Notes: generated by a model not told the origin, from the letters alone. A stretch of DNA of 63,057 nucleotides, filler included, from an uncultured bacterium (GCA_964448115.1; 4 parts of 4 records of this genome joined end to end with filler, not necessarily neighbours in it), one strand, 5' to 3'; numbered from the whole stretch's first letter, positions 1-63,057 are shown. Numbers and translations: made by a program.

Positions 1-5
1 GGGGG

Positions 6-90
6 CTATCGGTCGGAATGATATGGTGTGTGTGGGGGGCTATCGGTCGGAATGACAGGGTAGGGGGCTTGTTCCTATCGGTCGGAATGA
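6..90. repeat. Three copies of CTATCGGTCGGAATGA (6-21, 40-55, 75-90) separated by short G-rich spacers; REP-like GGAATGAC family
   Basis: Identical 16-mer repeated at a 34-35 nt period, read directly. Confidence 0.75.
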
Positions 91-123
91 CAGGGGGTGT
101 GGTATGGTTCGCTTCGTGCCTTA

Positions 124-178
124 GTAGGGGCAACCCTAGCGGTTGCCATAAGAAGGGCAGGGAAAAGCCCTGCCCCTA
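124..178. repeat. GTAG-type REP-like palindromic element
   Basis: GTAGGGGC...GCCCCTA termini enclosing hairpins GGCAACC/GGTTGCC and AGGGC/GCCCT. Confidence 0.55.
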
Positions 179-202
179 TAGTGGCTTAAAACAAGTTAAT
201 TA

Positions 203-300
203 CCCACAAAGGCATAAAGTAAGAAAAAGATGATCACGCAAAGACGCAAAGACGGTACCACGGTACCACTTTCCTCTTCGTGCCTTAGTGCCTTTGTGGT
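203..300. repeat. Dispersed intergenic repeat family A (CACGCAAAGACGCAAAGA / CGGTACCACGGTA / CCACAAAG...CTTTGTGG)
   Basis: Same modules recur at about 8630-8690, 10955-10975, 43750-43854, 45339-45425, 48292-48310 and 51158-51271. Confidence 0.75.
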
Positions 301-317
301 TGAATAGCTCTCAAGTC

Positions 318-3300
318 TTAATGCTGTATCCTGAAGACGAAGACATTCTTTGCGTTGCGGTCGGCGACATAGAGATAATCGCCCTTAGAGTCGATACCGG
401 CCGGCGCTGATAGTCTCGGCTTATGGTCGCGGTATACTATTGAAAGCTCGACTATATCACCACTTGGCTCGAAGGCTGCGATCCGCCTTTCATTGGGGAT
501 GCTAAGATAGAGTGTATCGTTCTTATCAACTGCCATGTATGAGAACTCGTTCATGCCGGAGACGAACCAGAGTGTATCATAAGAGCCATCGGGCTTGAAC
601 TTGGTTACCCTCGGTTGTGCGAAGTCACAGGCGAAAACCTCGCCCTTGCTATTGGCTACAGCGCTTACCGGCGCCCTGAACTTGCCTGGTTCAGCGCCCA
701 TAGTTCCCAGGTTGCGGATGAAGTTACCATTGAGATCCGCCTGGATTACTCGGTGTTTGCCGCTGTCTGCCACATACATGAGCCTGCGTTTAGTATCGAT
801 GTTTACATCATTTGCAGCCCACAGATCCATGACTTTCTTCCAGAGGAACTTTCCATCATTGCTAAATTTCTTGAGCAACACATTCCATGAATCAATGACA
901 TACAATCCCTGGTCAGGAGCTACCGCGATGCCGCTAGCCGATCGGAACTGTTCGTCCTTGAAGCCGAAGCCTCCCCATTCGGTCAGCTTTTCGCCCCGCG
1001 GGGATAGCTTCATTATCGCATCGTTAAAGGATACGAAGATGTAGCCCGCATCATCTACCGCCAGGTCGCGGATCTGTATCCCCTCCGCCGCCAGGTCGCT
1101 AGATATTGGATATGTTGCTTCCAGCGTAAGGGTAATTTTTCGATCTGAGTATATGTTGCCCAGCGCGGTCGGGTCTGTAATCTTCCTCGAACAAAGGTAT
1201 CTTAACGGGATCGGCTGGTAGCTTTTTTCGCCAGGCAGTGCCCACATCAGGTTAAATTTCACGGGCATCTTGGTTACAGTCAAGGTTATATCTAGATTAT
1301 GATACCCCATGCCGAGTTTTAGCGTGGGGGATCTATCAGTCCTCGAGTCGCTCCTTGAGGTATCAACTTTTCTCCCATCCAGAATTAGCTGCGAGTCATT
1401 GTTGCCCACCAGGGCAAAGGAATACTCGCCATCACTTGGAATGTATAGCGCTCCGTGCCACTTGACTGTAAACGGCGTGGTGAGAGACATCGTATCCGCA
1501 TTCCATTCAAAGGCGAAGTCATCATCCCTTCGTACAAACAGCGGTTCTCCAAGCGCCTTGTTGCCTAGGTAATACTCTCCAGTCAAGCCGAATAGCTCCT
1601 CGACCTGGTCGGGAGTAACAATGAAGGTGTAGAACATCTCCTTGTTCCAGGGATCGCGATGCACTTCTGCCAGACCATCCGGATAGTAGCTGCGCAGTTG
1701 CCTACCCACCTCGAGGTAGGTATGGTCATAGACGAAAATATATGGAACCTTGGTCTTCTCCTTGATTGGGATATGCTTTATTGTGGTCAATTGCTCGATA
1801 AGGGATCTGTCCTTGAGCACGAAGTTTATAGCTGGGCTGCCGCCATGGAACTCGTTTATCAGGATCGCCTTGTATTTTTTATTGAAGCTCTTATTCAGCG
1901 AGTTTACATACTCGGCCACCTTGGTCTTCTCTGTGTCGAACTCACGCCAGTTACGGGGATCATTGCCCATCTTGACAAAATAGGTCTCGTATCCGTGGCT
2001 AATCAAGCTGATGCACAGGATAACGATTGGCACAAGTGCAGTCCATCCCAGGTATCTTCCCATGGCAGCACGGTAGTTCTCATAAGCCTGACCGACAAAG
2101 ATTGCACAGAAAAACATAACCGCTGGAATAGTGCCTAATGTTCGCAGAAAGTGAGGACCCTCGCGGCTGAGAACCCCAGGCATCATCATCACCACGAACC
2201 AGACCATCAGATAGAAGTAGCGTGGATCACGCCAGCGATATAGACAAAATACTAGTCCAAGAGGAAACAGGATGCGCAGATAGTATTCCAGCGCTGGCTC
2301 CATAGGCAGGTTATGACGGGGATTCCCATCCCCCATATGGTGGAACATCCAGAAATATCGCTCTATGTTCGGCTTCAGCTCATCCCACCACTGCGAGCGA
2401 TCCACTCCCACGAAGATCATCAGGTCGAACAGACGCTTGGACTCGGCAAAGTCGAACTTGAACAGCGCGAACCAGAACTTGTATCCAGCGCCGAAAACCA
2501 GGACGATGACCAGTAATACAGCCCAGAAGCGCCAGTTCAGAAACCACTTCTTGACCACCATCAGATGCAGAAATAAAGCTAATGGCAGCACCACCATCAG
2601 CCTCGATGCCGAGTATGACGGGAAGCCGAGTACCAGGGTGATGAAAAACCAAAGCCAATTGAGCCACCTGCCAGAGAGCGCCTTGAAGAAGAAAAGGGAC
2701 ATCAAAACCACGAAAAACGGCGTCTGTATCCCGCCAAAGGATATGCGACTGAAGTTAACATGCCAGTGGGAAGTTGCGACCATCAGGGCAGCCAGAAGCC
2801 CGATGCCGGCTCCGAAGATGTGCCTGCCGAACAGGTAGGTCAAAAGCACGGTGAGCAAGCCGAATATTATCGAAGGCACCCTGATCGCCTGCGGATTCTT
2901 GCCAAAGAACCACTGCGCGAAGCCCTCCATGTACCAGTAGATAAGCGGGTTGCGAAAGAGGTCCTGTTTTATCCTCTGGTGTTTCAAGGGGAGCTTCAGC
3001 CTGTCGAAGCTCTCCTGCCCGCGCACCGCTTCATCGTAGTAACAGCCCGCCGGTTGGAATGGAATGCGATAGATGCGAAAAAACAGCCCGACCGATAAAA
3101 CCGCTATGAGAAGCAGGATCTCCACGGTTTTTCCCATCGGCTTTTTGCCAAGTAGTTCCTGCTGACTTAAAGGGAGCTGGGGCTTGCTCAATGTCAGATA
3201 CTGCCCGGGAAGGTATCTTTTTACCCATTTCCCCTTCAGGTATGCATAGATAAATACCAAGAAACCCCCGACAACAAACCACTGCAAGCCGATATTAAGC

Positions 3301-3698
3301 ATTTTTTTATCTATGAATGCATTGCCGATGTAGGCGATGGTCAAGGCGGTGGTGAGCAGCGACAGGTGTATCCCGCGCGGTCTGCCGATGACGGCAAGGA
3401 AATAGGAGAAGATGTTCAGATAGAGCGCATAGAGGAGCAGCTTGCGGCTGGTAACCAACAGGACGCGCTGCGCGAAATAATCGCCAAGCTCGCCGCCAGA
3501 TCCCTTGAACAAGGTAAGCGGCTCCCACCCGTAGATATGCGAGATTATCGATAAATAGGGGATCAAAACAAACAATAAAAGACAGACGCGGGCAATGAGG
3601 CTCCACCTGATACGAAAAAAGAGGCAAATCCCCGCATAGAGAAACATCAGGGGGATAAGGATTGCTCCATAGCCGATAAGATTATACAAGGTTGTCAT
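318..3698 (-). CDS. GT-C fold (PMT/ArnT-like) membrane glycosyltransferase fused to a PA14 domain and an NHL-repeat beta-propeller
   Basis: Many TM helices; YYDEA acidic motif after a TM helix, RVPSIIFG, SHWHVNFSR; PA14-like GLTGEYY...VKWHGALYIPSDGEYSF; NHL repeats (FRSASGIAV, YVADSGKHRV, GKFRAPVSA). Confidence 0.8.
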   Translation of the reverse strand: MTTLYNLIGYGAILIPLMFLYAGICLFFRIRWSLIARVCLLLFVLIPYLSIISHIYGWEPLTLFKGSGGELGDYFAQRVLLVTSRKLLLYALYLNIFSYFLAVIGRPRGIHLSLLTTALTIAYIGNAFIDKKMLNIGLQWFVVGGFLVFIYAYLKGKWVKRYLPGQYLTLSKPQLPLSQQELLGKKPMGKTVEILLLIAVLSVGLFFRIYRIPFQPAGCYYDEAVRGQESFDRLKLPLKHQRIKQDLFRNPLIYWYMEGFAQWFFGKNPQAIRVPSIIFGLLTVLLTYLFGRHIFGAGIGLLAALMVATSHWHVNFSRISFGGIQTPFFVVLMSLFFFKALSGRWLNWLWFFITLVLGFPSYSASRLMVVLPLALFLHLMVVKKWFLNWRFWAVLLVIVLVFGAGYKFWFALFKFDFAESKRLFDLMIFVGVDRSQWWDELKPNIERYFWMFHHMGDGNPRHNLPMEPALEYYLRILFPLGLVFCLYRWRDPRYFYLMVWFVVMMMPGVLSREGPHFLRTLGTIPAVMFFCAIFVGQAYENYRAAMGRYLGWTALVPIVILCISLISHGYETYFVKMGNDPRNWREFDTEKTKVAEYVNSLNKSFNKKYKAILINEFHGGSPAINFVLKDRSLIEQLTTIKHIPIKEKTKVPYIFVYDHTYLEVGRQLRSYYPDGLAEVHRDPWNKEMFYTFIVTPDQVEELFGLTGEYYLGNKALGEPLFVRRDDDFAFEWNADTMSLTTPFTVKWHGALYIPSDGEYSFALVGNNDSQLILDGRKVDTSRSDSRTDRSPTLKLGMGYHNLDITLTVTKMPVKFNLMWALPGEKSYQPIPLRYLCSRKITDPTALGNIYSDRKITLTLEATYPISSDLAAEGIQIRDLAVDDAGYIFVSFNDAIMKLSPRGEKLTEWGGFGFKDEQFRSASGIAVAPDQGLYVIDSWNVLLKKFSNDGKFLWKKVMDLWAANDVNIDTKRRLMYVADSGKHRVIQADLNGNFIRNLGTMGAEPGKFRAPVSAVANSKGEVFACDFAQPRVTKFKPDGSYDTLWFVSGMNEFSYMAVDKNDTLYLSIPNERRIAAFEPSGDIVELSIVYRDHKPRLSAPAGIDSKGDYLYVADRNAKNVFVFRIQH

Positions 3699-3723
3699 GT
3701 TTTATCGTTGACCAGCTTCACGA

Positions 3724-4935
3724 TTAGTAGATCTTGACCTGGCTCCAGGTGGCACCACCATCATTGGTCAGAACCAGCGTGGCATCATCCCCGACTGCCC
3801 AACCGGTATCTTTATCAATGAAGAAGATGCCCTTGAGGGTAGATCGAACGCCTGAATTAAGAATTCGCCAACTGCGACCACGATCTTCGCTTTTTACGAT
3901 GGCGCCATGTGAGCCGACTGCATGGACGATATTATCAGTCAAAGCAAAAATGCGGAAGAAGATCGCATTGTGATCCTCTGGAACAACCCGCCAGCTCTTG
4001 CCTCCATCCTCGGTCAGCACGATGCAGCCGGACATCCCGGTCGCCCAGCCGACCTTGTCATCGGCGAAGCCTACATCGACCAGAAAGTCATCTCCGTGCT
4101 CGGCAAGCCTGTAAACGACCTCCCAGGTCTTCCCGCCATCGAAAGTGCCAAGTATGATACCATTTCTCAGGCGTTGTTTATCGAACTGGAAGCCAGAGGC
4201 GAAGCCGCGCTTGTTGTCTATGAAGGCGACCGACTCGAATGTCCAGTCCTTGTCCGCCTCCCAAGCCTTCTCCCAGGTTACGCCTCCATCGGTGGTATAG
4301 ATGATCTTTCCCTTGTCGCCTACTCCCCAGACAGTCTTTTCATCCACGATATCCAAGCCGTGAACCACCATCTGAAAGCGTTCGATCCCCGGGAAGCGAT
4401 TCCAGGTGGCACCCCCATCATGGGTGGCATAAACCCCGCCGAAGCCGCTCGCCCAGGCGATCTTATCGCCGAGGATATCGAGTGAAAGCAAGCCCATCCT
4501 TCCCCCGGCTCCAGCAACTGCCTCCTTCCAGGTCTTACCACCATCATCGGAAACCAGGATTCTGTCTCCGGCGATGTATCCATGCTTCTTATCGCTGAAT
4601 CGTACCTGATTGAAGGCTATTCCAGGCTCTTGATGTACAGGTTGCCCTAGCTTGGGTTGCACTTTTTGCGGCTCGCCAGAGGTCTTTTGTCTATCGCGAG
4701 CCGGGATCGCCTTTGGCTTAGCATGTTTACTCCGCCGTTTATCTTTATAGATCGGCGGCTTAGGTTTAGGGGATATCTTATGCTTGGGTCCCTTTATTAT
4801 ATCGTAGGTCATCATGCCGCCCATGACCACCCCGATTATAATCAAGAGCACACCGACAATCTTATATATATCGAACCTTCTCTTCGGTGGCTGGGTGCCA
4901 GTCTGTTCTTCATTGACTTGCGGTGTCTGGTTCAT
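3724..4935 (-). CDS. Membrane-anchored Ycf48/BNR (Asp-box) repeat beta-propeller protein
   Basis: N-terminal TM helix; repeated S/TxDGGxTW Asp boxes and GWAVG motifs. Confidence 0.85.
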   Translation of the reverse strand: MNQTPQVNEEQTGTQPPKRRFDIYKIVGVLLIIIGVVMGGMMTYDIIKGPKHKISPKPKPPIYKDKRRSKHAKPKAIPARDRQKTSGEPQKVQPKLGQPVHQEPGIAFNQVRFSDKKHGYIAGDRILVSDDGGKTWKEAVAGAGGRMGLLSLDILGDKIAWASGFGGVYATHDGGATWNRFPGIERFQMVVHGLDIVDEKTVWGVGDKGKIIYTTDGGVTWEKAWEADKDWTFESVAFIDNKRGFASGFQFDKQRLRNGIILGTFDGGKTWEVVYRLAEHGDDFLVDVGFADDKVGWATGMSGCIVLTEDGGKSWRVVPEDHNAIFFRIFALTDNIVHAVGSHGAIVKSEDRGRSWRILNSGVRSTLKGIFFIDKDTGWAVGDDATLVLTNDGGATWSQVKIY

Positions 4936-5041
4936 TGTATCTTCTCCACAAGATTAAAATTACTGGTCGCTGAAGATTATAGGTATCCAGCCCTAAGAGT
5001 CAATATTCGGTGGATGATTCACCGACCCCCTGCCGGTTAGC

Positions 5042-7225
5042 TTACCTGGCATAGTAACGACATAGCTTGCTTACCGTATCGATCACTTGGCTTATGTCCC
5101 GTTCGGTCATGGCTGGATACAAGGGCAAAGATAGTATCCTCTGCGAGACATCCTCGGCTATTGGGAGCTTCCCCGGCTTGAAGCCATAGGTGCGCCTATA
5201 ATAAGGATGCAGATGGACAGCCCGGAAATGGATGCCGCTGCCTATATTCTCCGCCTTTAGTGCCTGGATGAACTCATCGCGGCTCAGTGAGATCTTGGCA
5301 GTATCCAGTTTAATTATATAAAGATGGTGGGAATGCCGAATGTCCATGATCGACCTCAATGGGATGATCCCATCCAACTGGCTGAAAGCGTCATCGTACA
5401 TTCTGGCATAGCGCTTCCTGGTTTGCAGGAAGCCCTCCAGCCTGTCAAGCTGATGAAGCCCTATGGCAGCGGATACATCGGTCATGTTGTACTTGAAGCC
5501 GGGGTACTCGATCTCCCAGTGGATGCTTCCCTGCTCGGTGTATCGATTCCAGGCATCGCGGGATAAGCCATGTAAACTCATCATGCGCAGCTTGCCCTCC
5601 AGGTCAGCATCCTTGAAAACGAGCAGCCCCCCCTCGATGGTGGTCATGTTCTTTATGGGATAGAAGCTAAAGGCGGTGAAGTCGCTGATATCACCGACCA
5701 TTTTTCCCTTGTACATGGAGCCAATTCCATGGGCAGCATCCTCGATAACGACCAGGTCATGCTTTTGGGCTAGTTCGTTTATCTGGTCAAGCTCGCAGGG
5801 CTGGCCAGCCATATCGACCGGAATGATAGCCCTGGTGTGTTCGGTAATAGCAGCCTCTATCTTTGATGCATCAATGTTCAACGTATCGGGCTTTATATCG
5901 ACAAATACTGGTTTAGCGCCACAATGGACGATGACATTAACAGTAGAGGCAAAAGTAATCGGTGAGGTGATCACCTCGTCCCCAGCCCCGATGCCAGATG
6001 CGACAAGGGCTAGATGTAGCGCCGCGGTGCAGCTAGAAAGCGCAATAGCATGGTCGCAACCGAGATATTCCTTGCACTTTTCCTCGAAACGATGCGTCTT
6101 GGGTCCGGTGGTTATCCAGCCGGATCGCAATGTATCGAGCACCTCGTTTTCCTCTTCCTTGCCTAACAATGGCTTGCTGAATGGTAAAAACTCGGTGCGG
6201 CTGGTCTCGCCGCCGGCGATGGCTGGCTTGGCGAGCAGTTCCTTCATCAGCCTTATGTTATAGAATATGCTGCGCTCCGTATCGCCGAAGATGCCTTTAT
6301 CCAGGGCATCAGCGATTTCCATCACCGTGCTTTTGGCATCGAATTGTGGCTCTAAACCGAGAAGCTCATGCAGCTTATCAAAGTTGACACGATAGCTTCG
6401 TGTATCCGGGTCGCCGGGAAGCTCCTCGATGCGCACCTCGCCGACCGTGTCTGCGACTAGCCTTGCCAGCTCAGCGATGCGATAATTCATGCTGGTGAAG
6501 CCCATGTTGTAGAACTCCCCGCTTATGATCCTTGGCTCTAGCTTCAATAGTTGGAGTATGATACGACTGGAGTCCTGGACATGGATGAAGGGACGCCATT
6601 GCTTACCACCGCCGAATACATAGATAAGCCCCTTGCGCTTGGCATAAAGGGTCATTACATTGATGGCTAGATCGAAGCGCATGCGCGGTGATAGCCCGCA
6701 AACAGTGGCTTGACGAAGGCAGACGGGATGAAAATCTGAATCCCTTAGCTCCATTATAGCCTCTTCAGCCCATAGCTTTGTCTTGGCGTAAAGAGATACT
6801 GGGTGCAGCTCGCTTTGCTCGGTTACAAAAAGATCCCCAGCAGCACCATAAACGCTACAGGTGCTCATGAAGATGAATTGTCTTACTCCCTTGGACTTGG
6901 CTCGCTTGGCTAGCTCAATTGTTGCGTGAAAGTTTATATCCAGCGATAGATCCTCCCGCAGGTCGCAGGAAGGATCATTGCTCAGGCTGCCGAGATGGAT
7001 GATGGTATCTATATCATCGAGCAGGTCGGGGTGCTTATCGAGGTAACGAAGATCTCCCTTTATCACTTGCAGGTTTGGATGCTCTATATACTGCTTGATC
7101 GGCTCCTCTCCGAAGTAGAACCTGTCAAACAGCCTTACCTTGTAGCCTGCCTCAAGGAGCCCGGGCAATAAAACAGCGCCGATATAGCCCGCACCACCGG
7201 TCAGAAGTATGTTTTTCCCCCTCAT
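5042..7225 (-). CDS. Fused NAD-dependent nucleotide-sugar epimerase/dehydratase and DegT/DnrJ/EryC1/StrS PLP aminotransferase
   Basis: TGGAGYIG and YAKTK (YxxxK) in the N-half; IEDAAH and SFYPIKNMTTIEGG (PLP lysine) in the C-half. Confidence 0.92.
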   Translation of the reverse strand: MRGKNILLTGGAGYIGAVLLPGLLEAGYKVRLFDRFYFGEEPIKQYIEHPNLQVIKGDLRYLDKHPDLLDDIDTIIHLGSLSNDPSCDLREDLSLDINFHATIELAKRAKSKGVRQFIFMSTCSVYGAAGDLFVTEQSELHPVSLYAKTKLWAEEAIMELRDSDFHPVCLRQATVCGLSPRMRFDLAINVMTLYAKRKGLIYVFGGGKQWRPFIHVQDSSRIILQLLKLEPRIISGEFYNMGFTSMNYRIAELARLVADTVGEVRIEELPGDPDTRSYRVNFDKLHELLGLEPQFDAKSTVMEIADALDKGIFGDTERSIFYNIRLMKELLAKPAIAGGETSRTEFLPFSKPLLGKEEENEVLDTLRSGWITTGPKTHRFEEKCKEYLGCDHAIALSSCTAALHLALVASGIGAGDEVITSPITFASTVNVIVHCGAKPVFVDIKPDTLNIDASKIEAAITEHTRAIIPVDMAGQPCELDQINELAQKHDLVVIEDAAHGIGSMYKGKMVGDISDFTAFSFYPIKNMTTIEGGLLVFKDADLEGKLRMMSLHGLSRDAWNRYTEQGSIHWEIEYPGFKYNMTDVSAAIGLHQLDRLEGFLQTRKRYARMYDDAFSQLDGIIPLRSIMDIRHSHHLYIIKLDTAKISLSRDEFIQALKAENIGSGIHFRAVHLHPYYRRTYGFKPGKLPIAEDVSQRILSLPLYPAMTERDISQVIDTVSKLCRYYAR

Positions 7226-7248
7226 AATTGTCCTTTTTTCATATAGCC

Positions 7249-8481
7249 TTAAAATCGATAAGAGATTCCGAGTCCCAGTATGCCGATGCTATACTTGTAG
7301 TACCCATTCGCCCTGCTTTGACCCTCTTCATCAACAGGCTCAAGGATGCTTGAGGTGATCTTCCTGTCATGAAAGAAGACATGCTCATACCCCAGGTCGA
7401 TTGTCATAGCGCCGAAGGTGTATCCAATTCCCATTGCAAGCGCGAATTTATTTGCATCAGGAGGAACTATGTCGAGCGTCTTGTCCGGTATGGCGCCCTG
7501 ATCGTAAAACCAACCGCAGCGCAATGCCAGGTTATTGGTCAACTGATGCTCGGCTCCGATGCGCAGGCACCAGATATCGCGCCAGTCGCGGGGGATTTCA
7601 ACATCTTGGGTCATCGTGTTATCTTCAAGATCTACGAACATCTCCTCCATGACCGACCAGTTCACCCAGACCACATCGCTGGTGAAGCGCCACCTCTCAA
7701 AGGGGCTTACCATGATGCCAACCCTGGCGTACTGCGGAAAGGTTAGCTCCAGGGTCTGATCGGTATCAAGCAGCTTTGTCCCCTGGTAGGTGCCGGTAGC
7801 AGTCCCCTGGTACTTGATCTTCACCGGAGCGACATATCCGAAGCCTAATGATACCTGCTGGTTTAGCCTGAATAGTGCTCCCATGTTGAACCCAAAGCTG
7901 CTGTCATCACCCTCAACAACGCTGTAGGCATCCATCACCGGATCGGTCTCGAAGCGCTCCATCTGGATCTCAGACATTATATAGCTGACACCAATGCCTA
8001 TGCTTAGTTTATTGGTCAACATGTAGGCGACCGATGGCGTGAAGTAGTAGCTTATGATCGCAGCCTTGACAGTGTTGTAGCGTGTTGGCCCTTCCTTGCT
8101 GAACTCGTAGTCCTGTCCAAACGGTGAACTGAAGGTGAAGCCGAACCTTAACCTCTCAAAGCCGAAGTCCCCGGCAAAGGCAGCATAAGGCACCGGCAGC
8201 GCGGTGCTGGTAAGCTCTGATCTATCGGACTTGTCCAGCGTCTCAAAAGTGAAGCTCGGCATGTAGAGATTGGGCATCAGGCTCACCTGGTATCCCTTGT
8301 GTTGGGTTATGCCGGCAGGATTATGGAACAAGGCAGAAAGATCATCATCGTATGCCACGAACGCACCTGCCATTCCCAGCGCCTTGGCGCCGACCTCATG
8401 AACGCAGTATCCGCTTGCCAGTACAATGCCGGGCATCGCTAGCAAAATGAAAGCTACAAGAAATAATAAACGCCTCATCAT
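7249..8481 (-). CDS. OMPP1/FadL/TodX family outer-membrane transporter
   Basis: Signal peptide; GMAGAFVA...DDLSALFHNPAG plug motif; beta-barrel pattern with terminal YRF. Confidence 0.9.
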   Translation of the reverse strand: MMRRLLFLVAFILLAMPGIVLASGYCVHEVGAKALGMAGAFVAYDDDLSALFHNPAGITQHKGYQVSLMPNLYMPSFTFETLDKSDRSELTSTALPVPYAAFAGDFGFERLRFGFTFSSPFGQDYEFSKEGPTRYNTVKAAIISYYFTPSVAYMLTNKLSIGIGVSYIMSEIQMERFETDPVMDAYSVVEGDDSSFGFNMGALFRLNQQVSLGFGYVAPVKIKYQGTATGTYQGTKLLDTDQTLELTFPQYARVGIMVSPFERWRFTSDVVWVNWSVMEEMFVDLEDNTMTQDVEIPRDWRDIWCLRIGAEHQLTNNLALRCGWFYDQGAIPDKTLDIVPPDANKFALAMGIGYTFGAMTIDLGYEHVFFHDRKITSSILEPVDEEGQSRANGYYKYSIGILGLGISYRF

Positions 8482-8856
8482 TTCACCCCATGTTTCATTA
8501 CATTTGTTTGACAGATAGGAAGCTTATCAGAAAATGCAATCTCATTAAAGCAATTAAACAGCCTGCAAAGCACTTTCTTAGAAAACGGAAGACAATTTAG
8601 TGGCTTAAGAAAAAGAAGCCCCCTCATTACGGTACCACGGTATAACGGTGTCACGGTACCACTTCTTTCTTTGCGTCTTTGCGTGATCCTCCTTCCTCGC
8701 ACCTCATACCCTGTTAGCTATAAGAGCCTTCAAGGTTTGGTTGCGGCTACGTTGTCTTGGTAAATAGCCTTTATGAAAAATAAAAGCATAGGATTCGATA
8801 TGCGAACTGGAAATTATGCTCGTTGGCAAGTATAAGGATATCAGAATAACAAAACC

Positions 8857-10884
8857 ATGAGTCCACTAAGCGAAAGACCTGATTGGGACATCGAACCTCG
8901 TCCCTTCGAGCTGATCAGCGACTTTACACCCCAGGCTGACCAGAAACAGGCGATCATGCAGCTATCCAAGGGAGTTCTAGAAGGGCATCGCCATCAGGTA
9001 TTGCTGGGCGTTACCGGCTCCGGCAAGACCTTCACCATGGCGAATATCATTCAACAGGTACAGCGTCCAACCCTTGTCATGGTGCACAACAAGATCCTGG
9101 CTGCGCAACTTTATCGCGAGTTCAAGGGCTTCTTCCCCAACAACGCCGTTGAGTACTTCGTCAGCTACTACGATTACTATCAGCCAGAGGCATACATCCC
9201 GGCGACCGATACCTACATTGAGAAGGACAGCTCAATAAACGATGAGGTCGATAGGCTGCGCCACAGCGCCACGCGTTCCCTGTTCGAGAGGCGTGATGTG
9301 CTGATAGTCGCCAGCGTCAGTTGCATTTACGGGCTAGGCTCACCGGAGACCTATGCGAGGATGATGATCTTCCTGGAGGTCGGCGAGGAGATTGCCATGG
9401 AACAGGTGCTCGATAAGCTGGTCGAGGTGCAGTACGAGCGCAATGACTATGATTTTGCCCGTGGCGTCTTTAGGGTCAAAGGTGATGTGCTCGACATATT
9501 CCCCGCCTACGAGGAGAACGGCGTCAGAGTCGAGTTCTTCGGCGACACTGTTGAGCGCATCAGCATCTTCGATCCGGTTACCTTCAAGACCATCGAGGAA
9601 TTACCTCGCATAGCCATATTCCCCAACAGCCACTATGTTGTAGATAGACCTACATTGCTCAAGGCGATAGACGATATTCGCAGCGAGCTTAAAGAACGCC
9701 TGCGATCCTTCGAGGAGAACCGAAAATACCTGGAAGCACAAAGGTTGCTGCAACGAACCAACTACGATATCGAGATGATGCTGCATATCGGCTATTGCAA
9801 TGGGATTGAAAACTACAGCCGTCATTTGACAGGGCGCAAGCCAGGTGAACCGCCAGCCACCCTGCTGAGCTTCTTCCCAGATGATTTTCTATTGTTCATC
9901 GATGAAAGCCACGCTACCCTTCCCCAATTGCACGCTATGTGGCGGGGGGATCGGTCCCGCAAGGAGACGCTGGTCGAGCACGGCTTCAGGCTGCCCTCGG
10001 CAATAGATAACCGCCCGCTAACCTTCGATGAGTTCGAGGCAGCGGTGAACCAGACCATCTATGTCTCTGCAACCCCTGGCAACTATGAGTTGGAGAAATC
10101 AAAAGGTAGAGTTGTGGAACAGATAGTCAGACCGACCGGGCTAATCGACCCAATGGTGCATGTGGAGCCGGTGAGTTCGCAGGTCGATGACCTGCTTGAG
10201 CGGATTCGCGCCAAGGTGAAAAATGGCGAACGTGTGCTGGTAACCACTCTCACCAAGCGCATGGCAGAGGATCTGACCTCTTATTACCAAGAATTGGGCG
10301 TGAAGGTGCGCTATATGCACTCGGAGATCGATGTTTTGGAGAGAGCCAAGCTGATCAAGGGCTTGCGACGCGGGGACTTTGATGTGCTGGTGGGGATCAA
10401 CCTGCTACGCGAGGGGCTGGATCTGCCTGAGGTATCCCTGGTCGCCATTCTCGATGCTGATAAAGAAGGCTTCCTGCGCTCTGCCAGGTCGCTCATTCAG
10501 ACCATGGGGCGCACAGCGAGGAATATCAATGGCGAGGTGGTGCTATATGCTGATCGCATCACCGACTCCATGCGTGCGGCAATAGATGAGACCATGCGCA
10601 GAAGGGAAAAGCAGAGGCAATACAATGAGCAACATGGCATAACTCCAGAATCGATCATTAAAAACATCGATGATATCCTGGAATCGGTGCCGGAAAAGGA
10701 TTACTATACCATCCCGAAAGAGGAGGAGTTCCCGGCTGAGATCATATCAGAAGAACGGCTGGAGAAGGTGCTGGAAGCTCTGGAGAAGAAGATGCGGGCT
10801 TATGCCAAGCAACTGCAATTCGAAAAAGCCGCCAAGATAAGGGACGAGATCCGCCTGCTCAAAGGGAAGGATCTGTTTCTATAG
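8857..10884 (+). CDS. uvrB: Excinuclease ABC subunit B
   Basis: [44 protein letters not shown]-terminal UVR (FEKAAKIRD). Confidence 0.98.
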
Positions 10885-10981
10885 ACCATTGATGCAAGAG
10901 GGTCTTTTAACCATCAATCCCGAAACAGGCGGGACAAAAAAGAAAGAAAATCCATTCTTTGCCTCTTTGCGTGATGGTTCC

Positions 10982-13402
10982 CTAGCGCCAGGCGATATGC
11001 AGAATCTTCTTGTAGCCCATTGAGTAGTGGGTAACGAACCTGCCGTCACTTGTAATGATCATAAGCTTCGTGTATTTCCCCTTCTCGGAGACATAAGCGA
11101 TGAACCTTCCATCCGGGGACCAGCAAGGTGCATAGTCTCTATCCATCGAATTTGTCATGCGTCTCAGGTTGCTACCCTGTGGACTTACCAGGTAGATCTC
11201 GGAGTTAAAATCCCGATTGCTGACAAAGGCGATGCGATCGCCCTGTGGCGACCATGCCGGGTATCGATCCTCAGCCTTGTCGTTTGTAAGTCGCCTCTCG
11301 GCTCTGCTGTTGATGTCCATGCAATAGATATCCCAATTGAGATCCCGATAAGACTCGAAGGCTATATATCTTCCATCAGGGGACATGGTCGGATAGTCAT
11401 CTCGGTACCTGTTATTTGTTATTGCGATCTCCCTTTTACTGGAAAGCTCGATCATGTAAATCTCGGTCTCGACATATCTTTTTGATATAAAGAAGATCGA
11501 TGCGCCGCTGATGCTGAAGATGGGATAGCCGTCCTCGTAGATGTTGTCGGTCAATTGGGTTAGATTCGAGCCATCGTAGTTGGATAGGAATATCTCCCGA
11601 TTGCCGGTTCTATCGGATACGAACGCTATCTTTTCCTTGTCTTTGGAGAATGAGGGAGTGAAGTTGCTGTGCATCTCGTTACCGAATATGGTAGTTCGCC
11701 TGGTTTGGGGATCGAATATCTCGATCTTATAATTCCCCTTATCCTCTATGGTCAGCGCCAGCAAGCCCCTGACGGTCATCTGTTTTCTTCGTTCAGCCCT
11801 TGCCACCTGGGCTTGGTTTTTCCGTGCCGTCTTGGTTCTTTGCAGTATCTGCCTGATGCTTTTTAGCCTTTCGTCTATCTTGGGATCGGATCTTATCATA
11901 AGATAATCCTCGAAATATCTTAGCGCATCCTCGAACCTTTGTTTTGTAATAGCCTCCTGTCCCAGGTTATACAGTTTTACTGCCAGGGCATCTATTCTGT
12001 CCTTTACCTCTACATCATCAGGATACCTGGTCTTCAACTCCTTTAGAAAGTGGAAGGCGTTTTGTCCAGGGGGGCTGACATAAGCGCCTTTGGCTATATA
12101 TTCATCCGCCTTTTCAAGCAGTTTTGCTCGAAGAAGATTCTGTTGAATTCTTGCTTTGTCCCGAGCTGACTCGACCATTTGCTTGGTGCTATCTCCGGAG
12201 AACCAGAACCTATGGTCTTTATAGTGATATGCCATATAAAGTATAAAAAGACCGACCAAGAACATCAGCCCGATTCCTTTACTCGCTGTCGGCTTGATCG
12301 CTCTTGTAATCCAGCTTTCCTTGACAACGGTCTGTTCATCTTTACGCTCGAAGATATCCTCGATCTCGTCGGCAAGCTCCGTGGAGCGCATGATAGTAAA
12401 GGATCTTCTATCTTTCGGTCGATGTGATTGCTGTTGCATCAGCTTTATATCATCGGAGCTTTTCCATTCCTTCAGGGCATCGGATAGCTCCTTAGTTCTC
12501 TGTTCATCCTTAAAGTCAAGCTCCTCGGCAAGCGCCTCCAGCGATTCCTCGTCCTTTTCGACCTCTGTCTCCAATACCTTGAGTATCTCTACCTCTTTTT
12601 TCAATTGTTTGCTCTTGAGGGCAGCGATGAAGTCGGAGCATGTGGAATATCTATCCTTCGGATGCTTGCTCAGCGCCCTTGCGATTATATTGTTGAAAGC
12701 AGCCGGTATCCTGGTATCGATAGCCCTAGGTGGTGGTGGATTGTCCTCCAGGATTCGCTCAAGGACCTCCGGGTTACTGTTAGCAGCAAAAGCCTCAACG
12801 CCGGTTAAAAGCTCGAACAATAAAGAACCCAGGGTAAATATATCCGAGTGTTTACCGGTCCCGCGTTGCAAAACTGCCTCCGGCGATAGATAACATAAAA
12901 GCGGCGCATAAGGTTGCTTAACCGGCAATAGCTCCTTCACTGCATCGCAGAAGCCGAAGCCGATGATATGCACCTTTAGCTTGTCGCCGATATAGATATC
13001 ATTGAGCGACAAGGTCCCATGGTAGATATCATGGACATGAACAGCGTCCAGGGCGCTGGCTACCTGGACTATGATCTCGGCCGTCTCCTTGAAGTCGAAC
13101 AGCTTACCCGAGTTCAGCAGTTCCTGGAGCGATTTGCCAGGTGGTAGCTCATAAGCCAGCCCAAGATAAGCATGACTGTCGATTATGCGGTAGTGGTGAT
13201 AAATATTGAAGTGGCTAATCCTTCCCAGGTACTCGAATTGCTGCCTCATACCCTCGGTAATCGATAGATCGTGGATATTCTTTAGCTCGATTACCTTGCA
13301 GACACAAGGGTAGCTTCGCTGAAGATCCTCGCATAAGCATAGTTTGAATATGGGATCTTCATAGAGGATCTTCAATACCTGGAGGGTTTTGTCCAGTTCC
13401 AT
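10982..13402 (-). CDS. Hanks-type kinase-like domain (probable pseudokinase) + TM + TPR-like helices + TolB/PD40 beta-propeller
   Basis: Kinase subdomains YLSPE, SDIFTLG, ELLTG, RALSKHPKDRY; TM at about aa 376-392; PD40 repeats (PSFSKD, PTMSPDG, PAWSPQG, PCWSPDG). Confidence 0.85.
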   Translation of the reverse strand: MELDKTLQVLKILYEDPIFKLCLCEDLQRSYPCVCKVIELKNIHDLSITEGMRQQFEYLGRISHFNIYHHYRIIDSHAYLGLAYELPPGKSLQELLNSGKLFDFKETAEIIVQVASALDAVHVHDIYHGTLSLNDIYIGDKLKVHIIGFGFCDAVKELLPVKQPYAPLLCYLSPEAVLQRGTGKHSDIFTLGSLLFELLTGVEAFAANSNPEVLERILEDNPPPPRAIDTRIPAAFNNIIARALSKHPKDRYSTCSDFIAALKSKQLKKEVEILKVLETEVEKDEESLEALAEELDFKDEQRTKELSDALKEWKSSDDIKLMQQQSHRPKDRRSFTIMRSTELADEIEDIFERKDEQTVVKESWITRAIKPTASKGIGLMFLVGLFILYMAYHYKDHRFWFSGDSTKQMVESARDKARIQQNLLRAKLLEKADEYIAKGAYVSPPGQNAFHFLKELKTRYPDDVEVKDRIDALAVKLYNLGQEAITKQRFEDALRYFEDYLMIRSDPKIDERLKSIRQILQRTKTARKNQAQVARAERRKQMTVRGLLALTIEDKGNYKIEIFDPQTRRTTIFGNEMHSNFTPSFSKDKEKIAFVSDRTGNREIFLSNYDGSNLTQLTDNIYEDGYPIFSISGASIFFISKRYVETEIYMIELSSKREIAITNNRYRDDYPTMSPDGRYIAFESYRDLNWDIYCMDINSRAERRLTNDKAEDRYPAWSPQGDRIAFVSNRDFNSEIYLVSPQGSNLRRMTNSMDRDYAPCWSPDGRFIAYVSEKGKYTKLMIITSDGRFVTHYSMGYKKILHIAWR

Positions 13403-13458
13403 CAGAATACCTTGAAGATGTTATGGCATAAGAGTGAATGATGCATCATTAGAAGGCT

Positions 13459-13905
13459 CTAATTCCCCCCGGTGGTTGTTTTTTTCTGGAAGGCAGCCTT
13501 TTCCTTATCATCGATATCCTTGGCAACGATCTTCTTGATCTTCTCCAGCTTCAGATCTACAAGACCATAGACCTCATTCTTTATATAAAGGCTATCGAGT
13601 ATTGAGACCACGGCTCGCTGCCCGGTGCGCATGTTGACTATCACCTTGTTCGACTCCGCACTGGGAAGGATCGACTTTATTCGATCAAAGGGGATCTCTA
13701 TGTGGCCGAACTCGGTGAACCCAGAGAGGCTCTTGGCATAGTGCATCTTCAAGATCCCCTCTATGGAGCGGCTTCCGTCCTTCATATAGACGACGAAGAT
13801 GTTCGGTTTCTTCTCTTCATCCAGGCATTCGCCGACAAGCGGGAGGATTAACCAGCAGACAGCAAGGGATAAGGTAATAGATGTCATGCTATTGGTTCTA
13901 AGCAT
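13459..13905 (-). CDS. Hypothetical secreted protein with two short beta-rich repeats
   Basis: AGGAGG RBS before ATG at 13905; signal-like N-terminus; TEFGHIEIPFDRIKSI and VYGLVDLKLEKIKKI repeats. Confidence 0.6.
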   Translation of the reverse strand: MLRTNSMTSITLSLAVCWLILPLVGECLDEEKKPNIFVVYMKDGSRSIEGILKMHYAKSLSGFTEFGHIEIPFDRIKSILPSAESNKVIVNMRTGQRAVVSILDSLYIKNEVYGLVDLKLEKIKKIVAKDIDDKEKAAFQKKTTTGGN

Positions 13906-14090
13906 ATATCCTCCTAGGTTGATATGATTTCTAATATGAAGTGGCTTATCCATTTACATCCTTCCAAGCTATTCTTACCAAGCAAATCTAGCAAATGTGC
14001 CGTATTAAGTCAAAAATAACAAGCTGTGATCCGTATTAGTATTGCAAGTAGTCAAAGGTCCTAGATGGCAATGTCGTTCGTGTTGGATCA

Positions 14091-17000
14091 TTATTGATCA
14101 AATCTGCCTCTGCGCTTGCGCTTCTTATTATCATCATTTGAATCGTCCTTATCATCCATTCTTTTATCGATAACATCGCCCTTCAGGTCCTTTATCAGCG
14201 AATCCAGTTCATCGGAGATGGACCTGGTATCGTCCAGAATATCGTTATAATCCTGGTCTAGTGGAACCTTTAGTTCCTCGGAGATATCCCTGGCATCAAT
14301 ATCATCTTCATCGTGTTTTTCAGTCGGCTGGTCATTCTTTTTTCTTTGTTTTTCCAGGAACTCTTCCTCCTCCGGGGTCAACTCGGTCGAATCCATGGGA
14401 GTCATGCTCAGGGAGTCATCCTTGATGGGGCTATCTTCATCTCCGATATCCCCGATCGTGCTTACCAGGTCTTCTTTTGTGATCAGCAGGTCCTCATCAA
14501 TATCCAATGTTGATTCTAGTTCTGGATCCGGTTTCTCTGAGGAGTCTTTTTCCTTTGACTCCTTGGCATCGTCTTGTTGGTCAGCGATATGTTGATATGC
14601 CTCGTTGAATCTGAGGAAGCGTTCCTCATTGGTCTCTAGGGGCAGGTCGTCCTCCTCGACAGGTTCAAGTTTTTCTCTTTGTTTGGACTCCTCGGTGATA
14701 AGCTCGAACTTGAAATCCTCTTCCTGCTTCTTTTCTGGGGCTTCCAGGTTTTTGATTATCCGTATTGGAGGCTTCTTCTTCTCATCAGATTCTTTGGGTG
14801 TTTTTTCCTTGCCTTGCGAGTCTGTTATTTCCCCTGGTGGTTTTATCTCTGTTGGCTCGATCGGCTGCATCTTCTGCAGGGTTTGGTCATCTTCGGTTAC
14901 TAGCTCGAAGGATCCGAGGCTGGCTGTGCTCTCCGAGCTTTCTCTCTTGATTATGTTTATTGGGGGTTTCTTTTCTGCCTTCTGTTTATCCTCCAGGTCT
15001 TTTTTCATCTTTTCTCGATATGATAATGCTCCTGGCTCGGTATATTTATCCTGGACCTTGCTCTTTTGTTTGGGTGCTTGTGGCTTGGAATACCTTGTTT
15101 TACCGGGCTTCTTGCTCTTGGTTTCTTTTTTTATTTCTTGGGTCTTTTCTGGCGGCTTTGTTTCTCTGGGGGGTGGCGGTGCTTCTGTCTTTGGCGTTTC
15201 ATCCTCAAAGCTAAAATCTTCTAAAAAGGCATCGAGATCCTCGGTTTCATCTTCATCGAGAAAATCCTTCAGAGCCTGCATGTCATCGAGCTGTTTTTTA
15301 CTTTCCTTTTTACTTTTTACCCTTCTGCCGATGGATAGGGTAAGCTTGATAACGAAGAGGATAACCAACAGGCTAAGAACGGTTATTATGGCTATCTTTA
15401 TATACATCTCGGTCTGCATCTTACTTTTAAAAAAATCATAGTAGTTTATCTTTTCAATCTTACCCATGTATTGAATTGCAGCCTGGGACACCTGCCAGCC
15501 AGGGAGTATCTGCGAGCCATGCTTTATCCCCTCGAAGGTCGGTTCCAAGCCGAGCAATCCCCAGAGCAGCGCAGCCGGCAGCACGCACTGGGTGCTAAGA
15601 TACGGTTCTCCAACCCAGCTTTGGGGCATACCTTCAATAGTCCAACAATTGGTGCCTTCCAGTAAGTGGGTTAATCGGTATCTTAGGGCGAGATTCTTCA
15701 ATCGTTTATATGCGGTTTGGATATCACCCAGCTTGCCGCGGGCAATGATCTCCCAGAAGGTCCACTCGGGGAATATGCCGCCGTTCATGTAGCGTCCGAA
15801 GCTGCTGACCTCTGGCTTGCGAAACGGAGCCTTGACCTGCGAGGATGCATCGTAAAGGTTGCAGGGGATTCCCCACTTAGCCAGACGATGGTTCTCCGAT
15901 AGTTCTTCGAGCCTGGAATCTATGCTGCGCAGTATCCGTTTTCCTTTGGCTTTGCCGCTTATGCCAAAGACGATGGCTAGAAGGTTGGGAGCGGTATATA
16001 GATGCGCTTGAGCGTTTCCCTTGCTATCGACCCATTCTGCATACCCGCCATAGTTATAGAAGCTGGAGTCCCAAAAGACCTCATTAAAGGCTCGCTTCAC
16101 TGCTTTAGCGCGATCTCGATAAATTTTAGCTTGCCGGGCATCTCCAGCGAAGTTCTCAAGCTCAGCCATGCAAAAAAGAGCCTTGTAATAAAGGGCATTG
16201 ACAAAGGATATCTTGCCGTGCCAGCCTAAAGTATCAAAATAGCAGTGCGTGTCCATGAAGCCACCGGTTAGAGCCTCCCCGGAGTTTATTAGATCGCCGT
16301 TCTGATCGGCGTTCCTGTTGCAATAGGCAATTGCCTTGCGAGCGGACGGCAAAAGCTCTGCCAACAGCTCCCTGTCCCCGGTCTTGAGTATGTGATTATG
16401 CAATGCGATGATGAATGAAGGCTCATTGTCATCCGCCTTTCTGCCAAGACCGCCGCTTAAAAGCGCGCCATCTTCCCCCTGGTTGGATGCCAGGTAGCGA
16501 AGGTAATCCCCAAAGGCAGTGCTTGCCCGCGAGGGACCTTTATCTCCCTGTATCCCATATAACAAGGCATAACTATAAGTATAGGCGGTAAGGGTAAAGA
16601 AATATCCACCAGCTTGATTGCCGAAGATCCCCTTCTTCTCGTCAGCGATCACGCTACCATTTACAAACTGGTCGTACATGCTTTTGATGGTTTCTTCCAG
16701 GAAGCGATCCGGGATGGTAACGCTGAGCTGCAAGCCAGTGGATCTGGGTTCAACTGGCAGCACGCTCAATTCTGTTCTTCGCCGAGTCCCCCTCTTGTAA
16801 TACTGGGCTGACTTCCTTCGAGCCGATAGTTGCTCGGCGGTGAAGTTCGGCTTTAGGCTAGGTGGATCGGAAGGTAAAGTTTTCGAGGGCTGGACAAAGA
16901 TCAGCCCCCCTTTGGTGAATACATCTCCCTTGCCGAGATAGCGCTCGGTTCTTATCTTCATATCGGCGCGCAAGGGAAATGATGTATATAAGCTGAATAT

Positions 17001-19004
17001 GCCCTCGATTCCCTGGTCGGAGGCGCTTATCACCTCGGTGTTTTGGGCAAGTGGATAGTCGAAATGGAAGCGCTGATTGCTTTGCTCTTGAAGCGTTTTA
17101 ACGCCAATGAGATCACCCTTTACCCAGAATGAATTGACCACGGCATTATACCCTTGGTTGCTGAAGAACATGACAGGCTCGTACTGGCGGTACAGGCTGC
17201 TTGAGCGAACCAAGCGGGAGGCGATATTCCATGTGAATCCCGGCTTATTGCCCTCTAGTGTGATCGTCCAATCCTGGATGATGGGACCGACCTTGATATT
17301 GGATAGCTCGACCACTACCTTTTCTGCTTGATCGGCTATCACCTTAAATGCTGCCTTGTCCGCATCAAGGCTGCTGTAGATTATGCCATCGATATCTTCA
17401 TACAGGGTACATATCCTTCTGCCCTTGGGAAACGGTGGCAGTGGTTGATCCCTGAGCAGGTTGCGCGTGAAGTACCCGGATCCGTATCCATCCATTCTGA
17501 GCGACTGTATTGAAGGCTGCCTCAGGTTCAAGCGAATTCGTATGCTCCCATTGCCTAGTACTGCGCTTTCATCTCCGGTTGCAAGGTATGCCCAAGCGGG
17601 ACCTATGGAGACACTAAAGAAACGCAGCCAGCAATGGCGGCATTCGTCCGCTACAAGTTGCGATAACAGGTCGCCGTAGCTGCTCGCTGTATCCAGTATC
17701 GGGGAGTACTCTTCGATGATCTCGCCCCGGCTGTTCTCTACCAGGAATTTAACCTTATTTCTCTTACCAGCCAGGTTGATAATGTTAACCATGCTATCGA
17801 CCTGACCAGGCTTGTTCTCGATACAGGGTATATAGGCTCTGCTGGAGAGATCCGCCACCGCAGGCGCAGGATACAGGCTCATCGCTGCACTTGTCAGATC
17901 GACAATGAGGATTAGCGCATGGATCGGCTGCTTGCTGTTTATCATCAGGTAGGTCTTGCCTAGTTCAAGCTTGAAGATCTCTTCAAGCGATCTGAGGGTC
18001 AAAGCTCCCGCCTTCAGAGTCATCTTGGCTTCCTGGATGAGATTGCCATTGTCATCGAGCGCTTTTATGGATACATTGGTTGCCTGATCAGAGGTATTAA
18101 GCATTCCAATGAATGTCTGAAAGACAGCGGGCACGCTGAGCGCCAATGGAACGATCAGGTGATCGCTTGCCTTGTTCGAGTTCACCGGGACAAGACAACA
18201 GGTGCCACCCTTTATAGTATCCCTCTGGACTAGAAGCGCATAAGGCGGACGATCCCCCTGGATCTTAAGCCATCCATATCCCTCCAGGTCGGGGAATAGA
18301 CGGCTCATCGATGCCTTAAACATGCTATTCGGCGGTAACAAGACCTCTTTAGAACCGATTTCATCCCCTTTGTCATTGTGCAGAATGAGTTGATATCGGG
18401 ACCCTGCTTGAGCTGCTGAGACCATGATGAGCTGCGCGGAACTTTTATTTTTTTGCTCAAGCAAGGCTGGGACAAGATATTCCCCAGCAGCTTGATTCAT
18501 GGATATCCCCCCATAGGAGTAGCTGCCCCCTCGATTGAGATCTCTTAGGATCATGCAGCCATCAAGCCCATTGGCATTCTCCAGCAAAGCCCAGCCGGTT
18601 CGATGACCGGTAAACATTTCCTCAAACGAGAGCACCATCTTGTTGTATCTTCTGATGGTTAGGGGCTTTATGGTCATAAGGTTTCCTGAATGATCGAATA
18701 TGCGCAATGTTGTGCTGCGATCCTGGTTGCTAGGGTTTAATATATGCAAAAAAGCTTGATGTCCTTGCTGGGAGGACTCGAAGTATGGAAAAACAAGATT
18801 TCCAGTGTTTTTCCTCTGCGATGCTGCTAAGAAGCCGTACAAGCCGTTGTGCGCCCTCCCCTCGGCAAGCGGTATCCTCTCTGTGATAAGGCAGCATCCA
18901 CCGAGGGCATCGCTCGCTAGTCCAGCGGCGTCTTGGTTGGCATGGCAGACCGCCATGAAGAGCAGGATAAAGCAAACACCGATTCCGGTTACTTTTTTGA
19001 GCAT
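14091..19004 (-). CDS. Large protein: signal peptide, 3-4 repeated beta-sandwich modules, (alpha/alpha)6 glycoside hydrolase (GH78/amylo-alpha-1,6-glucosidase-like), TM helix and acidic low-complexity tail
   Basis: Repeats of the form FL.I.N....T...+D..G; hydrolase-like KTGDRELL, NALYYKAL..MAEL, FNEVFWD, YMNGGIFP, LLWGLLGLEP; TM YIKIAIITVLSLLVILFVI; D/E/K-rich tail. Confidence 0.7.
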   Translation of the reverse strand: MLKKVTGIGVCFILLFMAVCHANQDAAGLASDALGGCCLITERIPLAEGRAHNGLYGFLAASQRKNTGNLVFPYFESSQQGHQAFLHILNPSNQDRSTTLRIFDHSGNLMTIKPLTIRRYNKMVLSFEEMFTGHRTGWALLENANGLDGCMILRDLNRGGSYSYGGISMNQAAGEYLVPALLEQKNKSSAQLIMVSAAQAGSRYQLILHNDKGDEIGSKEVLLPPNSMFKASMSRLFPDLEGYGWLKIQGDRPPYALLVQRDTIKGGTCCLVPVNSNKASDHLIVPLALSVPAVFQTFIGMLNTSDQATNVSIKALDDNGNLIQEAKMTLKAGALTLRSLEEIFKLELGKTYLMINSKQPIHALILIVDLTSAAMSLYPAPAVADLSSRAYIPCIENKPGQVDSMVNIINLAGKRNKVKFLVENSRGEIIEEYSPILDTASSYGDLLSQLVADECRHCWLRFFSVSIGPAWAYLATGDESAVLGNGSIRIRLNLRQPSIQSLRMDGYGSGYFTRNLLRDQPLPPFPKGRRICTLYEDIDGIIYSSLDADKAAFKVIADQAEKVVVELSNIKVGPIIQDWTITLEGNKPGFTWNIASRLVRSSSLYRQYEPVMFFSNQGYNAVVNSFWVKGDLIGVKTLQEQSNQRFHFDYPLAQNTEVISASDQGIEGIFSLYTSFPLRADMKIRTERYLGKGDVFTKGGLIFVQPSKTLPSDPPSLKPNFTAEQLSARRKSAQYYKRGTRRRTELSVLPVEPRSTGLQLSVTIPDRFLEETIKSMYDQFVNGSVIADEKKGIFGNQAGGYFFTLTAYTYSYALLYGIQGDKGPSRASTAFGDYLRYLASNQGEDGALLSGGLGRKADDNEPSFIIALHNHILKTGDRELLAELLPSARKAIAYCNRNADQNGDLINSGEALTGGFMDTHCYFDTLGWHGKISFVNALYYKALFCMAELENFAGDARQAKIYRDRAKAVKRAFNEVFWDSSFYNYGGYAEWVDSKGNAQAHLYTAPNLLAIVFGISGKAKGKRILRSIDSRLEELSENHRLAKWGIPCNLYDASSQVKAPFRKPEVSSFGRYMNGGIFPEWTFWEIIARGKLGDIQTAYKRLKNLALRYRLTHLLEGTNCWTIEGMPQSWVGEPYLSTQCVLPAALLWGLLGLEPTFEGIKHGSQILPGWQVSQAAIQYMGKIEKINYYDFFKSKMQTEMYIKIAIITVLSLLVILFVIKLTLSIGRRVKSKKESKKQLDDMQALKDFLDEDETEDLDAFLEDFSFEDETPKTEAPPPPRETKPPEKTQEIKKETKSKKPGKTRYSKPQAPKQKSKVQDKYTEPGALSYREKMKKDLEDKQKAEKKPPINIIKRESSESTASLGSFELVTEDDQTLQKMQPIEPTEIKPPGEITDSQGKEKTPKESDEKKKPPIRIIKNLEAPEKKQEEDFKFELITEESKQREKLEPVEEDDLPLETNEERFLRFNEAYQHIADQQDDAKESKEKDSSEKPDPELESTLDIDEDLLITKEDLVSTIGDIGDEDSPIKDDSLSMTPMDSTELTPEEEEFLEKQRKKNDQPTEKHDEDDIDARDISEELKVPLDQDYNDILDDTRSISDELDSLIKDLKGDVIDKRMDDKDDSNDDNKKRKRRGRFDQ

Positions 19005-19010
19005 TTTACC

Positions 19011-21734
19011 TTATCTTTCGTCCCTCTTAATCGCCTTATCGCTTTTTTCACCAGATAGCCTTTGATAGATGCGGGTGAAGTATCGGCTCTCCTTTGCATA
19101 AGCCTCGACTTGTCCGGTTACATCAGCCAGCCTGCGGTATATGGCAGGATTTCTGGGCTGTATCTGGGTAGCCAACAGGTAGCTATATATCGCCTTGTCC
19201 TTGAAGCGAAGGCTCTCTTGATGGCTATATTTATCCCCCTCGGTTAAGAGCTTGAAGACATCACGCTGTTGTAATGGTTGGTCGCCAGGTTTAAGGATCA
19301 GCTTTACCATTACCTTCCAGCGATCGATCGGCACCAGGTAGGAGAGATTTCTGCTATCGAGTATGTCGAGCAGCCTATCGAAACGCTCCAGGCTCCAGTA
19401 ACTCTTCACCAGGCTATTGAACAGCATCTTGCCCTGGGGGGAATCTGGGGGTAAATCCCTTAATTTGCTTTCTATCGCGGCAAGTGCATCCGCAAGTTTG
19501 ATATCGGGGCACATCGAGAGATGCAGCTCGCTGGCGGGATGGTTCTTGTCTTTCGCCCAGATCCTATCGGTAACCATGATCGGATTGCGTATAATCGCTT
19601 CCACTATTGCATCAAAGGCTTGGTCTGTCCTTCCAAAGGCTGCAAGTACCACTGCCAGGCGGTGATAATGATCGCCATTCCATAAACCATAAGGATCTAG
19701 CTTCACCGCTTTTTTCAATAATCTTAGCGCAGGCTCGATCTCGCCCATCATATAGTGGGCAAAGCCGATCTTATCGATCAAAAACGGATTCTGCGGCTCA
19801 TACTTGAGCAGGCTCTTTAGCATCTTGAATCCGGATATGCTCTGCTCTTTATCTTTTAGCTTTTCCTCAGCATAAGCCAGTTTGGTGAAGAGGGTGAACG
19901 GATCGATCACAAAGGAGATCCGCTTGCGTACATCGACATCCATGGGGAGCAGCTCATTGATCCCTCTTGCCAGGAAATCCGCCGACCAGGGGCGGAAGAT
20001 GAAGAATAAAACCAGGAAAAGAACCGCATATCCCTGCATATCAGATGCATAGTAGTGCTTATCATCATTCGAGTGCTTACTTTGCGCAGCATAGAGCTCC
20101 CTCATCGTTATGGCGAGCAATGAAAAGAACCCCAGCGCTGGAGCGCAAAAGCCAAACGGGTAATCAATGATGCTGCTTACCATCAAGCCAACTACCGCGC
20201 CCAAAGCCCCCAAGGCAAGGTATATTCGATCAGCTTGAAGATCAGGTCGGTAGATCCCCCGCAGCGCATGATAGACATAAGCCAAAAGCAGCAATGATAG
20301 CGCGAAAAAGCCGATGGCGCCGAATGAACGAGCTATCTCAAGATATGTATTATGCGCATGTGCTCCCCTCACTCCCCATCTCATCCACTCCTTGAAGTAC
20401 TCCATCTCGCCAAGCGGTATGCGTTCTGCATATCGAGCGCTGTAGTAATTATTGTGCGCACCGATGCCGGTTATTGGATTATCTTTGATGGTCGCCAATA
20501 TCGCTCTCCATATAGTAAACCGAGAACGAAGGGTGTTCATGGTTATAAATTCACGGCTCCATCTACTCTGCGATAAGAATATGGGCACTATGACAGCCAG
20601 GGTCAATAATAAGGCAGCGAGGCTGACAGCCAGGCGAGGAGTCATCAGCTCTCGCCCCTGTTTCAGTGATAAGTATAGAATAGCAATGAAAAGGATACCG
20701 CTGCCCAAGCCGATCAATCCACCCTTTGAGAAGGTAAGCACCACGCAGCCTAGCGCGCAAATAGTCGAGACGGCGAAGAAAATCTTGCTCCTTTTCCGAT
20801 CTGCCCAAAATATAGCCATAAAGGTAAGCGGCAAGAAAAGAATGAGTATGGAGGAAAGCGCATTGGGATGGATACCCATTATCCACATTCGATTGCGGAT
20901 AGCGAAACGCCAACCGATATTTAACCCTGAGCTTAAAAAGTTGTAACCGCCGAAGATGCCGATGATTATCGCCTGTAAAGCAATTACATTTAATAGTGGA
21001 TTGAGCTCCTCTCGCCTATCTTTCAGATACCATATAGTGAAGAATATCCCCCCACAATAAAGGAAACGAAGATACTCGCGCATGCTAAAGGAGATGCTTA
21101 CCCCCAACAACGAGCCTATCAAACCGGCTATTGCCAGGGCTGCTAACGGGATGAGCAAAGGGGGCTTATCCCCTCGAATTATCGGAATATGATACAAGGC
21201 GATGAACAAAAAACTCACCGTCAACAGGTAGTACTTGTACGACATATCCATTGTCAGGCTGAAAAAGATAGAGCCGAAGAAGAAATAGACCGCAACCAGA
21301 ACACTCAGAATACTTTGTCCCCGGATAAACCAGCGAGTGATCAGAACTGTTATGCAGGTGAGCAAAACCAGGTAGGCAAAGATCTGGTGGGGTAGATTGA
21401 TTATGTTAGGACGGTTCATTAAATGCTGAATTACAAGAAGTATTAGCACCCCGGAGGTTATGTATAGATAAAGGAACTCGAGATACTCCAATGGGGGACG
21501 CAAGGGTTTAAAAAGAGAGGATAGATCGTTGGTCGATCTCGTATAATAAAACAAGATCGTCGCCAGCATGAAGAACAACTCGATCCCGACTATCCTGATC
21601 AAATAGTTGTAGGAAAAGGGGAGAACATGAATGGCATCGAGAAGGCACAAAAACAGCACCCCCAGGATGAGGTAGCCTATCACCTGATTTGCTGATGAGT
21701 CCTTGATAGCTTCCCCCTGTCCTTTGATGGTCAT
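19011..21734 (-). CDS. O-antigen ligase (WaaL/Wzy_C) family membrane protein with C-terminal TPRs
   Basis: HPNAL, LTFSKGG, RSRFTIW, NPITGIG and HAHNTYLE motifs; TPR-like C-terminus. Confidence 0.85.
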   Translation of the reverse strand: MTIKGQGEAIKDSSANQVIGYLILGVLFLCLLDAIHVLPFSYNYLIRIVGIELFFMLATILFYYTRSTNDLSSLFKPLRPPLEYLEFLYLYITSGVLILLVIQHLMNRPNIINLPHQIFAYLVLLTCITVLITRWFIRGQSILSVLVAVYFFFGSIFFSLTMDMSYKYYLLTVSFLFIALYHIPIIRGDKPPLLIPLAALAIAGLIGSLLGVSISFSMREYLRFLYCGGIFFTIWYLKDRREELNPLLNVIALQAIIIGIFGGYNFLSSGLNIGWRFAIRNRMWIMGIHPNALSSILILFLPLTFMAIFWADRKRSKIFFAVSTICALGCVVLTFSKGGLIGLGSGILFIAILYLSLKQGRELMTPRLAVSLAALLLTLAVIVPIFLSQSRWSREFITMNTLRSRFTIWRAILATIKDNPITGIGAHNNYYSARYAERIPLGEMEYFKEWMRWGVRGAHAHNTYLEIARSFGAIGFFALSLLLLAYVYHALRGIYRPDLQADRIYLALGALGAVVGLMVSSIIDYPFGFCAPALGFFSLLAITMRELYAAQSKHSNDDKHYYASDMQGYAVLFLVLFFIFRPWSADFLARGINELLPMDVDVRKRISFVIDPFTLFTKLAYAEEKLKDKEQSISGFKMLKSLLKYEPQNPFLIDKIGFAHYMMGEIEPALRLLKKAVKLDPYGLWNGDHYHRLAVVLAAFGRTDQAFDAIVEAIIRNPIMVTDRIWAKDKNHPASELHLSMCPDIKLADALAAIESKLRDLPPDSPQGKMLFNSLVKSYWSLERFDRLLDILDSRNLSYLVPIDRWKVMVKLILKPGDQPLQQRDVFKLLTEGDKYSHQESLRFKDKAIYSYLLATQIQPRNPAIYRRLADVTGQVEAYAKESRYFTRIYQRLSGEKSDKAIKRDER

Positions 21735-21960
21735 TGCTCCTGTTTAACCGAACCCTCTGTCAGTTCACGGTAGGTCAGAACCTTGAGTAAGCGATAATCT
21801 CCGCTCAATTGCTTAAGCCCAAAACCATTATCAACACTGGTACTTATAAAGATACTTTACAAGGCGTTTAAGGTCAAGATCATCTTTTTCCAGGGTATAT
21901 ACATCTGCCTAGTTTGTGTGTAATATGTATCTGTGGAATCATGAAAGGAGTCGAGGTTAA

Positions 21961-22188
21961 ATGGATAAATTACTTAAATTCATAGGCTTAACCGTCCTGA
22001 TAATCATAGGCATATTCCTTCTCTTCACCCTGGTGCCTAAATTGATCAGTGCGATAGTAGCCATCTCGTGGAGCCTTGCCGGGATAATCGGGTTCTTGAT
22101 AAGACTGCTACTATTTCTAGGCATCCTGGCTCTGGTTGTTTACGGAATAGTTCTTCTTGTGATCTATATCAGAGAGCAGATGTCATAG
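21961..22188 (+). CDS. Small hydrophobic membrane protein
   Basis: GAGG RBS; 75 aa, almost entirely hydrophobic (about 2 TM helices). Confidence 0.6.
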   Translation: MDKLLKFIGLTVLIIIGIFLLFTLVPKLISAIVAISWSLAGIIGFLIRLLLFLGILALVVYGIVLLVIYIREQMS

Positions 22189-22255
22189 GTTTAGCTGGTT
22201 TATCTGTGATTCAGACAGTAATTTTGTGGCTATTAGGCTCCTGATTTATCAGGGG

Positions 22256-22355
22256 NNNNNNNNNNNNNNNNNNNNNNNNNNNNNNNNNNNNNNNNNNNNT
22301 TAATTAATTAANNNNNNNNNNNNNNNNNNNNNNNNNNNNNNNNNNNNNNNNNNNN
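22256..22355. other. Artificial contig linker
   Basis: N44-TTAATTAATTAA-N44, stop codons in all frames. Confidence 0.97.
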
Positions 22356-22357
22356 CT

Positions 22358-22954
22358 GTTGTTGACCTTGACAACATCTGGGGCATGGACTACCACGCGG
22401 TCTATAAGTATCCAGAGACAGAGCCGAGCTTGGATTTTGGTGGAATTGATATTGAAGCCATGCCTTCAGGAGAGATATGGGTAACAGGATATAAATCTAT
22501 AATATATTATTTTAATGGATTTCAATGGTTCATTCCTTTAATTGTTTTCCCAAGTAATAGAAACAATGGCTTTAGTCCAATTCACTTTATCCACCCTAAT
22601 TCAATATTAGGACGAATTAGATTTTTCACAGATGAAGGAAGTTACACCAAAATGTATATAATAGAAAAAACAGGTCCTCTACTATTCGGTTATGGTTGTT
22701 CCAATATTAGAAAGAATATATTATCTAAAATTGATATAATTGCCTATATTCCATCAAGTACATATAAAGTTGAAATTTATTATGATGGTATTCCAACAGG
22801 AATTATTTTATTAGAAAATGATAACAATTATGGTATTTATAGCTATTACTCTTTAATTCAAGCTAATGCAGAAGGTAAATATCTTCTTGAATTGAAAGTT
22901 CAAAACATTGGTAATAAAATACATACTGCACCGTATTTGGAGGTATATCCATGA
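22358..22954 (+). CDS. 5'-truncated protein ending in a divergent WPYL-type C-terminal domain
   Basis: Frame is open from the contig edge; VEIYYDGIPTGIIL...GKYLLELKV...APYLEV. Confidence 0.7.
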   Translation, partial: VVDLDNIWGMDYHAVYKYPETEPSLDFGGIDIEAMPSGEIWVTGYKSIIYYFNGFQWFIPLIVFPSNRNNGFSPIHFIHPNSILGRIRFFTDEGSYTKMYIIEKTGPLLFGYGCSNIRKNILSKIDIIAYIPSSTYKVEIYYDGIPTGIILLENDNNYGIYSYYSLIQANAEGKYLLELKVQNIGNKIHTAPYLEVYP

Positions 22955-25900
22955 AAAAGTTCAATATTATTGCTCTTTTAATAGGAGTGATGATGTCTTT
23001 TGACATATCGTATGGATTAATAAAATCCTGTGTTCAATCGTCATCATGTCTCACGCCAACTCCATTAGTTTTAACACCAACGCCATATAGATGTGATCCT
23101 GATATCGAAACAATCGACTACATGTCCTACTCCCTCTGCATTTGCGTGCCGGCGAATGAGAGCACGACGGGGAGTTCTGCCAAGCTCCAGGCGGTGGTTT
23201 ATCGTCCCCCTGATGATGCCCTTGATGAAAATGAAACCATTCCTCTAGTGCTTAAATACTGGCCCTATGAGTCGTATAAGGATTATAAAATTAATTCCCA
23301 CGCACAAGATTTATATCCAAGTGAGTTAGGTTTTGATGGTTTTTTAAGTGAACAGGATAGACTGAAAAAGTGCTTGGATGAACTATTTATTCCATTTGAG
23401 AATGGTCGACCTGTATTTGAAAATCCCTATGACTGGTGCGGTCAGAAGGTCGCCATAATGGAGGTTTCTGTGAGAGGGCGACTTGGCTCTTGGGCTCAGG
23501 ACTATCGTAATCCTAAGAATACTCCGGTTCCATGGTATAACGATCCACCATTGGATTGGGATAGCGATGGCGCAGCGATCCTGGAATGGCTTGATGCTCA
23601 GGAGTGGTGGAACGGGAAAATTGTCTTGTATGGTGGTTCGGGGCGTGGTGTTTCAAGCCAACGATTATGCACAAAGCTGAAGGACAAAATCATCAATAAG
23701 GCAGCGGATCTTAATGGAACAGCAGTATTTAACAGCATTCTATGGGATAGTCGGATTAGCGTGTATGAAAATGGAGCCTTATATCTATGGCCGTATTATA
23801 ATATCACCTGTTTTTATCAAGGGTATGGTAAAGAACATAATCCCCTTTATTCGAATCCACTTTGGGTACTTAAAACACTTCCATTGTGCGATTTGGCAAA
23901 TGATCCTCTAAGAAAAGTAACATATACACCTACACCTGGAACACCAAAAGCATCAAGGTATACCCCCACTCCAGTACCTCAATTTGGTCGATTTTGTTAT
24001 GCTGAACCTAATGAAGATTTTGATTTAAATTCAACACTTTGTCCTTATAAAAGAAAGAATGAAATATCTTACTGGACACAATATTGGCAGGATAATTGGC
24101 TTGATGGATTCAGAGATGAAATCAATACTGTGACTATCACAGGATGGTGGGATCATTTTCTTGGAACGACTATTGAAGGTTATAATAATTTGAGATCAGG
24201 TGCTCATATAAAAGACCATTATCTGATAATTGCACCAGCAGGTCACGGAATAACCAATGCTGAGATGGGAGAATTCGATTTTGACCTAATTGAACCGCTT
24301 TTTCCTCATTCACCTGTTCCGTCTCATCAACCATTACTTGACGAGTATTTTCGTGATAGGGCTATCGAAGCCGAGATATTAGCATCACCTACTCCAATAA
24401 AGGCTCGTTTTCATAACAAACATATTGCATTATGGATGGTTGGTACAGAAAATTGGATGTTTGTTGATGAATTTCCTTTATCAATGCCAACTGTAGTTCA
24501 CACCAAACTATATTTTAAGTTAGGTATAGATCCTCGTGGAAATCCATCTGAATTTCGAGTGGGAGAAGGTAATTTAGCTAGCTATCCTCCATCAGATACC
24601 CAGTTTGTAGAATTTACATATAATCCAAATAATCCGGTTTTAACACGCGGCGGTGTAATGGCTGATGAGAATCCAACAGGATTGTTCATTAATGGAATAT
24701 ATAACCAAAAACAAGTAGAGATTCGTTCAGATGTATTAACATATACATTTAGACCTTTCACGTCAGAAGGGTATGAAATCTGCGGTGAAATTCGTGCACA
24801 TCTGATAGTAAGTTCTAATAAACATGATGCTGATTTTACAGTAAAAGTGGTGGATGTTTATCCCGACGGAACTTCCTATGGATTATGCGATGGCATTGGT
24901 AGATTAAGCTATCTGCTTGAAGAGGATTATATCCCTGATTCTCAAGTATCTATAACTTTCAATGTTGGCTATTTATGTAACTTTTTTAGAAAGGGACACA
25001 GTTTAAGAGTAGAAATAGCTGGATCAAACTTTCCGAAATACGATAGAAATCTAAATCCTGATTCTAATTATATAACATCTTACCATGAAACATCCTCTAA
25101 TGCACCAGGATCAGCAACACTGAAATTCTATCATAGACATGGTGATGACTATTCCTGGATAGAATTACCAAAAACATCCTTTATGGCAACTACACCTACA
25201 CCTACTCCAGTTGATTGGAATAACAAAAGTGATGATTATTATGTTCAATTAGGTGGATGGTTTGCTAATAATGTGGCACAATTACCTGGTACAGAATCTA
25301 CACCTTATTTGAAAACCTGTAGTTATATATGTAGAGTGCCCGATACTGTAATCCAACGAGTTGAACTGAAAATCCGTGATGAAACGAATACAGCGATATC
25401 CAATGCGAATGAAGTTACACTCTTAAAAGCTTCCCCGCTTCAGGCACCATATAATAATTGGTGTCTCGTATCATTTCCATATAATTATACACAACCAACT
25501 TATTATGGTTATTTAAATGACACATATACAGGTTCTATAGTTGGTGAAGCAGCCTATCGTTATCCTCCGGGCTACCTAAAAGGAAAATATGCATGGCCTT
25601 ATCTTTACATTCCAGAAAGTGGTGATTCTTTTAATTTGACAGATGTCAATGATGCAATCACTCGAGGTTTAACCTCATTAACTTATTGGCCGGATTCCCC
25701 AAATTCAGTTATCATTGGAGGTTATGAAGGTACCAATTTATACAATAACAATAATGCTTTGAGTGGTTCAATCAAATTATCCGCGTATGTTATTCCATGC
25801 AAAGCTTCAGATCCAATAAAGGATGTTGAGATACGTATAAGACATCAATCTATAGCGTGTACGGACTCAAAAACAGGTTTATTCCTTCAAAAGATAAATC

Positions 25901-28900
25901 ATAACCATTGGGAATGGACTGCAGATGATATCAATGCTAATGTCGATAAGCTTGGAGGTACTTATCGTATATTAGAACTTTGGGCTAGAACGGATAACAA
26001 TAGTACAGTAATATGGCCTTATCTTTACCTAGCTCCTAATTGTCTTTATCTTCCACCTGAATATAATAATCCAAAATCACAGCTAGAGAAAATATTAAAT
26101 CCTGATAAATACAAAAATCCTATTCCTAATACACTTAATGAATCTATTAGATTTGTTAAAAACTCGCCATATAAATATGGTTATGATATTATTATATATA
26201 GAGATTTTAATGAAACTATAATCTATGATTTAAATCAAAATATACCTTTTGGGGTTTCAATTTATGAAAGGGTTGAACGCAACAATACCAACCGAAATCC
26301 AACAAAAATAAAAATATCTAATCCCCAAGGTATTATTTTATCAGGAGATAATACCATTGAAGGATTCGAATTTGTAATGGATAATTCTGGCGGAGATACT
26401 TTTTTTACGATAGATAATACTGAACATATTGAACTCAGTAACAACTTTTTTAATTGTAATCCACAAATGGAAGGCTATAAGACAATAACAAAACCGATTC
26501 AAATTGAAAATTCAGATAAAATAAAAATAGTTAATAACTTATTTAGTTTATCAGAGGATGGTACGGGATTGTCTATTATTTCAAGTGGTTCTGGAACTTA
26601 TGAAAATGCAGACCTTAATCTTGTGGTTTGGGGGAATACTATAAATGGTGGTAGTATCGGAATTCAAAGTGATGAAAATTCTTTAATACACATCGAAAAT
26701 AATAATATTATAAATTATTCAAATTATGCAATTAAATGGGACAATAATCATACTTTAGTACAATATAATAATGCCTTTTCAACACATCTTCAAATGGAAT
26801 CTAATTTTCATACACCACCTGACGTATCACCATTAATGTTAATAAAGAACTATTCATATTTTCCAGATTTTAAGCGCTTGACGATAGGCGGGAATTTCCA
26901 TCATTACTATCTTAAACATAAAGGAATTGACGATTATGAATCAAGTCAGTTAGTTGATGCTGGGAATTATGAAGCAATAGAGATACCAGGTTCACTTGAT
27001 TTAGGTACTACTAGAACAGATGGTTATCCTGATGTTGGAAAAATTGATATTGGATTTCATTATAGAAGATTTGATCCTGTAGCGCCGACTTTGACACCAC
27101 TCCCAACCCCAACACCATTCGCAGGACATACATGCATACCTGAGACAGCACCTGAAGCTACGCCTATTATAGTGTATAGCGAAATTGAGTTCGATTTCGG
27201 GATTGAAGAGGAGCCTGATTCTCAAGGTTGGGAAGCTTTCGGATTATGGCATCTTGAGAATACTAGCTCCAATGTGGAAGGTATTTTATCTGATGATAAC
27301 TACACTTTGCCGGTTTTCTGGTATGGAGATAGTGAATCTGGAGACTATGATACAGGTGTCGCTAATTGTGGCGCTTTGATTTCTCCCCCCATAACCTTAC
27401 CGTCTGAAGATGTTTCCGAGGCGTATGTATTGTTTGATATGTTTACCGATGTTGAGGTGTTTAGAGTTTTAATTGACCAAGAATTCGACATCCGCCAGGT
27501 TTTAGTTCAAGAGAAGGTCGAAGAAGAATGGCAAAACTCCTGGCAGCCAATTTACAGGACTTCTTATATAACGACTAATCGGATGTTTGAATTGCAAGGG
27601 GCTGATTTGACTCCATATCTAGGTAAGACCATTCGCCTATTGTACCTCTTCAGAACCATGGATGAAAAAGGAAATGACCATCATGGCTGGATGGTCGATA
27701 ATGTAAGGGTAGCTATCTATCCGACTTTACCGACACCCACGCCTACGGATACGGCGACATCTACACCGACTGCAAAGCCTACTTCGACCCCCACTGAGAC
27801 TCCTACAGCTACATACACACCTGTTAATTGGCCGCAATATCAACATGATGAACAGAGGACTGGAAGATGTAATTATAACGCTCCGAATAATCCCGGACTT
27901 TATTGGAGTCATGAATCAAGTGGAGAAATCTTTTCATCACCCGTGATTGATCATAATAATCGGATATATTATGGTGGTGGTGACAATAAGCTTTATTGCC
28001 TTAATAGTGATGGAACTTTAGCATGGTCATACTCTACAGGTAACTATATTGAAGGAGCACCTGCAATTGACAGTCAAGGGAATATATTTGTGGGGTCAAA
28101 AGATAACAAGATTTACAAATTTGATTCTCAAGGAAATCTTTCTTGGTCATATCCAACGGGTGGATATATATCAGGATCTCCATTGATAACCAGTAATGGC
28201 AAGATTATTATTGGGTCAACAGATAATGATATTTACTGTCTGAATTCAGATGGTTCACTTGTATGGTCTTATTCTACTGATGGAGGGATTTCCTCCTCTA
28301 TTTCAGAAGGACTAAATGACAATTTATATTGTGCTGCGGGTGAAACTAATGGTGGTCTATATAAACTTAATATTGATGGCACCTTACTTTGGTCAACAAG
28401 TGTAGATAGATATAGTTCAAAATATTCTTCTCCGGTAGTAAAGATTTTCAATGATGGATATGATTTAAATGAAACCATTTATTTAGGGAGTTACGAGAAG
28501 TTATTGGCTTTTTATCCTTCGGGTAGTATAAGATGGTCTTATAATATTGATTCTAATCACGGGATTAATTGTGCCCCCTCAGTCGGAGATAATGGTGATA
28601 TCTATTTTGGAACAAATCCATCAAGTAAAATTTATGCTGTTAAATCAGATGGCTCTATTCGCTGGAGTCTATCCTTGAAGACATTCAATAGAGCTTCAGC
28701 TATTGTTGACTCAAGTAATCATATTATTTTGTCATCGGGAGTTTCGAGTATTATTTATTGTTATAATTCAGACGGAACGCTCTTATGGAGTTATGATGAT
28801 GAGATAACCCAAGTAGGCAGAAGCAGTCCTGGCATGGATTATAAGGGGACTATTTATTGGGGTGCGCAGGGAGGCAAGTTGTTCGCTGTGGGCTTCCCGA

Positions 28901-31900
28901 CCTCCACACCCACAATGACACCTACAACAACACCAACTTCTACACCGACAGCTTCTCCAACCTTAACCCCTTCAAATACACCAACCCAAACGGTTACCAA
29001 TACTCCGACTTTGACACCGACGATATCTGAAACACCTACCGATACGCCGACAGCTACGCATACCCCAACGGTTACCTGTACGCCGTCCCCTTATCAAGGG
29101 CACTGGTGTACCGACTTAGAAGACCTGGAGGAAACCTTATACTGGCATAGCAATTTGGGACCACTACTTCCTCATAGCCAGGATTCTGATTTCGGATGGC
29201 ACCTGGTTTCGACCGATGAGAATGATGAAAGTTATTATCCCTTGTATGGCTCTGAATTTTCTGGAGAGCGGGGACCTTATGCCTATAGCGATTACTATGC
29301 CTTCTGGTTTGGCTCTCTTACAACCGGTTATTATGAGGGTGATGTCATTTCTGGTTCTTTGATATCCCCGCCGATAGAGATCGCATCGCACTCAACCTTA
29401 AGCTTCCAGTCCTGGCGTGAAGTAGAACCCGATGCGGGAACTCAGTGGGATAAAAGCCTGGTTTATATTTCAACGGATGATACCTTGACCTGGCAACAGA
29501 TATACCAAGTATCAGATAACAACAATAACTGGATTCAATACAATATTGACTTATGTGATTTCACAGACGAGACGCTATATTTCAAGTTCGTGTTTGATAC
29601 TGTCGATTATTATTATAATGATTATCGCGGCTGGTATTTGGATGATTTCTGTATCAATACTCATTCTCCGACTCCGACCAATACGGCAACCCCGACAGCC
29701 ACACCATCGATGACACCGACTGATACGCCGGCTACCGCGACCTGGACGCCGACTGATAGTCCGACTTCAACGCCGACCCGTACCTGTACTGAAACTCCAA
29801 CCTCGACGCCGACTATGTCGCCTAGTAACACACCGACAATCACCGATACTCCGACTATCACTCCTACGCCTTTCAATGTCTGCGATGAGCATTACTATGA
29901 GGATTTTGAGAGCGACACTGTGGAGACCTGGTGGAAAGCCAGTGGCTTATGGCATCGAGTGGGGACCGAAGATAGCATTTACGCCAAATATGTCAGCTCA
30001 GAGCACAGCTTCTGGTATGGTATAAACGCCACTGGTGATTATGATACAGGTTACGAGAATTACGGTTACCTAACCTCCCCGCCCTTGTTTATCGGTGATT
30101 GCGGTACTACATCGCTGGTTTTCCGCACTTACGAGGAGGTGGAGCCTTATGCAGGCTCTTATTATGACACCAGGATTTTGTACATATCCAGCAATGACGG
30201 GGTTTCCTGGCAATTTGCCATGCAGTTTACTGACTTCGAGGGAGATTGGACTACCAGGGTGGTCGATTTGAGCGATTATCTAGGGCACACGATTTGGCTC
30301 AGCTTCGAGTTTGATACAGTCGATGAGCTATACAACAACTATGCCGGATGGTATATAGACGATCTTGAAATCCAGACCAACACGCCCACCAATACACCGA
30401 GCAGCACGCCGACAGCGACGCCTACATCAACGCCTACATCAACGCCGAGCAACACGCCGACGCCGGTGTACAATGTCAGTGGGCATGTCTATTACAGCGG
30501 AGCAAAACGAGGAGATATCCTGCTGGCTGCCATGAACATGGATATGAACATGGTATCCTTCGGGATGACCGACCAGCCAGGCGCTTATGCCCTGTGGACG
30601 CCTGTTCCCGATGGCTATTACATCGTGTTCGGCGGTGTTGATCACGATGGAAACCTTATCTACCTGCCTCCAGATCAAAATCCCGCTGATTACTATTACG
30701 CGGTGGGGCTTTCCGACCTGGTAGTGGTCGATGGCAGCGATGTTACCGATGTAGATTTCTGGTTGGCTGATATGTGGGGCTGGAACTACTTCCAGCGTGA
30801 TGCTTATAAATCGGGAGTAGAACCCGAGGTCAAGGCTCCCTCGGATGGGCTGATCGAGTGGATTGCCGACCTGGAAAGCCCTATATACACTGCTCCCGTT
30901 GGTGTCGATGATGATACATTCTATCTTGGATTAAGCGATGGGAACTTCATTGCCATACAAGAGACCATCGGCGACTACAACGAGACCATCCCTGAAGTCC
31001 TGTGGAGCTATGCAACAGGGGGCTCGATTCATTCTTCGCCGGCGCTGGCGACCAATGATACAACCTACTTCGGTTCGGATGATCAAAGTATCTATGCTCT
31101 TACAACTGATGGCGAATTGCGGTGGAGCTTTGCTACTGGCGGATATGTCAGGGCTGCGCCGATGCTGGGCAACAACGATACCACAATGTATGTCGGCTCA
31201 TTCGATAACAACTATTATTGTCTTGACCGCAACGGCACCCTTGTGTGGCGCTTCGCTTGCGATGATAATATCTCGACGACCTCAGCGCTGGATTGGTATG
31301 ACAACTCTTATGTTACGACCCAATCGGGGATGCTGTACTCGATAGATGCTGACAGCAACCTGAACTGGTCATTGGAGCTTAATGGCACGCTAAGCGCCCC
31401 GACGCTGGATATGAACCTAGTTGTCTATGTCGGCTCCAGCGATAGCAAGCTGTATGCGGTTGAATCAGATGGAAGCCTCAAGTGGAGCTACGAGACGGGT
31501 GGAAGCATTCGAGGATCCGCTGCAATCGGACGCAGCCACAGGATCTATTTAGGCTCTGATGATAACAACCTTTACGCTCTGAATCCAGCCGGCTCTTTGG
31601 AGTGGTACTATTCGACAGGCGGTGCAGTGCGCTTCTCGCCGATAATAGCCGATGTTTGTCTGGAATGGGGTTCTCAGGATTGCAATAATACCAATCCTGA
31701 GGTGGTCTTCTTCGGCTCCAATGACGGGCATTTCTACGCAGTCAACTCCGATGGTTCGCTGTTGTGGAGCTATCCGGTGCTGGCTGATATGGAGTCATCG
31801 GCGATGATACCTGGCTACGATGAGCTATGCTTTGGAGCAGAAGATGGAAAGGTTTACTTGATAAGCTCCTGGGGAGTCCCGGCGACCTTTACTCCGACCA

Positions 31901-32799
31901 GCACGCCCACGGTTACGGCGACAGCGACGCCAAGCTCCACCCCGACTGCCACACCAACCAGCACAGGCGCTTATGTTTCGGGCTTAATCTACTACAACGA
32001 TTACAGCCCGGATCACAATGTCTGCCTGGCTTTCTGGTATGACATCAATATGACACAGATGGCTTATTATTCGTGGACTTGGATGAACAGCCCCTGGAAT
32101 TACAGCCTGCTGGTGGAGAACAATGTCTATTACATCAGCGCTTACCGCAACGAGGATTACACGGGCTGCCAGGAGAGCGGTCCCGATTGTTACGACCAGC
32201 TCGGTATGTACAGCCTGAGTCCACCGACGCCGGAAGCGGTTACAGTCGATGGTGAGGATGTAAGCGGTATCGACTTCAACCTGGTCTGGGCAGAGACATG
32301 CACCCCGACCGCAACGCCGAGCAACACGCCGACAGCGACGCCTACTGAGACCCCTACTGAGACTCCCACGCTTACGCCAACTTTCACGCCGACCAATACG
32401 CAAGGCAAGGGCGCCTCTTATGAAACACCCAAGCCAACCGTTACACCCACGCCGAAGGAGAAAGAAAAGCCGACCATACTGGTGGCTGGATACATGAATA
32501 CGAGCCTCGCAGCGCAGAGCCAAAGCACTTGGGATGCTGGAGCTTTGGTCATCCACAACCTGGGACAGGAGCATATAACCAGGGTTTATGCCAGGTTCGC
32601 TGGATTTGAGCTTGATTTTGAGCTGGAAAACCTAGGAATTGTCGGATCTGCGCTCCTGGATAGCGTGCTTTATCATCAGCGAATAATCATCGACCAGGAG
32701 CACCTGCATGGCAAGCGAGCCTACCTGCTGGAGCTTGTCGCCGAAGACATTCACGGCGAGCAGAGCCTGCCTTGGCCTTACTTGACGGTTACCGAATAG
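22951..32799 (+). CDS. 3282-aa modular secreted protein: CocE/NonD (S15-like) hydrolase, 2 internal WPYL domains, beta-helix, 3 InhA/MAM-like jelly-roll domains, 2 PQQ-like propellers, Pro/Thr linkers, C-terminal WPYL domain
   Basis: Signal peptide; YGGSGRG, ITGWWD, APAGH and PepX_C-like DADFTVKVVDVYPDG...GSNFPKYDRNLN; FWYG...LISPP...GWYxDD three times; repeated GSxDxxLYxLxxDGxLxW; TPT linkers. Confidence 0.85.
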   Translation: MKKFNIIALLIGVMMSFDISYGLIKSCVQSSSCLTPTPLVLTPTPYRCDPDIETIDYMSYSLCICVPANESTTGSSAKLQAVVYRPPDDALDENETIPLVLKYWPYESYKDYKINSHAQDLYPSELGFDGFLSEQDRLKKCLDELFIPFENGRPVFENPYDWCGQKVAIMEVSVRGRLGSWAQDYRNPKNTPVPWYNDPPLDWDSDGAAILEWLDAQEWWNGKIVLYGGSGRGVSSQRLCTKLKDKIINKAADLNGTAVFNSILWDSRISVYENGALYLWPYYNITCFYQGYGKEHNPLYSNPLWVLKTLPLCDLANDPLRKVTYTPTPGTPKASRYTPTPVPQFGRFCYAEPNEDFDLNSTLCPYKRKNEISYWTQYWQDNWLDGFRDEINTVTITGWWDHFLGTTIEGYNNLRSGAHIKDHYLIIAPAGHGITNAEMGEFDFDLIEPLFPHSPVPSHQPLLDEYFRDRAIEAEILASPTPIKARFHNKHIALWMVGTENWMFVDEFPLSMPTVVHTKLYFKLGIDPRGNPSEFRVGEGNLASYPPSDTQFVEFTYNPNNPVLTRGGVMADENPTGLFINGIYNQKQVEIRSDVLTYTFRPFTSEGYEICGEIRAHLIVSSNKHDADFTVKVVDVYPDGTSYGLCDGIGRLSYLLEEDYIPDSQVSITFNVGYLCNFFRKGHSLRVEIAGSNFPKYDRNLNPDSNYITSYHETSSNAPGSATLKFYHRHGDDYSWIELPKTSFMATTPTPTPVDWNNKSDDYYVQLGGWFANNVAQLPGTESTPYLKTCSYICRVPDTVIQRVELKIRDETNTAISNANEVTLLKASPLQAPYNNWCLVSFPYNYTQPTYYGYLNDTYTGSIVGEAAYRYPPGYLKGKYAWPYLYIPESGDSFNLTDVNDAITRGLTSLTYWPDSPNSVIIGGYEGTNLYNNNNALSGSIKLSAYVIPCKASDPIKDVEIRIRHQSIACTDSKTGLFLQKINHNHWEWTADDINANVDKLGGTYRILELWARTDNNSTVIWPYLYLAPNCLYLPPEYNNPKSQLEKILNPDKYKNPIPNTLNESIRFVKNSPYKYGYDIIIYRDFNETIIYDLNQNIPFGVSIYERVERNNTNRNPTKIKISNPQGIILSGDNTIEGFEFVMDNSGGDTFFTIDNTEHIELSNNFFNCNPQMEGYKTITKPIQIENSDKIKIVNNLFSLSEDGTGLSIISSGSGTYENADLNLVVWGNTINGGSIGIQSDENSLIHIENNNIINYSNYAIKWDNNHTLVQYNNAFSTHLQMESNFHTPPDVSPLMLIKNYSYFPDFKRLTIGGNFHHYYLKHKGIDDYESSQLVDAGNYEAIEIPGSLDLGTTRTDGYPDVGKIDIGFHYRRFDPVAPTLTPLPTPTPFAGHTCIPETAPEATPIIVYSEIEFDFGIEEEPDSQGWEAFGLWHLENTSSNVEGILSDDNYTLPVFWYGDSESGDYDTGVANCGALISPPITLPSEDVSEAYVLFDMFTDVEVFRVLIDQEFDIRQVLVQEKVEEEWQNSWQPIYRTSYITTNRMFELQGADLTPYLGKTIRLLYLFRTMDEKGNDHHGWMVDNVRVAIYPTLPTPTPTDTATSTPTAKPTSTPTETPTATYTPVNWPQYQHDEQRTGRCNYNAPNNPGLYWSHESSGEIFSSPVIDHNNRIYYGGGDNKLYCLNSDGTLAWSYSTGNYIEGAPAIDSQGNIFVGSKDNKIYKFDSQGNLSWSYPTGGYISGSPLITSNGKIIIGSTDNDIYCLNSDGSLVWSYSTDGGISSSISEGLNDNLYCAAGETNGGLYKLNIDGTLLWSTSVDRYSSKYSSPVVKIFNDGYDLNETIYLGSYEKLLAFYPSGSIRWSYNIDSNHGINCAPSVGDNGDIYFGTNPSSKIYAVKSDGSIRWSLSLKTFNRASAIVDSSNHIILSSGVSSIIYCYNSDGTLLWSYDDEITQVGRSSPGMDYKGTIYWGAQGGKLFAVGFPTSTPTMTPTTTPTSTPTASPTLTPSNTPTQTVTNTPTLTPTISETPTDTPTATHTPTVTCTPSPYQGHWCTDLEDLEETLYWHSNLGPLLPHSQDSDFGWHLVSTDENDESYYPLYGSEFSGERGPYAYSDYYAFWFGSLTTGYYEGDVISGSLISPPIEIASHSTLSFQSWREVEPDAGTQWDKSLVYISTDDTLTWQQIYQVSDNNNNWIQYNIDLCDFTDETLYFKFVFDTVDYYYNDYRGWYLDDFCINTHSPTPTNTATPTATPSMTPTDTPATATWTPTDSPTSTPTRTCTETPTSTPTMSPSNTPTITDTPTITPTPFNVCDEHYYEDFESDTVETWWKASGLWHRVGTEDSIYAKYVSSEHSFWYGINATGDYDTGYENYGYLTSPPLFIGDCGTTSLVFRTYEEVEPYAGSYYDTRILYISSNDGVSWQFAMQFTDFEGDWTTRVVDLSDYLGHTIWLSFEFDTVDELYNNYAGWYIDDLEIQTNTPTNTPSSTPTATPTSTPTSTPSNTPTPVYNVSGHVYYSGAKRGDILLAAMNMDMNMVSFGMTDQPGAYALWTPVPDGYYIVFGGVDHDGNLIYLPPDQNPADYYYAVGLSDLVVVDGSDVTDVDFWLADMWGWNYFQRDAYKSGVEPEVKAPSDGLIEWIADLESPIYTAPVGVDDDTFYLGLSDGNFIAIQETIGDYNETIPEVLWSYATGGSIHSSPALATNDTTYFGSDDQSIYALTTDGELRWSFATGGYVRAAPMLGNNDTTMYVGSFDNNYYCLDRNGTLVWRFACDDNISTTSALDWYDNSYVTTQSGMLYSIDADSNLNWSLELNGTLSAPTLDMNLVVYVGSSDSKLYAVESDGSLKWSYETGGSIRGSAAIGRSHRIYLGSDDNNLYALNPAGSLEWYYSTGGAVRFSPIIADVCLEWGSQDCNNTNPEVVFFGSNDGHFYAVNSDGSLLWSYPVLADMESSAMIPGYDELCFGAEDGKVYLISSWGVPATFTPTSTPTVTATATPSSTPTATPTSTGAYVSGLIYYNDYSPDHNVCLAFWYDINMTQMAYYSWTWMNSPWNYSLLVENNVYYISAYRNEDYTGCQESGPDCYDQLGMYSLSPPTPEAVTVDGEDVSGIDFNLVWAETCTPTATPSNTPTATPTETPTETPTLTPTFTPTNTQGKGASYETPKPTVTPTPKEKEKPTILVAGYMNTSLAAQSQSTWDAGALVIHNLGQEHITRVYARFAGFELDFELENLGIVGSALLDSVLYHQRIIIDQEHLHGKRAYLLELVAEDIHGEQSLPWPYLTVTE

Positions 32800-32809
32800 G
32801 AGGAACTAT

Positions 32810-33631
32810 ATGAAATATTATAGGTCATTGATAGTCGTTTTAACGATGCTCTTTTCGATATGCATCGCAACTCAGTCTTTTGCAGCCTGGGAGACCAGCC
32901 TTTCGAGCGCAGTATCAAGGGCGCAAACTGAGAACAAGAAGATCCTGCTCTTCGTACATCAGCCACACAACGACTGGTGTGACTACTATGATGAGCGCAT
33001 TTTCAGCAATGAAGCCGTCTCCCGGTATCTTGAGCGTTTTGTGATAGCCAGGATCAACATCCAGGCAGACAAGCGGATAACAGATTCGCTCATGGTCAAG
33101 AGCGCACCGACCATCCTATTGCTCGATAAAAACGGCAATGAGATAGACCGTTTCTGGGAGATCAAGAGCCTGGATAACTTCGTGAGCGACCTAGGAGCTC
33201 TTGAGAGCGACGCTAGGTCGTTTAAGGCGCTGCGAGCCTTGTATGGCACGGGTCGAGCGACTATCGAAGACAAGGCGGATCTCGCTAGGGAGTACCGCAA
33301 ACGCCAGACATTTTCTGAGATGTTTGCCATCTACGAGGATATGTTATCCGAGCACAGGGATGCTCCATCCAAGGCTTTTGCTTACTATCACTTGGCTAGT
33401 CGCGCCGCCTCGAGGAAGGATTACCACCTCGCAGAGCTTTATTTCCGAAAGATCCTCGCCAATTATCCCACCTTCGAGTTTCTCCCAGAGACAATCCTCG
33501 AACTAGCTAGTGTTTACTTCACCCAAGGCAAGAAACTCCAGGCAAAGCGCCTTTACGAGCGATTCCTGTCCACCTATCCCCAACGCCCGGAAAAACATTG
33601 GGTAGAGAGAAGACTAAGAAGGTGTGAGTGA
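32810..33631 (+). CDS. Exported thioredoxin-fold protein with C-terminal TPR (YbgF/BamD-like) repeats
   Basis: Signal peptide; ENKKILLF...NDWC...IF, cis-Pro loop SAPTILLLDKNGNEI; TPR YFRKILANYP, YERFLSTYP; GGAGGA RBS right after the giant gene. Confidence 0.8.
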   Translation: MKYYRSLIVVLTMLFSICIATQSFAAWETSLSSAVSRAQTENKKILLFVHQPHNDWCDYYDERIFSNEAVSRYLERFVIARINIQADKRITDSLMVKSAPTILLLDKNGNEIDRFWEIKSLDNFVSDLGALESDARSFKALRALYGTGRATIEDKADLAREYRKRQTFSEMFAIYEDMLSEHRDAPSKAFAYYHLASRAASRKDYHLAELYFRKILANYPTFEFLPETILELASVYFTQGKKLQAKRLYERFLSTYPQRPEKHWVERRLRRCE

Positions 33632-33819
33632 AGCGCTTGAATCCCATAGGAAAAGTAATCAACTAACTAGGGAAATTCATTTGGTTAAAAGATATACAAT
33701 GTTTGGATTACTTATAAAGATATCGCAATTTCGCAGGTCATAATTTTCATGCCTCCCGAATAGGTCGGGAGCTGTGCTGCTCTTGACATAAGATTTGTTT
33801 CGCCAACGGGCACCTCTAT

Positions 33820-34212
33820 GTCATTCCCGCACCTCCCCTCTGTCATTCCCGCGCGGGCGGGAATCCAGTTCCCTCAGCCATGGAATGGCGACATAATTGC
33901 AGCCGGGCGCGTAAGCACACGGAACGCTAGCCCCCCCTATATTCCCCCCAGTTTGGGAGTCTGTCTAAAAATTCCCCAACATGTCATTGCTAAGAGTCTC
34001 GATAATTCGGGATGACGAAGCAATCTTCTTTATAATCAATAAGAACGAGATTGCTTCGCTTTGCTCGCAATGACATTTTAGTGATATTTTAAGCATCTTG
34101 AGACAAACTCTTGGGTGGAGAAGAGGTGGTGAGAGATCCCTTGACTTCGTCCCTATTTTTTCAAAAATTGGGAATCCGCTTGGGATGACACGGTGTGGGG
34201 TTTGAGACAGAC
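33820..34212. repeat. Cluster of palindromic MITE/REP-like elements
   Basis: GTCATTCCCGC twice, including ATTCCC-N8-GGGAAT (33845-33864); GTCATTGC...CGAAGCAATCT/AGATTGCTTCG...GCAATGAC hairpin (33983-34074); AGTCTGTCT...AGACAGACT inverted ends. Confidence 0.7.
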
Positions 34213-34376
34213 TAGAACGAGTGGAGGCAATGGCTGGCTGCCTGCCTTGTCCTCAAAATCAAATCTTCTGTGCTGTCAGCAAACAATTTAGGGTTGATTA
34301 TTACAACTTAATGGGTGTAATAATATCTATGTATGATAACAAGTAAGAAGGGGTAAATAGCCAAGGGAGGGCTGCC

Positions 34377-36080
34377 ATGGAAACCGTACTTCTGCTTATT
34401 GGCTGCATAATTGCCTACTTGATAGCGTATCGTACTTATGGGAGGTTTTTAAGCCGCCGTATATTTAGCCTTAGCAGTGATCGGCTGATGCCATCTGTGC
34501 AGTTTAACGATCAGGTCGATTTCGTGCCCACGCACAAGGAGATCCTCTTCGGACATCACTATACTTCCATCGCTGGCACGGGACCGATAGTAGGTCCTGC
34601 CATAGCTATCATCTGGGGCTGGGTGCCGGCGATACTATGGGTGATGATAGGCGCCATATTCATGGGAGCAGTACACGACTTTGGTGCATTGGTCGTATCG
34701 GCAAGGCACCAGGGAAGGAGCATCAGCGATTTAACCGGGGATCTGATCAATCCGCGAGTGCGGGTGCTTTTTTTCGTGATTATATTCTTTACTTTGCTTA
34801 TAGTGATCGCCATCTTCGCCTGGATAATCGCTTATCTGTTCGATAAGTTCCCCTATTCTGTGTTTCCGATATGGATGGAGCTTCCCATTGCTGTAGTATT
34901 GGGTTGGGCGATATATAAGCGTGGTTTGCCCCAGACGACAGTAGCTATCATCGCCTTGGTCTTGTTGTATGTAACCGTGATCATCGGAGTCTATTTCCCA
35001 TTGCAGATGCCCTCGCTGTTCGGTTTAGAACCGATAATGATCTGGGTGTTTATCCTGTTCATCTATGCTTATATCGCCTCGGTGCTGCCGGTGCAGTTAC
35101 TGCTCCAGCCTCGAGATTACATCAACGGACACCAGTTATTCGTGGCGCTCGGTTTATTGATTCTTGGTGTCGTTTTTGCCCGGCCGCAGATGGTCGCCCC
35201 GGCGCTCAATAGCCATCCAGTCGGTGCCCCGGACATAATTCCTTTCTTGTTTATCACCATCGCCTGTGGTGCGATCAGCGGATTTCATAGCCTGGTGGCA
35301 AGCGGCACTTCCTCGAAGCAATTGAAAAACGAGACCGATGCACAAATGATCGGATATGGCTCTATGCTCATGGAGGGAGTTCTCGCTGTGCTTGTGATCA
35401 TAGCGGTTGCTGCTGGAATCGGTATGAGCTTAAATGTGGGAGATACCACCTTGACTGGCTTGGATGCCTGGAGGCATCATTATGCGAGTTGGAAGGCTGC
35501 TGCTGGGCTTGGCTCAAAGGTGAATGCCTTTGTCTATGGCTCAGCCAACCTAATCGCTGCCATCGGCATCCCTTATGACATCGCCATCGTGATTATGGGA
35601 GTCTTCATAGCATCTTTTGCAGGAACAACGCTTGATACGGCGACCAGAATCCAAAGATACATCATAGTGGAGCTGGCTAGCGATCTCAAGGTCAAGCCGC
35701 TGACCAACCGCCACCTGGCAACCTTTGTTGCTGTGGGAACCGCATTGTTGCTTGCCTTGTCGCAAAAAGGAGGCAAGGGAGCACTTATCCTGTGGCCTCT
35801 ATTCGGCACGGTGAATCAGCTCCTCGCCGGATTGAGCCTCTTGGCGGTAACCATTTACCTGTATAAACGCGGCAAGGGAGTGCTTTATACACTAATACCG
35901 ATGATGATTATTCTATTTCTTACTAGTTGGGCAATGGCGCTTAATCTGAAGACTTATATGAGTCAACAGAGTTGGCATCTGGTCATTATCGGCTTTATCA
36001 TCGTAGTTCTGGAGTTATGGATGGTGGCAGAGTCTTTGATTATCTTCTTTCACCGTCGGGAGATGATATTGGAAGATTGA
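34377..36080 (+). CDS. cstA: Carbon starvation protein A family transporter
   Basis: GHHYTSIAGTGPIVGP, GAVHDFG, LLQPRDY, TIACGAISGFHSLV, LWPLFGTVNQLLA. Confidence 0.95.
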   Translation: METVLLLIGCIIAYLIAYRTYGRFLSRRIFSLSSDRLMPSVQFNDQVDFVPTHKEILFGHHYTSIAGTGPIVGPAIAIIWGWVPAILWVMIGAIFMGAVHDFGALVVSARHQGRSISDLTGDLINPRVRVLFFVIIFFTLLIVIAIFAWIIAYLFDKFPYSVFPIWMELPIAVVLGWAIYKRGLPQTTVAIIALVLLYVTVIIGVYFPLQMPSLFGLEPIMIWVFILFIYAYIASVLPVQLLLQPRDYINGHQLFVALGLLILGVVFARPQMVAPALNSHPVGAPDIIPFLFITIACGAISGFHSLVASGTSSKQLKNETDAQMIGYGSMLMEGVLAVLVIIAVAAGIGMSLNVGDTTLTGLDAWRHHYASWKAAAGLGSKVNAFVYGSANLIAAIGIPYDIAIVIMGVFIASFAGTTLDTATRIQRYIIVELASDLKVKPLTNRHLATFVAVGTALLLALSQKGGKGALILWPLFGTVNQLLAGLSLLAVTIYLYKRGKGVLYTLIPMMIILFLTSWAMALNLKTYMSQQSWHLVIIGFIIVVLELWMVAESLIIFFHRREMILED

Positions 36081-36463
36081 TAATAAAATGACTCACCAGC
36101 GGAGATTTATCCCGATATGCAATGCATCGTTGTTGATTCGGTGTAGTTCTTGTGCACGGTGAGGTCGCGCATGTCGCTTTCGGATATCTCTTGCAAGATC
36201 TCTTCTGGCCAGTCATCATCGGTAACATAGCGCGGATTTTCCTTGAATTCTGCATAGTTGAAATACGAAAAGTCCAATCCACATCTGACCATTTCATTTA
36301 TCAAATAACTAAAGCCGAGTCGCACCGATCTGGGGATGGGGTGATAGATTTTTCATTTTTAATCCATGTAGGGCTTGCATTCGCTTTTTTAATATGGTAA
36401 CTTTGCTTCAAGACTCTTGGTTAATATGTTATATGAACCTGAAATCATAAGGGAGGATGACTT

Positions 36464-38227
36464 ATGAAACTGCTCACGAAGTACTGGTTTGTCCTTGTCC
36501 TGGTTGGTCTTCTCACCACCGGGCTGATCCTTATCGGCTGCGGTGATGATGACGACGGAGATGATAAGGATATCGGCGATCCCACGAAGATGGATGTCAA
36601 GATCGAGGTTACTAGCTCCGATGGCACAGCTACTTTTTGGGAGAACGAGAGTGAGGCTAAATTCGAGGTTCTGGTTCTCAATGGTGAAACTCAAGAGGCA
36701 GCCGGTGGAGTCAAGGTCGTTTACTATGATGGTCCCAATATCGAGGGCTTCATTGTCGCCGATTCAGGCAACGAGTATGTCCCTGCGGTCGGTCTGTTCG
36801 ACAGCATCGGCGGCGCAGGCGGCATTCTGAGCGCCTCAGCCAAGAGCGATCTTATTCACCGGAACTTCAAGCGTGCAGAGGTCGGTGCAACCGACGAACC
36901 TACAAGCATCACCTTCGAGCTTACCCCTTCGACAACCACGCAGGCGCAGACCGAGCTGGTAACCGATGCTGAGATGATGGCTCGAATCCAGAGGCTCGCC
37001 ACCGACTATCCCTTGATCTCCTGTGATGATACGAGTTATTATGCACAAACGGTGGATCGAAGTGGATTCGACACCATAACCTCCTCAAGCCCAGGTGTAG
37101 CATTCTTCGTTTACAACGATGATAGCCGCATCCTGGTCGGCAAGTGGACCGGCACCGGCGCTGGACAGGTGGTTGCCGAGGCGCAGGATCTCGCCGACCC
37201 GGAGGATCATTTCGATGTTTACAGCAACCTGGAGCCTAATGAGATCCCCGCATTTTTCCTGGAATTCAGCAACATTCCCTCGCTCACCGTTGATTTCCCA
37301 GTGGTGGTTGGAAATACGGTTACGCTCAGTTGGAGCGGCAGCGATGCGACCACTTATGCAATCGGCAATATCGAGGATGCTACTATATGCCTGGATGGCA
37401 ACTCTACATCTGACCTGGTATATAGCTACAAGATCACCCAGGCTGATGGAACGGTTGTTTACATCGACTGGACGCAGACCGATCAGACCGAGGTGGTACT
37501 GAACGATGTACCTGATGGCGAGTATGAGCTGCATGTCAAGGTCGATGACGAGGTGGTTAATAACACGGTCGAGGCACCGGTGGTTTACTTTGCTGTCGGT
37601 GGCGCACATACTTACATGCGCTGGATGTGTAACGATCCCGATGGAGATCCCCTGACTTATGATATTCGCATGAAGGCTGGCTCAGCCCCCACAGGTGATG
37701 ACCTGGTCGCCTCAGGGCTGCCCACCAACCAGTACGACCCCGGTGCTATGGAACCTTTCACCACCTATTACTGGCAGGTGGTGGCACTGGATAATCGCGG
37801 TGGCATAACCGATGGTCCGGTATGGTCATTCACCACCGGCGCTGCTGGTGGAGTCGGCGCTGCCTATGAGCAGACCGGTTCTTATGCAGCGGTCAAGGTG
37901 AACCAGGGCTTGAAGGATCGCACCTGGAGACAGAAGATCAAGGACTTCTACACCAATATTCTCAACACCTGGCGCAGACCGCAGGTCAAGAATATCAAGG
38001 CAAGTGCCGACAAGATAGGTGCTCTCGATGCTACAAAGATAAATAACTCGGTAGAATTGAATGGACAAAAGCTGGAATGGATGCGCTCAAGCCAGTTGCA
38101 GGAGGTCAACAACCTCAAGTATAGCGAGGTCGATGCCTGCGGAGACGGCTACGAGAACAACCCGCCTAACCCGCCGAGCGATCCTTATCCGCCGGATGGC
38201 GCTACCGATGTTTATCCCAACCAGTAG
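36464..38227 (+). CDS. Lipoprotein with Ig/FN3-like domains
   Basis: GGAGG RBS; lipobox LILIG-C followed by an acidic linker; DPDGDPLTYD...TTYYWQVVA.D...GPVWSFTT module. Confidence 0.8.
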   Translation: MKLLTKYWFVLVLVGLLTTGLILIGCGDDDDGDDKDIGDPTKMDVKIEVTSSDGTATFWENESEAKFEVLVLNGETQEAAGGVKVVYYDGPNIEGFIVADSGNEYVPAVGLFDSIGGAGGILSASAKSDLIHRNFKRAEVGATDEPTSITFELTPSTTTQAQTELVTDAEMMARIQRLATDYPLISCDDTSYYAQTVDRSGFDTITSSSPGVAFFVYNDDSRILVGKWTGTGAGQVVAEAQDLADPEDHFDVYSNLEPNEIPAFFLEFSNIPSLTVDFPVVVGNTVTLSWSGSDATTYAIGNIEDATICLDGNSTSDLVYSYKITQADGTVVYIDWTQTDQTEVVLNDVPDGEYELHVKVDDEVVNNTVEAPVVYFAVGGAHTYMRWMCNDPDGDPLTYDIRMKAGSAPTGDDLVASGLPTNQYDPGAMEPFTTYYWQVVALDNRGGITDGPVWSFTTGAAGGVGAAYEQTGSYAAVKVNQGLKDRTWRQKIKDFYTNILNTWRRPQVKNIKASADKIGALDATKINNSVELNGQKLEWMRSSQLQEVNNLKYSEVDACGDGYENNPPNPPSDPYPPDGATDVYPNQ

Positions 38228-38287
38228 TCTGGGGGAGGGTGTAATCAATATCCCGCCTTTGGTATGATAGGCTGGGATAGTTAATAA

Positions 38288-40042
38288 ATGACCGTTAAAT
38301 CGCAAAAGCCCGGCAAGGGGATCATGGCTGGTCTCCTTGCCGGTTTACTTTTATTTGTATTCTTCTACTTCCTTTTGAACATCGGCACCCAGGAGGATGC
38401 CTTTATCTCGTTCCGTTATGCGGAGAACCTCGCATCAGGCAAGGGGCTTGTGTTCAATAAAGGTGAGAGAGAGGAGGGCTACTCGAATTTCCTTTGGGTT
38501 ATCCTGCTAGCAGCGGGCAGGACACTTGGGGCGCCGGTAAATGTAACCGCAAAGGTGCTGGGGCTTATTAGCGCCCTTATCACGCTGATCCTCGTATTTC
38601 GCCTGGAGCGACAGTTATCTGGGCGTTATGACTTTTTCACCCTGGTACCGATGCTTCTTTTAGCGAGTTGTTTTCCATACTCCAACTGGAGCTACACCGG
38701 GCTGGAGACCCCTTTTTATGTGCTCTTGCTGGTGGCAGGTGCTTATGGGTTGATCCGAGCCGGGCATAAGGGACAACCGGTCCATGGATTGTTTTATCTG
38801 CTTCTTGCAGCCTTGACCCGACCGGAGGGGGTGGCATACCTCTGCCTCGCTTTGGTGTATATCCTCTGGCGACCGCTGCTGGCATTGATAAAAGGGGATA
38901 AGAGAGCATTGCTATCGTGCATTCAAAGGCGAGATCTGGCTCTAATAATTGCAGTCATTGCTTTATTTCTCGGCTATCATGTATGGCATTACTCATATTT
39001 CGGGCATCTATTGCCCAATAGCTTCTACTCCAAGACCAGCGTTCACAAGCTGCACGACATGAGCAAGGGGCTTGAATATCTCGCCTATAATGGAGTCAAG
39101 CTCAACCTGCACTGGCTGCTGCTGGTCATGCTGCCTGCGCTTGCGCTTGGCTTGCGGAAATTCAATGCTTTGTTGCTGATGTTTGTTGGCTTCAACATCT
39201 TCTACACCATTTATGTGGGAGGCGATTACCTTCCCTTCAGCCGTTTCATGCTTCCCTCGCTCCCCTTTTTGTTTCTGCTGTTCGTGCGGGCGCTACGGCT
39301 TTATCCCAAGATGATACGGGCGAGTATTGTTCGACCATCACGGTTACGATTGGCTGCAATGTTTCTATCTTGTGCCTTGATCATCGGGAACTACGGCTAT
39401 ACAAACCATGTGCACTGGCTAGTCGGGGGGAGGATCTACTGGCAATGGACAAAGATATTGCTCAAGCAGCCGACTGTTATCATCGACAAGCTCAAGGTTT
39501 GGTTGATCGATCCCGCAGAGTATCATCCATTCGCTCTGTTCGGATTGTGGCTTAAGGAGCAATTTCCTGGTGACAATGTGATCGCCAGCGAGGGTTGCGG
39601 CGCCATGGCATACTACTCGAAGCACAGATACCTTGACTTCGCCGGGCTTATGCGCCGAGATATCGCGCTCAATATGCATGGTAACTATGGCTTGAAGTCA
39701 TTTTCCGATCACAAATACATCCTAAGGCAAGAGCCGGATGTCATACTCGGATTGGAGGGGCTTGACCTGTTCAGCTCCGACTATTTTCTGGGGTTCTATG
39801 CAGATCCTGAATTCCACGCCCATTATCGTCCCTACAAGGCGATATACATCGACCATTACTTTGATCCCACCAGAGATTTGTATCGTCTAATGTGGATCGT
39901 TTTTGTTCGTGGTCGGGGTATGCCGAATCTGCCAAAAGACTACATTTCCTATCTTAGAACGTTTGCCGAGGACAAGGAGAATACGGTAATAATAAGATCG
40001 GTCTCGCCGGACTACGAGACCCTGAAGCTGCTGGTGGAATGA
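38288..40042 (+). CDS. GT-C membrane glycosyltransferase, AftB-like
   Basis: [61 protein letters not shown]. Confidence 0.8.
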
Positions 40043-41913
40043 GTAATAGATTTGCCAGGTATTTGCATCATAAGCCGTTTCTTACCAGCAATCTTGTTTT
40101 GGTCTTCAGCCTTTGGGCATTGATACACCTTTATCCCCGGAGCTGCTATGCCTACAAGCAAAGCGACTATCGCTTGTCAATAATCCGGGCGGGGGATCGT
40201 CTGGTGAACCTTCAGAGCGAGGATGGCGCCTGGGCTTACGAGGTAACCGACAGCTATGTCTATGATGGCCATGCGGACTACAACATAACCGCCCAGGTGG
40301 CGATGGGGCTTTTGTATGCCTTTGTTACGGTGTCGGATATGCTATATCTACAGCGAGCCATGCGCTCCGGCGACCTGGTTATGGAAAGAGGGGGAGAGAC
40401 GGGTGAACTGCTCGATTTCGGCGATATTATCTTTCTGATGACCCTGGGGGATCTATCGGGAACACCTAGATACAAGCTGTATGCTCGCAACGCCTTAAAC
40501 AACATCATCGAGACTCGATACCCGCAGCCAGGTATCTTGCTGGAAGAAGCATATAACACAAACGAGCACATCAGCGCTGCTGTAAGTGAGGCAGCCTATG
40601 CAGCAGCCCTGTGCGGAAACCAGCTATATGCGAAAGGTCTGCTCCAAGACCACAACCTTTGCCTTCTGAACCTGCAACGCCAAGATGGAGCTGTCAAAGG
40701 TGCATTTCTTAGCCGCAGAGGCGATGGTGAGCTTATCTATTACCTGCGCGATACAGCGGCTGCGATAAATACGTTGTATGCGATCTCCAAGACCGGCTAT
40801 AAAGAGGCGATCGAGGCTGGTCGGGAGCTGATCTTTTTGGGCACGGACTTCGATATCAGCCATCCGGGAGCGCTTCCTGCCGGCTATATCTACAATACAA
40901 CCGATGATACCTGCGAGTACCTTCCCGAGCTTTATACCACCGAAGATCACGCCCGGCAGGCGCTCATATTCAACAGGCTGTCCGAGAAGGCTCTATCAGA
41001 CAAGGCAGCCATACAGCTTTGTCGCACCCAGAGGAGCGAGTACGGCTACCAGGGCTGGTTTCAGCGGGATGATGACTGGGCAAGCGAGGCGGAGCTGATC
41101 GAGTACAGCACGGTCGATGCTTATGCTATTGGAGCCTTGACCGCTCGTATCTTGCTCAACGAACCACCTCAGATATATGTTGCTGGCTGGGTTGAAAGCG
41201 ATATAAGCTCCGAGATGGGGGGCAAACTCGATTGCTTCGCTTATGTCTTCGACCCTGATGGCGATGATATCAAAGATGTCTGGTTGGCTGCCGAAGGCTC
41301 CGAGTTCCATTACAGCATCCCCCCTTATGACCAGCACCATAGCTTTTTCTGGCTCAAGGGCAGCCAGCGTGAGCTGAATATCCAAAGCGGTGGGGAGCCG
41401 GGGGATTACCTGCTCAAGATTTATGCGCAGGATAGCTTTGCTGCGGTGAGCGACCCCTGGCCATACCTGATCGTGCACAGCATGGAAGCGATGAAATACG
41501 ATGGATACACGAAGCTGATGCCTGCCAATTTAACCTGGCAGGCGCTGTATGAACGGGCGGCATCGCCTAGCAACGGCTCTGAGCCACGCATCCTTGCCGC
41601 TGGCTACTTCGATACCACCATCCATGAGGGGATCGATGTTACTCTTGGCATACTTGCTGTAATTACCGACCCCAACGGCAGGGCTGATATCAACAAGGTA
41701 GAGGTGCTATACCAGGGAATGCCAACCGGTATAATGCTCCAGGATGATGGACAAAACGGGGATCTCGGCATTCGCGACTCCATCTTCGGGATCAAGATAC
41801 CGCTTAGAGGTGAGGATCTTATCGGCTTGGCTGGTAGTTACCTGCTTGAGATCAGGGCTTCCGATACATCGGGCAACACGAGCACCACCTGGCCTTACAT
41901 AAACATTGAGTGA
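40039..41913 (+). CDS. Secreted alpha/alpha-barrel-like protein with two tandem WPYL domains
   Basis: Start overlaps the upstream stop (ATGA); [18 protein letters not shown] (terpene cyclase/prenyltransferase-like Q-x-x-D-G repeats); C-terminal DPWPYLIV and TWPYINIE. Confidence 0.7.
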
Positions 41914-41919
41914 TGAGGT

Positions 41920-42156
41920 TTGAGGCTTAAGGCTAATACAGTTCGCTGGATTCCCTTCTTTCCCGTTGCTCGTGGTGCGTTTAGCTTGCTACATGTTTTA
42001 ATGACTAAGCCTGATAAAGCAGCAAATTTCATCGCCGAGTCAAAAGCACTCGGCTTCAATACCTTGCGGGTTTTTGCTGGATTATGTGGCATGACGAATA
42101 TATGGGATGTTCTCCTAATTGAATCTGCAGGGAAAAATGTATATTACTTACCGTAG
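41920..42156 (+). pseudogene. Possible glycoside hydrolase (clan A-like) gene fragment
   Basis: KALGFNTLRVFA resembles the GH5-type GxNxxRV strand, but the ORF is only 78 aa. Confidence 0.3.
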
Positions 42157-42187
42157 CTAAACAGCAACAAGAGTTTAAGTATTAAAG

Positions 42188-43065
42188 ATGCCACGATACG
42201 AGAAAATTCTGTTCCTCAATCCGATTGTCTGGCTTAATGGGAAAAAACATGCGCATTATTATCGGAATTGGTGCGGAGGGGAGACACCTGGTTCCATTGC
42301 CTTCCCGCCGATAGACCTGGTCAGTGCAGCCACTTTACTTAGATCAGAAGGATTCAATGTTGCTCTTATCGATGCTAATGCCATGCATCTTAGTCAAAGG
42401 GAGATGATTGGAAAAATAATTGATTTTGAGCCTGACCTGCTCGCAGTACCATCAGCCTGGGGAAGTTTTACTTATGATATCAAGCTATTTGAGTCGGTGA
42501 AAAAAGAGTTACCTGAAACGGCAATAGCTTTATCCGGTCCGGTGGAAAAAATACGACCAGAGAGCAGGGTATCATGGCGGTTTCCTTGACGAAGAAAGCG
42601 GGAATGGAGGTTGCTGGCTCATTTATCTTAGGGCTTCCTGGTGAAGATTATGACGGGTTTAGTGAGATAATGAAATTCGCCATGGAGCTGGATCTCGATT
42701 ATGCGCAATTCCAAGGCATGATCGCCCTGACAGGAACAACCCTTTACGAGGCACATGGCCTGGCAAAGAATCTGGAGTCTTTCATGCTTACACGCTGGAT
42801 GAACTTGGTTGATGAATTAACTGAAGAACTGAGCGCTGGTCAGATATGGAGAAAGTTTTGGCGCGGCTATGTAAAGTATTACCTTGGAGCAAGATTCATC
42901 GGCAGCCCTCTCCCCAGCCCTCTCCCAGCGGGAGAGGGAGCAGATTTATTGATGCTATTGTCTGCACCAAAGCCAAGGAAAGTAGAGACTCTCAGTCCCC
43001 TCATCGCTGCGATAGACAAACTCCAGAAGGAAACTAGCGGGATCAATTCCCGAAGAGATCGATAG
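42188..43065 (+). pseudogene. Internally deleted B12-binding radical SAM gene, split into two frames
   Basis: N-part FPPIDL..AATLL..GFNVALIDANA (cobalamin-binding); C-part KKAGMEVAGSFILGLPGE...GTTLY; no CxxxCxxC between them. Confidence 0.75.
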
Positions 43066-43638
43066 TGGCTCTGATAAGCTAGCTGTTAGGGTGAATATTC
43101 CTTCGCCCTGGTAAAAACCCAGGAACACTCCAGTGTTCATGCCCTCAAAGAGGATCTCAACCTCGCCATCGCTTACCTGTGCTTGAGGGTTGGAGACTAG
43201 GGCTATTATCTGCAATCTGCCACCATTATGGCTTGATACATAAGTGTCCCAGTAGCCACCTAGTAGAATGACCGGCAAGACCTGGATAGTTGGTGTTGCA
43301 GTGGGCGTTGTGGTTGGTGTAATCGAAGGTGAAGGAGTATTGCTTGGCAATTCGGTTGGAGTTGTGCTAGGTAGGTGGGTTGCTGTGTGGGTTGGAGTCG
43401 AGGAGAAAGATGCGGTTGGGGTTGAGGTTGCAAGCATGGTGGCGGTCGGCGTGGAGGAAACAATTGGGGTTGCGGTAGCGGATGCGGTAGATGTTGGCGT
43501 TATACTCGGAGTCATAGTCGGCGAGTTGGTCCCGGTCATGGTTGGCGTGGCGCTATCGGTGTAGCTGGGGGTGCTTGTGGGGCTGTTGGAGGGGGTGAAT
43601 GTTGGGGTAGTCGAAGGGGTAGCTGTCGGCAAAGATGT
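42955..43638 (-). CDS. 5'-truncated protein: long Pro/Thr/Ser linker followed by a WPYL-type C-terminal domain
   Basis: Frame is open to the contig edge; PVILLGGYWDT...GG.LQIIALV...VEILFEGMNTGVFL...FLLEF...FPWL. Confidence 0.8.
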   Translation of the reverse strand, partial: TSLPTATPSTTPTFTPSNSPTSTPSYTDSATPTMTGTNSPTMTPSITPTSTASATATPIVSSTPTATMLATSTPTASFSSTPTHTATHLPSTTPTELPSNTPSPSITPTTTPTATPTIQVLPVILLGGYWDTYVSSHNGGRLQIIALVSNPQAQVSDGEVEILFEGMNTGVFLGFYQGEGIFTLTASLSEPLSISSGIDPASFLLEFVYRSDEGTESLYFPWLWCRQ

Positions 43639-43738
43639 NNNNNNNNNNNNNNNNNNNNNNNNNNNNNNNNNNNNNNNNNNNNTTAATTAATTAANNNNNN
43701 NNNNNNNNNNNNNNNNNNNNNNNNNNNNNNNNNNNNNN
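43639..43738. other. Artificial contig linker
   Basis: N44-TTAATTAATTAA-N44. Confidence 0.97.
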
Positions 43739-43749
43739 GAATCCCCCAC

Positions 43750-43854
43750 CACGATATCACGGTATCAAGGTAGCACGGTATTACGATATCACGGTATCCC
43801 GATAGCACGGTACTACGGTACCACATCCTAATCCTTCCTCGTGCCTTGGTGGTT
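43750..43854. repeat. Degenerate 8-nt tandem repeat (CACGGTAT-like) followed by a 33-nt conserved tail
   Basis: About nine 8-nt units, then CACATCCTAATCCTTCCTCGTGCCTTGGTGGTT (43822-43854). Confidence 0.75.
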
Positions 43855-43888
43855 CACCCCACTAAAGCCTACTAATGGAGGTAGTTCA

Positions 43889-45301
43889 ATGAAAGATAAG
43901 CTCATCAAGATAATTCTCGTCTTCTGCGAGATACTCAATGATATCAGGTATCGCACTTATCAGGAGCCGTTCGCCATGGCTATAATTGAGGCTGTGCTCG
44001 ATGGGGATTCTACCGAGCTCACCGCCCTGTTCGCCCGGCAGAGCGGCAAGACCGAGGTCGGCAAGTCTGTGCTTCTCGGACTTGCCGTGCTCCTTCCTGC
44101 ACTGGCAAAGACCTCGTGGGTAAAGGTCTGCCCGCAGATCACAAAATATTCTGATGGCTTCTGGGCGGGGATGGTCGGTCCCAAGCAGGCGCAGGCGCAG
44201 ATACCGTTCGACCGCATCAGGCAGACCTTATCGCAACGAGCTGTCTTGTGGCTGATGCGCTTGTTCGGCGCTAGCCCCACCATCTGCAACAGCCAGGCAT
44301 TGGCGCTCTCCAACGGCAGCAGGCTCATAGCCCTCACCGCCAACGATGACACCAACAACGAGGGCTATACCTTCCATGTTATCTGGTTCGAGGAGTGCCA
44401 ACTGCTGTCGAGCTTCCAGCTGTACAAGGTCTTTCATCCCATGTGCGCCGCGACTGCGGGGAGCTTCATCAAGGTGGGGACGCCGGCGCCGGGAACCTCC
44501 CCCTTTATGCGCTCTATCTCGTATAATAAAAGGGAATGCCCGCAGCATCACTTCGAGGCGCCCTATGAGACGGTCATCGCAGAAGTTCCCGAATATGCCC
44601 GCTTCATCGAGCAGGAGAAAAGACGGCTGAGCATGCTCGGCGGAGAGGAAGCGCCTGAGTTTGCCATGGCGTATCGGCTCAAGTGGGTGGCTGCCTCGAG
44701 AAGCTTCATTAAGCCAGAGGAGCTCAAGGCGCTGCAGGGCAATTATCCGCGAAAAGCAAGGGATAGGCAGCGGAGCCTCTACGCCGGCATCGATGTTGCC
44801 AAGATAAACGACTCCACGGTGGTAACCCTCATTGAGGATTGGGGTGATCACAAGCGGATAATCGACTGGCTGGAGCTAAAGGGTAATGATTATGCCGAGC
44901 AGGTCGGCATCATGCTTAATTTCATCCGCGACTGCCAGGCGGTGGCGGTTGACTCTACTGGAGTGGGCGATCCGGTGGTTGATATGCTGCGCTCTCGTTT
45001 TCGTGGGCGGATCGAGGGGGTGCACTTCTCGCCGAAGAACAAGGATAATCTTTATCGAGCTTTGCTCATGGAATTGAAGGCGGGAAGGCTTCTATATCCG
45101 GGAGATGAAGGCGGCTGCGATGTTATAATCAGCCGTTTCTTGCGCCAGATGAGCCTGCTTGAGGCTGAGTATCTGGGCGGTTACCTGTCGGTGAGGCATC
45201 CTTCTGGTTACGATGAGCACGATGATTACGCTGATTCGCTAGCATTGGCGCTACATGCAGCCAGCCTGCCGGCTTACAGGTACGAGATGATCGGGACGTG
45301 A
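43889..45301 (+). CDS. Phage terminase large subunit-like protein
   Basis: GGAGG RBS; Walker A ARQSGKT; Walker B VIWFEECQ; motif III VGTP; RNase H-like nuclease GIDVAKINDSTV, AVDSTGVG, HDDYADSLALA. Confidence 0.88.
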   Translation: MKDKLIKIILVFCEILNDIRYRTYQEPFAMAIIEAVLDGDSTELTALFARQSGKTEVGKSVLLGLAVLLPALAKTSWVKVCPQITKYSDGFWAGMVGPKQAQAQIPFDRIRQTLSQRAVLWLMRLFGASPTICNSQALALSNGSRLIALTANDDTNNEGYTFHVIWFEECQLLSSFQLYKVFHPMCAATAGSFIKVGTPAPGTSPFMRSISYNKRECPQHHFEAPYETVIAEVPEYARFIEQEKRRLSMLGGEEAPEFAMAYRLKWVAASRSFIKPEELKALQGNYPRKARDRQRSLYAGIDVAKINDSTVVTLIEDWGDHKRIIDWLELKGNDYAEQVGIMLNFIRDCQAVAVDSTGVGDPVVDMLRSRFRGRIEGVHFSPKNKDNLYRALLMELKAGRLLYPGDEGGCDVIISRFLRQMSLLEAEYLGGYLSVRHPSGYDEHDDYADSLALALHAASLPAYRYEMIGT

Positions 45302-45338
45302 GCACCCCGCCAAGATTGGGGAAAGGAAGGGGGGCAAC

Positions 45339-45425
45339 CACGAAGCCACGAAGCCACGAAGCCACAAAGCCACGAAGCCGGTATCACGGTATCACATCCT
45401 AATCCTTCCTCGTGCCTTGGTGGTT
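45339..45425. repeat. CCACGAAG tandem repeat plus the same 33-nt tail (45393-45425)
   Basis: Five CCAC(G/A)AAG units, then a sequence identical to 43822-43854. Confidence 0.75.
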
Positions 45426-45431
45426 AAAAAG

Positions 45432-45459
45432 TTGACTAGCCTGAGAATTACTATACAAT
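45432..45459 (+). promoter_or_regulatory. Putative sigma70 promoter of the sensor kinase
   Basis: TTGACT-N16-TACAAT, about 30 nt upstream of the ATG. Confidence 0.45.
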
Positions 45460-45490
45460 TACTTGTAAACAATAAAGATATTTATGGATT

Positions 45491-48217
45491 ATGTATAAAA
45501 CACTCAAAAAAATTTCCTCTGCCCGGCTAGGGGGCAAGTTGAAGGTGCTCTATTTTTTGCGTTTACTGCTGCCACTTCTTATCGTTTTCGTCCTCATAGC
45601 CGTTGTGCTTTATATCATCCATTACAGCGTCTTTATAGGCATCAAGGATAACCTAATAAGCTCGTTCCAGTATCGCCAGCTCATGGCAGCCAGGAACACG
45701 GCACATAATCTGAGTTCTACGATAAACTACATCATCATGGATATAAAATCACAGGCAGAGGAATCCGGCACCAGGTTGTCTCCCCACACAACCGAGACCA
45801 CCTCGGTTCTTCGCGCCATGTACAAACGGCACCTCGATGTCGCCTATCACGCCGGGCTTATCATCATAGAACCTGATGCGCCTTTGGCTACCATAGCGCA
45901 TGTATATCCAGAGTCCCGGGCTGCTGTCTCCGAGGGAAACGAGATTACCTACCAGGCTCATATCCAACGAATGCTCAACAATCCGGGCGATACCATAGTA
46001 AGCGAGCCATTCGATGCCGTGCAGGGCTTCAGGGCAATAGCCATACACCAGCCGATCATTGATCCCGAAGGCGGCGAGCTAATCGCCTCTTTGGCAATGC
46101 TTCTTCGCTTCAAGGAGCTATTTGCCGAGCTTTTCGCCGCCTCCAGGATCGGTCCCCAGGGGACTACCCTGCTTCTGGATGACAAAGGAACCATCCTTTA
46201 CCACGATGATGAACAGCTCTGGGGCAAGAATTGGATGAACTACATTGAACCCTTGGGAGAGGATAAAAGACAGTGGCTTGAATCAAAATCAAGCAAGTTC
46301 GATGCTTTATTCAATAAATCGCCCCGTGGACAGAATTACCATATAGTGCGCGACCTTGTAAGCGGCGCTAGAACATATTTCAGTTCCTCTGCGGTTGCCT
46401 TGGGGGATAAGATCTACTGGATAGTTGTCGCCAACCCAGAGGATGATGTTGTCGGCACCCTGAAGAGCTATAAGGAGGCTATCTCCAACAGCACCGCCGT
46501 TATCTTTATGGTCTATACGATGCTCATCTTGCTGGTGTTTTTTAGCAGCTATGGCTCCATGCGCGCCAAGGAGCGAGCCAAGATGGTAGATGAGCTTGAG
46601 CGCAAGGTAGATCAGCGAACCAAGGAGCTGCAAAAGGCACAACAGCAGCTTCAAACCTACTCTAGCGACCTGGAGAAGCTAGTAGAGGAGAGAACCAACG
46701 CGCTCATACAGTCAGAGGGGAAATATACCGCCTTGTTCCAGAACGCCAAGGAAGCGATAATCCTCACCGATGCTAAAACCGGACAGATACTCGACTGCAA
46801 CCCGGAGGCAGAGAGGCTCTTCGGATATAGCCTGAACGAGCTAATGGATAAAAAGGTCTGGGAGCTGGGACACCCGCAGGTCAAGGAAATTGCTCGCAAG
46901 CGATTCTACGAGTTCGTATCTGTCGGATACGGCAACGTGCCGGAGGTGCCGATAAGGAGCAAGGATGACCGGGTATTTTATGTTGATCTTATCTGCAAGG
47001 ACTTTCGTTATGCAGATCGAGACTTCTTCTTGTTCTTGCTTTGGGATGCAACCGAGCAGAAGAAGGCTCGCCAGGAGCTTCATCGAACCAATATCGCCCT
47101 CAATGAGCGCGTCAAACACCTTACCTGCCTGCACAATATAAACCAAGAGATAGAAAAGGAGTTCACGCCGATTGAATTCCTCAGAAGGGCTGCCAAGCAC
47201 ATCGAGGCTACCATCACCACCGAGGGCAACCTTGGCGCATACATCGAGTTCGACAGCAAGCAGATCGAGATTCTAGCCCCACAGGACGAGTTCCATGACA
47301 GGAAGAACTACCCGATAGTAGTAGGGCAACAAAGACGGGGCAACCTGGTTATCTATTACAAGGAGGGTGATACCATCGACCTCTGGGAGGAAAACCTGTT
47401 CTCCGACATAGCTCGCCTCATCTCCCATGCAATAGGTAAATACGAGGTCGAGCTTCAATTGCAGGAGTATTCGCATAACCTGGAGGCAATGGTCGAGGAG
47501 AAGACAAGGGAGCTAAAGGCGAAAAATAAAGACCTGGAGACATTCGCCTATACAATAAGCCATGACCTCAAGGTGCCGCTGGTGCCTATCATGGGATTCG
47601 CATCGCTACTAAAGGAGGAGCACAGCGAACAGCTCGATGAAGAAGGATTGATGCTTGTTGAGCGCATTTACTACAACGCCTCTTGGATGGAGAGGATGAT
47701 CACCGACCTTCTTGAGCTTTCACGCGCAGGGGTAAAAAGAACTGATCTAAGGGAAATTGAGGTCGAAGAGGTGCTCAATGAGGTAACCGCCTTCCTTGAA
47801 GAACAATTAAAGGAAAAAAATATACAGGTTCGCAAACAGTCCGAGCTTGGCAGCGTGGTCTTCGACAAGACCCAGCTTTATCAGATCTTCGCCAACCTGA
47901 TCGGCAATGCAGTCAAGTTCACCAAGCCAGCAGAAGAGGGGACAGAGCAGCCTTTTATACTCATCTGGGGCGAAGAAAAGGAAGACAAGAAGCTATTTTG
48001 CGTCTCAGACAACGGCATCGGAATACCCAAGGAACACCAGGCGAGGATATTCGATGTCTTCTTGCAGTCAAAGGTAAAACGGGATACTTCGGGGACTGGA
48101 GTCGGCTTGTCTATCGTAAAGCGCATTCTGGAATCATACGGCGGCGAAATATGGGTGGAATCGGAGCCGGGCAAGGGAAGCTCCTTTTTCTTCACCATAC
48201 CAAAGATGAAGGCGTGA
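45491..48217 (+). CDS. Sensor histidine kinase (Cache-like, PAS, HisKA, HATPase)
   Basis: Two TM helices; PAS DCNPEAERLFGY; H-box SHDLKVPL; N-box NLIGNAVKF; G-boxes DNGIGI and GTGVGL. Confidence 0.93.
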   Translation: MYKTLKKISSARLGGKLKVLYFLRLLLPLLIVFVLIAVVLYIIHYSVFIGIKDNLISSFQYRQLMAARNTAHNLSSTINYIIMDIKSQAEESGTRLSPHTTETTSVLRAMYKRHLDVAYHAGLIIIEPDAPLATIAHVYPESRAAVSEGNEITYQAHIQRMLNNPGDTIVSEPFDAVQGFRAIAIHQPIIDPEGGELIASLAMLLRFKELFAELFAASRIGPQGTTLLLDDKGTILYHDDEQLWGKNWMNYIEPLGEDKRQWLESKSSKFDALFNKSPRGQNYHIVRDLVSGARTYFSSSAVALGDKIYWIVVANPEDDVVGTLKSYKEAISNSTAVIFMVYTMLILLVFFSSYGSMRAKERAKMVDELERKVDQRTKELQKAQQQLQTYSSDLEKLVEERTNALIQSEGKYTALFQNAKEAIILTDAKTGQILDCNPEAERLFGYSLNELMDKKVWELGHPQVKEIARKRFYEFVSVGYGNVPEVPIRSKDDRVFYVDLICKDFRYADRDFFLFLLWDATEQKKARQELHRTNIALNERVKHLTCLHNINQEIEKEFTPIEFLRRAAKHIEATITTEGNLGAYIEFDSKQIEILAPQDEFHDRKNYPIVVGQQRRGNLVIYYKEGDTIDLWEENLFSDIARLISHAIGKYEVELQLQEYSHNLEAMVEEKTRELKAKNKDLETFAYTISHDLKVPLVPIMGFASLLKEEHSEQLDEEGLMLVERIYYNASWMERMITDLLELSRAGVKRTDLREIEVEEVLNEVTAFLEEQLKEKNIQVRKQSELGSVVFDKTQLYQIFANLIGNAVKFTKPAEEGTEQPFILIWGEEKEDKKLFCVSDNGIGIPKEHQARIFDVFLQSKVKRDTSGTGVGLSIVKRILESYGGEIWVESEPGKGSSFFFTIPKMKA

Positions 48218-48226
48218 AAGAGATCC

Positions 48227-48310
48227 ACGCCCCCCCTCCTCCCCCCCCCCCATTCATGGGGGGGATAAAGGGGGGGGCTTTCAAGGAGAATCACGCAAAG
48301 ACGCAAAGAA
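48227..48310. repeat. C-run/G-run palindromic element plus a family A module
   Basis: C-run ATTCAT G-run ATAAA G-run, then CACGCAAAGACGCAAAGA. Confidence 0.55.
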
Positions 48311-48387
48311 GAGTGGATTTTCCTAAAGCCTCAAGGAGAGCTTGAGGGCTTTCAATTATCTGTTGAACAATATAAACTACTCCCCAG

Positions 48388-51141
48388 ATGGCCGAGGAAG
48401 CACAGGTAAGACAACTGCTCCAGAAGCTGCTTTATACGCAGTGGTCTGACACGCAGGATCGCCACAACCTCCTTGCCGAGATCCTTAATCTAAAGGTAGA
48501 TCTGCTCAAGTACATGATCAATATCATCAAGGGAAGCCAGGGCAGCAAGGACAAGGCTAAACAAAAGGAACGAATGAAGGCTGTCTGCGAGCTTATCAAG
48601 CTGGCTGGCAATCGCAACTGGTGCAAGCCTCTGCTGAGCCTGCTTCCGAGGGTCGATGATATCACGGCAAAAGCGCTTATGGATGCAGTCGGAGCCATAT
48701 TCGATCCCCGTGCGATAAGCGATCTTATCGAGATGCTGAATCACCGCTCAGCGGAAGCTCGCAGGCGGGCAAGCAGGCTGCTGATCAAGGTCGGGGGAAA
48801 GACCGGCTTCAGGGAGCTTAAGAATGCGCTGGGTCGCATAGAATGGCGCGATAGGTCAGAGGTCATACTGACCTTTACCAAGATGGGCGGCTCAAGGGCT
48901 ATCGAGACCCTTGAAGAGATACTACAAAGCGGCAGCGAGGATGACCGGATTTTTATCATCAAGCTGCTGTCTCGCTTCAGGGAGGATGATGTAATCGATA
49001 CGCTTCTGTTGGCTGCCAAGCAGCCGATGCCGGCGGTTCGCATGGCTTTGGCGCGCGTGCTGGGAGAACTTGAATCGAACAAGGCTTCCGAAGCGTTGCA
49101 TCTGCTGGCAAAGGACAGCAGCATCGATGTCAGCGTGCTTGCCATTCGAAGCCTTCAAAGGCACAAGAAGCCAAGCACATTGGAGGTTCTAGCCTCGCTG
49201 GTCGAATCCAAGAACAGTACCATACGTAGGGAAGCTGTAAAGTCGCTGGGCAGCTTAGAGCCTAGGCTGATCACCGGCGCTGCCATAGATATCCTGATGG
49301 ATTCGCTTGCCGACCCGGATGATGGAGTGAAAAAGGAGGCTGCTGATGCGCTTTATGCGCTTGGAAAAACGGACAAGGGAAAGCTGGGCAAGATGCTGCT
49401 CACCAGCCTGGTCGATAAGGATGATGAGGTCATCGAGGGCGTTATCGGGGTGCTCAATCGCCTGGGCGGAAGCCTGAAGATATGGAAGGAGACCATAAGG
49501 AAACTGTGCAGCGATGACTATCGGGTGCAGCGGCAGGCAGAGCATATAATCATTGAGCTTGATGACCCGGATATAAAAAGGATTTTGATAGAACTTATCG
49601 ATGATCCCGATGAGCTGGTGAGAAGGTTCAGCATCTCTCTTTTGGGCAAGATGAAGGTTACCGAGGCTGGCGATCGCATAGTCGAGGCTCTCTCCGATCC
49701 CAACTGGTGGGTGGCGGAGACCGCGATAGATGCTCTGGGTCAGCTCAAGGATCGCTCCTGCGTCCCTCGACTGATAAGCCTGCTCGAGGCGCCGATGAAA
49801 AGAAGAACGGCTATAAAGGTGCTCGGCGAGCTGGATGATCCACGGGCTGTCGAACCGCTTGTGGCACTTTTAGATGAAAAAGACAACCAGGTTCGCCTAG
49901 ATGCCCTGGATGCGCTAGCCAGGCTCGGCAACCCAGCCTGCCTTGATGCGCTAAACAGGCTGCTCAAGGATGCGGACAAGTCGATCCGTCATCGCGCCGC
50001 CCAGGTGATAGCCTCCATAAAACAGCTTAACAGCAACCAAACAATAGATGAAGACCAGGTATACCTGAGCAGCTCCTATGTGAGCGAGCTGGACAAGATG
50101 CTGATGATCGCCTTTGAGCGCAATGCCGAAGACCTGTTCATCGTACCCAATGAAAGACCGATGATAAAGCTGCACGGGGAGATGACACCGCTCGACTTGG
50201 ATGCAATCGACCCTAGATCCTGTGCAAAGATGCTCGGCGAGATAACGAACCCAGCCCAATCCGAGATGCTGCTATCAGAGCGCGATATTGACCTTTCCTA
50301 CGAGCTAAAGGGGATGTGTCGCTTTAGGGTCAACATATTCTTTCAAAGACAGGGGCTGGCAGCGGTATTTCGGCTCATACCGCCGAAAATAAAGACCCTC
50401 AAGGAGCTTGAGCTTCCCGATGTAATCATCGAGCTTACCGAGCTGCATCAAGGGCTGGTGCTGGTAACCGGACCCTCTGGGAGCGGAAAAAGCTCGACCA
50501 TTGCCGCCATGATAGACCGCATCAACGCGCGCCGGGCAGTGCATATCATCACCATCGAAGACCCCATCGAGTATGTCTTTGAGCCGAAGAATTCACTTAT
50601 AGACCAAAGGGAGCTGGAGACCAATACCCGCGATTACCTGCGGGCGCTTCGGGCATGCCTGCGTGAAGACCCCGATGTAATCGTAGTCGGCGAGATGCGA
50701 GACGCAGAGACCATAAGCGCTGCCCTGACCGCTGCCGAGACCGGGCACCTGGTGCTATCCACCCTGCACGCATACTCGGCAGCACAGACAATCGACCGCA
50801 TAATTGACTCATTCCCCCACGAGCAGCACAACCAGGTGCGAACCATGCTCTCAGCCACCCTTAAGGCGGTGATCACACAACAACTCTTGCGCACCGCTTC
50901 CGGGGACAGGAGAGTCCCCGCCGTCGAGGTGATGCTGGTCAACGATGCAATAGAGCACCTGATCAGGGAAGGAAAGACATACCAGATACCCTCGGTGATG
51001 GCAACCCATACACAAAGCGGGATGCAGACAATGGACATGGCGCTTCATCGGCTGATAAAGCGTGGCATCGTGCACCCCGTGGAGGCTTACATCAAGGCGC
51101 ACAATAAAAAGGAATTCGAGGAGCTGGTGAAAAAGGCGTGA
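48388..51141 (+). CDS. HEAT-repeat protein fused to a PilT/PilU-type retraction ATPase
   Basis: About 550 aa of PBS-lyase-like HEAT repeats; RFRVNIF, GPSGSGKS, TIEDPIE, LREDPDVIVVGEMRD, GHLVLSTLH, AIEHLIRE. Confidence 0.92.
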   Translation: MAEEAQVRQLLQKLLYTQWSDTQDRHNLLAEILNLKVDLLKYMINIIKGSQGSKDKAKQKERMKAVCELIKLAGNRNWCKPLLSLLPRVDDITAKALMDAVGAIFDPRAISDLIEMLNHRSAEARRRASRLLIKVGGKTGFRELKNALGRIEWRDRSEVILTFTKMGGSRAIETLEEILQSGSEDDRIFIIKLLSRFREDDVIDTLLLAAKQPMPAVRMALARVLGELESNKASEALHLLAKDSSIDVSVLAIRSLQRHKKPSTLEVLASLVESKNSTIRREAVKSLGSLEPRLITGAAIDILMDSLADPDDGVKKEAADALYALGKTDKGKLGKMLLTSLVDKDDEVIEGVIGVLNRLGGSLKIWKETIRKLCSDDYRVQRQAEHIIIELDDPDIKRILIELIDDPDELVRRFSISLLGKMKVTEAGDRIVEALSDPNWWVAETAIDALGQLKDRSCVPRLISLLEAPMKRRTAIKVLGELDDPRAVEPLVALLDEKDNQVRLDALDALARLGNPACLDALNRLLKDADKSIRHRAAQVIASIKQLNSNQTIDEDQVYLSSSYVSELDKMLMIAFERNAEDLFIVPNERPMIKLHGEMTPLDLDAIDPRSCAKMLGEITNPAQSEMLLSERDIDLSYELKGMCRFRVNIFFQRQGLAAVFRLIPPKIKTLKELELPDVIIELTELHQGLVLVTGPSGSGKSSTIAAMIDRINARRAVHIITIEDPIEYVFEPKNSLIDQRELETNTRDYLRALRACLREDPDVIVVGEMRDAETISAALTAAETGHLVLSTLHAYSAAQTIDRIIDSFPHEQHNQVRTMLSATLKAVITQQLLRTASGDRRVPAVEVMLVNDAIEHLIREGKTYQIPSVMATHTQSGMQTMDMALHRLIKRGIVHPVEAYIKAHNKKEFEELVKKA

Positions 51142-51157
51142 GGCGTAAGGGGTTTTT

Positions 51158-51271
51158 AACCACAAAGACTCAAAGACACAAAGAAAGAAAAAGAGGATCA
51201 CGCAAAGACGCAAAGAACGCAAAGAAGAAAGGAGAATCACGCAAAGACGGTACCACGGTATCACATCCTAA
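51158..51271. repeat. Dispersed repeat family A copy
   Basis: CCACAAAGACTCAAAGACACAAAG, CACGCAAAGACGCAAAGA, CGGTACCACGGTATCACATCCTAA. Confidence 0.75.
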
Positions 51272-51273
51272 AG

Positions 51274-51495
51274 ATGAAAACAAAGGCTCAGATGGTAGTT
51301 AAACAGAATAAATCCCTGGTAAAAAAGTGCATTAAAGACGGCGAGGTGGAATACTTCGATGAGTGCAAATGGGGATTAGCAGACGAGCTCTTCGGCTTTA
51401 TGTTATGCGCACCAAGAAAAACAGTGGGGAGGGTATCCACTCCTTTACCTGGGTGTCGCAATCTATTTGCTGGTCTTTTAGGTTTCAAGGCATAG
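51274..51495 (+). pseudogene. Possible truncated transposase N-terminus
   Basis: Short ORF; QNKSLV...GEVEYFD...ADELFGF resembles N-termini of some DDE transposases from memory only; no catalytic part present. Confidence 0.25.
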
Positions 51496-51706
51496 AGATC
51501 GCTATTTTATCATTTAAGCACTGACTACCAGCGCCTCGGTGTCTCTAATTACGTTAATTTTACCAAGGCCAGCCACTGATTCCGATTCCCCAGGCGGCAA
51601 ATAACCGCGAGATCAAGCACATTTATGAAGCTATCATAGACTCTTGGTCATTATCAACCACTTATGACGCATTTACTGTCTGAATCACAGAAGTCATATT
51701 TATCAC

Positions 51707-51735
51707 TTGACATCAAGAATTAAACTTGGTATAAT
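51707..51735 (+). promoter_or_regulatory. Consensus sigma70 promoter upstream of the Kelch gene
   Basis: TTGACA-N17-TATAAT with an extended -10 TG. Confidence 0.7.
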
Positions 51736-51807
51736 AATATATGATAATGATTACAAAATAACAAAAAAAATAAGTACACAACTAGAAAATAGAGATGGTT
51801 ACTTAAT

Positions 51808-54039
51808 ATGTTGCATTTAGTATTAAAAACAGGTCTTATTTTCAGCCATATAAATAAAACTATAAAATATATATCACTATTTATTATAATCATATTTTAT
51901 CATTTTTCGTATGGAGAATCACTAAATTTTTTATCTTGGAGGACATTATTGCCTTTTTATAAAAATAGATACTCCTCAATTTATAAAGGAAAATTAATAT
52001 TTGATCCTAACTTAAAAAACCTCGTAATGGTTAATCTAAATGGAGAGGTTTGGAAATATAATGAATATAAATGGGATTATATATACATCTATAAAAGTAC
52101 TGTTTATCCAAAGTATTGCGAAACAATTTTTGACGATGAAAAGGATTGTATTTGTGCTGTTGATTCAGGTATGAATGTGTTTTATCTTATGGATAGTGTT
52201 TGGCAGAGAGTTGTCCCTACCAGTAAACCCGAATTTATACCTCGCTTAAATTTCGGAATCTGTTATGATGCAGATAGAAAAAGGATTATCTTATTTGGAG
52301 GTTATTTTAATGGCTCTCCATATTATTTAAATGATACATGGGTATTTGATGGAACTAACTGGAATGAAATAACAACTCACCCTATTCCTCCCGCAAGGGC
52401 TGGACATCAATTGATATATTATAATTATCGTCATAAAGCTGTCTTATTTGGAGGTACAAGAACAAATGGCAGATTAAACGATACATGGGAGTTTGACGGT
52501 AAAGATTGGTATGAGCTCAACTGTACAGTAGCTCCATCTATAAGATCAAATCATCAAATGGTTTTTGTACCACATAGAAATATAATTCTTTGCTTCGGCG
52601 GTTATGGCTATCCATGTTCCTATGATCTTTATGATACATGGGCATATAACAACCAGGGATGGCATGAGATCAAAACACATCGTTATCCACTATTTACCGG
52701 ACCTATTGGATATGATCCGATTCAAGACAGAATTGTAATGATTGGACCAAATTCAGAAACATGGGAATTTGATTTCCAAGATTGGAATCAAATTAGACCA
52801 CCTCTTCCATATCCTAAAGGTAGAAGAGAACATGCTATGGCTTATGACGAGGACAGAGGTACAACTGTTATGTTTGGCGGTTGGGGAATATCGGATGATG
52901 ATGGAACTTGGGAATTTACAGATCATAAATGGGTAAACAATGATACAAGAAATTTATCATCCTCTATTGAAGAACCTCAAATGGCTTATGATAGCACTCG
53001 GAAAAAAATGGTGATTTTCAGGGGGGATTTTGTTAGTGAAACATGGGAGTATAATTCGATAGACTGGGAACTAAGAGTTGAGCATGCTCCTTGTCATCCA
53101 TATTTACAGTCGATAGGAGGATGTTTCCGATTTGATTGTGCAATGACTTATGACAAAATATTAAGGGGATGTGTGCTTTATGGAGGATATTTTTGGTGGA
53201 ATATGGAAGGTTATACCCTCAATGATATTTCGTTATATGATGGAACAAATTGGATATTATTAGGGTTACAGCAAACTGCAATTCGACATACCCTCACTTT
53301 CCATGAGGGCTTGAATCGAACAGTACTGCTTCAAGCTCCAAACTCTAATGAATTATACTATCTAGACTGTGCCCCATACGGTTTAGATTGTAGCTGGTCA
53401 GCATTACCAAATCCAAATCCACCAGAGCCGAGATCTAATTCCGTTATTATATATAACTCCGCAAGACGCTCATTATTTCTGTTTGGGGGTGGCTTGGAGG
53501 ATAATACTGTTTATCACGATGCGATTAAAATGTATAATGAATTATGGGAATATAAAGATTATCGATGGATTAAATATGATTTATCATTAAAACCATGTCC
53601 TATATGGAAGCATTGTATGATATATGATAAGAAGGAGGATGAAGCTATTCTCTTCGGTGGTGAGTATATTGAAATTAAGCCAGATACTTGGATTTTATAC
53701 AATCCATTGTATTTGGAGGGCTATTTTAGACCTAAGGTATTTCTTGCCGGTTTTTGGGATACTAGACTTGTAGAAGGTGAACATGGAAACTTAAAAATTT
53801 TTTTAATAGCACAAGCCTGGAAAGACCTACAAGTGAAAAAGGCGATAATTCCAAACTCCAGACATCCAGAACCAGACATTATAATCCCCGGTATAGACGG
53901 TGATGATAATCATTATTTCTATCTAGAGGTCGAACTAACAATGGCACCTTCCTCTGAGAAATACCTGGTTCAATTTCTTGTAGAGGATTCCATTGGATAT
54001 TATTCAGAACCATGGCCTTATCTTGTTGTTCATCATTGA
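51808..54039 (+). CDS. Kelch-like beta-propeller secreted protein with C-terminal WPYL domain (AT-rich gene)
   Basis: Repeats YD..R...LFGG...NDTWxFDGxxW; ends PKVFLAGFWDT...YLVQF.VED..G..SEPWPYLVV. Confidence 0.85.
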   Translation: MLHLVLKTGLIFSHINKTIKYISLFIIIIFYHFSYGESLNFLSWRTLLPFYKNRYSSIYKGKLIFDPNLKNLVMVNLNGEVWKYNEYKWDYIYIYKSTVYPKYCETIFDDEKDCICAVDSGMNVFYLMDSVWQRVVPTSKPEFIPRLNFGICYDADRKRIILFGGYFNGSPYYLNDTWVFDGTNWNEITTHPIPPARAGHQLIYYNYRHKAVLFGGTRTNGRLNDTWEFDGKDWYELNCTVAPSIRSNHQMVFVPHRNIILCFGGYGYPCSYDLYDTWAYNNQGWHEIKTHRYPLFTGPIGYDPIQDRIVMIGPNSETWEFDFQDWNQIRPPLPYPKGRREHAMAYDEDRGTTVMFGGWGISDDDGTWEFTDHKWVNNDTRNLSSSIEEPQMAYDSTRKKMVIFRGDFVSETWEYNSIDWELRVEHAPCHPYLQSIGGCFRFDCAMTYDKILRGCVLYGGYFWWNMEGYTLNDISLYDGTNWILLGLQQTAIRHTLTFHEGLNRTVLLQAPNSNELYYLDCAPYGLDCSWSALPNPNPPEPRSNSVIIYNSARRSLFLFGGGLEDNTVYHDAIKMYNELWEYKDYRWIKYDLSLKPCPIWKHCMIYDKKEDEAILFGGEYIEIKPDTWILYNPLYLEGYFRPKVFLAGFWDTRLVEGEHGNLKIFLIAQAWKDLQVKKAIIPNSRHPEPDIIIPGIDGDDNHYFYLEVELTMAPSSEKYLVQFLVEDSIGYYSEPWPYLVVHH

Positions 54040-54220
54040 AGCAGGAAATATGCGATTAATCTAAAAACTAATCCCAAAGTAACTATCTTTTTTAGGGAAT
54101 CTAAACAAATTATTATGGTGCTCAAATATACTTAATGTGATAAACTATAAATTTACAATATAAACATAAATTGAAATAGATGGTCTGAAGCAGTTCCTTG
54201 AGCCTTTTGTAGTTTTGCAT

Positions 54221-54463
54221 TCACAGGGAAATCTTCTCCTCCAAGTCTTTAGGTACATGGATCATCTTCCTTTTGCAATTTACCAATATGGACAGGCAAA
54301 GAAAGATATGCAGCTCGCCTTTTTGGCATTTACATCCTTTCTTCCCGCACTTTCGAGCCATAGTTACCAGGCTTCCGCAGAGAAACGGATAGTTATGAGC
54401 CAGCCTTGTCAACTCTGCTCTAGCGGCTCGTTCATTTGCCGAGAGAAATCCGCGATGTTTCAT
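54221..54463 (-). mobile_element. DUF6788-like IS accessory gene remnant
   Basis: GSLV...RKCGKKGCKCQKGELH metal-binding motif; TTGACA-N17-TATAAG promoter on the minus strand at 54488-54516. Confidence 0.65.
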
Positions 54464-54817
54464 AGCACCCCCTAACTGTTAGTATTTCTTATAACAGAAT
54501 GTAAATAATTTGTCAAGGGGAGAATAAGTGCGATTTTGCTTATTGGTAAAAAATGTATAGGGATTGCCTATCTAAATATATTCAGAGTGTAGCCTTGCGG
54601 AAGTTCTGTATTTTTCGAGAATTGTTTGAATTATGCGCTCTCGGAGTGCTATAATAGCGCTACCGACAACCTACTGCTCGCTTTCGTCATAAAGAACGAT
54701 AATTCCTTGACCGATATCGACGCCGATAGCCTGGCGAGGTTTACCTAAGAGATATACAGCACATCTGCTTCCTCGTCATATTCCCAGCTCAACATCGAGT
54801 CACTTTCAAGGATTTTT

Positions 54818-54917
54818 NNNNNNNNNNNNNNNNNNNNNNNNNNNNNNNNNNNNNNNNNNNNTTAATTAATTAANNNNNNNNNNNNNNNNNNNNNNNNNNN
54901 NNNNNNNNNNNNNNNNN
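54818..54917. other. Artificial contig linker
   Basis: N44-TTAATTAATTAA-N44. Confidence 0.97.
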
Positions 54918-55213
54918 ATACCGCAATACTGTGATACAAGGTTAACTGTTTCAGCGCTGAAACAGTAACTACATCACTCTATCACTTTGCAAGTTTACTG
55001 GATGCCCGCCTGCGCGGGATAGGAAGGGGAGAGTACTTAGTTTTGATGATATCGTCCAGTATATTTTATTAACCACATCCATAAAAAAGACCCTAGATCT
55101 TCAGGATAACATAGACGAGCTATATCCGAGCCTAGAAGAAGATTACATAAAGTTCTAGGCTTCCAGGGTGGGGAGGAGGTAGGTGCCTGGTAATCTCTTA
55201 GCAAGAAGCCAAT

Positions 55214-55663
55214 CTAGCGAGCCAGCACCTCAGTAGTCTCCTGTTGGATCTTGGCGCTCGCCTCAGCCTTTATCTTAACAGTATCCAGGATAGATTGGAT
55301 TAGCTCCTTGTTAGCCTCATCAAGGGAGAGGTACTTCTTGATGAATTCCTTGTCTTCCCTGCTAAGCTGTTCTTGTGTGTCGCTGTTGATAAGTTCCAGT
55401 ATGATTTCCCTTATTTTAGGATTTCTGGTTCTCTCGTAAAGCAGGTCGAGGTACATGTTTTTAAGGTCGATCTTGTATTCCTCAGAGATCTTTACTAGCA
55501 GGTTATCGCTTGGGTGTGCGGTCTTCATTTTCAGCCTGGAAATGTATGGAGCCACAACCCCTAGTGTATCCGCAAGCTGTTGCTGGCTCATATTGTGGTT
55601 TTTCTCGATTATATCCTGAAGATACTCGGCGAACGGTTTAGGTGTCCTTTTCAAGTTATCCAT
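55214..55663 (-). CDS. XRE-family helix-turn-helix transcriptional regulator
   Basis: MSQQQLADTLGVVAPYISRLK...PSDNLLVKIS HTH; C-terminal EDKEFIKKYLSLDEANKELI typical of XRE repressors; start probably MDNLK at 55663. Confidence 0.85.
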   Translation of the reverse strand: MDNLKRTPKPFAEYLQDIIEKNHNMSQQQLADTLGVVAPYISRLKMKTAHPSDNLLVKISEEYKIDLKNMYLDLLYERTRNPKIREIILELINSDTQEQLSREDKEFIKKYLSLDEANKELIQSILDTVKIKAEASAKIQQETTEVLAR

Positions 55664-55711
55664 ATTTATAATATAGGACATTTTTACAGGATATGCAAGC
55701 ACCAAATTACC

Positions 55712-55780
55712 ATAACTAATCAGTAAGTAAATACAAGATAACATTACTTACCTGTTAGTTATGATAAGTTACTGAGTAAC
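55712..55780. promoter_or_regulatory. Candidate operator sites in the XRE / ftsA-like divergent intergenic region
   Basis: Inverted repeat ATAACTAAtcaGTAAGTAA (55712-55730) / TTACTTACctgTTAGTTAT (55744-55762); palindrome GTTACTGAGTAAC (55768-55780). Confidence 0.5.
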
Positions 55781-55954
55781 AATTCAGTAATCCTCGGCTT
55801 CACTTGATGATTATTATGAATACTTGATCCAAATGGTTTCTGTGAATAATTTGGTTTGTTAGGGTTGAAAATTGGAAAAATCGTAAAATAATCAATTAAA
55901 TCAAATAGTTAACTTCATTTAAGGCAATTTTTGAAAAATAGGAAAAATTACCTA

Positions 55955-55983
55955 TTGATTTTTCTTGATGTAGGTATTATATT
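55955..55983 (+). promoter_or_regulatory. Putative sigma70 promoter for the ftsA/ftsZ-like operon
   Basis: TTGATT-N17-TATATT, in an AT-rich region where chance matches are likely. Confidence 0.35.
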
Positions 55984-56038
55984 GAAGATGTGAATGATCT
56001 CTATTATGGATGGGTGAACTTTTTTCATTGGGAGTTTT

Positions 56039-57262
56039 GTGATGGAATATGCGGTTATAGCTAGAAATGATTCAGTAGTCATTATCCAAGGAGCACTCCA
56101 AGTCACTAAAACTGGCAATCAAGAATATATAATCGGAAGATCTACCAACTTAAAGGCGGTTGACTATCGCATAGATCACGATGATCCTAATATAGATTAT
56201 CTTTCAAAGCAGATTAAGGGTGATCTCCATATCATCGCACCGGATCTTGGATTCGGAATTATACAAAAACAAGAAAAAATTAAAAACCATAATAAATCTA
56301 GAATTTTATTTACTGAAAAATTATTTAGAGCAAAAATAAAAAAATTGAAAAAGGAAATAAAGGAAAGCAATCAAAAAGGTAATATAATTGGTAACTACAA
56401 ACTTGATTATGTGCTTGGTGATAATATATTTTACGATAAATATAAATCATTTCTTTATAAAAAATTCGATGTCATTGAGATCCAGATATCGGGATTTCCT
56501 ATAGATTACAATGATCTAGTTAAATATTACTTACAGTTCGAGGAACTGGATTTAAGACCTGACAGTATAATACCTCTTTGTGTAGCTATTGAATATGCTA
56601 TGGATTTAAGATCCATTAAAGAACCAGTAGGTGTTTTTTACCAAGAGGAGGATTTCTCCATCGTCTTAAGATATCATGAGTGTCATATAACTGATCTCGT
56701 TTACTCGGATTTGGGATTTCAAGGGCTATATAACATTATTGCGGAGTTATTCTACACTAATCCTATTGAAGCCAAGAGGATATTCAATGAATGTTCTTGC
56801 CTGCCAGATATTGAAAATACAACTTTTACTTTGGAGTTTCCAGGAATCGATGACCGTGATCATAAAATTAACTCATTGAGTGCATCATTTTATCTAAATG
56901 AAGCGTTTAAAACATATCTTATGAAGGTAACTCGCTCAAATTTATTCAAGTATCCTGATAAAAGAATCGATACTTTATATTTAGTACCGGCAGGAATCCA
57001 AACTAGAGAAGATATCTTAAAAGCAATAAGGGAGATACTCGGGGTACATGTGGAGGAATATAATATTAAACAACAAAAGGCACTTGATGATCATAATGAG
57101 ATGATATTACTTGGAGTGCTCAAATATATTAACTCAGGGAGAATGTTAGAAACTAGGTTAAATAAAGACATAAGACAACTGGAGCGGAGCATTAAAAAAG
57201 AGCATCGCAGGTTGGCAAAGGATAATCGTAATCGATTATCTGAGAGTACGGTTGCTCTGTAA
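56039..57262 (+). CDS. Highly divergent FtsA-like (actin-fold) protein lacking ATP-binding motifs
   Basis: Colinear resemblance to FtsA (DYVLG, NDLVK..LDLRPDSIIPLCVA, KEPVGVF, LGFQGLYNIIAELFYTNPIEAKRI, LEFPGID, LYLVPAG, LLGVLKY); 407 aa; directly upstream of an FtsZ-like gene. Confidence 0.6.
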   Translation: MMEYAVIARNDSVVIIQGALQVTKTGNQEYIIGRSTNLKAVDYRIDHDDPNIDYLSKQIKGDLHIIAPDLGFGIIQKQEKIKNHNKSRILFTEKLFRAKIKKLKKEIKESNQKGNIIGNYKLDYVLGDNIFYDKYKSFLYKKFDVIEIQISGFPIDYNDLVKYYLQFEELDLRPDSIIPLCVAIEYAMDLRSIKEPVGVFYQEEDFSIVLRYHECHITDLVYSDLGFQGLYNIIAELFYTNPIEAKRIFNECSCLPDIENTTFTLEFPGIDDRDHKINSLSASFYLNEAFKTYLMKVTRSNLFKYPDKRIDTLYLVPAGIQTREDILKAIREILGVHVEEYNIKQQKALDDHNEMILLGVLKYINSGRMLETRLNKDIRQLERSIKKEHRRLAKDNRNRLSESTVAL

Positions 57263-57280
57263 ATAAGAGGGGGTAATGTC

Positions 57281-58534
57281 ATGATAAAGGTAGAGGAATC
57301 TAATGAGAACATCGCTAGCAGGGGAAGCGCAAGGATAAAAATAGCAAGCCCATCGCTTCTCATAAGAGCAAAAGGGTTAGGCTTTGGGATCGATACCTTG
57401 CGAATGGCGGAAATGTATGTCGAGGATCTAAAGGGTGAAAATGAAAGACTATTGCATGTCATTTGCGTGGATGAATTAGCCTTAGAGAACTCGAACCTAT
57501 CGAACAGGATGCTCTTAAGATTGCCTGAGAGAGATCAGTATATCCGGGTGGAAAAAGATCCTTGCGCTGCGAGGAGTGCTTTGAGTTCTAGGATGGATGA
57601 TATCAGTAATTGGCTAGGTGACGAAATCGAGGTGGTCATTCTATTTGGCATAATGCAGCAGAAAAACTGCGGAATGTATGCAGAGGCAGCTCGCTACCTT
57701 GCCTTTGAAAAAAATAAGCATGTATGCGCAGTTATTGGATTACACCAGGACTTCGATTTTACTAAGGACATAGAACCAAGCAATAATTCCAAATCTCACG
57801 AGAATCATAGCGATGAACCCAAATGCCACAAAAATCATGAGAATACAATCAGAGCGGTAAAACTATCTTTGTGGGAAATGAAGCATTATTGTCATGGGCT
57901 TTTCATTCTCGATGGCTATCGCCTTGGCAATTCTACAAACACGGAACAAGACAAGATCCCACTAGGTAAAAAAGGTCCTATGTTTGAGCAAATGATCATG
58001 GAGCGGGTAGATTGTCTTTTAGAACTTGCAAATCAACCACATAAGACAGAGATAACCTTTGGCACGCTACTAGCAGTACTTCAAGATAAGGGACTAGCAT
58101 ACTTCAGCGTATCAAGAAAATCTGGCGTGAACAAGGTGATCAATATCATTCGGGAGGTTACTGAGGATGCCCTGTGTTTCAAGTCGAGGTTATCCGGTGC
58201 AGAGCAGGTCTTGGTCGTTTTTTCAAGCAAGGACGGCATCTATGTAAGTGAATACCAGCAAATAATGGACGCCATATACAGTAAAGCAAGCTATAATTCA
58301 GCAGGAATCCCAATCGATGTTGCTTACCTGCAAAAGGAATTAAGCCCGGGAGAATTAGAAGTCGCGGTCATAGCCACCGGTAGATACACCGATTGCGAAC
58401 GGTATCCGATGGAGAATATGATAGGCTTCAAGCGGGTCGAGATAGTAGATATATTCAAAAAGAATAAAGAAGATGATTCTAACTTGATAAAGCAGGATGA
58501 TAGATACCAAGCTATGGCATCCAAGAGGCAATAG
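57281..58534 (+). CDS. Highly divergent FtsZ/tubulin-like protein lacking the GGGTGTG signature
   Basis: Colinear with FtsZ: KGLGFG, CVDELALENS, DPCAARSA, EMKHYCHGLFILDG, QPHKTEITFGTLLAVLQDKGLA, LSGAEQVLV, EVAVIATG; GAGGGG RBS. Confidence 0.75.
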   Translation: MIKVEESNENIASRGSARIKIASPSLLIRAKGLGFGIDTLRMAEMYVEDLKGENERLLHVICVDELALENSNLSNRMLLRLPERDQYIRVEKDPCAARSALSSRMDDISNWLGDEIEVVILFGIMQQKNCGMYAEAARYLAFEKNKHVCAVIGLHQDFDFTKDIEPSNNSKSHENHSDEPKCHKNHENTIRAVKLSLWEMKHYCHGLFILDGYRLGNSTNTEQDKIPLGKKGPMFEQMIMERVDCLLELANQPHKTEITFGTLLAVLQDKGLAYFSVSRKSGVNKVINIIREVTEDALCFKSRLSGAEQVLVVFSSKDGIYVSEYQQIMDAIYSKASYNSAGIPIDVAYLQKELSPGELEVAVIATGRYTDCERYPMENMIGFKRVEIVDIFKKNKEDDSNLIKQDDRYQAMASKRQ

Positions 58535-58787
58535 CCAATCATGATAAAAATATGTTTACCTGCCGAATCTACTCTCCTGCCTTCTCAATCCCAAAGTGGG
58601 CATATCCAGCCCTGCCTCCTTTCTTTAAGCCGGGGGCTTATTCCCCATAATGCCCCCGGCTCAACCGAAGCCATATCCAAGATTGGAGGGAGAAAAGGTG
58701 AGGAAGTTTCCTTCAAGGCGCGATACCCTCATGAAAATACGGCTATAATAGGTAGAAAAAGCTAGCCTTACACCTTAATTGTTACTT

Positions 58788-60434
58788 CTATCTATAGATA
58801 ACCAGGTACTCGCCGGGGTAGATGTACTTTCTGTTGTACAGGTTGTTCCAACGGATGATCTGGCGCTGAGATACACCGAACTTGCGGGCAATCTTATAGA
58901 TACTGTCTCCCTTTCGAACCCTATATCTGATTACACGAGCTTCATTATTGCCACCATTTTTAGTGCTTTTATATGATTTGCTCGAGTATTGTCTCTTGTC
59001 ATATCGCAGCGGTCCAGCCGGGATGATGATGGTTTTGCCAGCGCGAAGGCTCCTGGGATCGTAAATATTGTTAGCCGCCTGGATTGCCTCCACGCTGGTA
59101 TGGTATCTACGTGCTATGCTAATTAGCGTCTCACCCCATCGCACCTTGTGGAACTTGAAACTGGTAATTTTATTTTTAGGGATCTTACTGTACTCAGCCA
59201 GGAATCTATCTTTTTTGCCCTTTGGAATGCGCAGAGTATAGGATTCAACATTGCCTGGGGTACACCATCTTCTTAATTCCGGGTTTAATAAGCGGATCAC
59301 ATCAAGGCTTGTCCCGGCGCATCTTGCTGCCGTCTCCAGGTCAAAGAATGCACAAACCTCTACCTCATCGAAAACCATAGGCTCATCATAATCGATGTCA
59401 AATCCGAAGCTCTCTGGGTCTTTGCCTATAATAGCAGCAGCATAAAACGCTGGCACATAGTGCCTGGTTTGCGCCTTGAAGAACCTGCGTTCTCTAAGCT
59501 CCCAGAAGTCCTCTGTTTGTCCCACTCTCACGCATCTTTTGGTTCGATTCTCTCCGCCGTTATATGAAGCAAGAGCCAGTTCCCAACTTCCGAAATAGTC
59601 ATATAACTCCTTGAGATACTTACAGGCAGAGTGTGTCGATTTAATCGGGTCGCATCTTTCATCGACCCACCAGTCGATCTTCAATCCATAGCGCTGTCCT
59701 GTTGGAGCGATGAATTGCCACAAACCCCTTGCATTTGCCCATGAGTAAACTCTGTCCCTGAAGCCGCTCTCGATGAGAACTAGCCAAACCAGATCAGCCG
59801 GCATACCATGCTCATATAGGATATCCAGGAGAATATTCATATACTTACCTGATCGTTTAAGAGCGCGTGCTATAGCTTTCCTCTTGACGCCGGTGAATGA
59901 ACGGATCACATCACGCACCTCTCGGTTATAGACTAGCTCCATCGGATAAGCATGGGGGCTATCCATCAGCTCCTTCTCGGCTATCTCAGGTATATTGGTA
60001 AGATAATCTTCCATCTCCGCTTCCCAGTCAAAGAGATGGAAGCTAAGGTCGGTAAGGCTTCCTTCATCCTGCACCAGATCCTCGACCAGAACTTCCTCGG
60101 GATCAATAGGGGATGGATACTCGTTATTAGTTATCGATTGTAGTTCATTTATATAAGCGAGTAGCGATAATCTGAGATCCTCGGTGTCATCCTCTGCAAT
60201 GAATTCATCCTCTGATTGTGGGGTCCTTAGATCCATGTCTCCGTTGGGCAGATAGGCATAGTCGTTGTTCACCTCAATATGTTCGCTTTTTGCGCTGGAG
60301 ACTCTAGGAGTGCTCCTACATCCACTATACGCAAGAGAAAATATAATCAACAAAGCGCAAAAAACTGCGACCGCCCGCATTGCCAGACATTCTAATATCA
60401 GCCCAAATCCCTTTTTTGTGCCGATTCCGTTCAT
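58788..60434 (-). CDS. mltD: MltD-like lytic murein transglycosylase with two LysM domains
   Basis: Possible lipobox YSG-C; LIESG (catalytic Glu), ARGLWQFI, LALASYNGG, QTRHYVP, LNPEL; two LysM domains. Confidence 0.9.
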   Translation of the reverse strand: MNGIGTKKGFGLILECLAMRAVAVFCALLIIFSLAYSGCRSTPRVSSAKSEHIEVNNDYAYLPNGDMDLRTPQSEDEFIAEDDTEDLRLSLLAYINELQSITNNEYPSPIDPEEVLVEDLVQDEGSLTDLSFHLFDWEAEMEDYLTNIPEIAEKELMDSPHAYPMELVYNREVRDVIRSFTGVKRKAIARALKRSGKYMNILLDILYEHGMPADLVWLVLIESGFRDRVYSWANARGLWQFIAPTGQRYGLKIDWWVDERCDPIKSTHSACKYLKELYDYFGSWELALASYNGGENRTKRCVRVGQTEDFWELRERRFFKAQTRHYVPAFYAAAIIGKDPESFGFDIDYDEPMVFDEVEVCAFFDLETAARCAGTSLDVIRLLNPELRRWCTPGNVESYTLRIPKGKKDRFLAEYSKIPKNKITSFKFHKVRWGETLISIARRYHTSVEAIQAANNIYDPRSLRAGKTIIIPAGPLRYDKRQYSSKSYKSTKNGGNNEARVIRYRVRKGDSIYKIARKFGVSQRQIIRWNNLYNRKYIYPGEYLVIYR

Positions 60435-60731
60435 AACACCACTACATTTAGTAGTTTACTGGTAAGTAAATTACAACAAGATAGGATGATTTTCAATGAT
60501 AGAATGATAATTTTTACAAGAAACGCCTAGTTGGCTGCTAATTCAACGATCATTCGATCAAGTAGTATGTTTAATAGACCAACATTAATAATCCTCGGTT
60601 CACAAATAAGACCCCATCCTGCACCATCTACCTCCAGATCGACCTGAACGCAGCCTTGCGCCAGAAATTGATAACCGAACTCGAATATTGGATTCTGGTG
60701 TGCAAAAAGGTGTTGAGATTAATGATGGGCA

Positions 60732-61889
60732 CTATGTTTTATTACAGGATAGCTTGGTTAGCAATTTGGTTATGAAATATCTAAAATTACCCGGTTTATC
60801 AGCAATCGAGTTATCGTTATCAATCCCCATTCTAAGTTGCCTGTTCTGTAGATACTTGGCCATGCCACACTGTGAACAATATGCGGGAAGCTGCCAGGAT
60901 ATAAATGCCTTACGCAGTCTGGTGAAAACATCGCCGTACCAGATCTCCTCCAGGCTCTTTTCCATAACATTCTCTTTGGTGGCATCGGCTACGCAGCACG
61001 GCGCCACTCCGCCATCGGTGCGAATGACCATGCCGATCCATGGCTCAAAGCAGGGCGCGTGAACGAAGGATCCCTTAGCGATATCGCCCAAATCATCCTC
61101 CAACAACGCATTCATATCATCAGCAGCTCTTATGAAGTCCTGTTCAAGAAATCCTTCCAGGTTGGTTCCGACCCCCACCTCTCTTGATGTATCAAGGAAG
61201 CTGGGTATAAGCTGCTGGAACTGCTTTCTTTGTAAATCAGACAATGCAAGGCTCGCCCCTAGCTCATGGTAAACATTGAGCGGCTGGATGAAAAGATATC
61301 CAACGCCATTGTCCGCTGAATAGCGAAGCATATCGCCGATCAAACGATAATTATCGCTGCAAAGCACCAGGTGGAAGCTCAAGAAAGGCTTGTCGCTGCC
61401 GAGCCTTCTCTTGATATTCTTAAATCGCCTCAAGGTCGCCTGTACAAGCTCGAATGCCTTGTCATTTCGCCTTAGCTTGTTATGCACGCTGCTAATTGGC
61501 GCATCGAGGCTTATGGTGATCTCGTCCCAGCCAGCATCGACAAGCTCATTCACAAAGCGTTCAGGGAATATGGTGCCATTAGTAATCATTGAGCCTCTGC
61601 CACCTACCTGTTTGATCGTGAGCATCAGTTGCCTGGTAAGATTGAAGCGATAAAGAGGCTCGCCGGCGCCGACTATCTGCCAATGCACGGCACCTAGCTT
61701 CGCTCCCTCGTGAACCAGCTCGATCATACGCCCATCAGGCAGACCGGGGTTTCTGGTCTCGATGGCTCTCCAGCGGCAGAAAATGCATTCAAGGTTGCAA
61801 AGATCGGTGGGATTAAGCTCAATGCGATAGGGCGGGACTTTTTCTCCTCGCATCCAGCCCTTCAGGCGGGTTATTATTTCTTTATCCAT
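60732..61889 (-). CDS. Radical SAM protein with SPASM/twitch domain
   Basis: CNLECIFC; GAGEP; ISLDA; CFEPW...GGVAPCC...CSQC. Confidence 0.92.
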   Translation of the reverse strand: MDKEIITRLKGWMRGEKVPPYRIELNPTDLCNLECIFCRWRAIETRNPGLPDGRMIELVHEGAKLGAVHWQIVGAGEPLYRFNLTRQLMLTIKQVGGRGSMITNGTIFPERFVNELVDAGWDEITISLDAPISSVHNKLRRNDKAFELVQATLRRFKNIKRRLGSDKPFLSFHLVLCSDNYRLIGDMLRYSADNGVGYLFIQPLNVYHELGASLALSDLQRKQFQQLIPSFLDTSREVGVGTNLEGFLEQDFIRAADDMNALLEDDLGDIAKGSFVHAPCFEPWIGMVIRTDGGVAPCCVADATKENVMEKSLEEIWYGDVFTRLRKAFISWQLPAYCSQCGMAKYLQNRQLRMGIDNDNSIADKPGNFRYFITKLLTKLSCNKT

Positions 61890-62100
61890 TACAATACTTC
61901 TTCTTTATGCCTTTGCATTTGTTATTCTATCACATATTGAGCCCTTAGCCTATCACCAACGGAAGAGGGCAGGGGAGAGGAGCTTTACTCTCCTCTATCA
62001 CTCTATCACTTTATCTTTGTGCAGAGTCTCGATGGATCTGAATCCACGAACTTTCCAGGAAGCATGGTGGTTCATAACCGTTTTTGACTGTAGTTTTTAG

Positions 62101-62129
62101 TTGACATTATGAAATGATTTTTTTATGCT
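62101..62129 (+). promoter_or_regulatory. Putative sigma70 promoter
   Basis: TTGACA-N17-TATGCT, 60 nt upstream of the ATG. Confidence 0.55.
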
Positions 62130-62189
62130 CTATATGTTAAATAGGTAAGGAATATGGTCTTTTCTAAATCATCAAAACTGGAGGACAAG

Positions 62190-63057
62190 ATGATGAGCAA
62201 GGCATTATGCTCGGTATCACTTAGCCTTCTGGCAGCGATGATAATTTTAGCTGTGCCGGCCATAGCTCAAGGCACCACGATCACCGTCGGGCACGGCGGC
62301 GGATACGACTACGGCACCATAACAGCGGCACTTGCAGCAGCAACATCGGGAGATACGATAACCGTCGCCGATGGAACTTATAATTACAATAGTGGAGAGT
62401 CTTTTCCGCTAGTTATGAAGCAAGGCGTTACACTGCAAAGAGAAAATGAAAGCATTCAGCCAATAATCGCAGGAATATCAACCCAATCGGTGATAGAGGT
62501 CGAAAACATATCCGATCTGAACAACACCATCATCGATGGATTTATAATCCGCGATGGCGGTGGTCATGATGTAGAAGGCGAACGATATGGTGGTGGGATC
62601 TTCATGTATCTTTCATCGATAACCATCATAAACTGCAAATTCACTGCAAACAACGCTAAGTATGGCGGCGGAATGTTTCTAGATAAATCAAGTCCTAACA
62701 TTATTGATTGTGAATTCGAGGATAATGAAGCTTCAAGTTATGGAGGTGGCATATATTGCAAGAATAACTCCAATGCGAACTTGTATAACTGCACTTTTAT
62801 CAATAACAGCGCATCAAATAATGGTGGCGGGATGTATTGCTATGACTCTTCCCCCACCTTGACCGGTTGCACCTTCAGCGAAAACAGCGCATCTTATGAT
62901 GGTGGCGGGATGTATTGCTGTTATTCTTCCCCCACCTTGATCGATTGCACCTTCAGCGAAAACAGCGCATCTTATGGTGGCGGGATGTATTGCTATTCTT
63001 TTTCTTCCCCCACCTTGACCGGTTGCACCTTCAGCGATAACAGCGCATCATATTCTG
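62190..63057 (+). CDS. 3'-truncated secreted DUF1565 / right-handed beta-helix (Pmp-like GGG repeat) protein; absent from the supplied ORF track
   Basis: GGAGG RBS; MMSKALCSVSLSLLAAMIILAVPAIA signal; TITAALAAATSGDTITVADGTY...GESFPL; repeated N.A..GGG.YC..SSP....C.F..N; frame open to the window end. Confidence 0.85.
   Translation, partial: MMSKALCSVSLSLLAAMIILAVPAIAQGTTITVGHGGGYDYGTITAALAAATSGDTITVADGTYNYNSGESFPLVMKQGVTLQRENESIQPIIAGISTQSVIEVENISDLNNTIIDGFIIRDGGGHDVEGERYGGGIFMYLSSITIINCKFTANNAKYGGGMFLDKSSPNIIDCEFEDNEASSYGGGIYCKNNSNANLYNCTFINNSASNNGGGMYCYDSSPTLTGCTFSENSASYDGGGMYCCYSSPTLIDCTFSENSASYGGGMYCYSFSSPTLTGCTFSDNSASYS
62805..63057 (+). repeat. 78-nt coding tandem repeat (26-aa beta-helix coil)
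   Basis: Units start with AACAGCGCATC at 62805, 62883, 62961 and 63039. Confidence 0.9.

Follow-up and report, generated by a model that had tools for sequence, protein, structure and literature searches.

The operon described here encodes, in the best overall explanation we can offer and one we hold at roughly even confidence, a non-enzymatic pair of proteins derived from the bacterial cytoskeleton. Judged from its sequence, the second protein (ORF2) is a descendant of bacterial FtsZ that keeps the collinear two-domain layout. The first (ORF1) is probably an equally diverged FtsA-type actin-fold protein without the phosphate-1, phosphate-2, and adenosine glycine motifs.

Locus and gene layout

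The window, that is, the whole stretch of DNA analyzed (63,057 nucleotides), consists of four MAG contigs of an uncultured bacterium joined via N44-TTAATTAATTAA-N44 linkers. The contig with the locus measures 8,140 bp, and its end is reached 296 bp past the XRE gene. A sequence-only reading had placed an XRE gene and two further genes here, and the three ORFs are found at those coordinates, with the XRE gene divergent:

55214..55744, minus strand: XRE-family (HTH_3) repressor-like gene, 176 aa as longest ORF
56039..57262, plus strand: ORF1, 407 aa (406 aa counted from the ATG at 56042)
57281..58534, plus strand: ORF2, 417 aa, by alignment an FtsZ-derived two-domain protein

ORF1 and ORF2 are separated by a gap of 18 nt and a Shine-Dalgarno-like sequence lies ahead of both, the ribosome-binding site of ORF1 being GGGAG, 7 nt upstream of the ATG. 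Given the base composition, ORF1 would stay open by chance with a probability of 5e-16 and ORF2 with one of 3e-13; frames of this length are not a product of chance, and both are genuine genes. The pair had been described as AT-rich, which fits ORF1 (32.8% GC) but not ORF2 (42.5%, against 42.4% for the contig). Also, the statement that the locus lies outside any dcw context stands within the 8,140-bp contig but not beyond it, the window being four joined contigs. On the contig, the Pfam search identified XRE and, as further neighbors, genes for SLT-LysM and radical SAM proteins, and the contig end next to XRE carries a multi-copy palindromic repeat. An integrase, an att site, and phage genes are all absent from this contig, and local HMMs run over the 304 six-frame ORFs of the 63-kb window gave no second FtsZ or FtsA.

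Descent of ORF2 from FtsZ

Comparison of ORF2 with a profile of nine FtsZs by hhalign gives a probability of 99.05% (E 1.9e-18, 288 columns) over a collinear span, residues 58-380 of ORF2 on 60-347 of FtsZ, the N-terminal half by itself being weak (P 0.0069). Moreover, 32 of 32 PDB sequence matches of ORF2 are FtsZ, and among all 304 six-frame ORFs in the window, ORF2 alone is matched by a local FtsZ HMM (E 1.2e-11). Of the curated models, TIGR00065 is matched at E 5.5e-8 and 32.5 bits, far under its cut-off of 295.2, and PF12327 at E 1.7e-4 and 22.3 bits, under its cut-off of 27; PF00091 is undetected, even with the N-terminal half alone at E 10. The matches in Pfam, NCBIfam, and the PDB are all confined to the C-terminal domain. 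The layout of ORF2 is that of FtsZ from S1 to S10, collinear and with the C-domain core kept, and hhalign and MAFFT both reproduce the block pairings proposed earlier (NTD with CVD, PExGxxAA with PCAARSAL, GAxGVL with GAEQVL, and VTVIATG with VAVIATG). The AF2 model has a pLDDT of 77.8 and a pTM of 0.77, its input alignment being 35 FtsZs and its fold thus partly built in; with this alignment-guided model, the matches listed by Foldseek are all FtsZ (best E 4.3e-21, TMt 0.79-0.85). The features mapped on ORF2 are the following:

57647..57673, plus strand: degenerate T4 "tubulin signature" GIMQQKNCG, residues 123-131
57749..57850, plus strand: lineage-specific insertion of ~34 residues, His/Asn/Ser-rich, residues 157-190, at the T5-loop position
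58046..58066, plus strand: degenerate T7 synergy loop, KTEITFGT region, reads ExTFxT
58076..58384, plus strand: FtsZ C-terminal domain, best-conserved part, identity to FtsZs 23% on average and 33% at most

By these alignments, the conservation pattern of ORF2 is inverted relative to FtsZs. For example, its identity to FtsZs is 19% in the N-domain, 12% in H7-T7, and 23% in the C-domain, compared with 58%, 55%, and 46% among FtsZs themselves, and of 67 columns with a conservation of 90% or higher in 35 FtsZs, ORF2 retains 21. The C-domain keeps its structural-core glycines and hydrophobic residues. The insertion corresponds to a gap in 35 of 35 FtsZs (MAFFT), with a pLDDT below 50 at residues 175-183.

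Loss of the GTP-binding and T7 motifs in ORF2

The replacements already read in ORF2, of the tubulin signature GMGGGTGTG by GIMQQKNCG and of the T7 loop INxDFAD by TEITFGT, are both recovered by hhalign and MAFFT. In E. coli numbering, G105, G106, G107, T108, and G109 of T4 become M, Q, Q, K, and N, and N207, D209, and D212 of T7 become E, T, and T, with F210 kept; T1 reads GLGFGID. The IPxFL tail, present in 76 of 81 FtsZs, is absent from ORF2 as had been noticed, and MAFFT puts ...YQAMASKRQ at its columns. In the same set of 81 FtsZs, GGGTG[TSA]G occurs in 78, GG[GAS]G.N in 79, N.DF.D in 80, and N[TS]D in 81, none of which is found in ORF2. As aligned, ORF2 is without the GTP-binding residues (T1 in part, T2, T3, T4, T5, and T6), without the T7 residues responsible for triggering hydrolysis in the neighboring subunit, and without the FtsA-docking tail. 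Its sequence argues against GTP binding and hydrolysis, and the description of ORF2 as nucleotide-dead is well supported, the T1, T2, T4, T7, and tail motifs occurring in 76-81 of the 81 FtsZs and not in ORF2.

Resemblance of ORF1 to FtsA

ORF1 had been said to follow FtsA, and of this a weak hhalign similarity (P ~0.008) stands, but no HMM-library match accompanies it. Against a profile of 56 FtsA sequences, ORF1 scores 26.9 (P 0.007-0.0085), a value reached by 0 of 150 shuffles and by 2 of 130 unrelated real ORFs. No family was found for ORF1 in Pfam, NCBIfam, PADLOC, or PHROG, even at E 1-10, and phmmer against the PDB gave chance matches only. The local FtsA HMM ranks it first of the 304 window ORFs, with a non-significant E of 0.76, and the PilM profile gives a P of 0.06. 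The ESM-Atlas matches shown with a Pfam family are all FtsA/PilM, ten of ten concordant families being also obtained for a third of shuffled proteins. The weak match corresponds to the 2A/2B half of FtsA (hhalign). The two segments aligned by hhalign are of inconsistent offset (residues 144-201 on FtsA 95-151, and 225-366 on E. coli FtsA 234-388).

Regarding the motif replacements proposed for ORF1, LVPAG does align at the LTGG adenosine motif, whereas YQEED/DIGGG falls outside the confident region of hhalign; in a relaxed ORF1-FtsA alignment, the DIGGGT hairpin is handled as a deletion. The term nucleotide-dead holds for ORF1 independently of any alignment: D.G[TS], D.G[GAS]G, and [TSA]GG, which occur in 51, 45, and 48 of 56 FtsAs, respectively, are all missing from it, as is the GG dipeptide, present in 56 of 56 FtsAs. 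AF2 on the single sequence gives no confident fold (pLDDT 35.8), and in the ESMFold2 complex job the ORF1 chain reaches a pLDDT of 78-83. The C terminus is a long, highly charged helix, according to predicted secondary structure inspected by eye.

Predicted ORF1-ORF2 complex

A direct contact between ORF1 and ORF2 is predicted. The ipSAE values of the complex, which express the self-confidence of the model and are thus a prediction, are 0.66, 0.60, and 0.64 (median 0.64), against 0.00 for the best of three controls; 58 of 80 solved complexes attain the mark applied, compared with 2 of 110 mismatched pairs, figures that are a rough guide only, our own alignment being used. The runs share at least 80% of contacts, with a partner pLDDT of at least 71, and place the contact in two regions:

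56750..56902, plus strand: ORF1 predicted contact surface for ORF2, residues 238-288, FtsA subdomain 2B equivalent (hhalign)
57524..57886, plus strand: ORF2 region with three predicted N-domain contact helices, residues 82-202

The contact helices of ORF2 span residues 94-103, 130-143, and 184-203, and its interface residues are 82, 92-103, 134-142, and 191-202. In E. coli FtsA, S267/I268 fall in domain 2B. Then, a globular contact between the 2B equivalent of ORF1 and the N-domain of ORF2 would replace the canonical tail-to-2B tether. The earlier proposal of a non-enzymatic pair is backed by this predicted complex, which passes its controls, whereas the roles of inhibitor, decoy, or scaffold attached to it are ones that we only infer.

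XRE gene and intergenic region

The XRE protein belongs to the XRE/HTH_3 regulators, with PF01381 (HTH_3) above its gathering score (E 6.9e-7, 29.6 bits, cut-off 23, residues 49-94). It also matches the RstR subfamily model, under its cut-off (E 3.8e-8), HTH_VI (6.8e-8) and capH (4.1e-6) in PADLOC, and the transcriptional regulator phrog_8 (5.9e-10). Translation may in fact begin at an internal Met (codon 22 or 28). Two features lie at and beyond the annotated start:

55704..55790, no strand assigned: operator-like repeat cluster, imperfect inverted repeat plus TTACTGA-N8-TCAGTAA
55745..56038, no strand assigned: divergent intergenic region, 27.9% GC, promoter-like hexamers toward ORF1

A 27-nt inverted repeat (I2) spans the annotated XRE start, with arms at 55704-55730 and 55744-55770 that are 81% complementary, and three of the eight TCAGTAA sites of the window are packed into 71 bp at this cluster, which would serve as an operator. 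These repeats adjoin the XRE start and are ~250 bp away from ORF1. The promoter-like hexamers on the plus strand (55865-55892 and 55955-55983) are weak candidates, the site count being no higher than in shuffles. From adjacency, and from operator-like repeats nearer to XRE than to ORF1, we infer that XRE may control ORF1-ORF2.

Comparison with known systems

The canonical reference is ftsA-ftsZ (TIGR01174/TIGR00065; Pfam PF14450, PF02491, and PF00091 with PF12327), and the locus resembles it in gene order, in its tight operon, and in protein length (407/417 aa versus about 420/380 aa). However, the nucleotide-binding, T7, and IPxFL motifs are lost and the curated HMM cut-offs are missed widely; an XRE gene lies divergently on a contig without dcw neighborhood; and the predicted contact is globular-globular, whereas the canonical one is tail-to-2B.

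ARC3 of plant chloroplasts, which is fused to a MORN region, offers another comparison. [quoted passage not shown] ORF2 would share with it the derivation of the domain from FtsZ and the lack of GTPase function, the ARC3 domain acting, in the same reports, via binding FtsZ. For a dead FtsZ that serves as a modulator, ARC3 is the closest functional parallel, in mechanism only. ARC3 is eukaryotic and without FtsA-like partner, and no sequence relationship between it and ORF2 was detected.

In Makarova and Koonin (2010, PMC2875224), FtsZl1 and FtsZl2 are highly diverged FtsZ-superfamily paralogues found beside conventional FtsZ, with a presumed non-dividing role, in which the GGGTG(S/T)G loop is retained and no FtsZ C-domain is recognizable. 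ORF2 has the reverse pattern, the loop lost and the C-domain kept, which, on that description, rules it out as FtsZl1 or FtsZl2; also, the vWA, GTPase, and OmpA neighbors given there for FtsZl1 are absent from the ORF2 contig. In the case of dicA/dicBF from the E. coli Qin cryptic prophage, ORF3 gives a weak match to the DicA model (E 0.044), but DicB is small and unrelated to FtsZ/FtsA, and no prophage context is seen at the locus. In TubZ/TubR modules, a GTP-competent tubulin/FtsZ-like motor is encoded downstream of a DNA-binding adaptor in the same operon, together with centromere repeats. Against a segregation module of this type stand the lost GTP motifs, the divergent and thus not co-oriented HTH gene, and the lack of a relative in the plasmid and phage collections searched.

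Alternative explanations

No relatives of ORF1 or ORF2 were found in ~15 billion proteins or three contig collections, nor in phage, plasmid, and viral collections. Because orthologues are absent wherever searched, the pair may be of recent origin or dispensable, and selection on it is suggested only by two long frames without interruption, ribosome-binding sites ahead of them, and the predicted interface. Decaying ftsA-ftsZ duplicates, evolving neutrally with frames that merely are still open, would fit the loss of all catalytic motifs, the lack of an orthologue showing constraint, and the low-complexity insertion in ORF2. Nonetheless, at ~20% identity there are 0 stops in 407 and 417 codons (neutral P 5e-16 and 3e-13), both SD sequences are intact, ORF2 keeps the C-domain core glycines and hydrophobics, and a mutual interface is confidently predicted, so that decay is quite improbable. 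A resemblance to ftsA-ftsZ that is coincidental, with ORF1 being a lineage-specific partner or adaptor of the FtsZ-like ORF2 and unrelated to FtsA, is unlikely but deserves more weight. It agrees with the empty searches of Pfam, NCBIfam, PADLOC, and PHROGs at E 1-10, with the chance matches in the PDB, with an FtsA profile matched equally by 2 of 130 unrelated ORFs, with offsets that disagree between the N- and C-terminal halves in hhalign, with the P of 0.06 for PilM, and with an Atlas concordance (ten of ten) that a third of shuffles also give. On the other hand, two methods, hhalign and ESM features, both choose FtsA/PilM, ORF1 tops the 304 ORFs for the FtsA HMM, its length is FtsA-like (407 versus 420 aa), it immediately precedes an FtsZ homologue as FtsA would, and the predicted interface falls in the 2B-equivalent region.

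A defense or mobile-element module, e.g. an abortive-infection effector or a decoy for FtsZ-targeting phage factors, silenced by a CapH/RstR-like XRE, would account for the resemblance of the XRE protein to phage repressors and capH, for ORF1 and an intergenic region far more AT-rich than the contig, for an orphan status typical of accessory genes, and for the multi-copy palindromic repeat at the contig end near XRE. However, ORF1 and ORF2 have no PADLOC match, the 8,140-bp contig carries no integrase, att site, or phage gene, the GC content of ORF2 equals that of the contig, and the phage, plasmid, and viral collections hold no relatives, which makes this module rather unlikely. Finally, the two proteins could be the sole, extremely diverged FtsA and FtsZ of the organism, still driving division in a fast-evolving uncultured lineage. 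The 63-kb window covered here has no other FtsZ or FtsA, and every window protein examined is a singleton at 90% identity, as expected of a poorly sampled lineage. Yet ordinary neighbors match Pfam readily, and divergence of this degree is therefore not general in the lineage; the contig carries no dcw neighbor; a divergent XRE repressor is atypical beside an essential operon; and GTP binding is considered indispensable to FtsZ assembly. We consider a sole FtsA and FtsZ highly improbable.

Proposed mechanism

Returning to the non-enzymatic pair, the ORF1-ORF2 complex would be unable to turn over nucleotide and therefore could not treadmill, and it would most likely act through binding. Its production would be gated by the phage-type XRE repressor next door, and the released complex would engage host FtsZ/FtsA filaments as a chain-terminating or sequestering subunit, thereby modulating or blocking host division. 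This mechanism is tentative, and we place it somewhat short of an even chance; the changed top pocket and T7 of ORF2 would count against docking onto a host FtsZ filament. In this organism, then, the pair may modulate cell division and not drive it, as a repressor-gated modulator.

The ORF1-ORF2 locus and its contig

The ORF listing places three open reading frames exactly where the sequence-only reading had put them, with the regulator gene divergent from the other two.

Genes of the locus
55214-55744, minus strand: XRE-type regulator gene, 176 aa
56039-57262, plus strand: ORF1, proposed FtsA-like protein, 407 aa, or 406 aa when begun at the ATG of position 56042, as in the protein-collection entry
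57281-58534, plus strand: ORF2, FtsZ-like protein, 417 aa

ORF1 and ORF2 are real genes of a single operon, given the spacing of 18 nt between them, the GGGAG preceding ORF1 and the AGAGGGGG preceding ORF2, and the chance of open frames this long at the observed base composition (5e-16 for ORF1 and 3e-13 for ORF2). Of the two, which had both been described as AT-rich, only ORF1 is so (32.8% GC, GC3 28%), ORF2 (42.5%) being at the contig mean (42.4%); the intergenic region has 27.9% GC. No Rfam family is found in 54918-58800.

Contigs that make up the window
1-22255: first contig
22256-22355: artificial linker, N44-TTAATTAATTAA-N44
22356-43638: second contig, 21,283 bp
43639-43738: artificial linker of the same form
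43739-54817: third contig, 11,079 bp
54818-54917: artificial linker of the same form
54918-63057: fourth contig, 8,140 bp, carrying the ORF1-ORF2 locus

With three linkers present, neighbourhood across the contig junctions is no real evidence. The last contig starts just 296 bp past the XRE stop, and the genes on its left side, the Kelch gene among them, come from a different contig and are not demonstrated neighbours. To the right, on the same contig, a convergent SLT-LysM transglycosylase gene, a radical SAM/SPASM gene and a gene for a secreted repeat protein are found. None of these right-hand neighbours on the 8,140-bp contig is a gene of the division cluster (dcw), and the location outside a dcw context that had been proposed stands for that contig only.

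Independent Logan contigs of the source sample reproduce 54943-57263 and 57240-59000 with zero differences, breaking in the spacer between ORF1 and ORF2 with a 24-nt overlap (57240-57263), where they show no alternative path or loose end. Since they end and restart there, the ORF1/ORF2 junction rests on the original assembly and this overlap.

The XRE protein scores above the HTH_3 cut-off and resembles phage repressors (RstR, 3.8e-8; phrog_8, 5.9e-10; PADLOC capH, 4.1e-6). An imperfect inverted repeat of 27 nt lies across its annotated start, and three of the eight TCAGTAA heptamers of the window fall within 71 bp (55720-55790). In its sequence, this repeat cluster looks like an operator. Because it adjoins the XRE gene and lies ~250 bp from ORF1, autoregulation of XRE is the safer inference; control of ORF1-ORF2 by this regulator is hypothesized.

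Other features of the window

Several further elements were observed, most of them on other contigs.

Additional features
22951-32799: ORF of 3,282 aa beginning a short way past a contig linker, strongly AT-rich over the initial 6 kb (29-43% GC) and at ~50% GC over the remainder
36464-41913: three more ORFs of 584-624 aa, with no Pfam family at E ≤1e-5
43841-45301: isolated ORF where the third contig begins, encoding the RNaseH-like nuclease domain of a terminase large subunit (PF17289, E 7e-7)
48388-51141: 917-aa protein in which a long stretch of HEAT repeats is fused to a PilT/T2SSE-type secretion ATPase domain (HEAT_2 E 1e-56, T2SSE E 4e-44)
51808-54039: 743-aa Kelch-repeat beta-propeller protein in the end part of the third contig, which is AT-rich there (35% GC)
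54221-54463: small Cys-rich DUF6788 ORF on the strand opposite to the Kelch gene (E 9e-6, just under the cut-off)
54931-54967: 37-nt element built around a perfect 20-nt palindrome, immediately inside the left end of the last contig

The terminase-domain ORF, with ordinary sensor kinase genes next to it downstream, may be what is left of a prophage. The 37-nt element is single copy in the window and matches no Rfam family; in contigs of the sample it appears with many different flanks, with 0-3 mismatches and at about six-fold higher summed depth (53.9 vs 8.5). The element is a repeat of dispersed or array type, possibly a CRISPR repeat, and it probably broke the assembly.

ORF2 is derived from FtsZ and has lost its nucleotide machinery

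ORF2 matches NCBIfam TIGR00065 over residues 233-370 (E 5.5e-8; 32.5 bits, far under the 295-bit cut-off) and Pfam FtsZ_C under its cut-off (E 1.7e-4), with no match to PF00091 even when the N-half alone is searched at E 10. Also, all 32 PDB sequence matches at E ≤10 are FtsZ chains, every one on the C-domain. A profile-profile comparison against nine FtsZs gives 99.05% probability (E 1.9e-18) with residues 58-380 collinear with FtsZ 60-347; the N-half alone yields the identical alignment but a P of just 0.0069, and MAFFT with 35 FtsZs carries the collinearity out to strand S1 and the T1 loop. FtsA, the negative control for ORF2 in the profile comparison, gives a P of 0.42. Moreover, an AF2 model built from the FtsZ alignment (pLDDT 77.8, pTM 0.77) retrieves FtsZ alone among the 48 Foldseek matches listed (best E 4.3e-21, TMt 0.79-0.85). 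Because the input alignment consisted of FtsZs, the model and Foldseek give compatibility with the FtsZ fold rather than independent proof of it.

Among 35 FtsZs, 67 alignment columns reach a conservation of 90% or more; ORF2 keeps only 21 of these, and replacements extend over the GTP-binding and synergy loops T1 to T7.

Replacements in ORF2 (FtsZ residues in E. coli numbering)
T1: G17, G19 and G20 kept; G22 to D, N24 to L
T2: N43 to C, T44 to V; D45 kept
T3: G67 to Y, G69 to R, G71 to E
T4: G105 to M, G106 to Q, G107 to Q, T108 to K, G109 to N
T5: P134 to D, E138 to T, G139 to K
T6: N165 to G
T7: N207 to E, D209 to T, D212 to T; F210 kept
Tail: P375 to M

Regular expressions for the T4, T1, T7, T2 and tail motifs, present in 78, 79, 80, 81 and 76 of 81 FtsZs, respectively, find none of them in ORF2. 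Alignment columns and regular expressions therefore agree on the loss of the tubulin signature, the T7 loop and the tail, as the sequence-only reading had claimed.

Sequence identity by region
N-domain: ORF2-FtsZ 19%, FtsZ-FtsZ 58%
H7-T7: ORF2-FtsZ 12%, FtsZ-FtsZ 55%
C-domain: ORF2-FtsZ 23%, FtsZ-FtsZ 46%

Judged from these alignments, the conservation pattern of ORF2 is inverted with respect to a normal FtsZ. At the position of the T5 loop, a His/Asn/Ser-rich insertion of ~34 residues with one Cys (residues 157-190; 57749-57850) is missing from all 35 aligned FtsZs, and the confidence of the model is low there; it could be a metal-binding segment or a disordered linker. Taken at the sequence level, these comparisons show that ORF2 descends from FtsZ and no longer has the machinery for GTP or the T7 loop. 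Membership in the FtsZl1 and FtsZl2 families was ruled out, those families keeping the GTP loop and being without the FtsZ C-domain (PMC2875224).

ORF1 weakly resembles FtsA

ORF1 has no match in Pfam, NCBIfam or PADLOC at E ≤1, in Pfam at E ≤10, or in PHROGs. Its PDB sequence matches are at chance level, BLASTP against E. coli FtsA gives nothing (E 0.26), and AF2 on the single sequence reaches a pLDDT of 35.8. Against a profile of 56 FtsA sequences, collected from 80 diverse genomes as the genes preceding ftsZ, hhalign places ORF1 225-366 on E. coli FtsA 234-388, spanning domains 2A and 2B and the adenosine motif (score 26.9-27.0, P 0.0071-0.0085). This score is reached by none of 150 shuffled versions of ORF1 (maximum 24.7) and by two of 130 unrelated real ORFs of 300-520 aa (27.8 and 27.0), from which an empirical P of ~0.015 follows. 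The N-half alone aligns residues 144-201 with FtsA 95-151 (P 0.0089), and the same segment is picked by HMMER with FtsA, ORF1 ranking first among the 304 ORFs of the window although its E of 0.76 is not significant. This offset conflicts with the match of the C-half, so that either ORF1 is rearranged or one or both placements are in error. With a PilM profile of 11 sequences P is 0.062, and with FtsZ, the negative control for ORF1, it is 0.27.

For ESM Atlas features, every match shown with a Pfam family is FtsA, SHS2_FTSA or PilM_2 (4+1+1, plus one row below 0.9); in the search limited to named entries, the ten best family-bearing matches are all concordant, a result equalled by a third of shuffled proteins. 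Independently of any alignment, ORF1 has no D.G[TS], D.G[GAS]G or [TSA]GG motif and no GG dipeptide anywhere, these being present in 51, 45, 48 and 56 of the 56 FtsAs, respectively. Of the earlier description of ORF1 as an FtsA with replaced motifs, the absence of nucleotide motifs is firm and the match to FtsA is marginal. On balance, it is rather likely that ORF1 is an FtsA-derived protein of actin fold without an ATP site.

A predicted complex of ORF1 and ORF2

The complex was predicted with ORF1 lacking an alignment and ORF2 with its own alignment with FtsZs (A2). The interface score ipSAE was 0.66, 0.60 and 0.64 (median 0.64), with 0.00 for the best of three controls. That mark is reached by 58 of 80 solved complexes and 2 of 110 mismatched pairs, a calibration that is only rough because of the own alignment used for ORF2. 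The runs share at least 80% of contacts with a partner pLDDT of at least 71, and ESMFold2 gave ORF1 a pLDDT of 78-83 in every run, controls included.

The predicted interface joins ORF1 238-288, equivalent to FtsA subdomain 2B in the hhalign mapping, to ORF2 82, 92-103, 134-142 and 191-202, where helices 94-103, 130-143 and 184-203 (model positions) form one face of the N-domain. Residues S267/I268 of E. coli FtsA are located in 2B (10.1101/2022.10.31.514644), and the FtsA-FtsZ interaction involves the S12-S13 part of 2B (PMC4281207). In the canonical pair, 2B holds the FtsZ tail, whereas in ORF1-ORF2 the tail motif is lost and the predicted contact is with the globular domain. No solved complex is known to have this 2B-region-to-globular-FtsZ geometry, which makes it seem unlikely that the predictor reproduced a known structure. 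The prediction suggests that ORF1 and ORF2 probably bind each other.

Relatives and sampling

ORF1-ORF2 is a singleton from one metagenome-assembled genome. In a word-indexed collection of 5.8 billion clusters, the two proteins find only themselves, and neither they nor the XRE protein find anything in metagenome, genome or viral contigs. An exhaustive phmmer search of ORF2 against 1.84 billion representatives gives 18 matches at E ≤0.001: ORF2 itself and 15 that cover only residues ~186-408, of which the nine aligned are FtsZs and six (P0008, P0010, P0011, P0013, P0015 and P0018) are short and unaligned; P0003 and P0004 were rejected as artefacts, being tandem-repeat proteins. The searches of proteins, contigs, phages and plasmids thus give no relative of ORF1 or ORF2 in which the XRE-ORF1-ORF2 triplet might recur, apart from ordinary FtsZs matching the C-domain of ORF2. 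The lineage is poorly sampled, since all nine window proteins looked up are singletons, or nearly so, at 90% identity. DNA of the locus occurs only as contigs, in three runs that all belong to a single sample, which is probably its source; no RNA run is listed as carrying it, and these runs show no variants and no independent occurrence.

Possible function of the pair

Bacterial division is built around FtsZ and FtsA, whose nucleotide cycles are regarded as central to what they do. GTP-dead FtsZ paralogues are already a recurring theme, for example ARC3. What is new here, as read from the sequences, would be the loss of nucleotide sites in both the FtsZ-like protein and its probable FtsA-like partner, together with the loss of T7 and tail in ORF2; the predicted globular contact between ORF1 and ORF2 is new as well. 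No dead FtsA/FtsZ pair was found in the main texts of open-access papers.

ORF2 shares its operon with the gene of a protein about as long as FtsA, and this partner is probably FtsA-derived and likewise dead for nucleotide binding. Other, less likely explanations have to be considered. ORF1 could be a partner protein of ORF2 unrelated to FtsA, a reading favoured by the marginal profile score and opposed by the Atlas families. The pair could also be a defence or mobile module: in favour, the regulator resembles phage repressors; against, tblastn of ORF1 against phages and of ORF2 against plasmids gives nothing.

Neutral decay would be a further reading of the degraded loops, against which the two long open frames speak. 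Finally, ORF1-ORF2 could be the sole division machinery of the cell; no second FtsZ is found within 63 kb, where a local FtsZ HMM matches ORF2 alone (E 1.2e-11, 304 six-frame ORFs), but against this reading ORF2 itself has lost the motifs for GTP.

For the pair read as a dead FtsA/FtsZ complex, the inability to cycle nucleotide would imply action by binding, and the host divisome would be the most economical target, making ORF1-ORF2 a conditional modulator of division. This role would be analogous to that of ARC3 of chloroplasts, a pseudo-enzyme from a cytoskeletal protein, and the genetic logic would resemble dicBF, a repressor-controlled division-inhibitor operon. A bolder proposal, which we hold to be doubtful, is a repressor-gated 'poison divisome', where a nucleotide-dead FtsA/FtsZ heterodimer with a new globular interface would, once derepressed, cap or sequester host FtsZ/FtsA polymers and arrest division. 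In this case, an FtsA-2B-like region would dock onto the FtsZ N-domain at the H3/H4/H5-type face in a co-evolved heterodimer, and the system could be, for instance, a switch used under stress, by a mobile element or in abortive infection. If true, the 'poison divisome' would mean that both cytoskeletal proteins of division had been recycled jointly as pseudo-enzymes, the first such case in bacteria. Moreover, ORF1-ORF2 could supply a ready-made protein inhibitor or divisome probe, and an intact dead-site pair with a predicted new interface would show that cytoskeletal enzymes can become pseudo-enzyme regulators.
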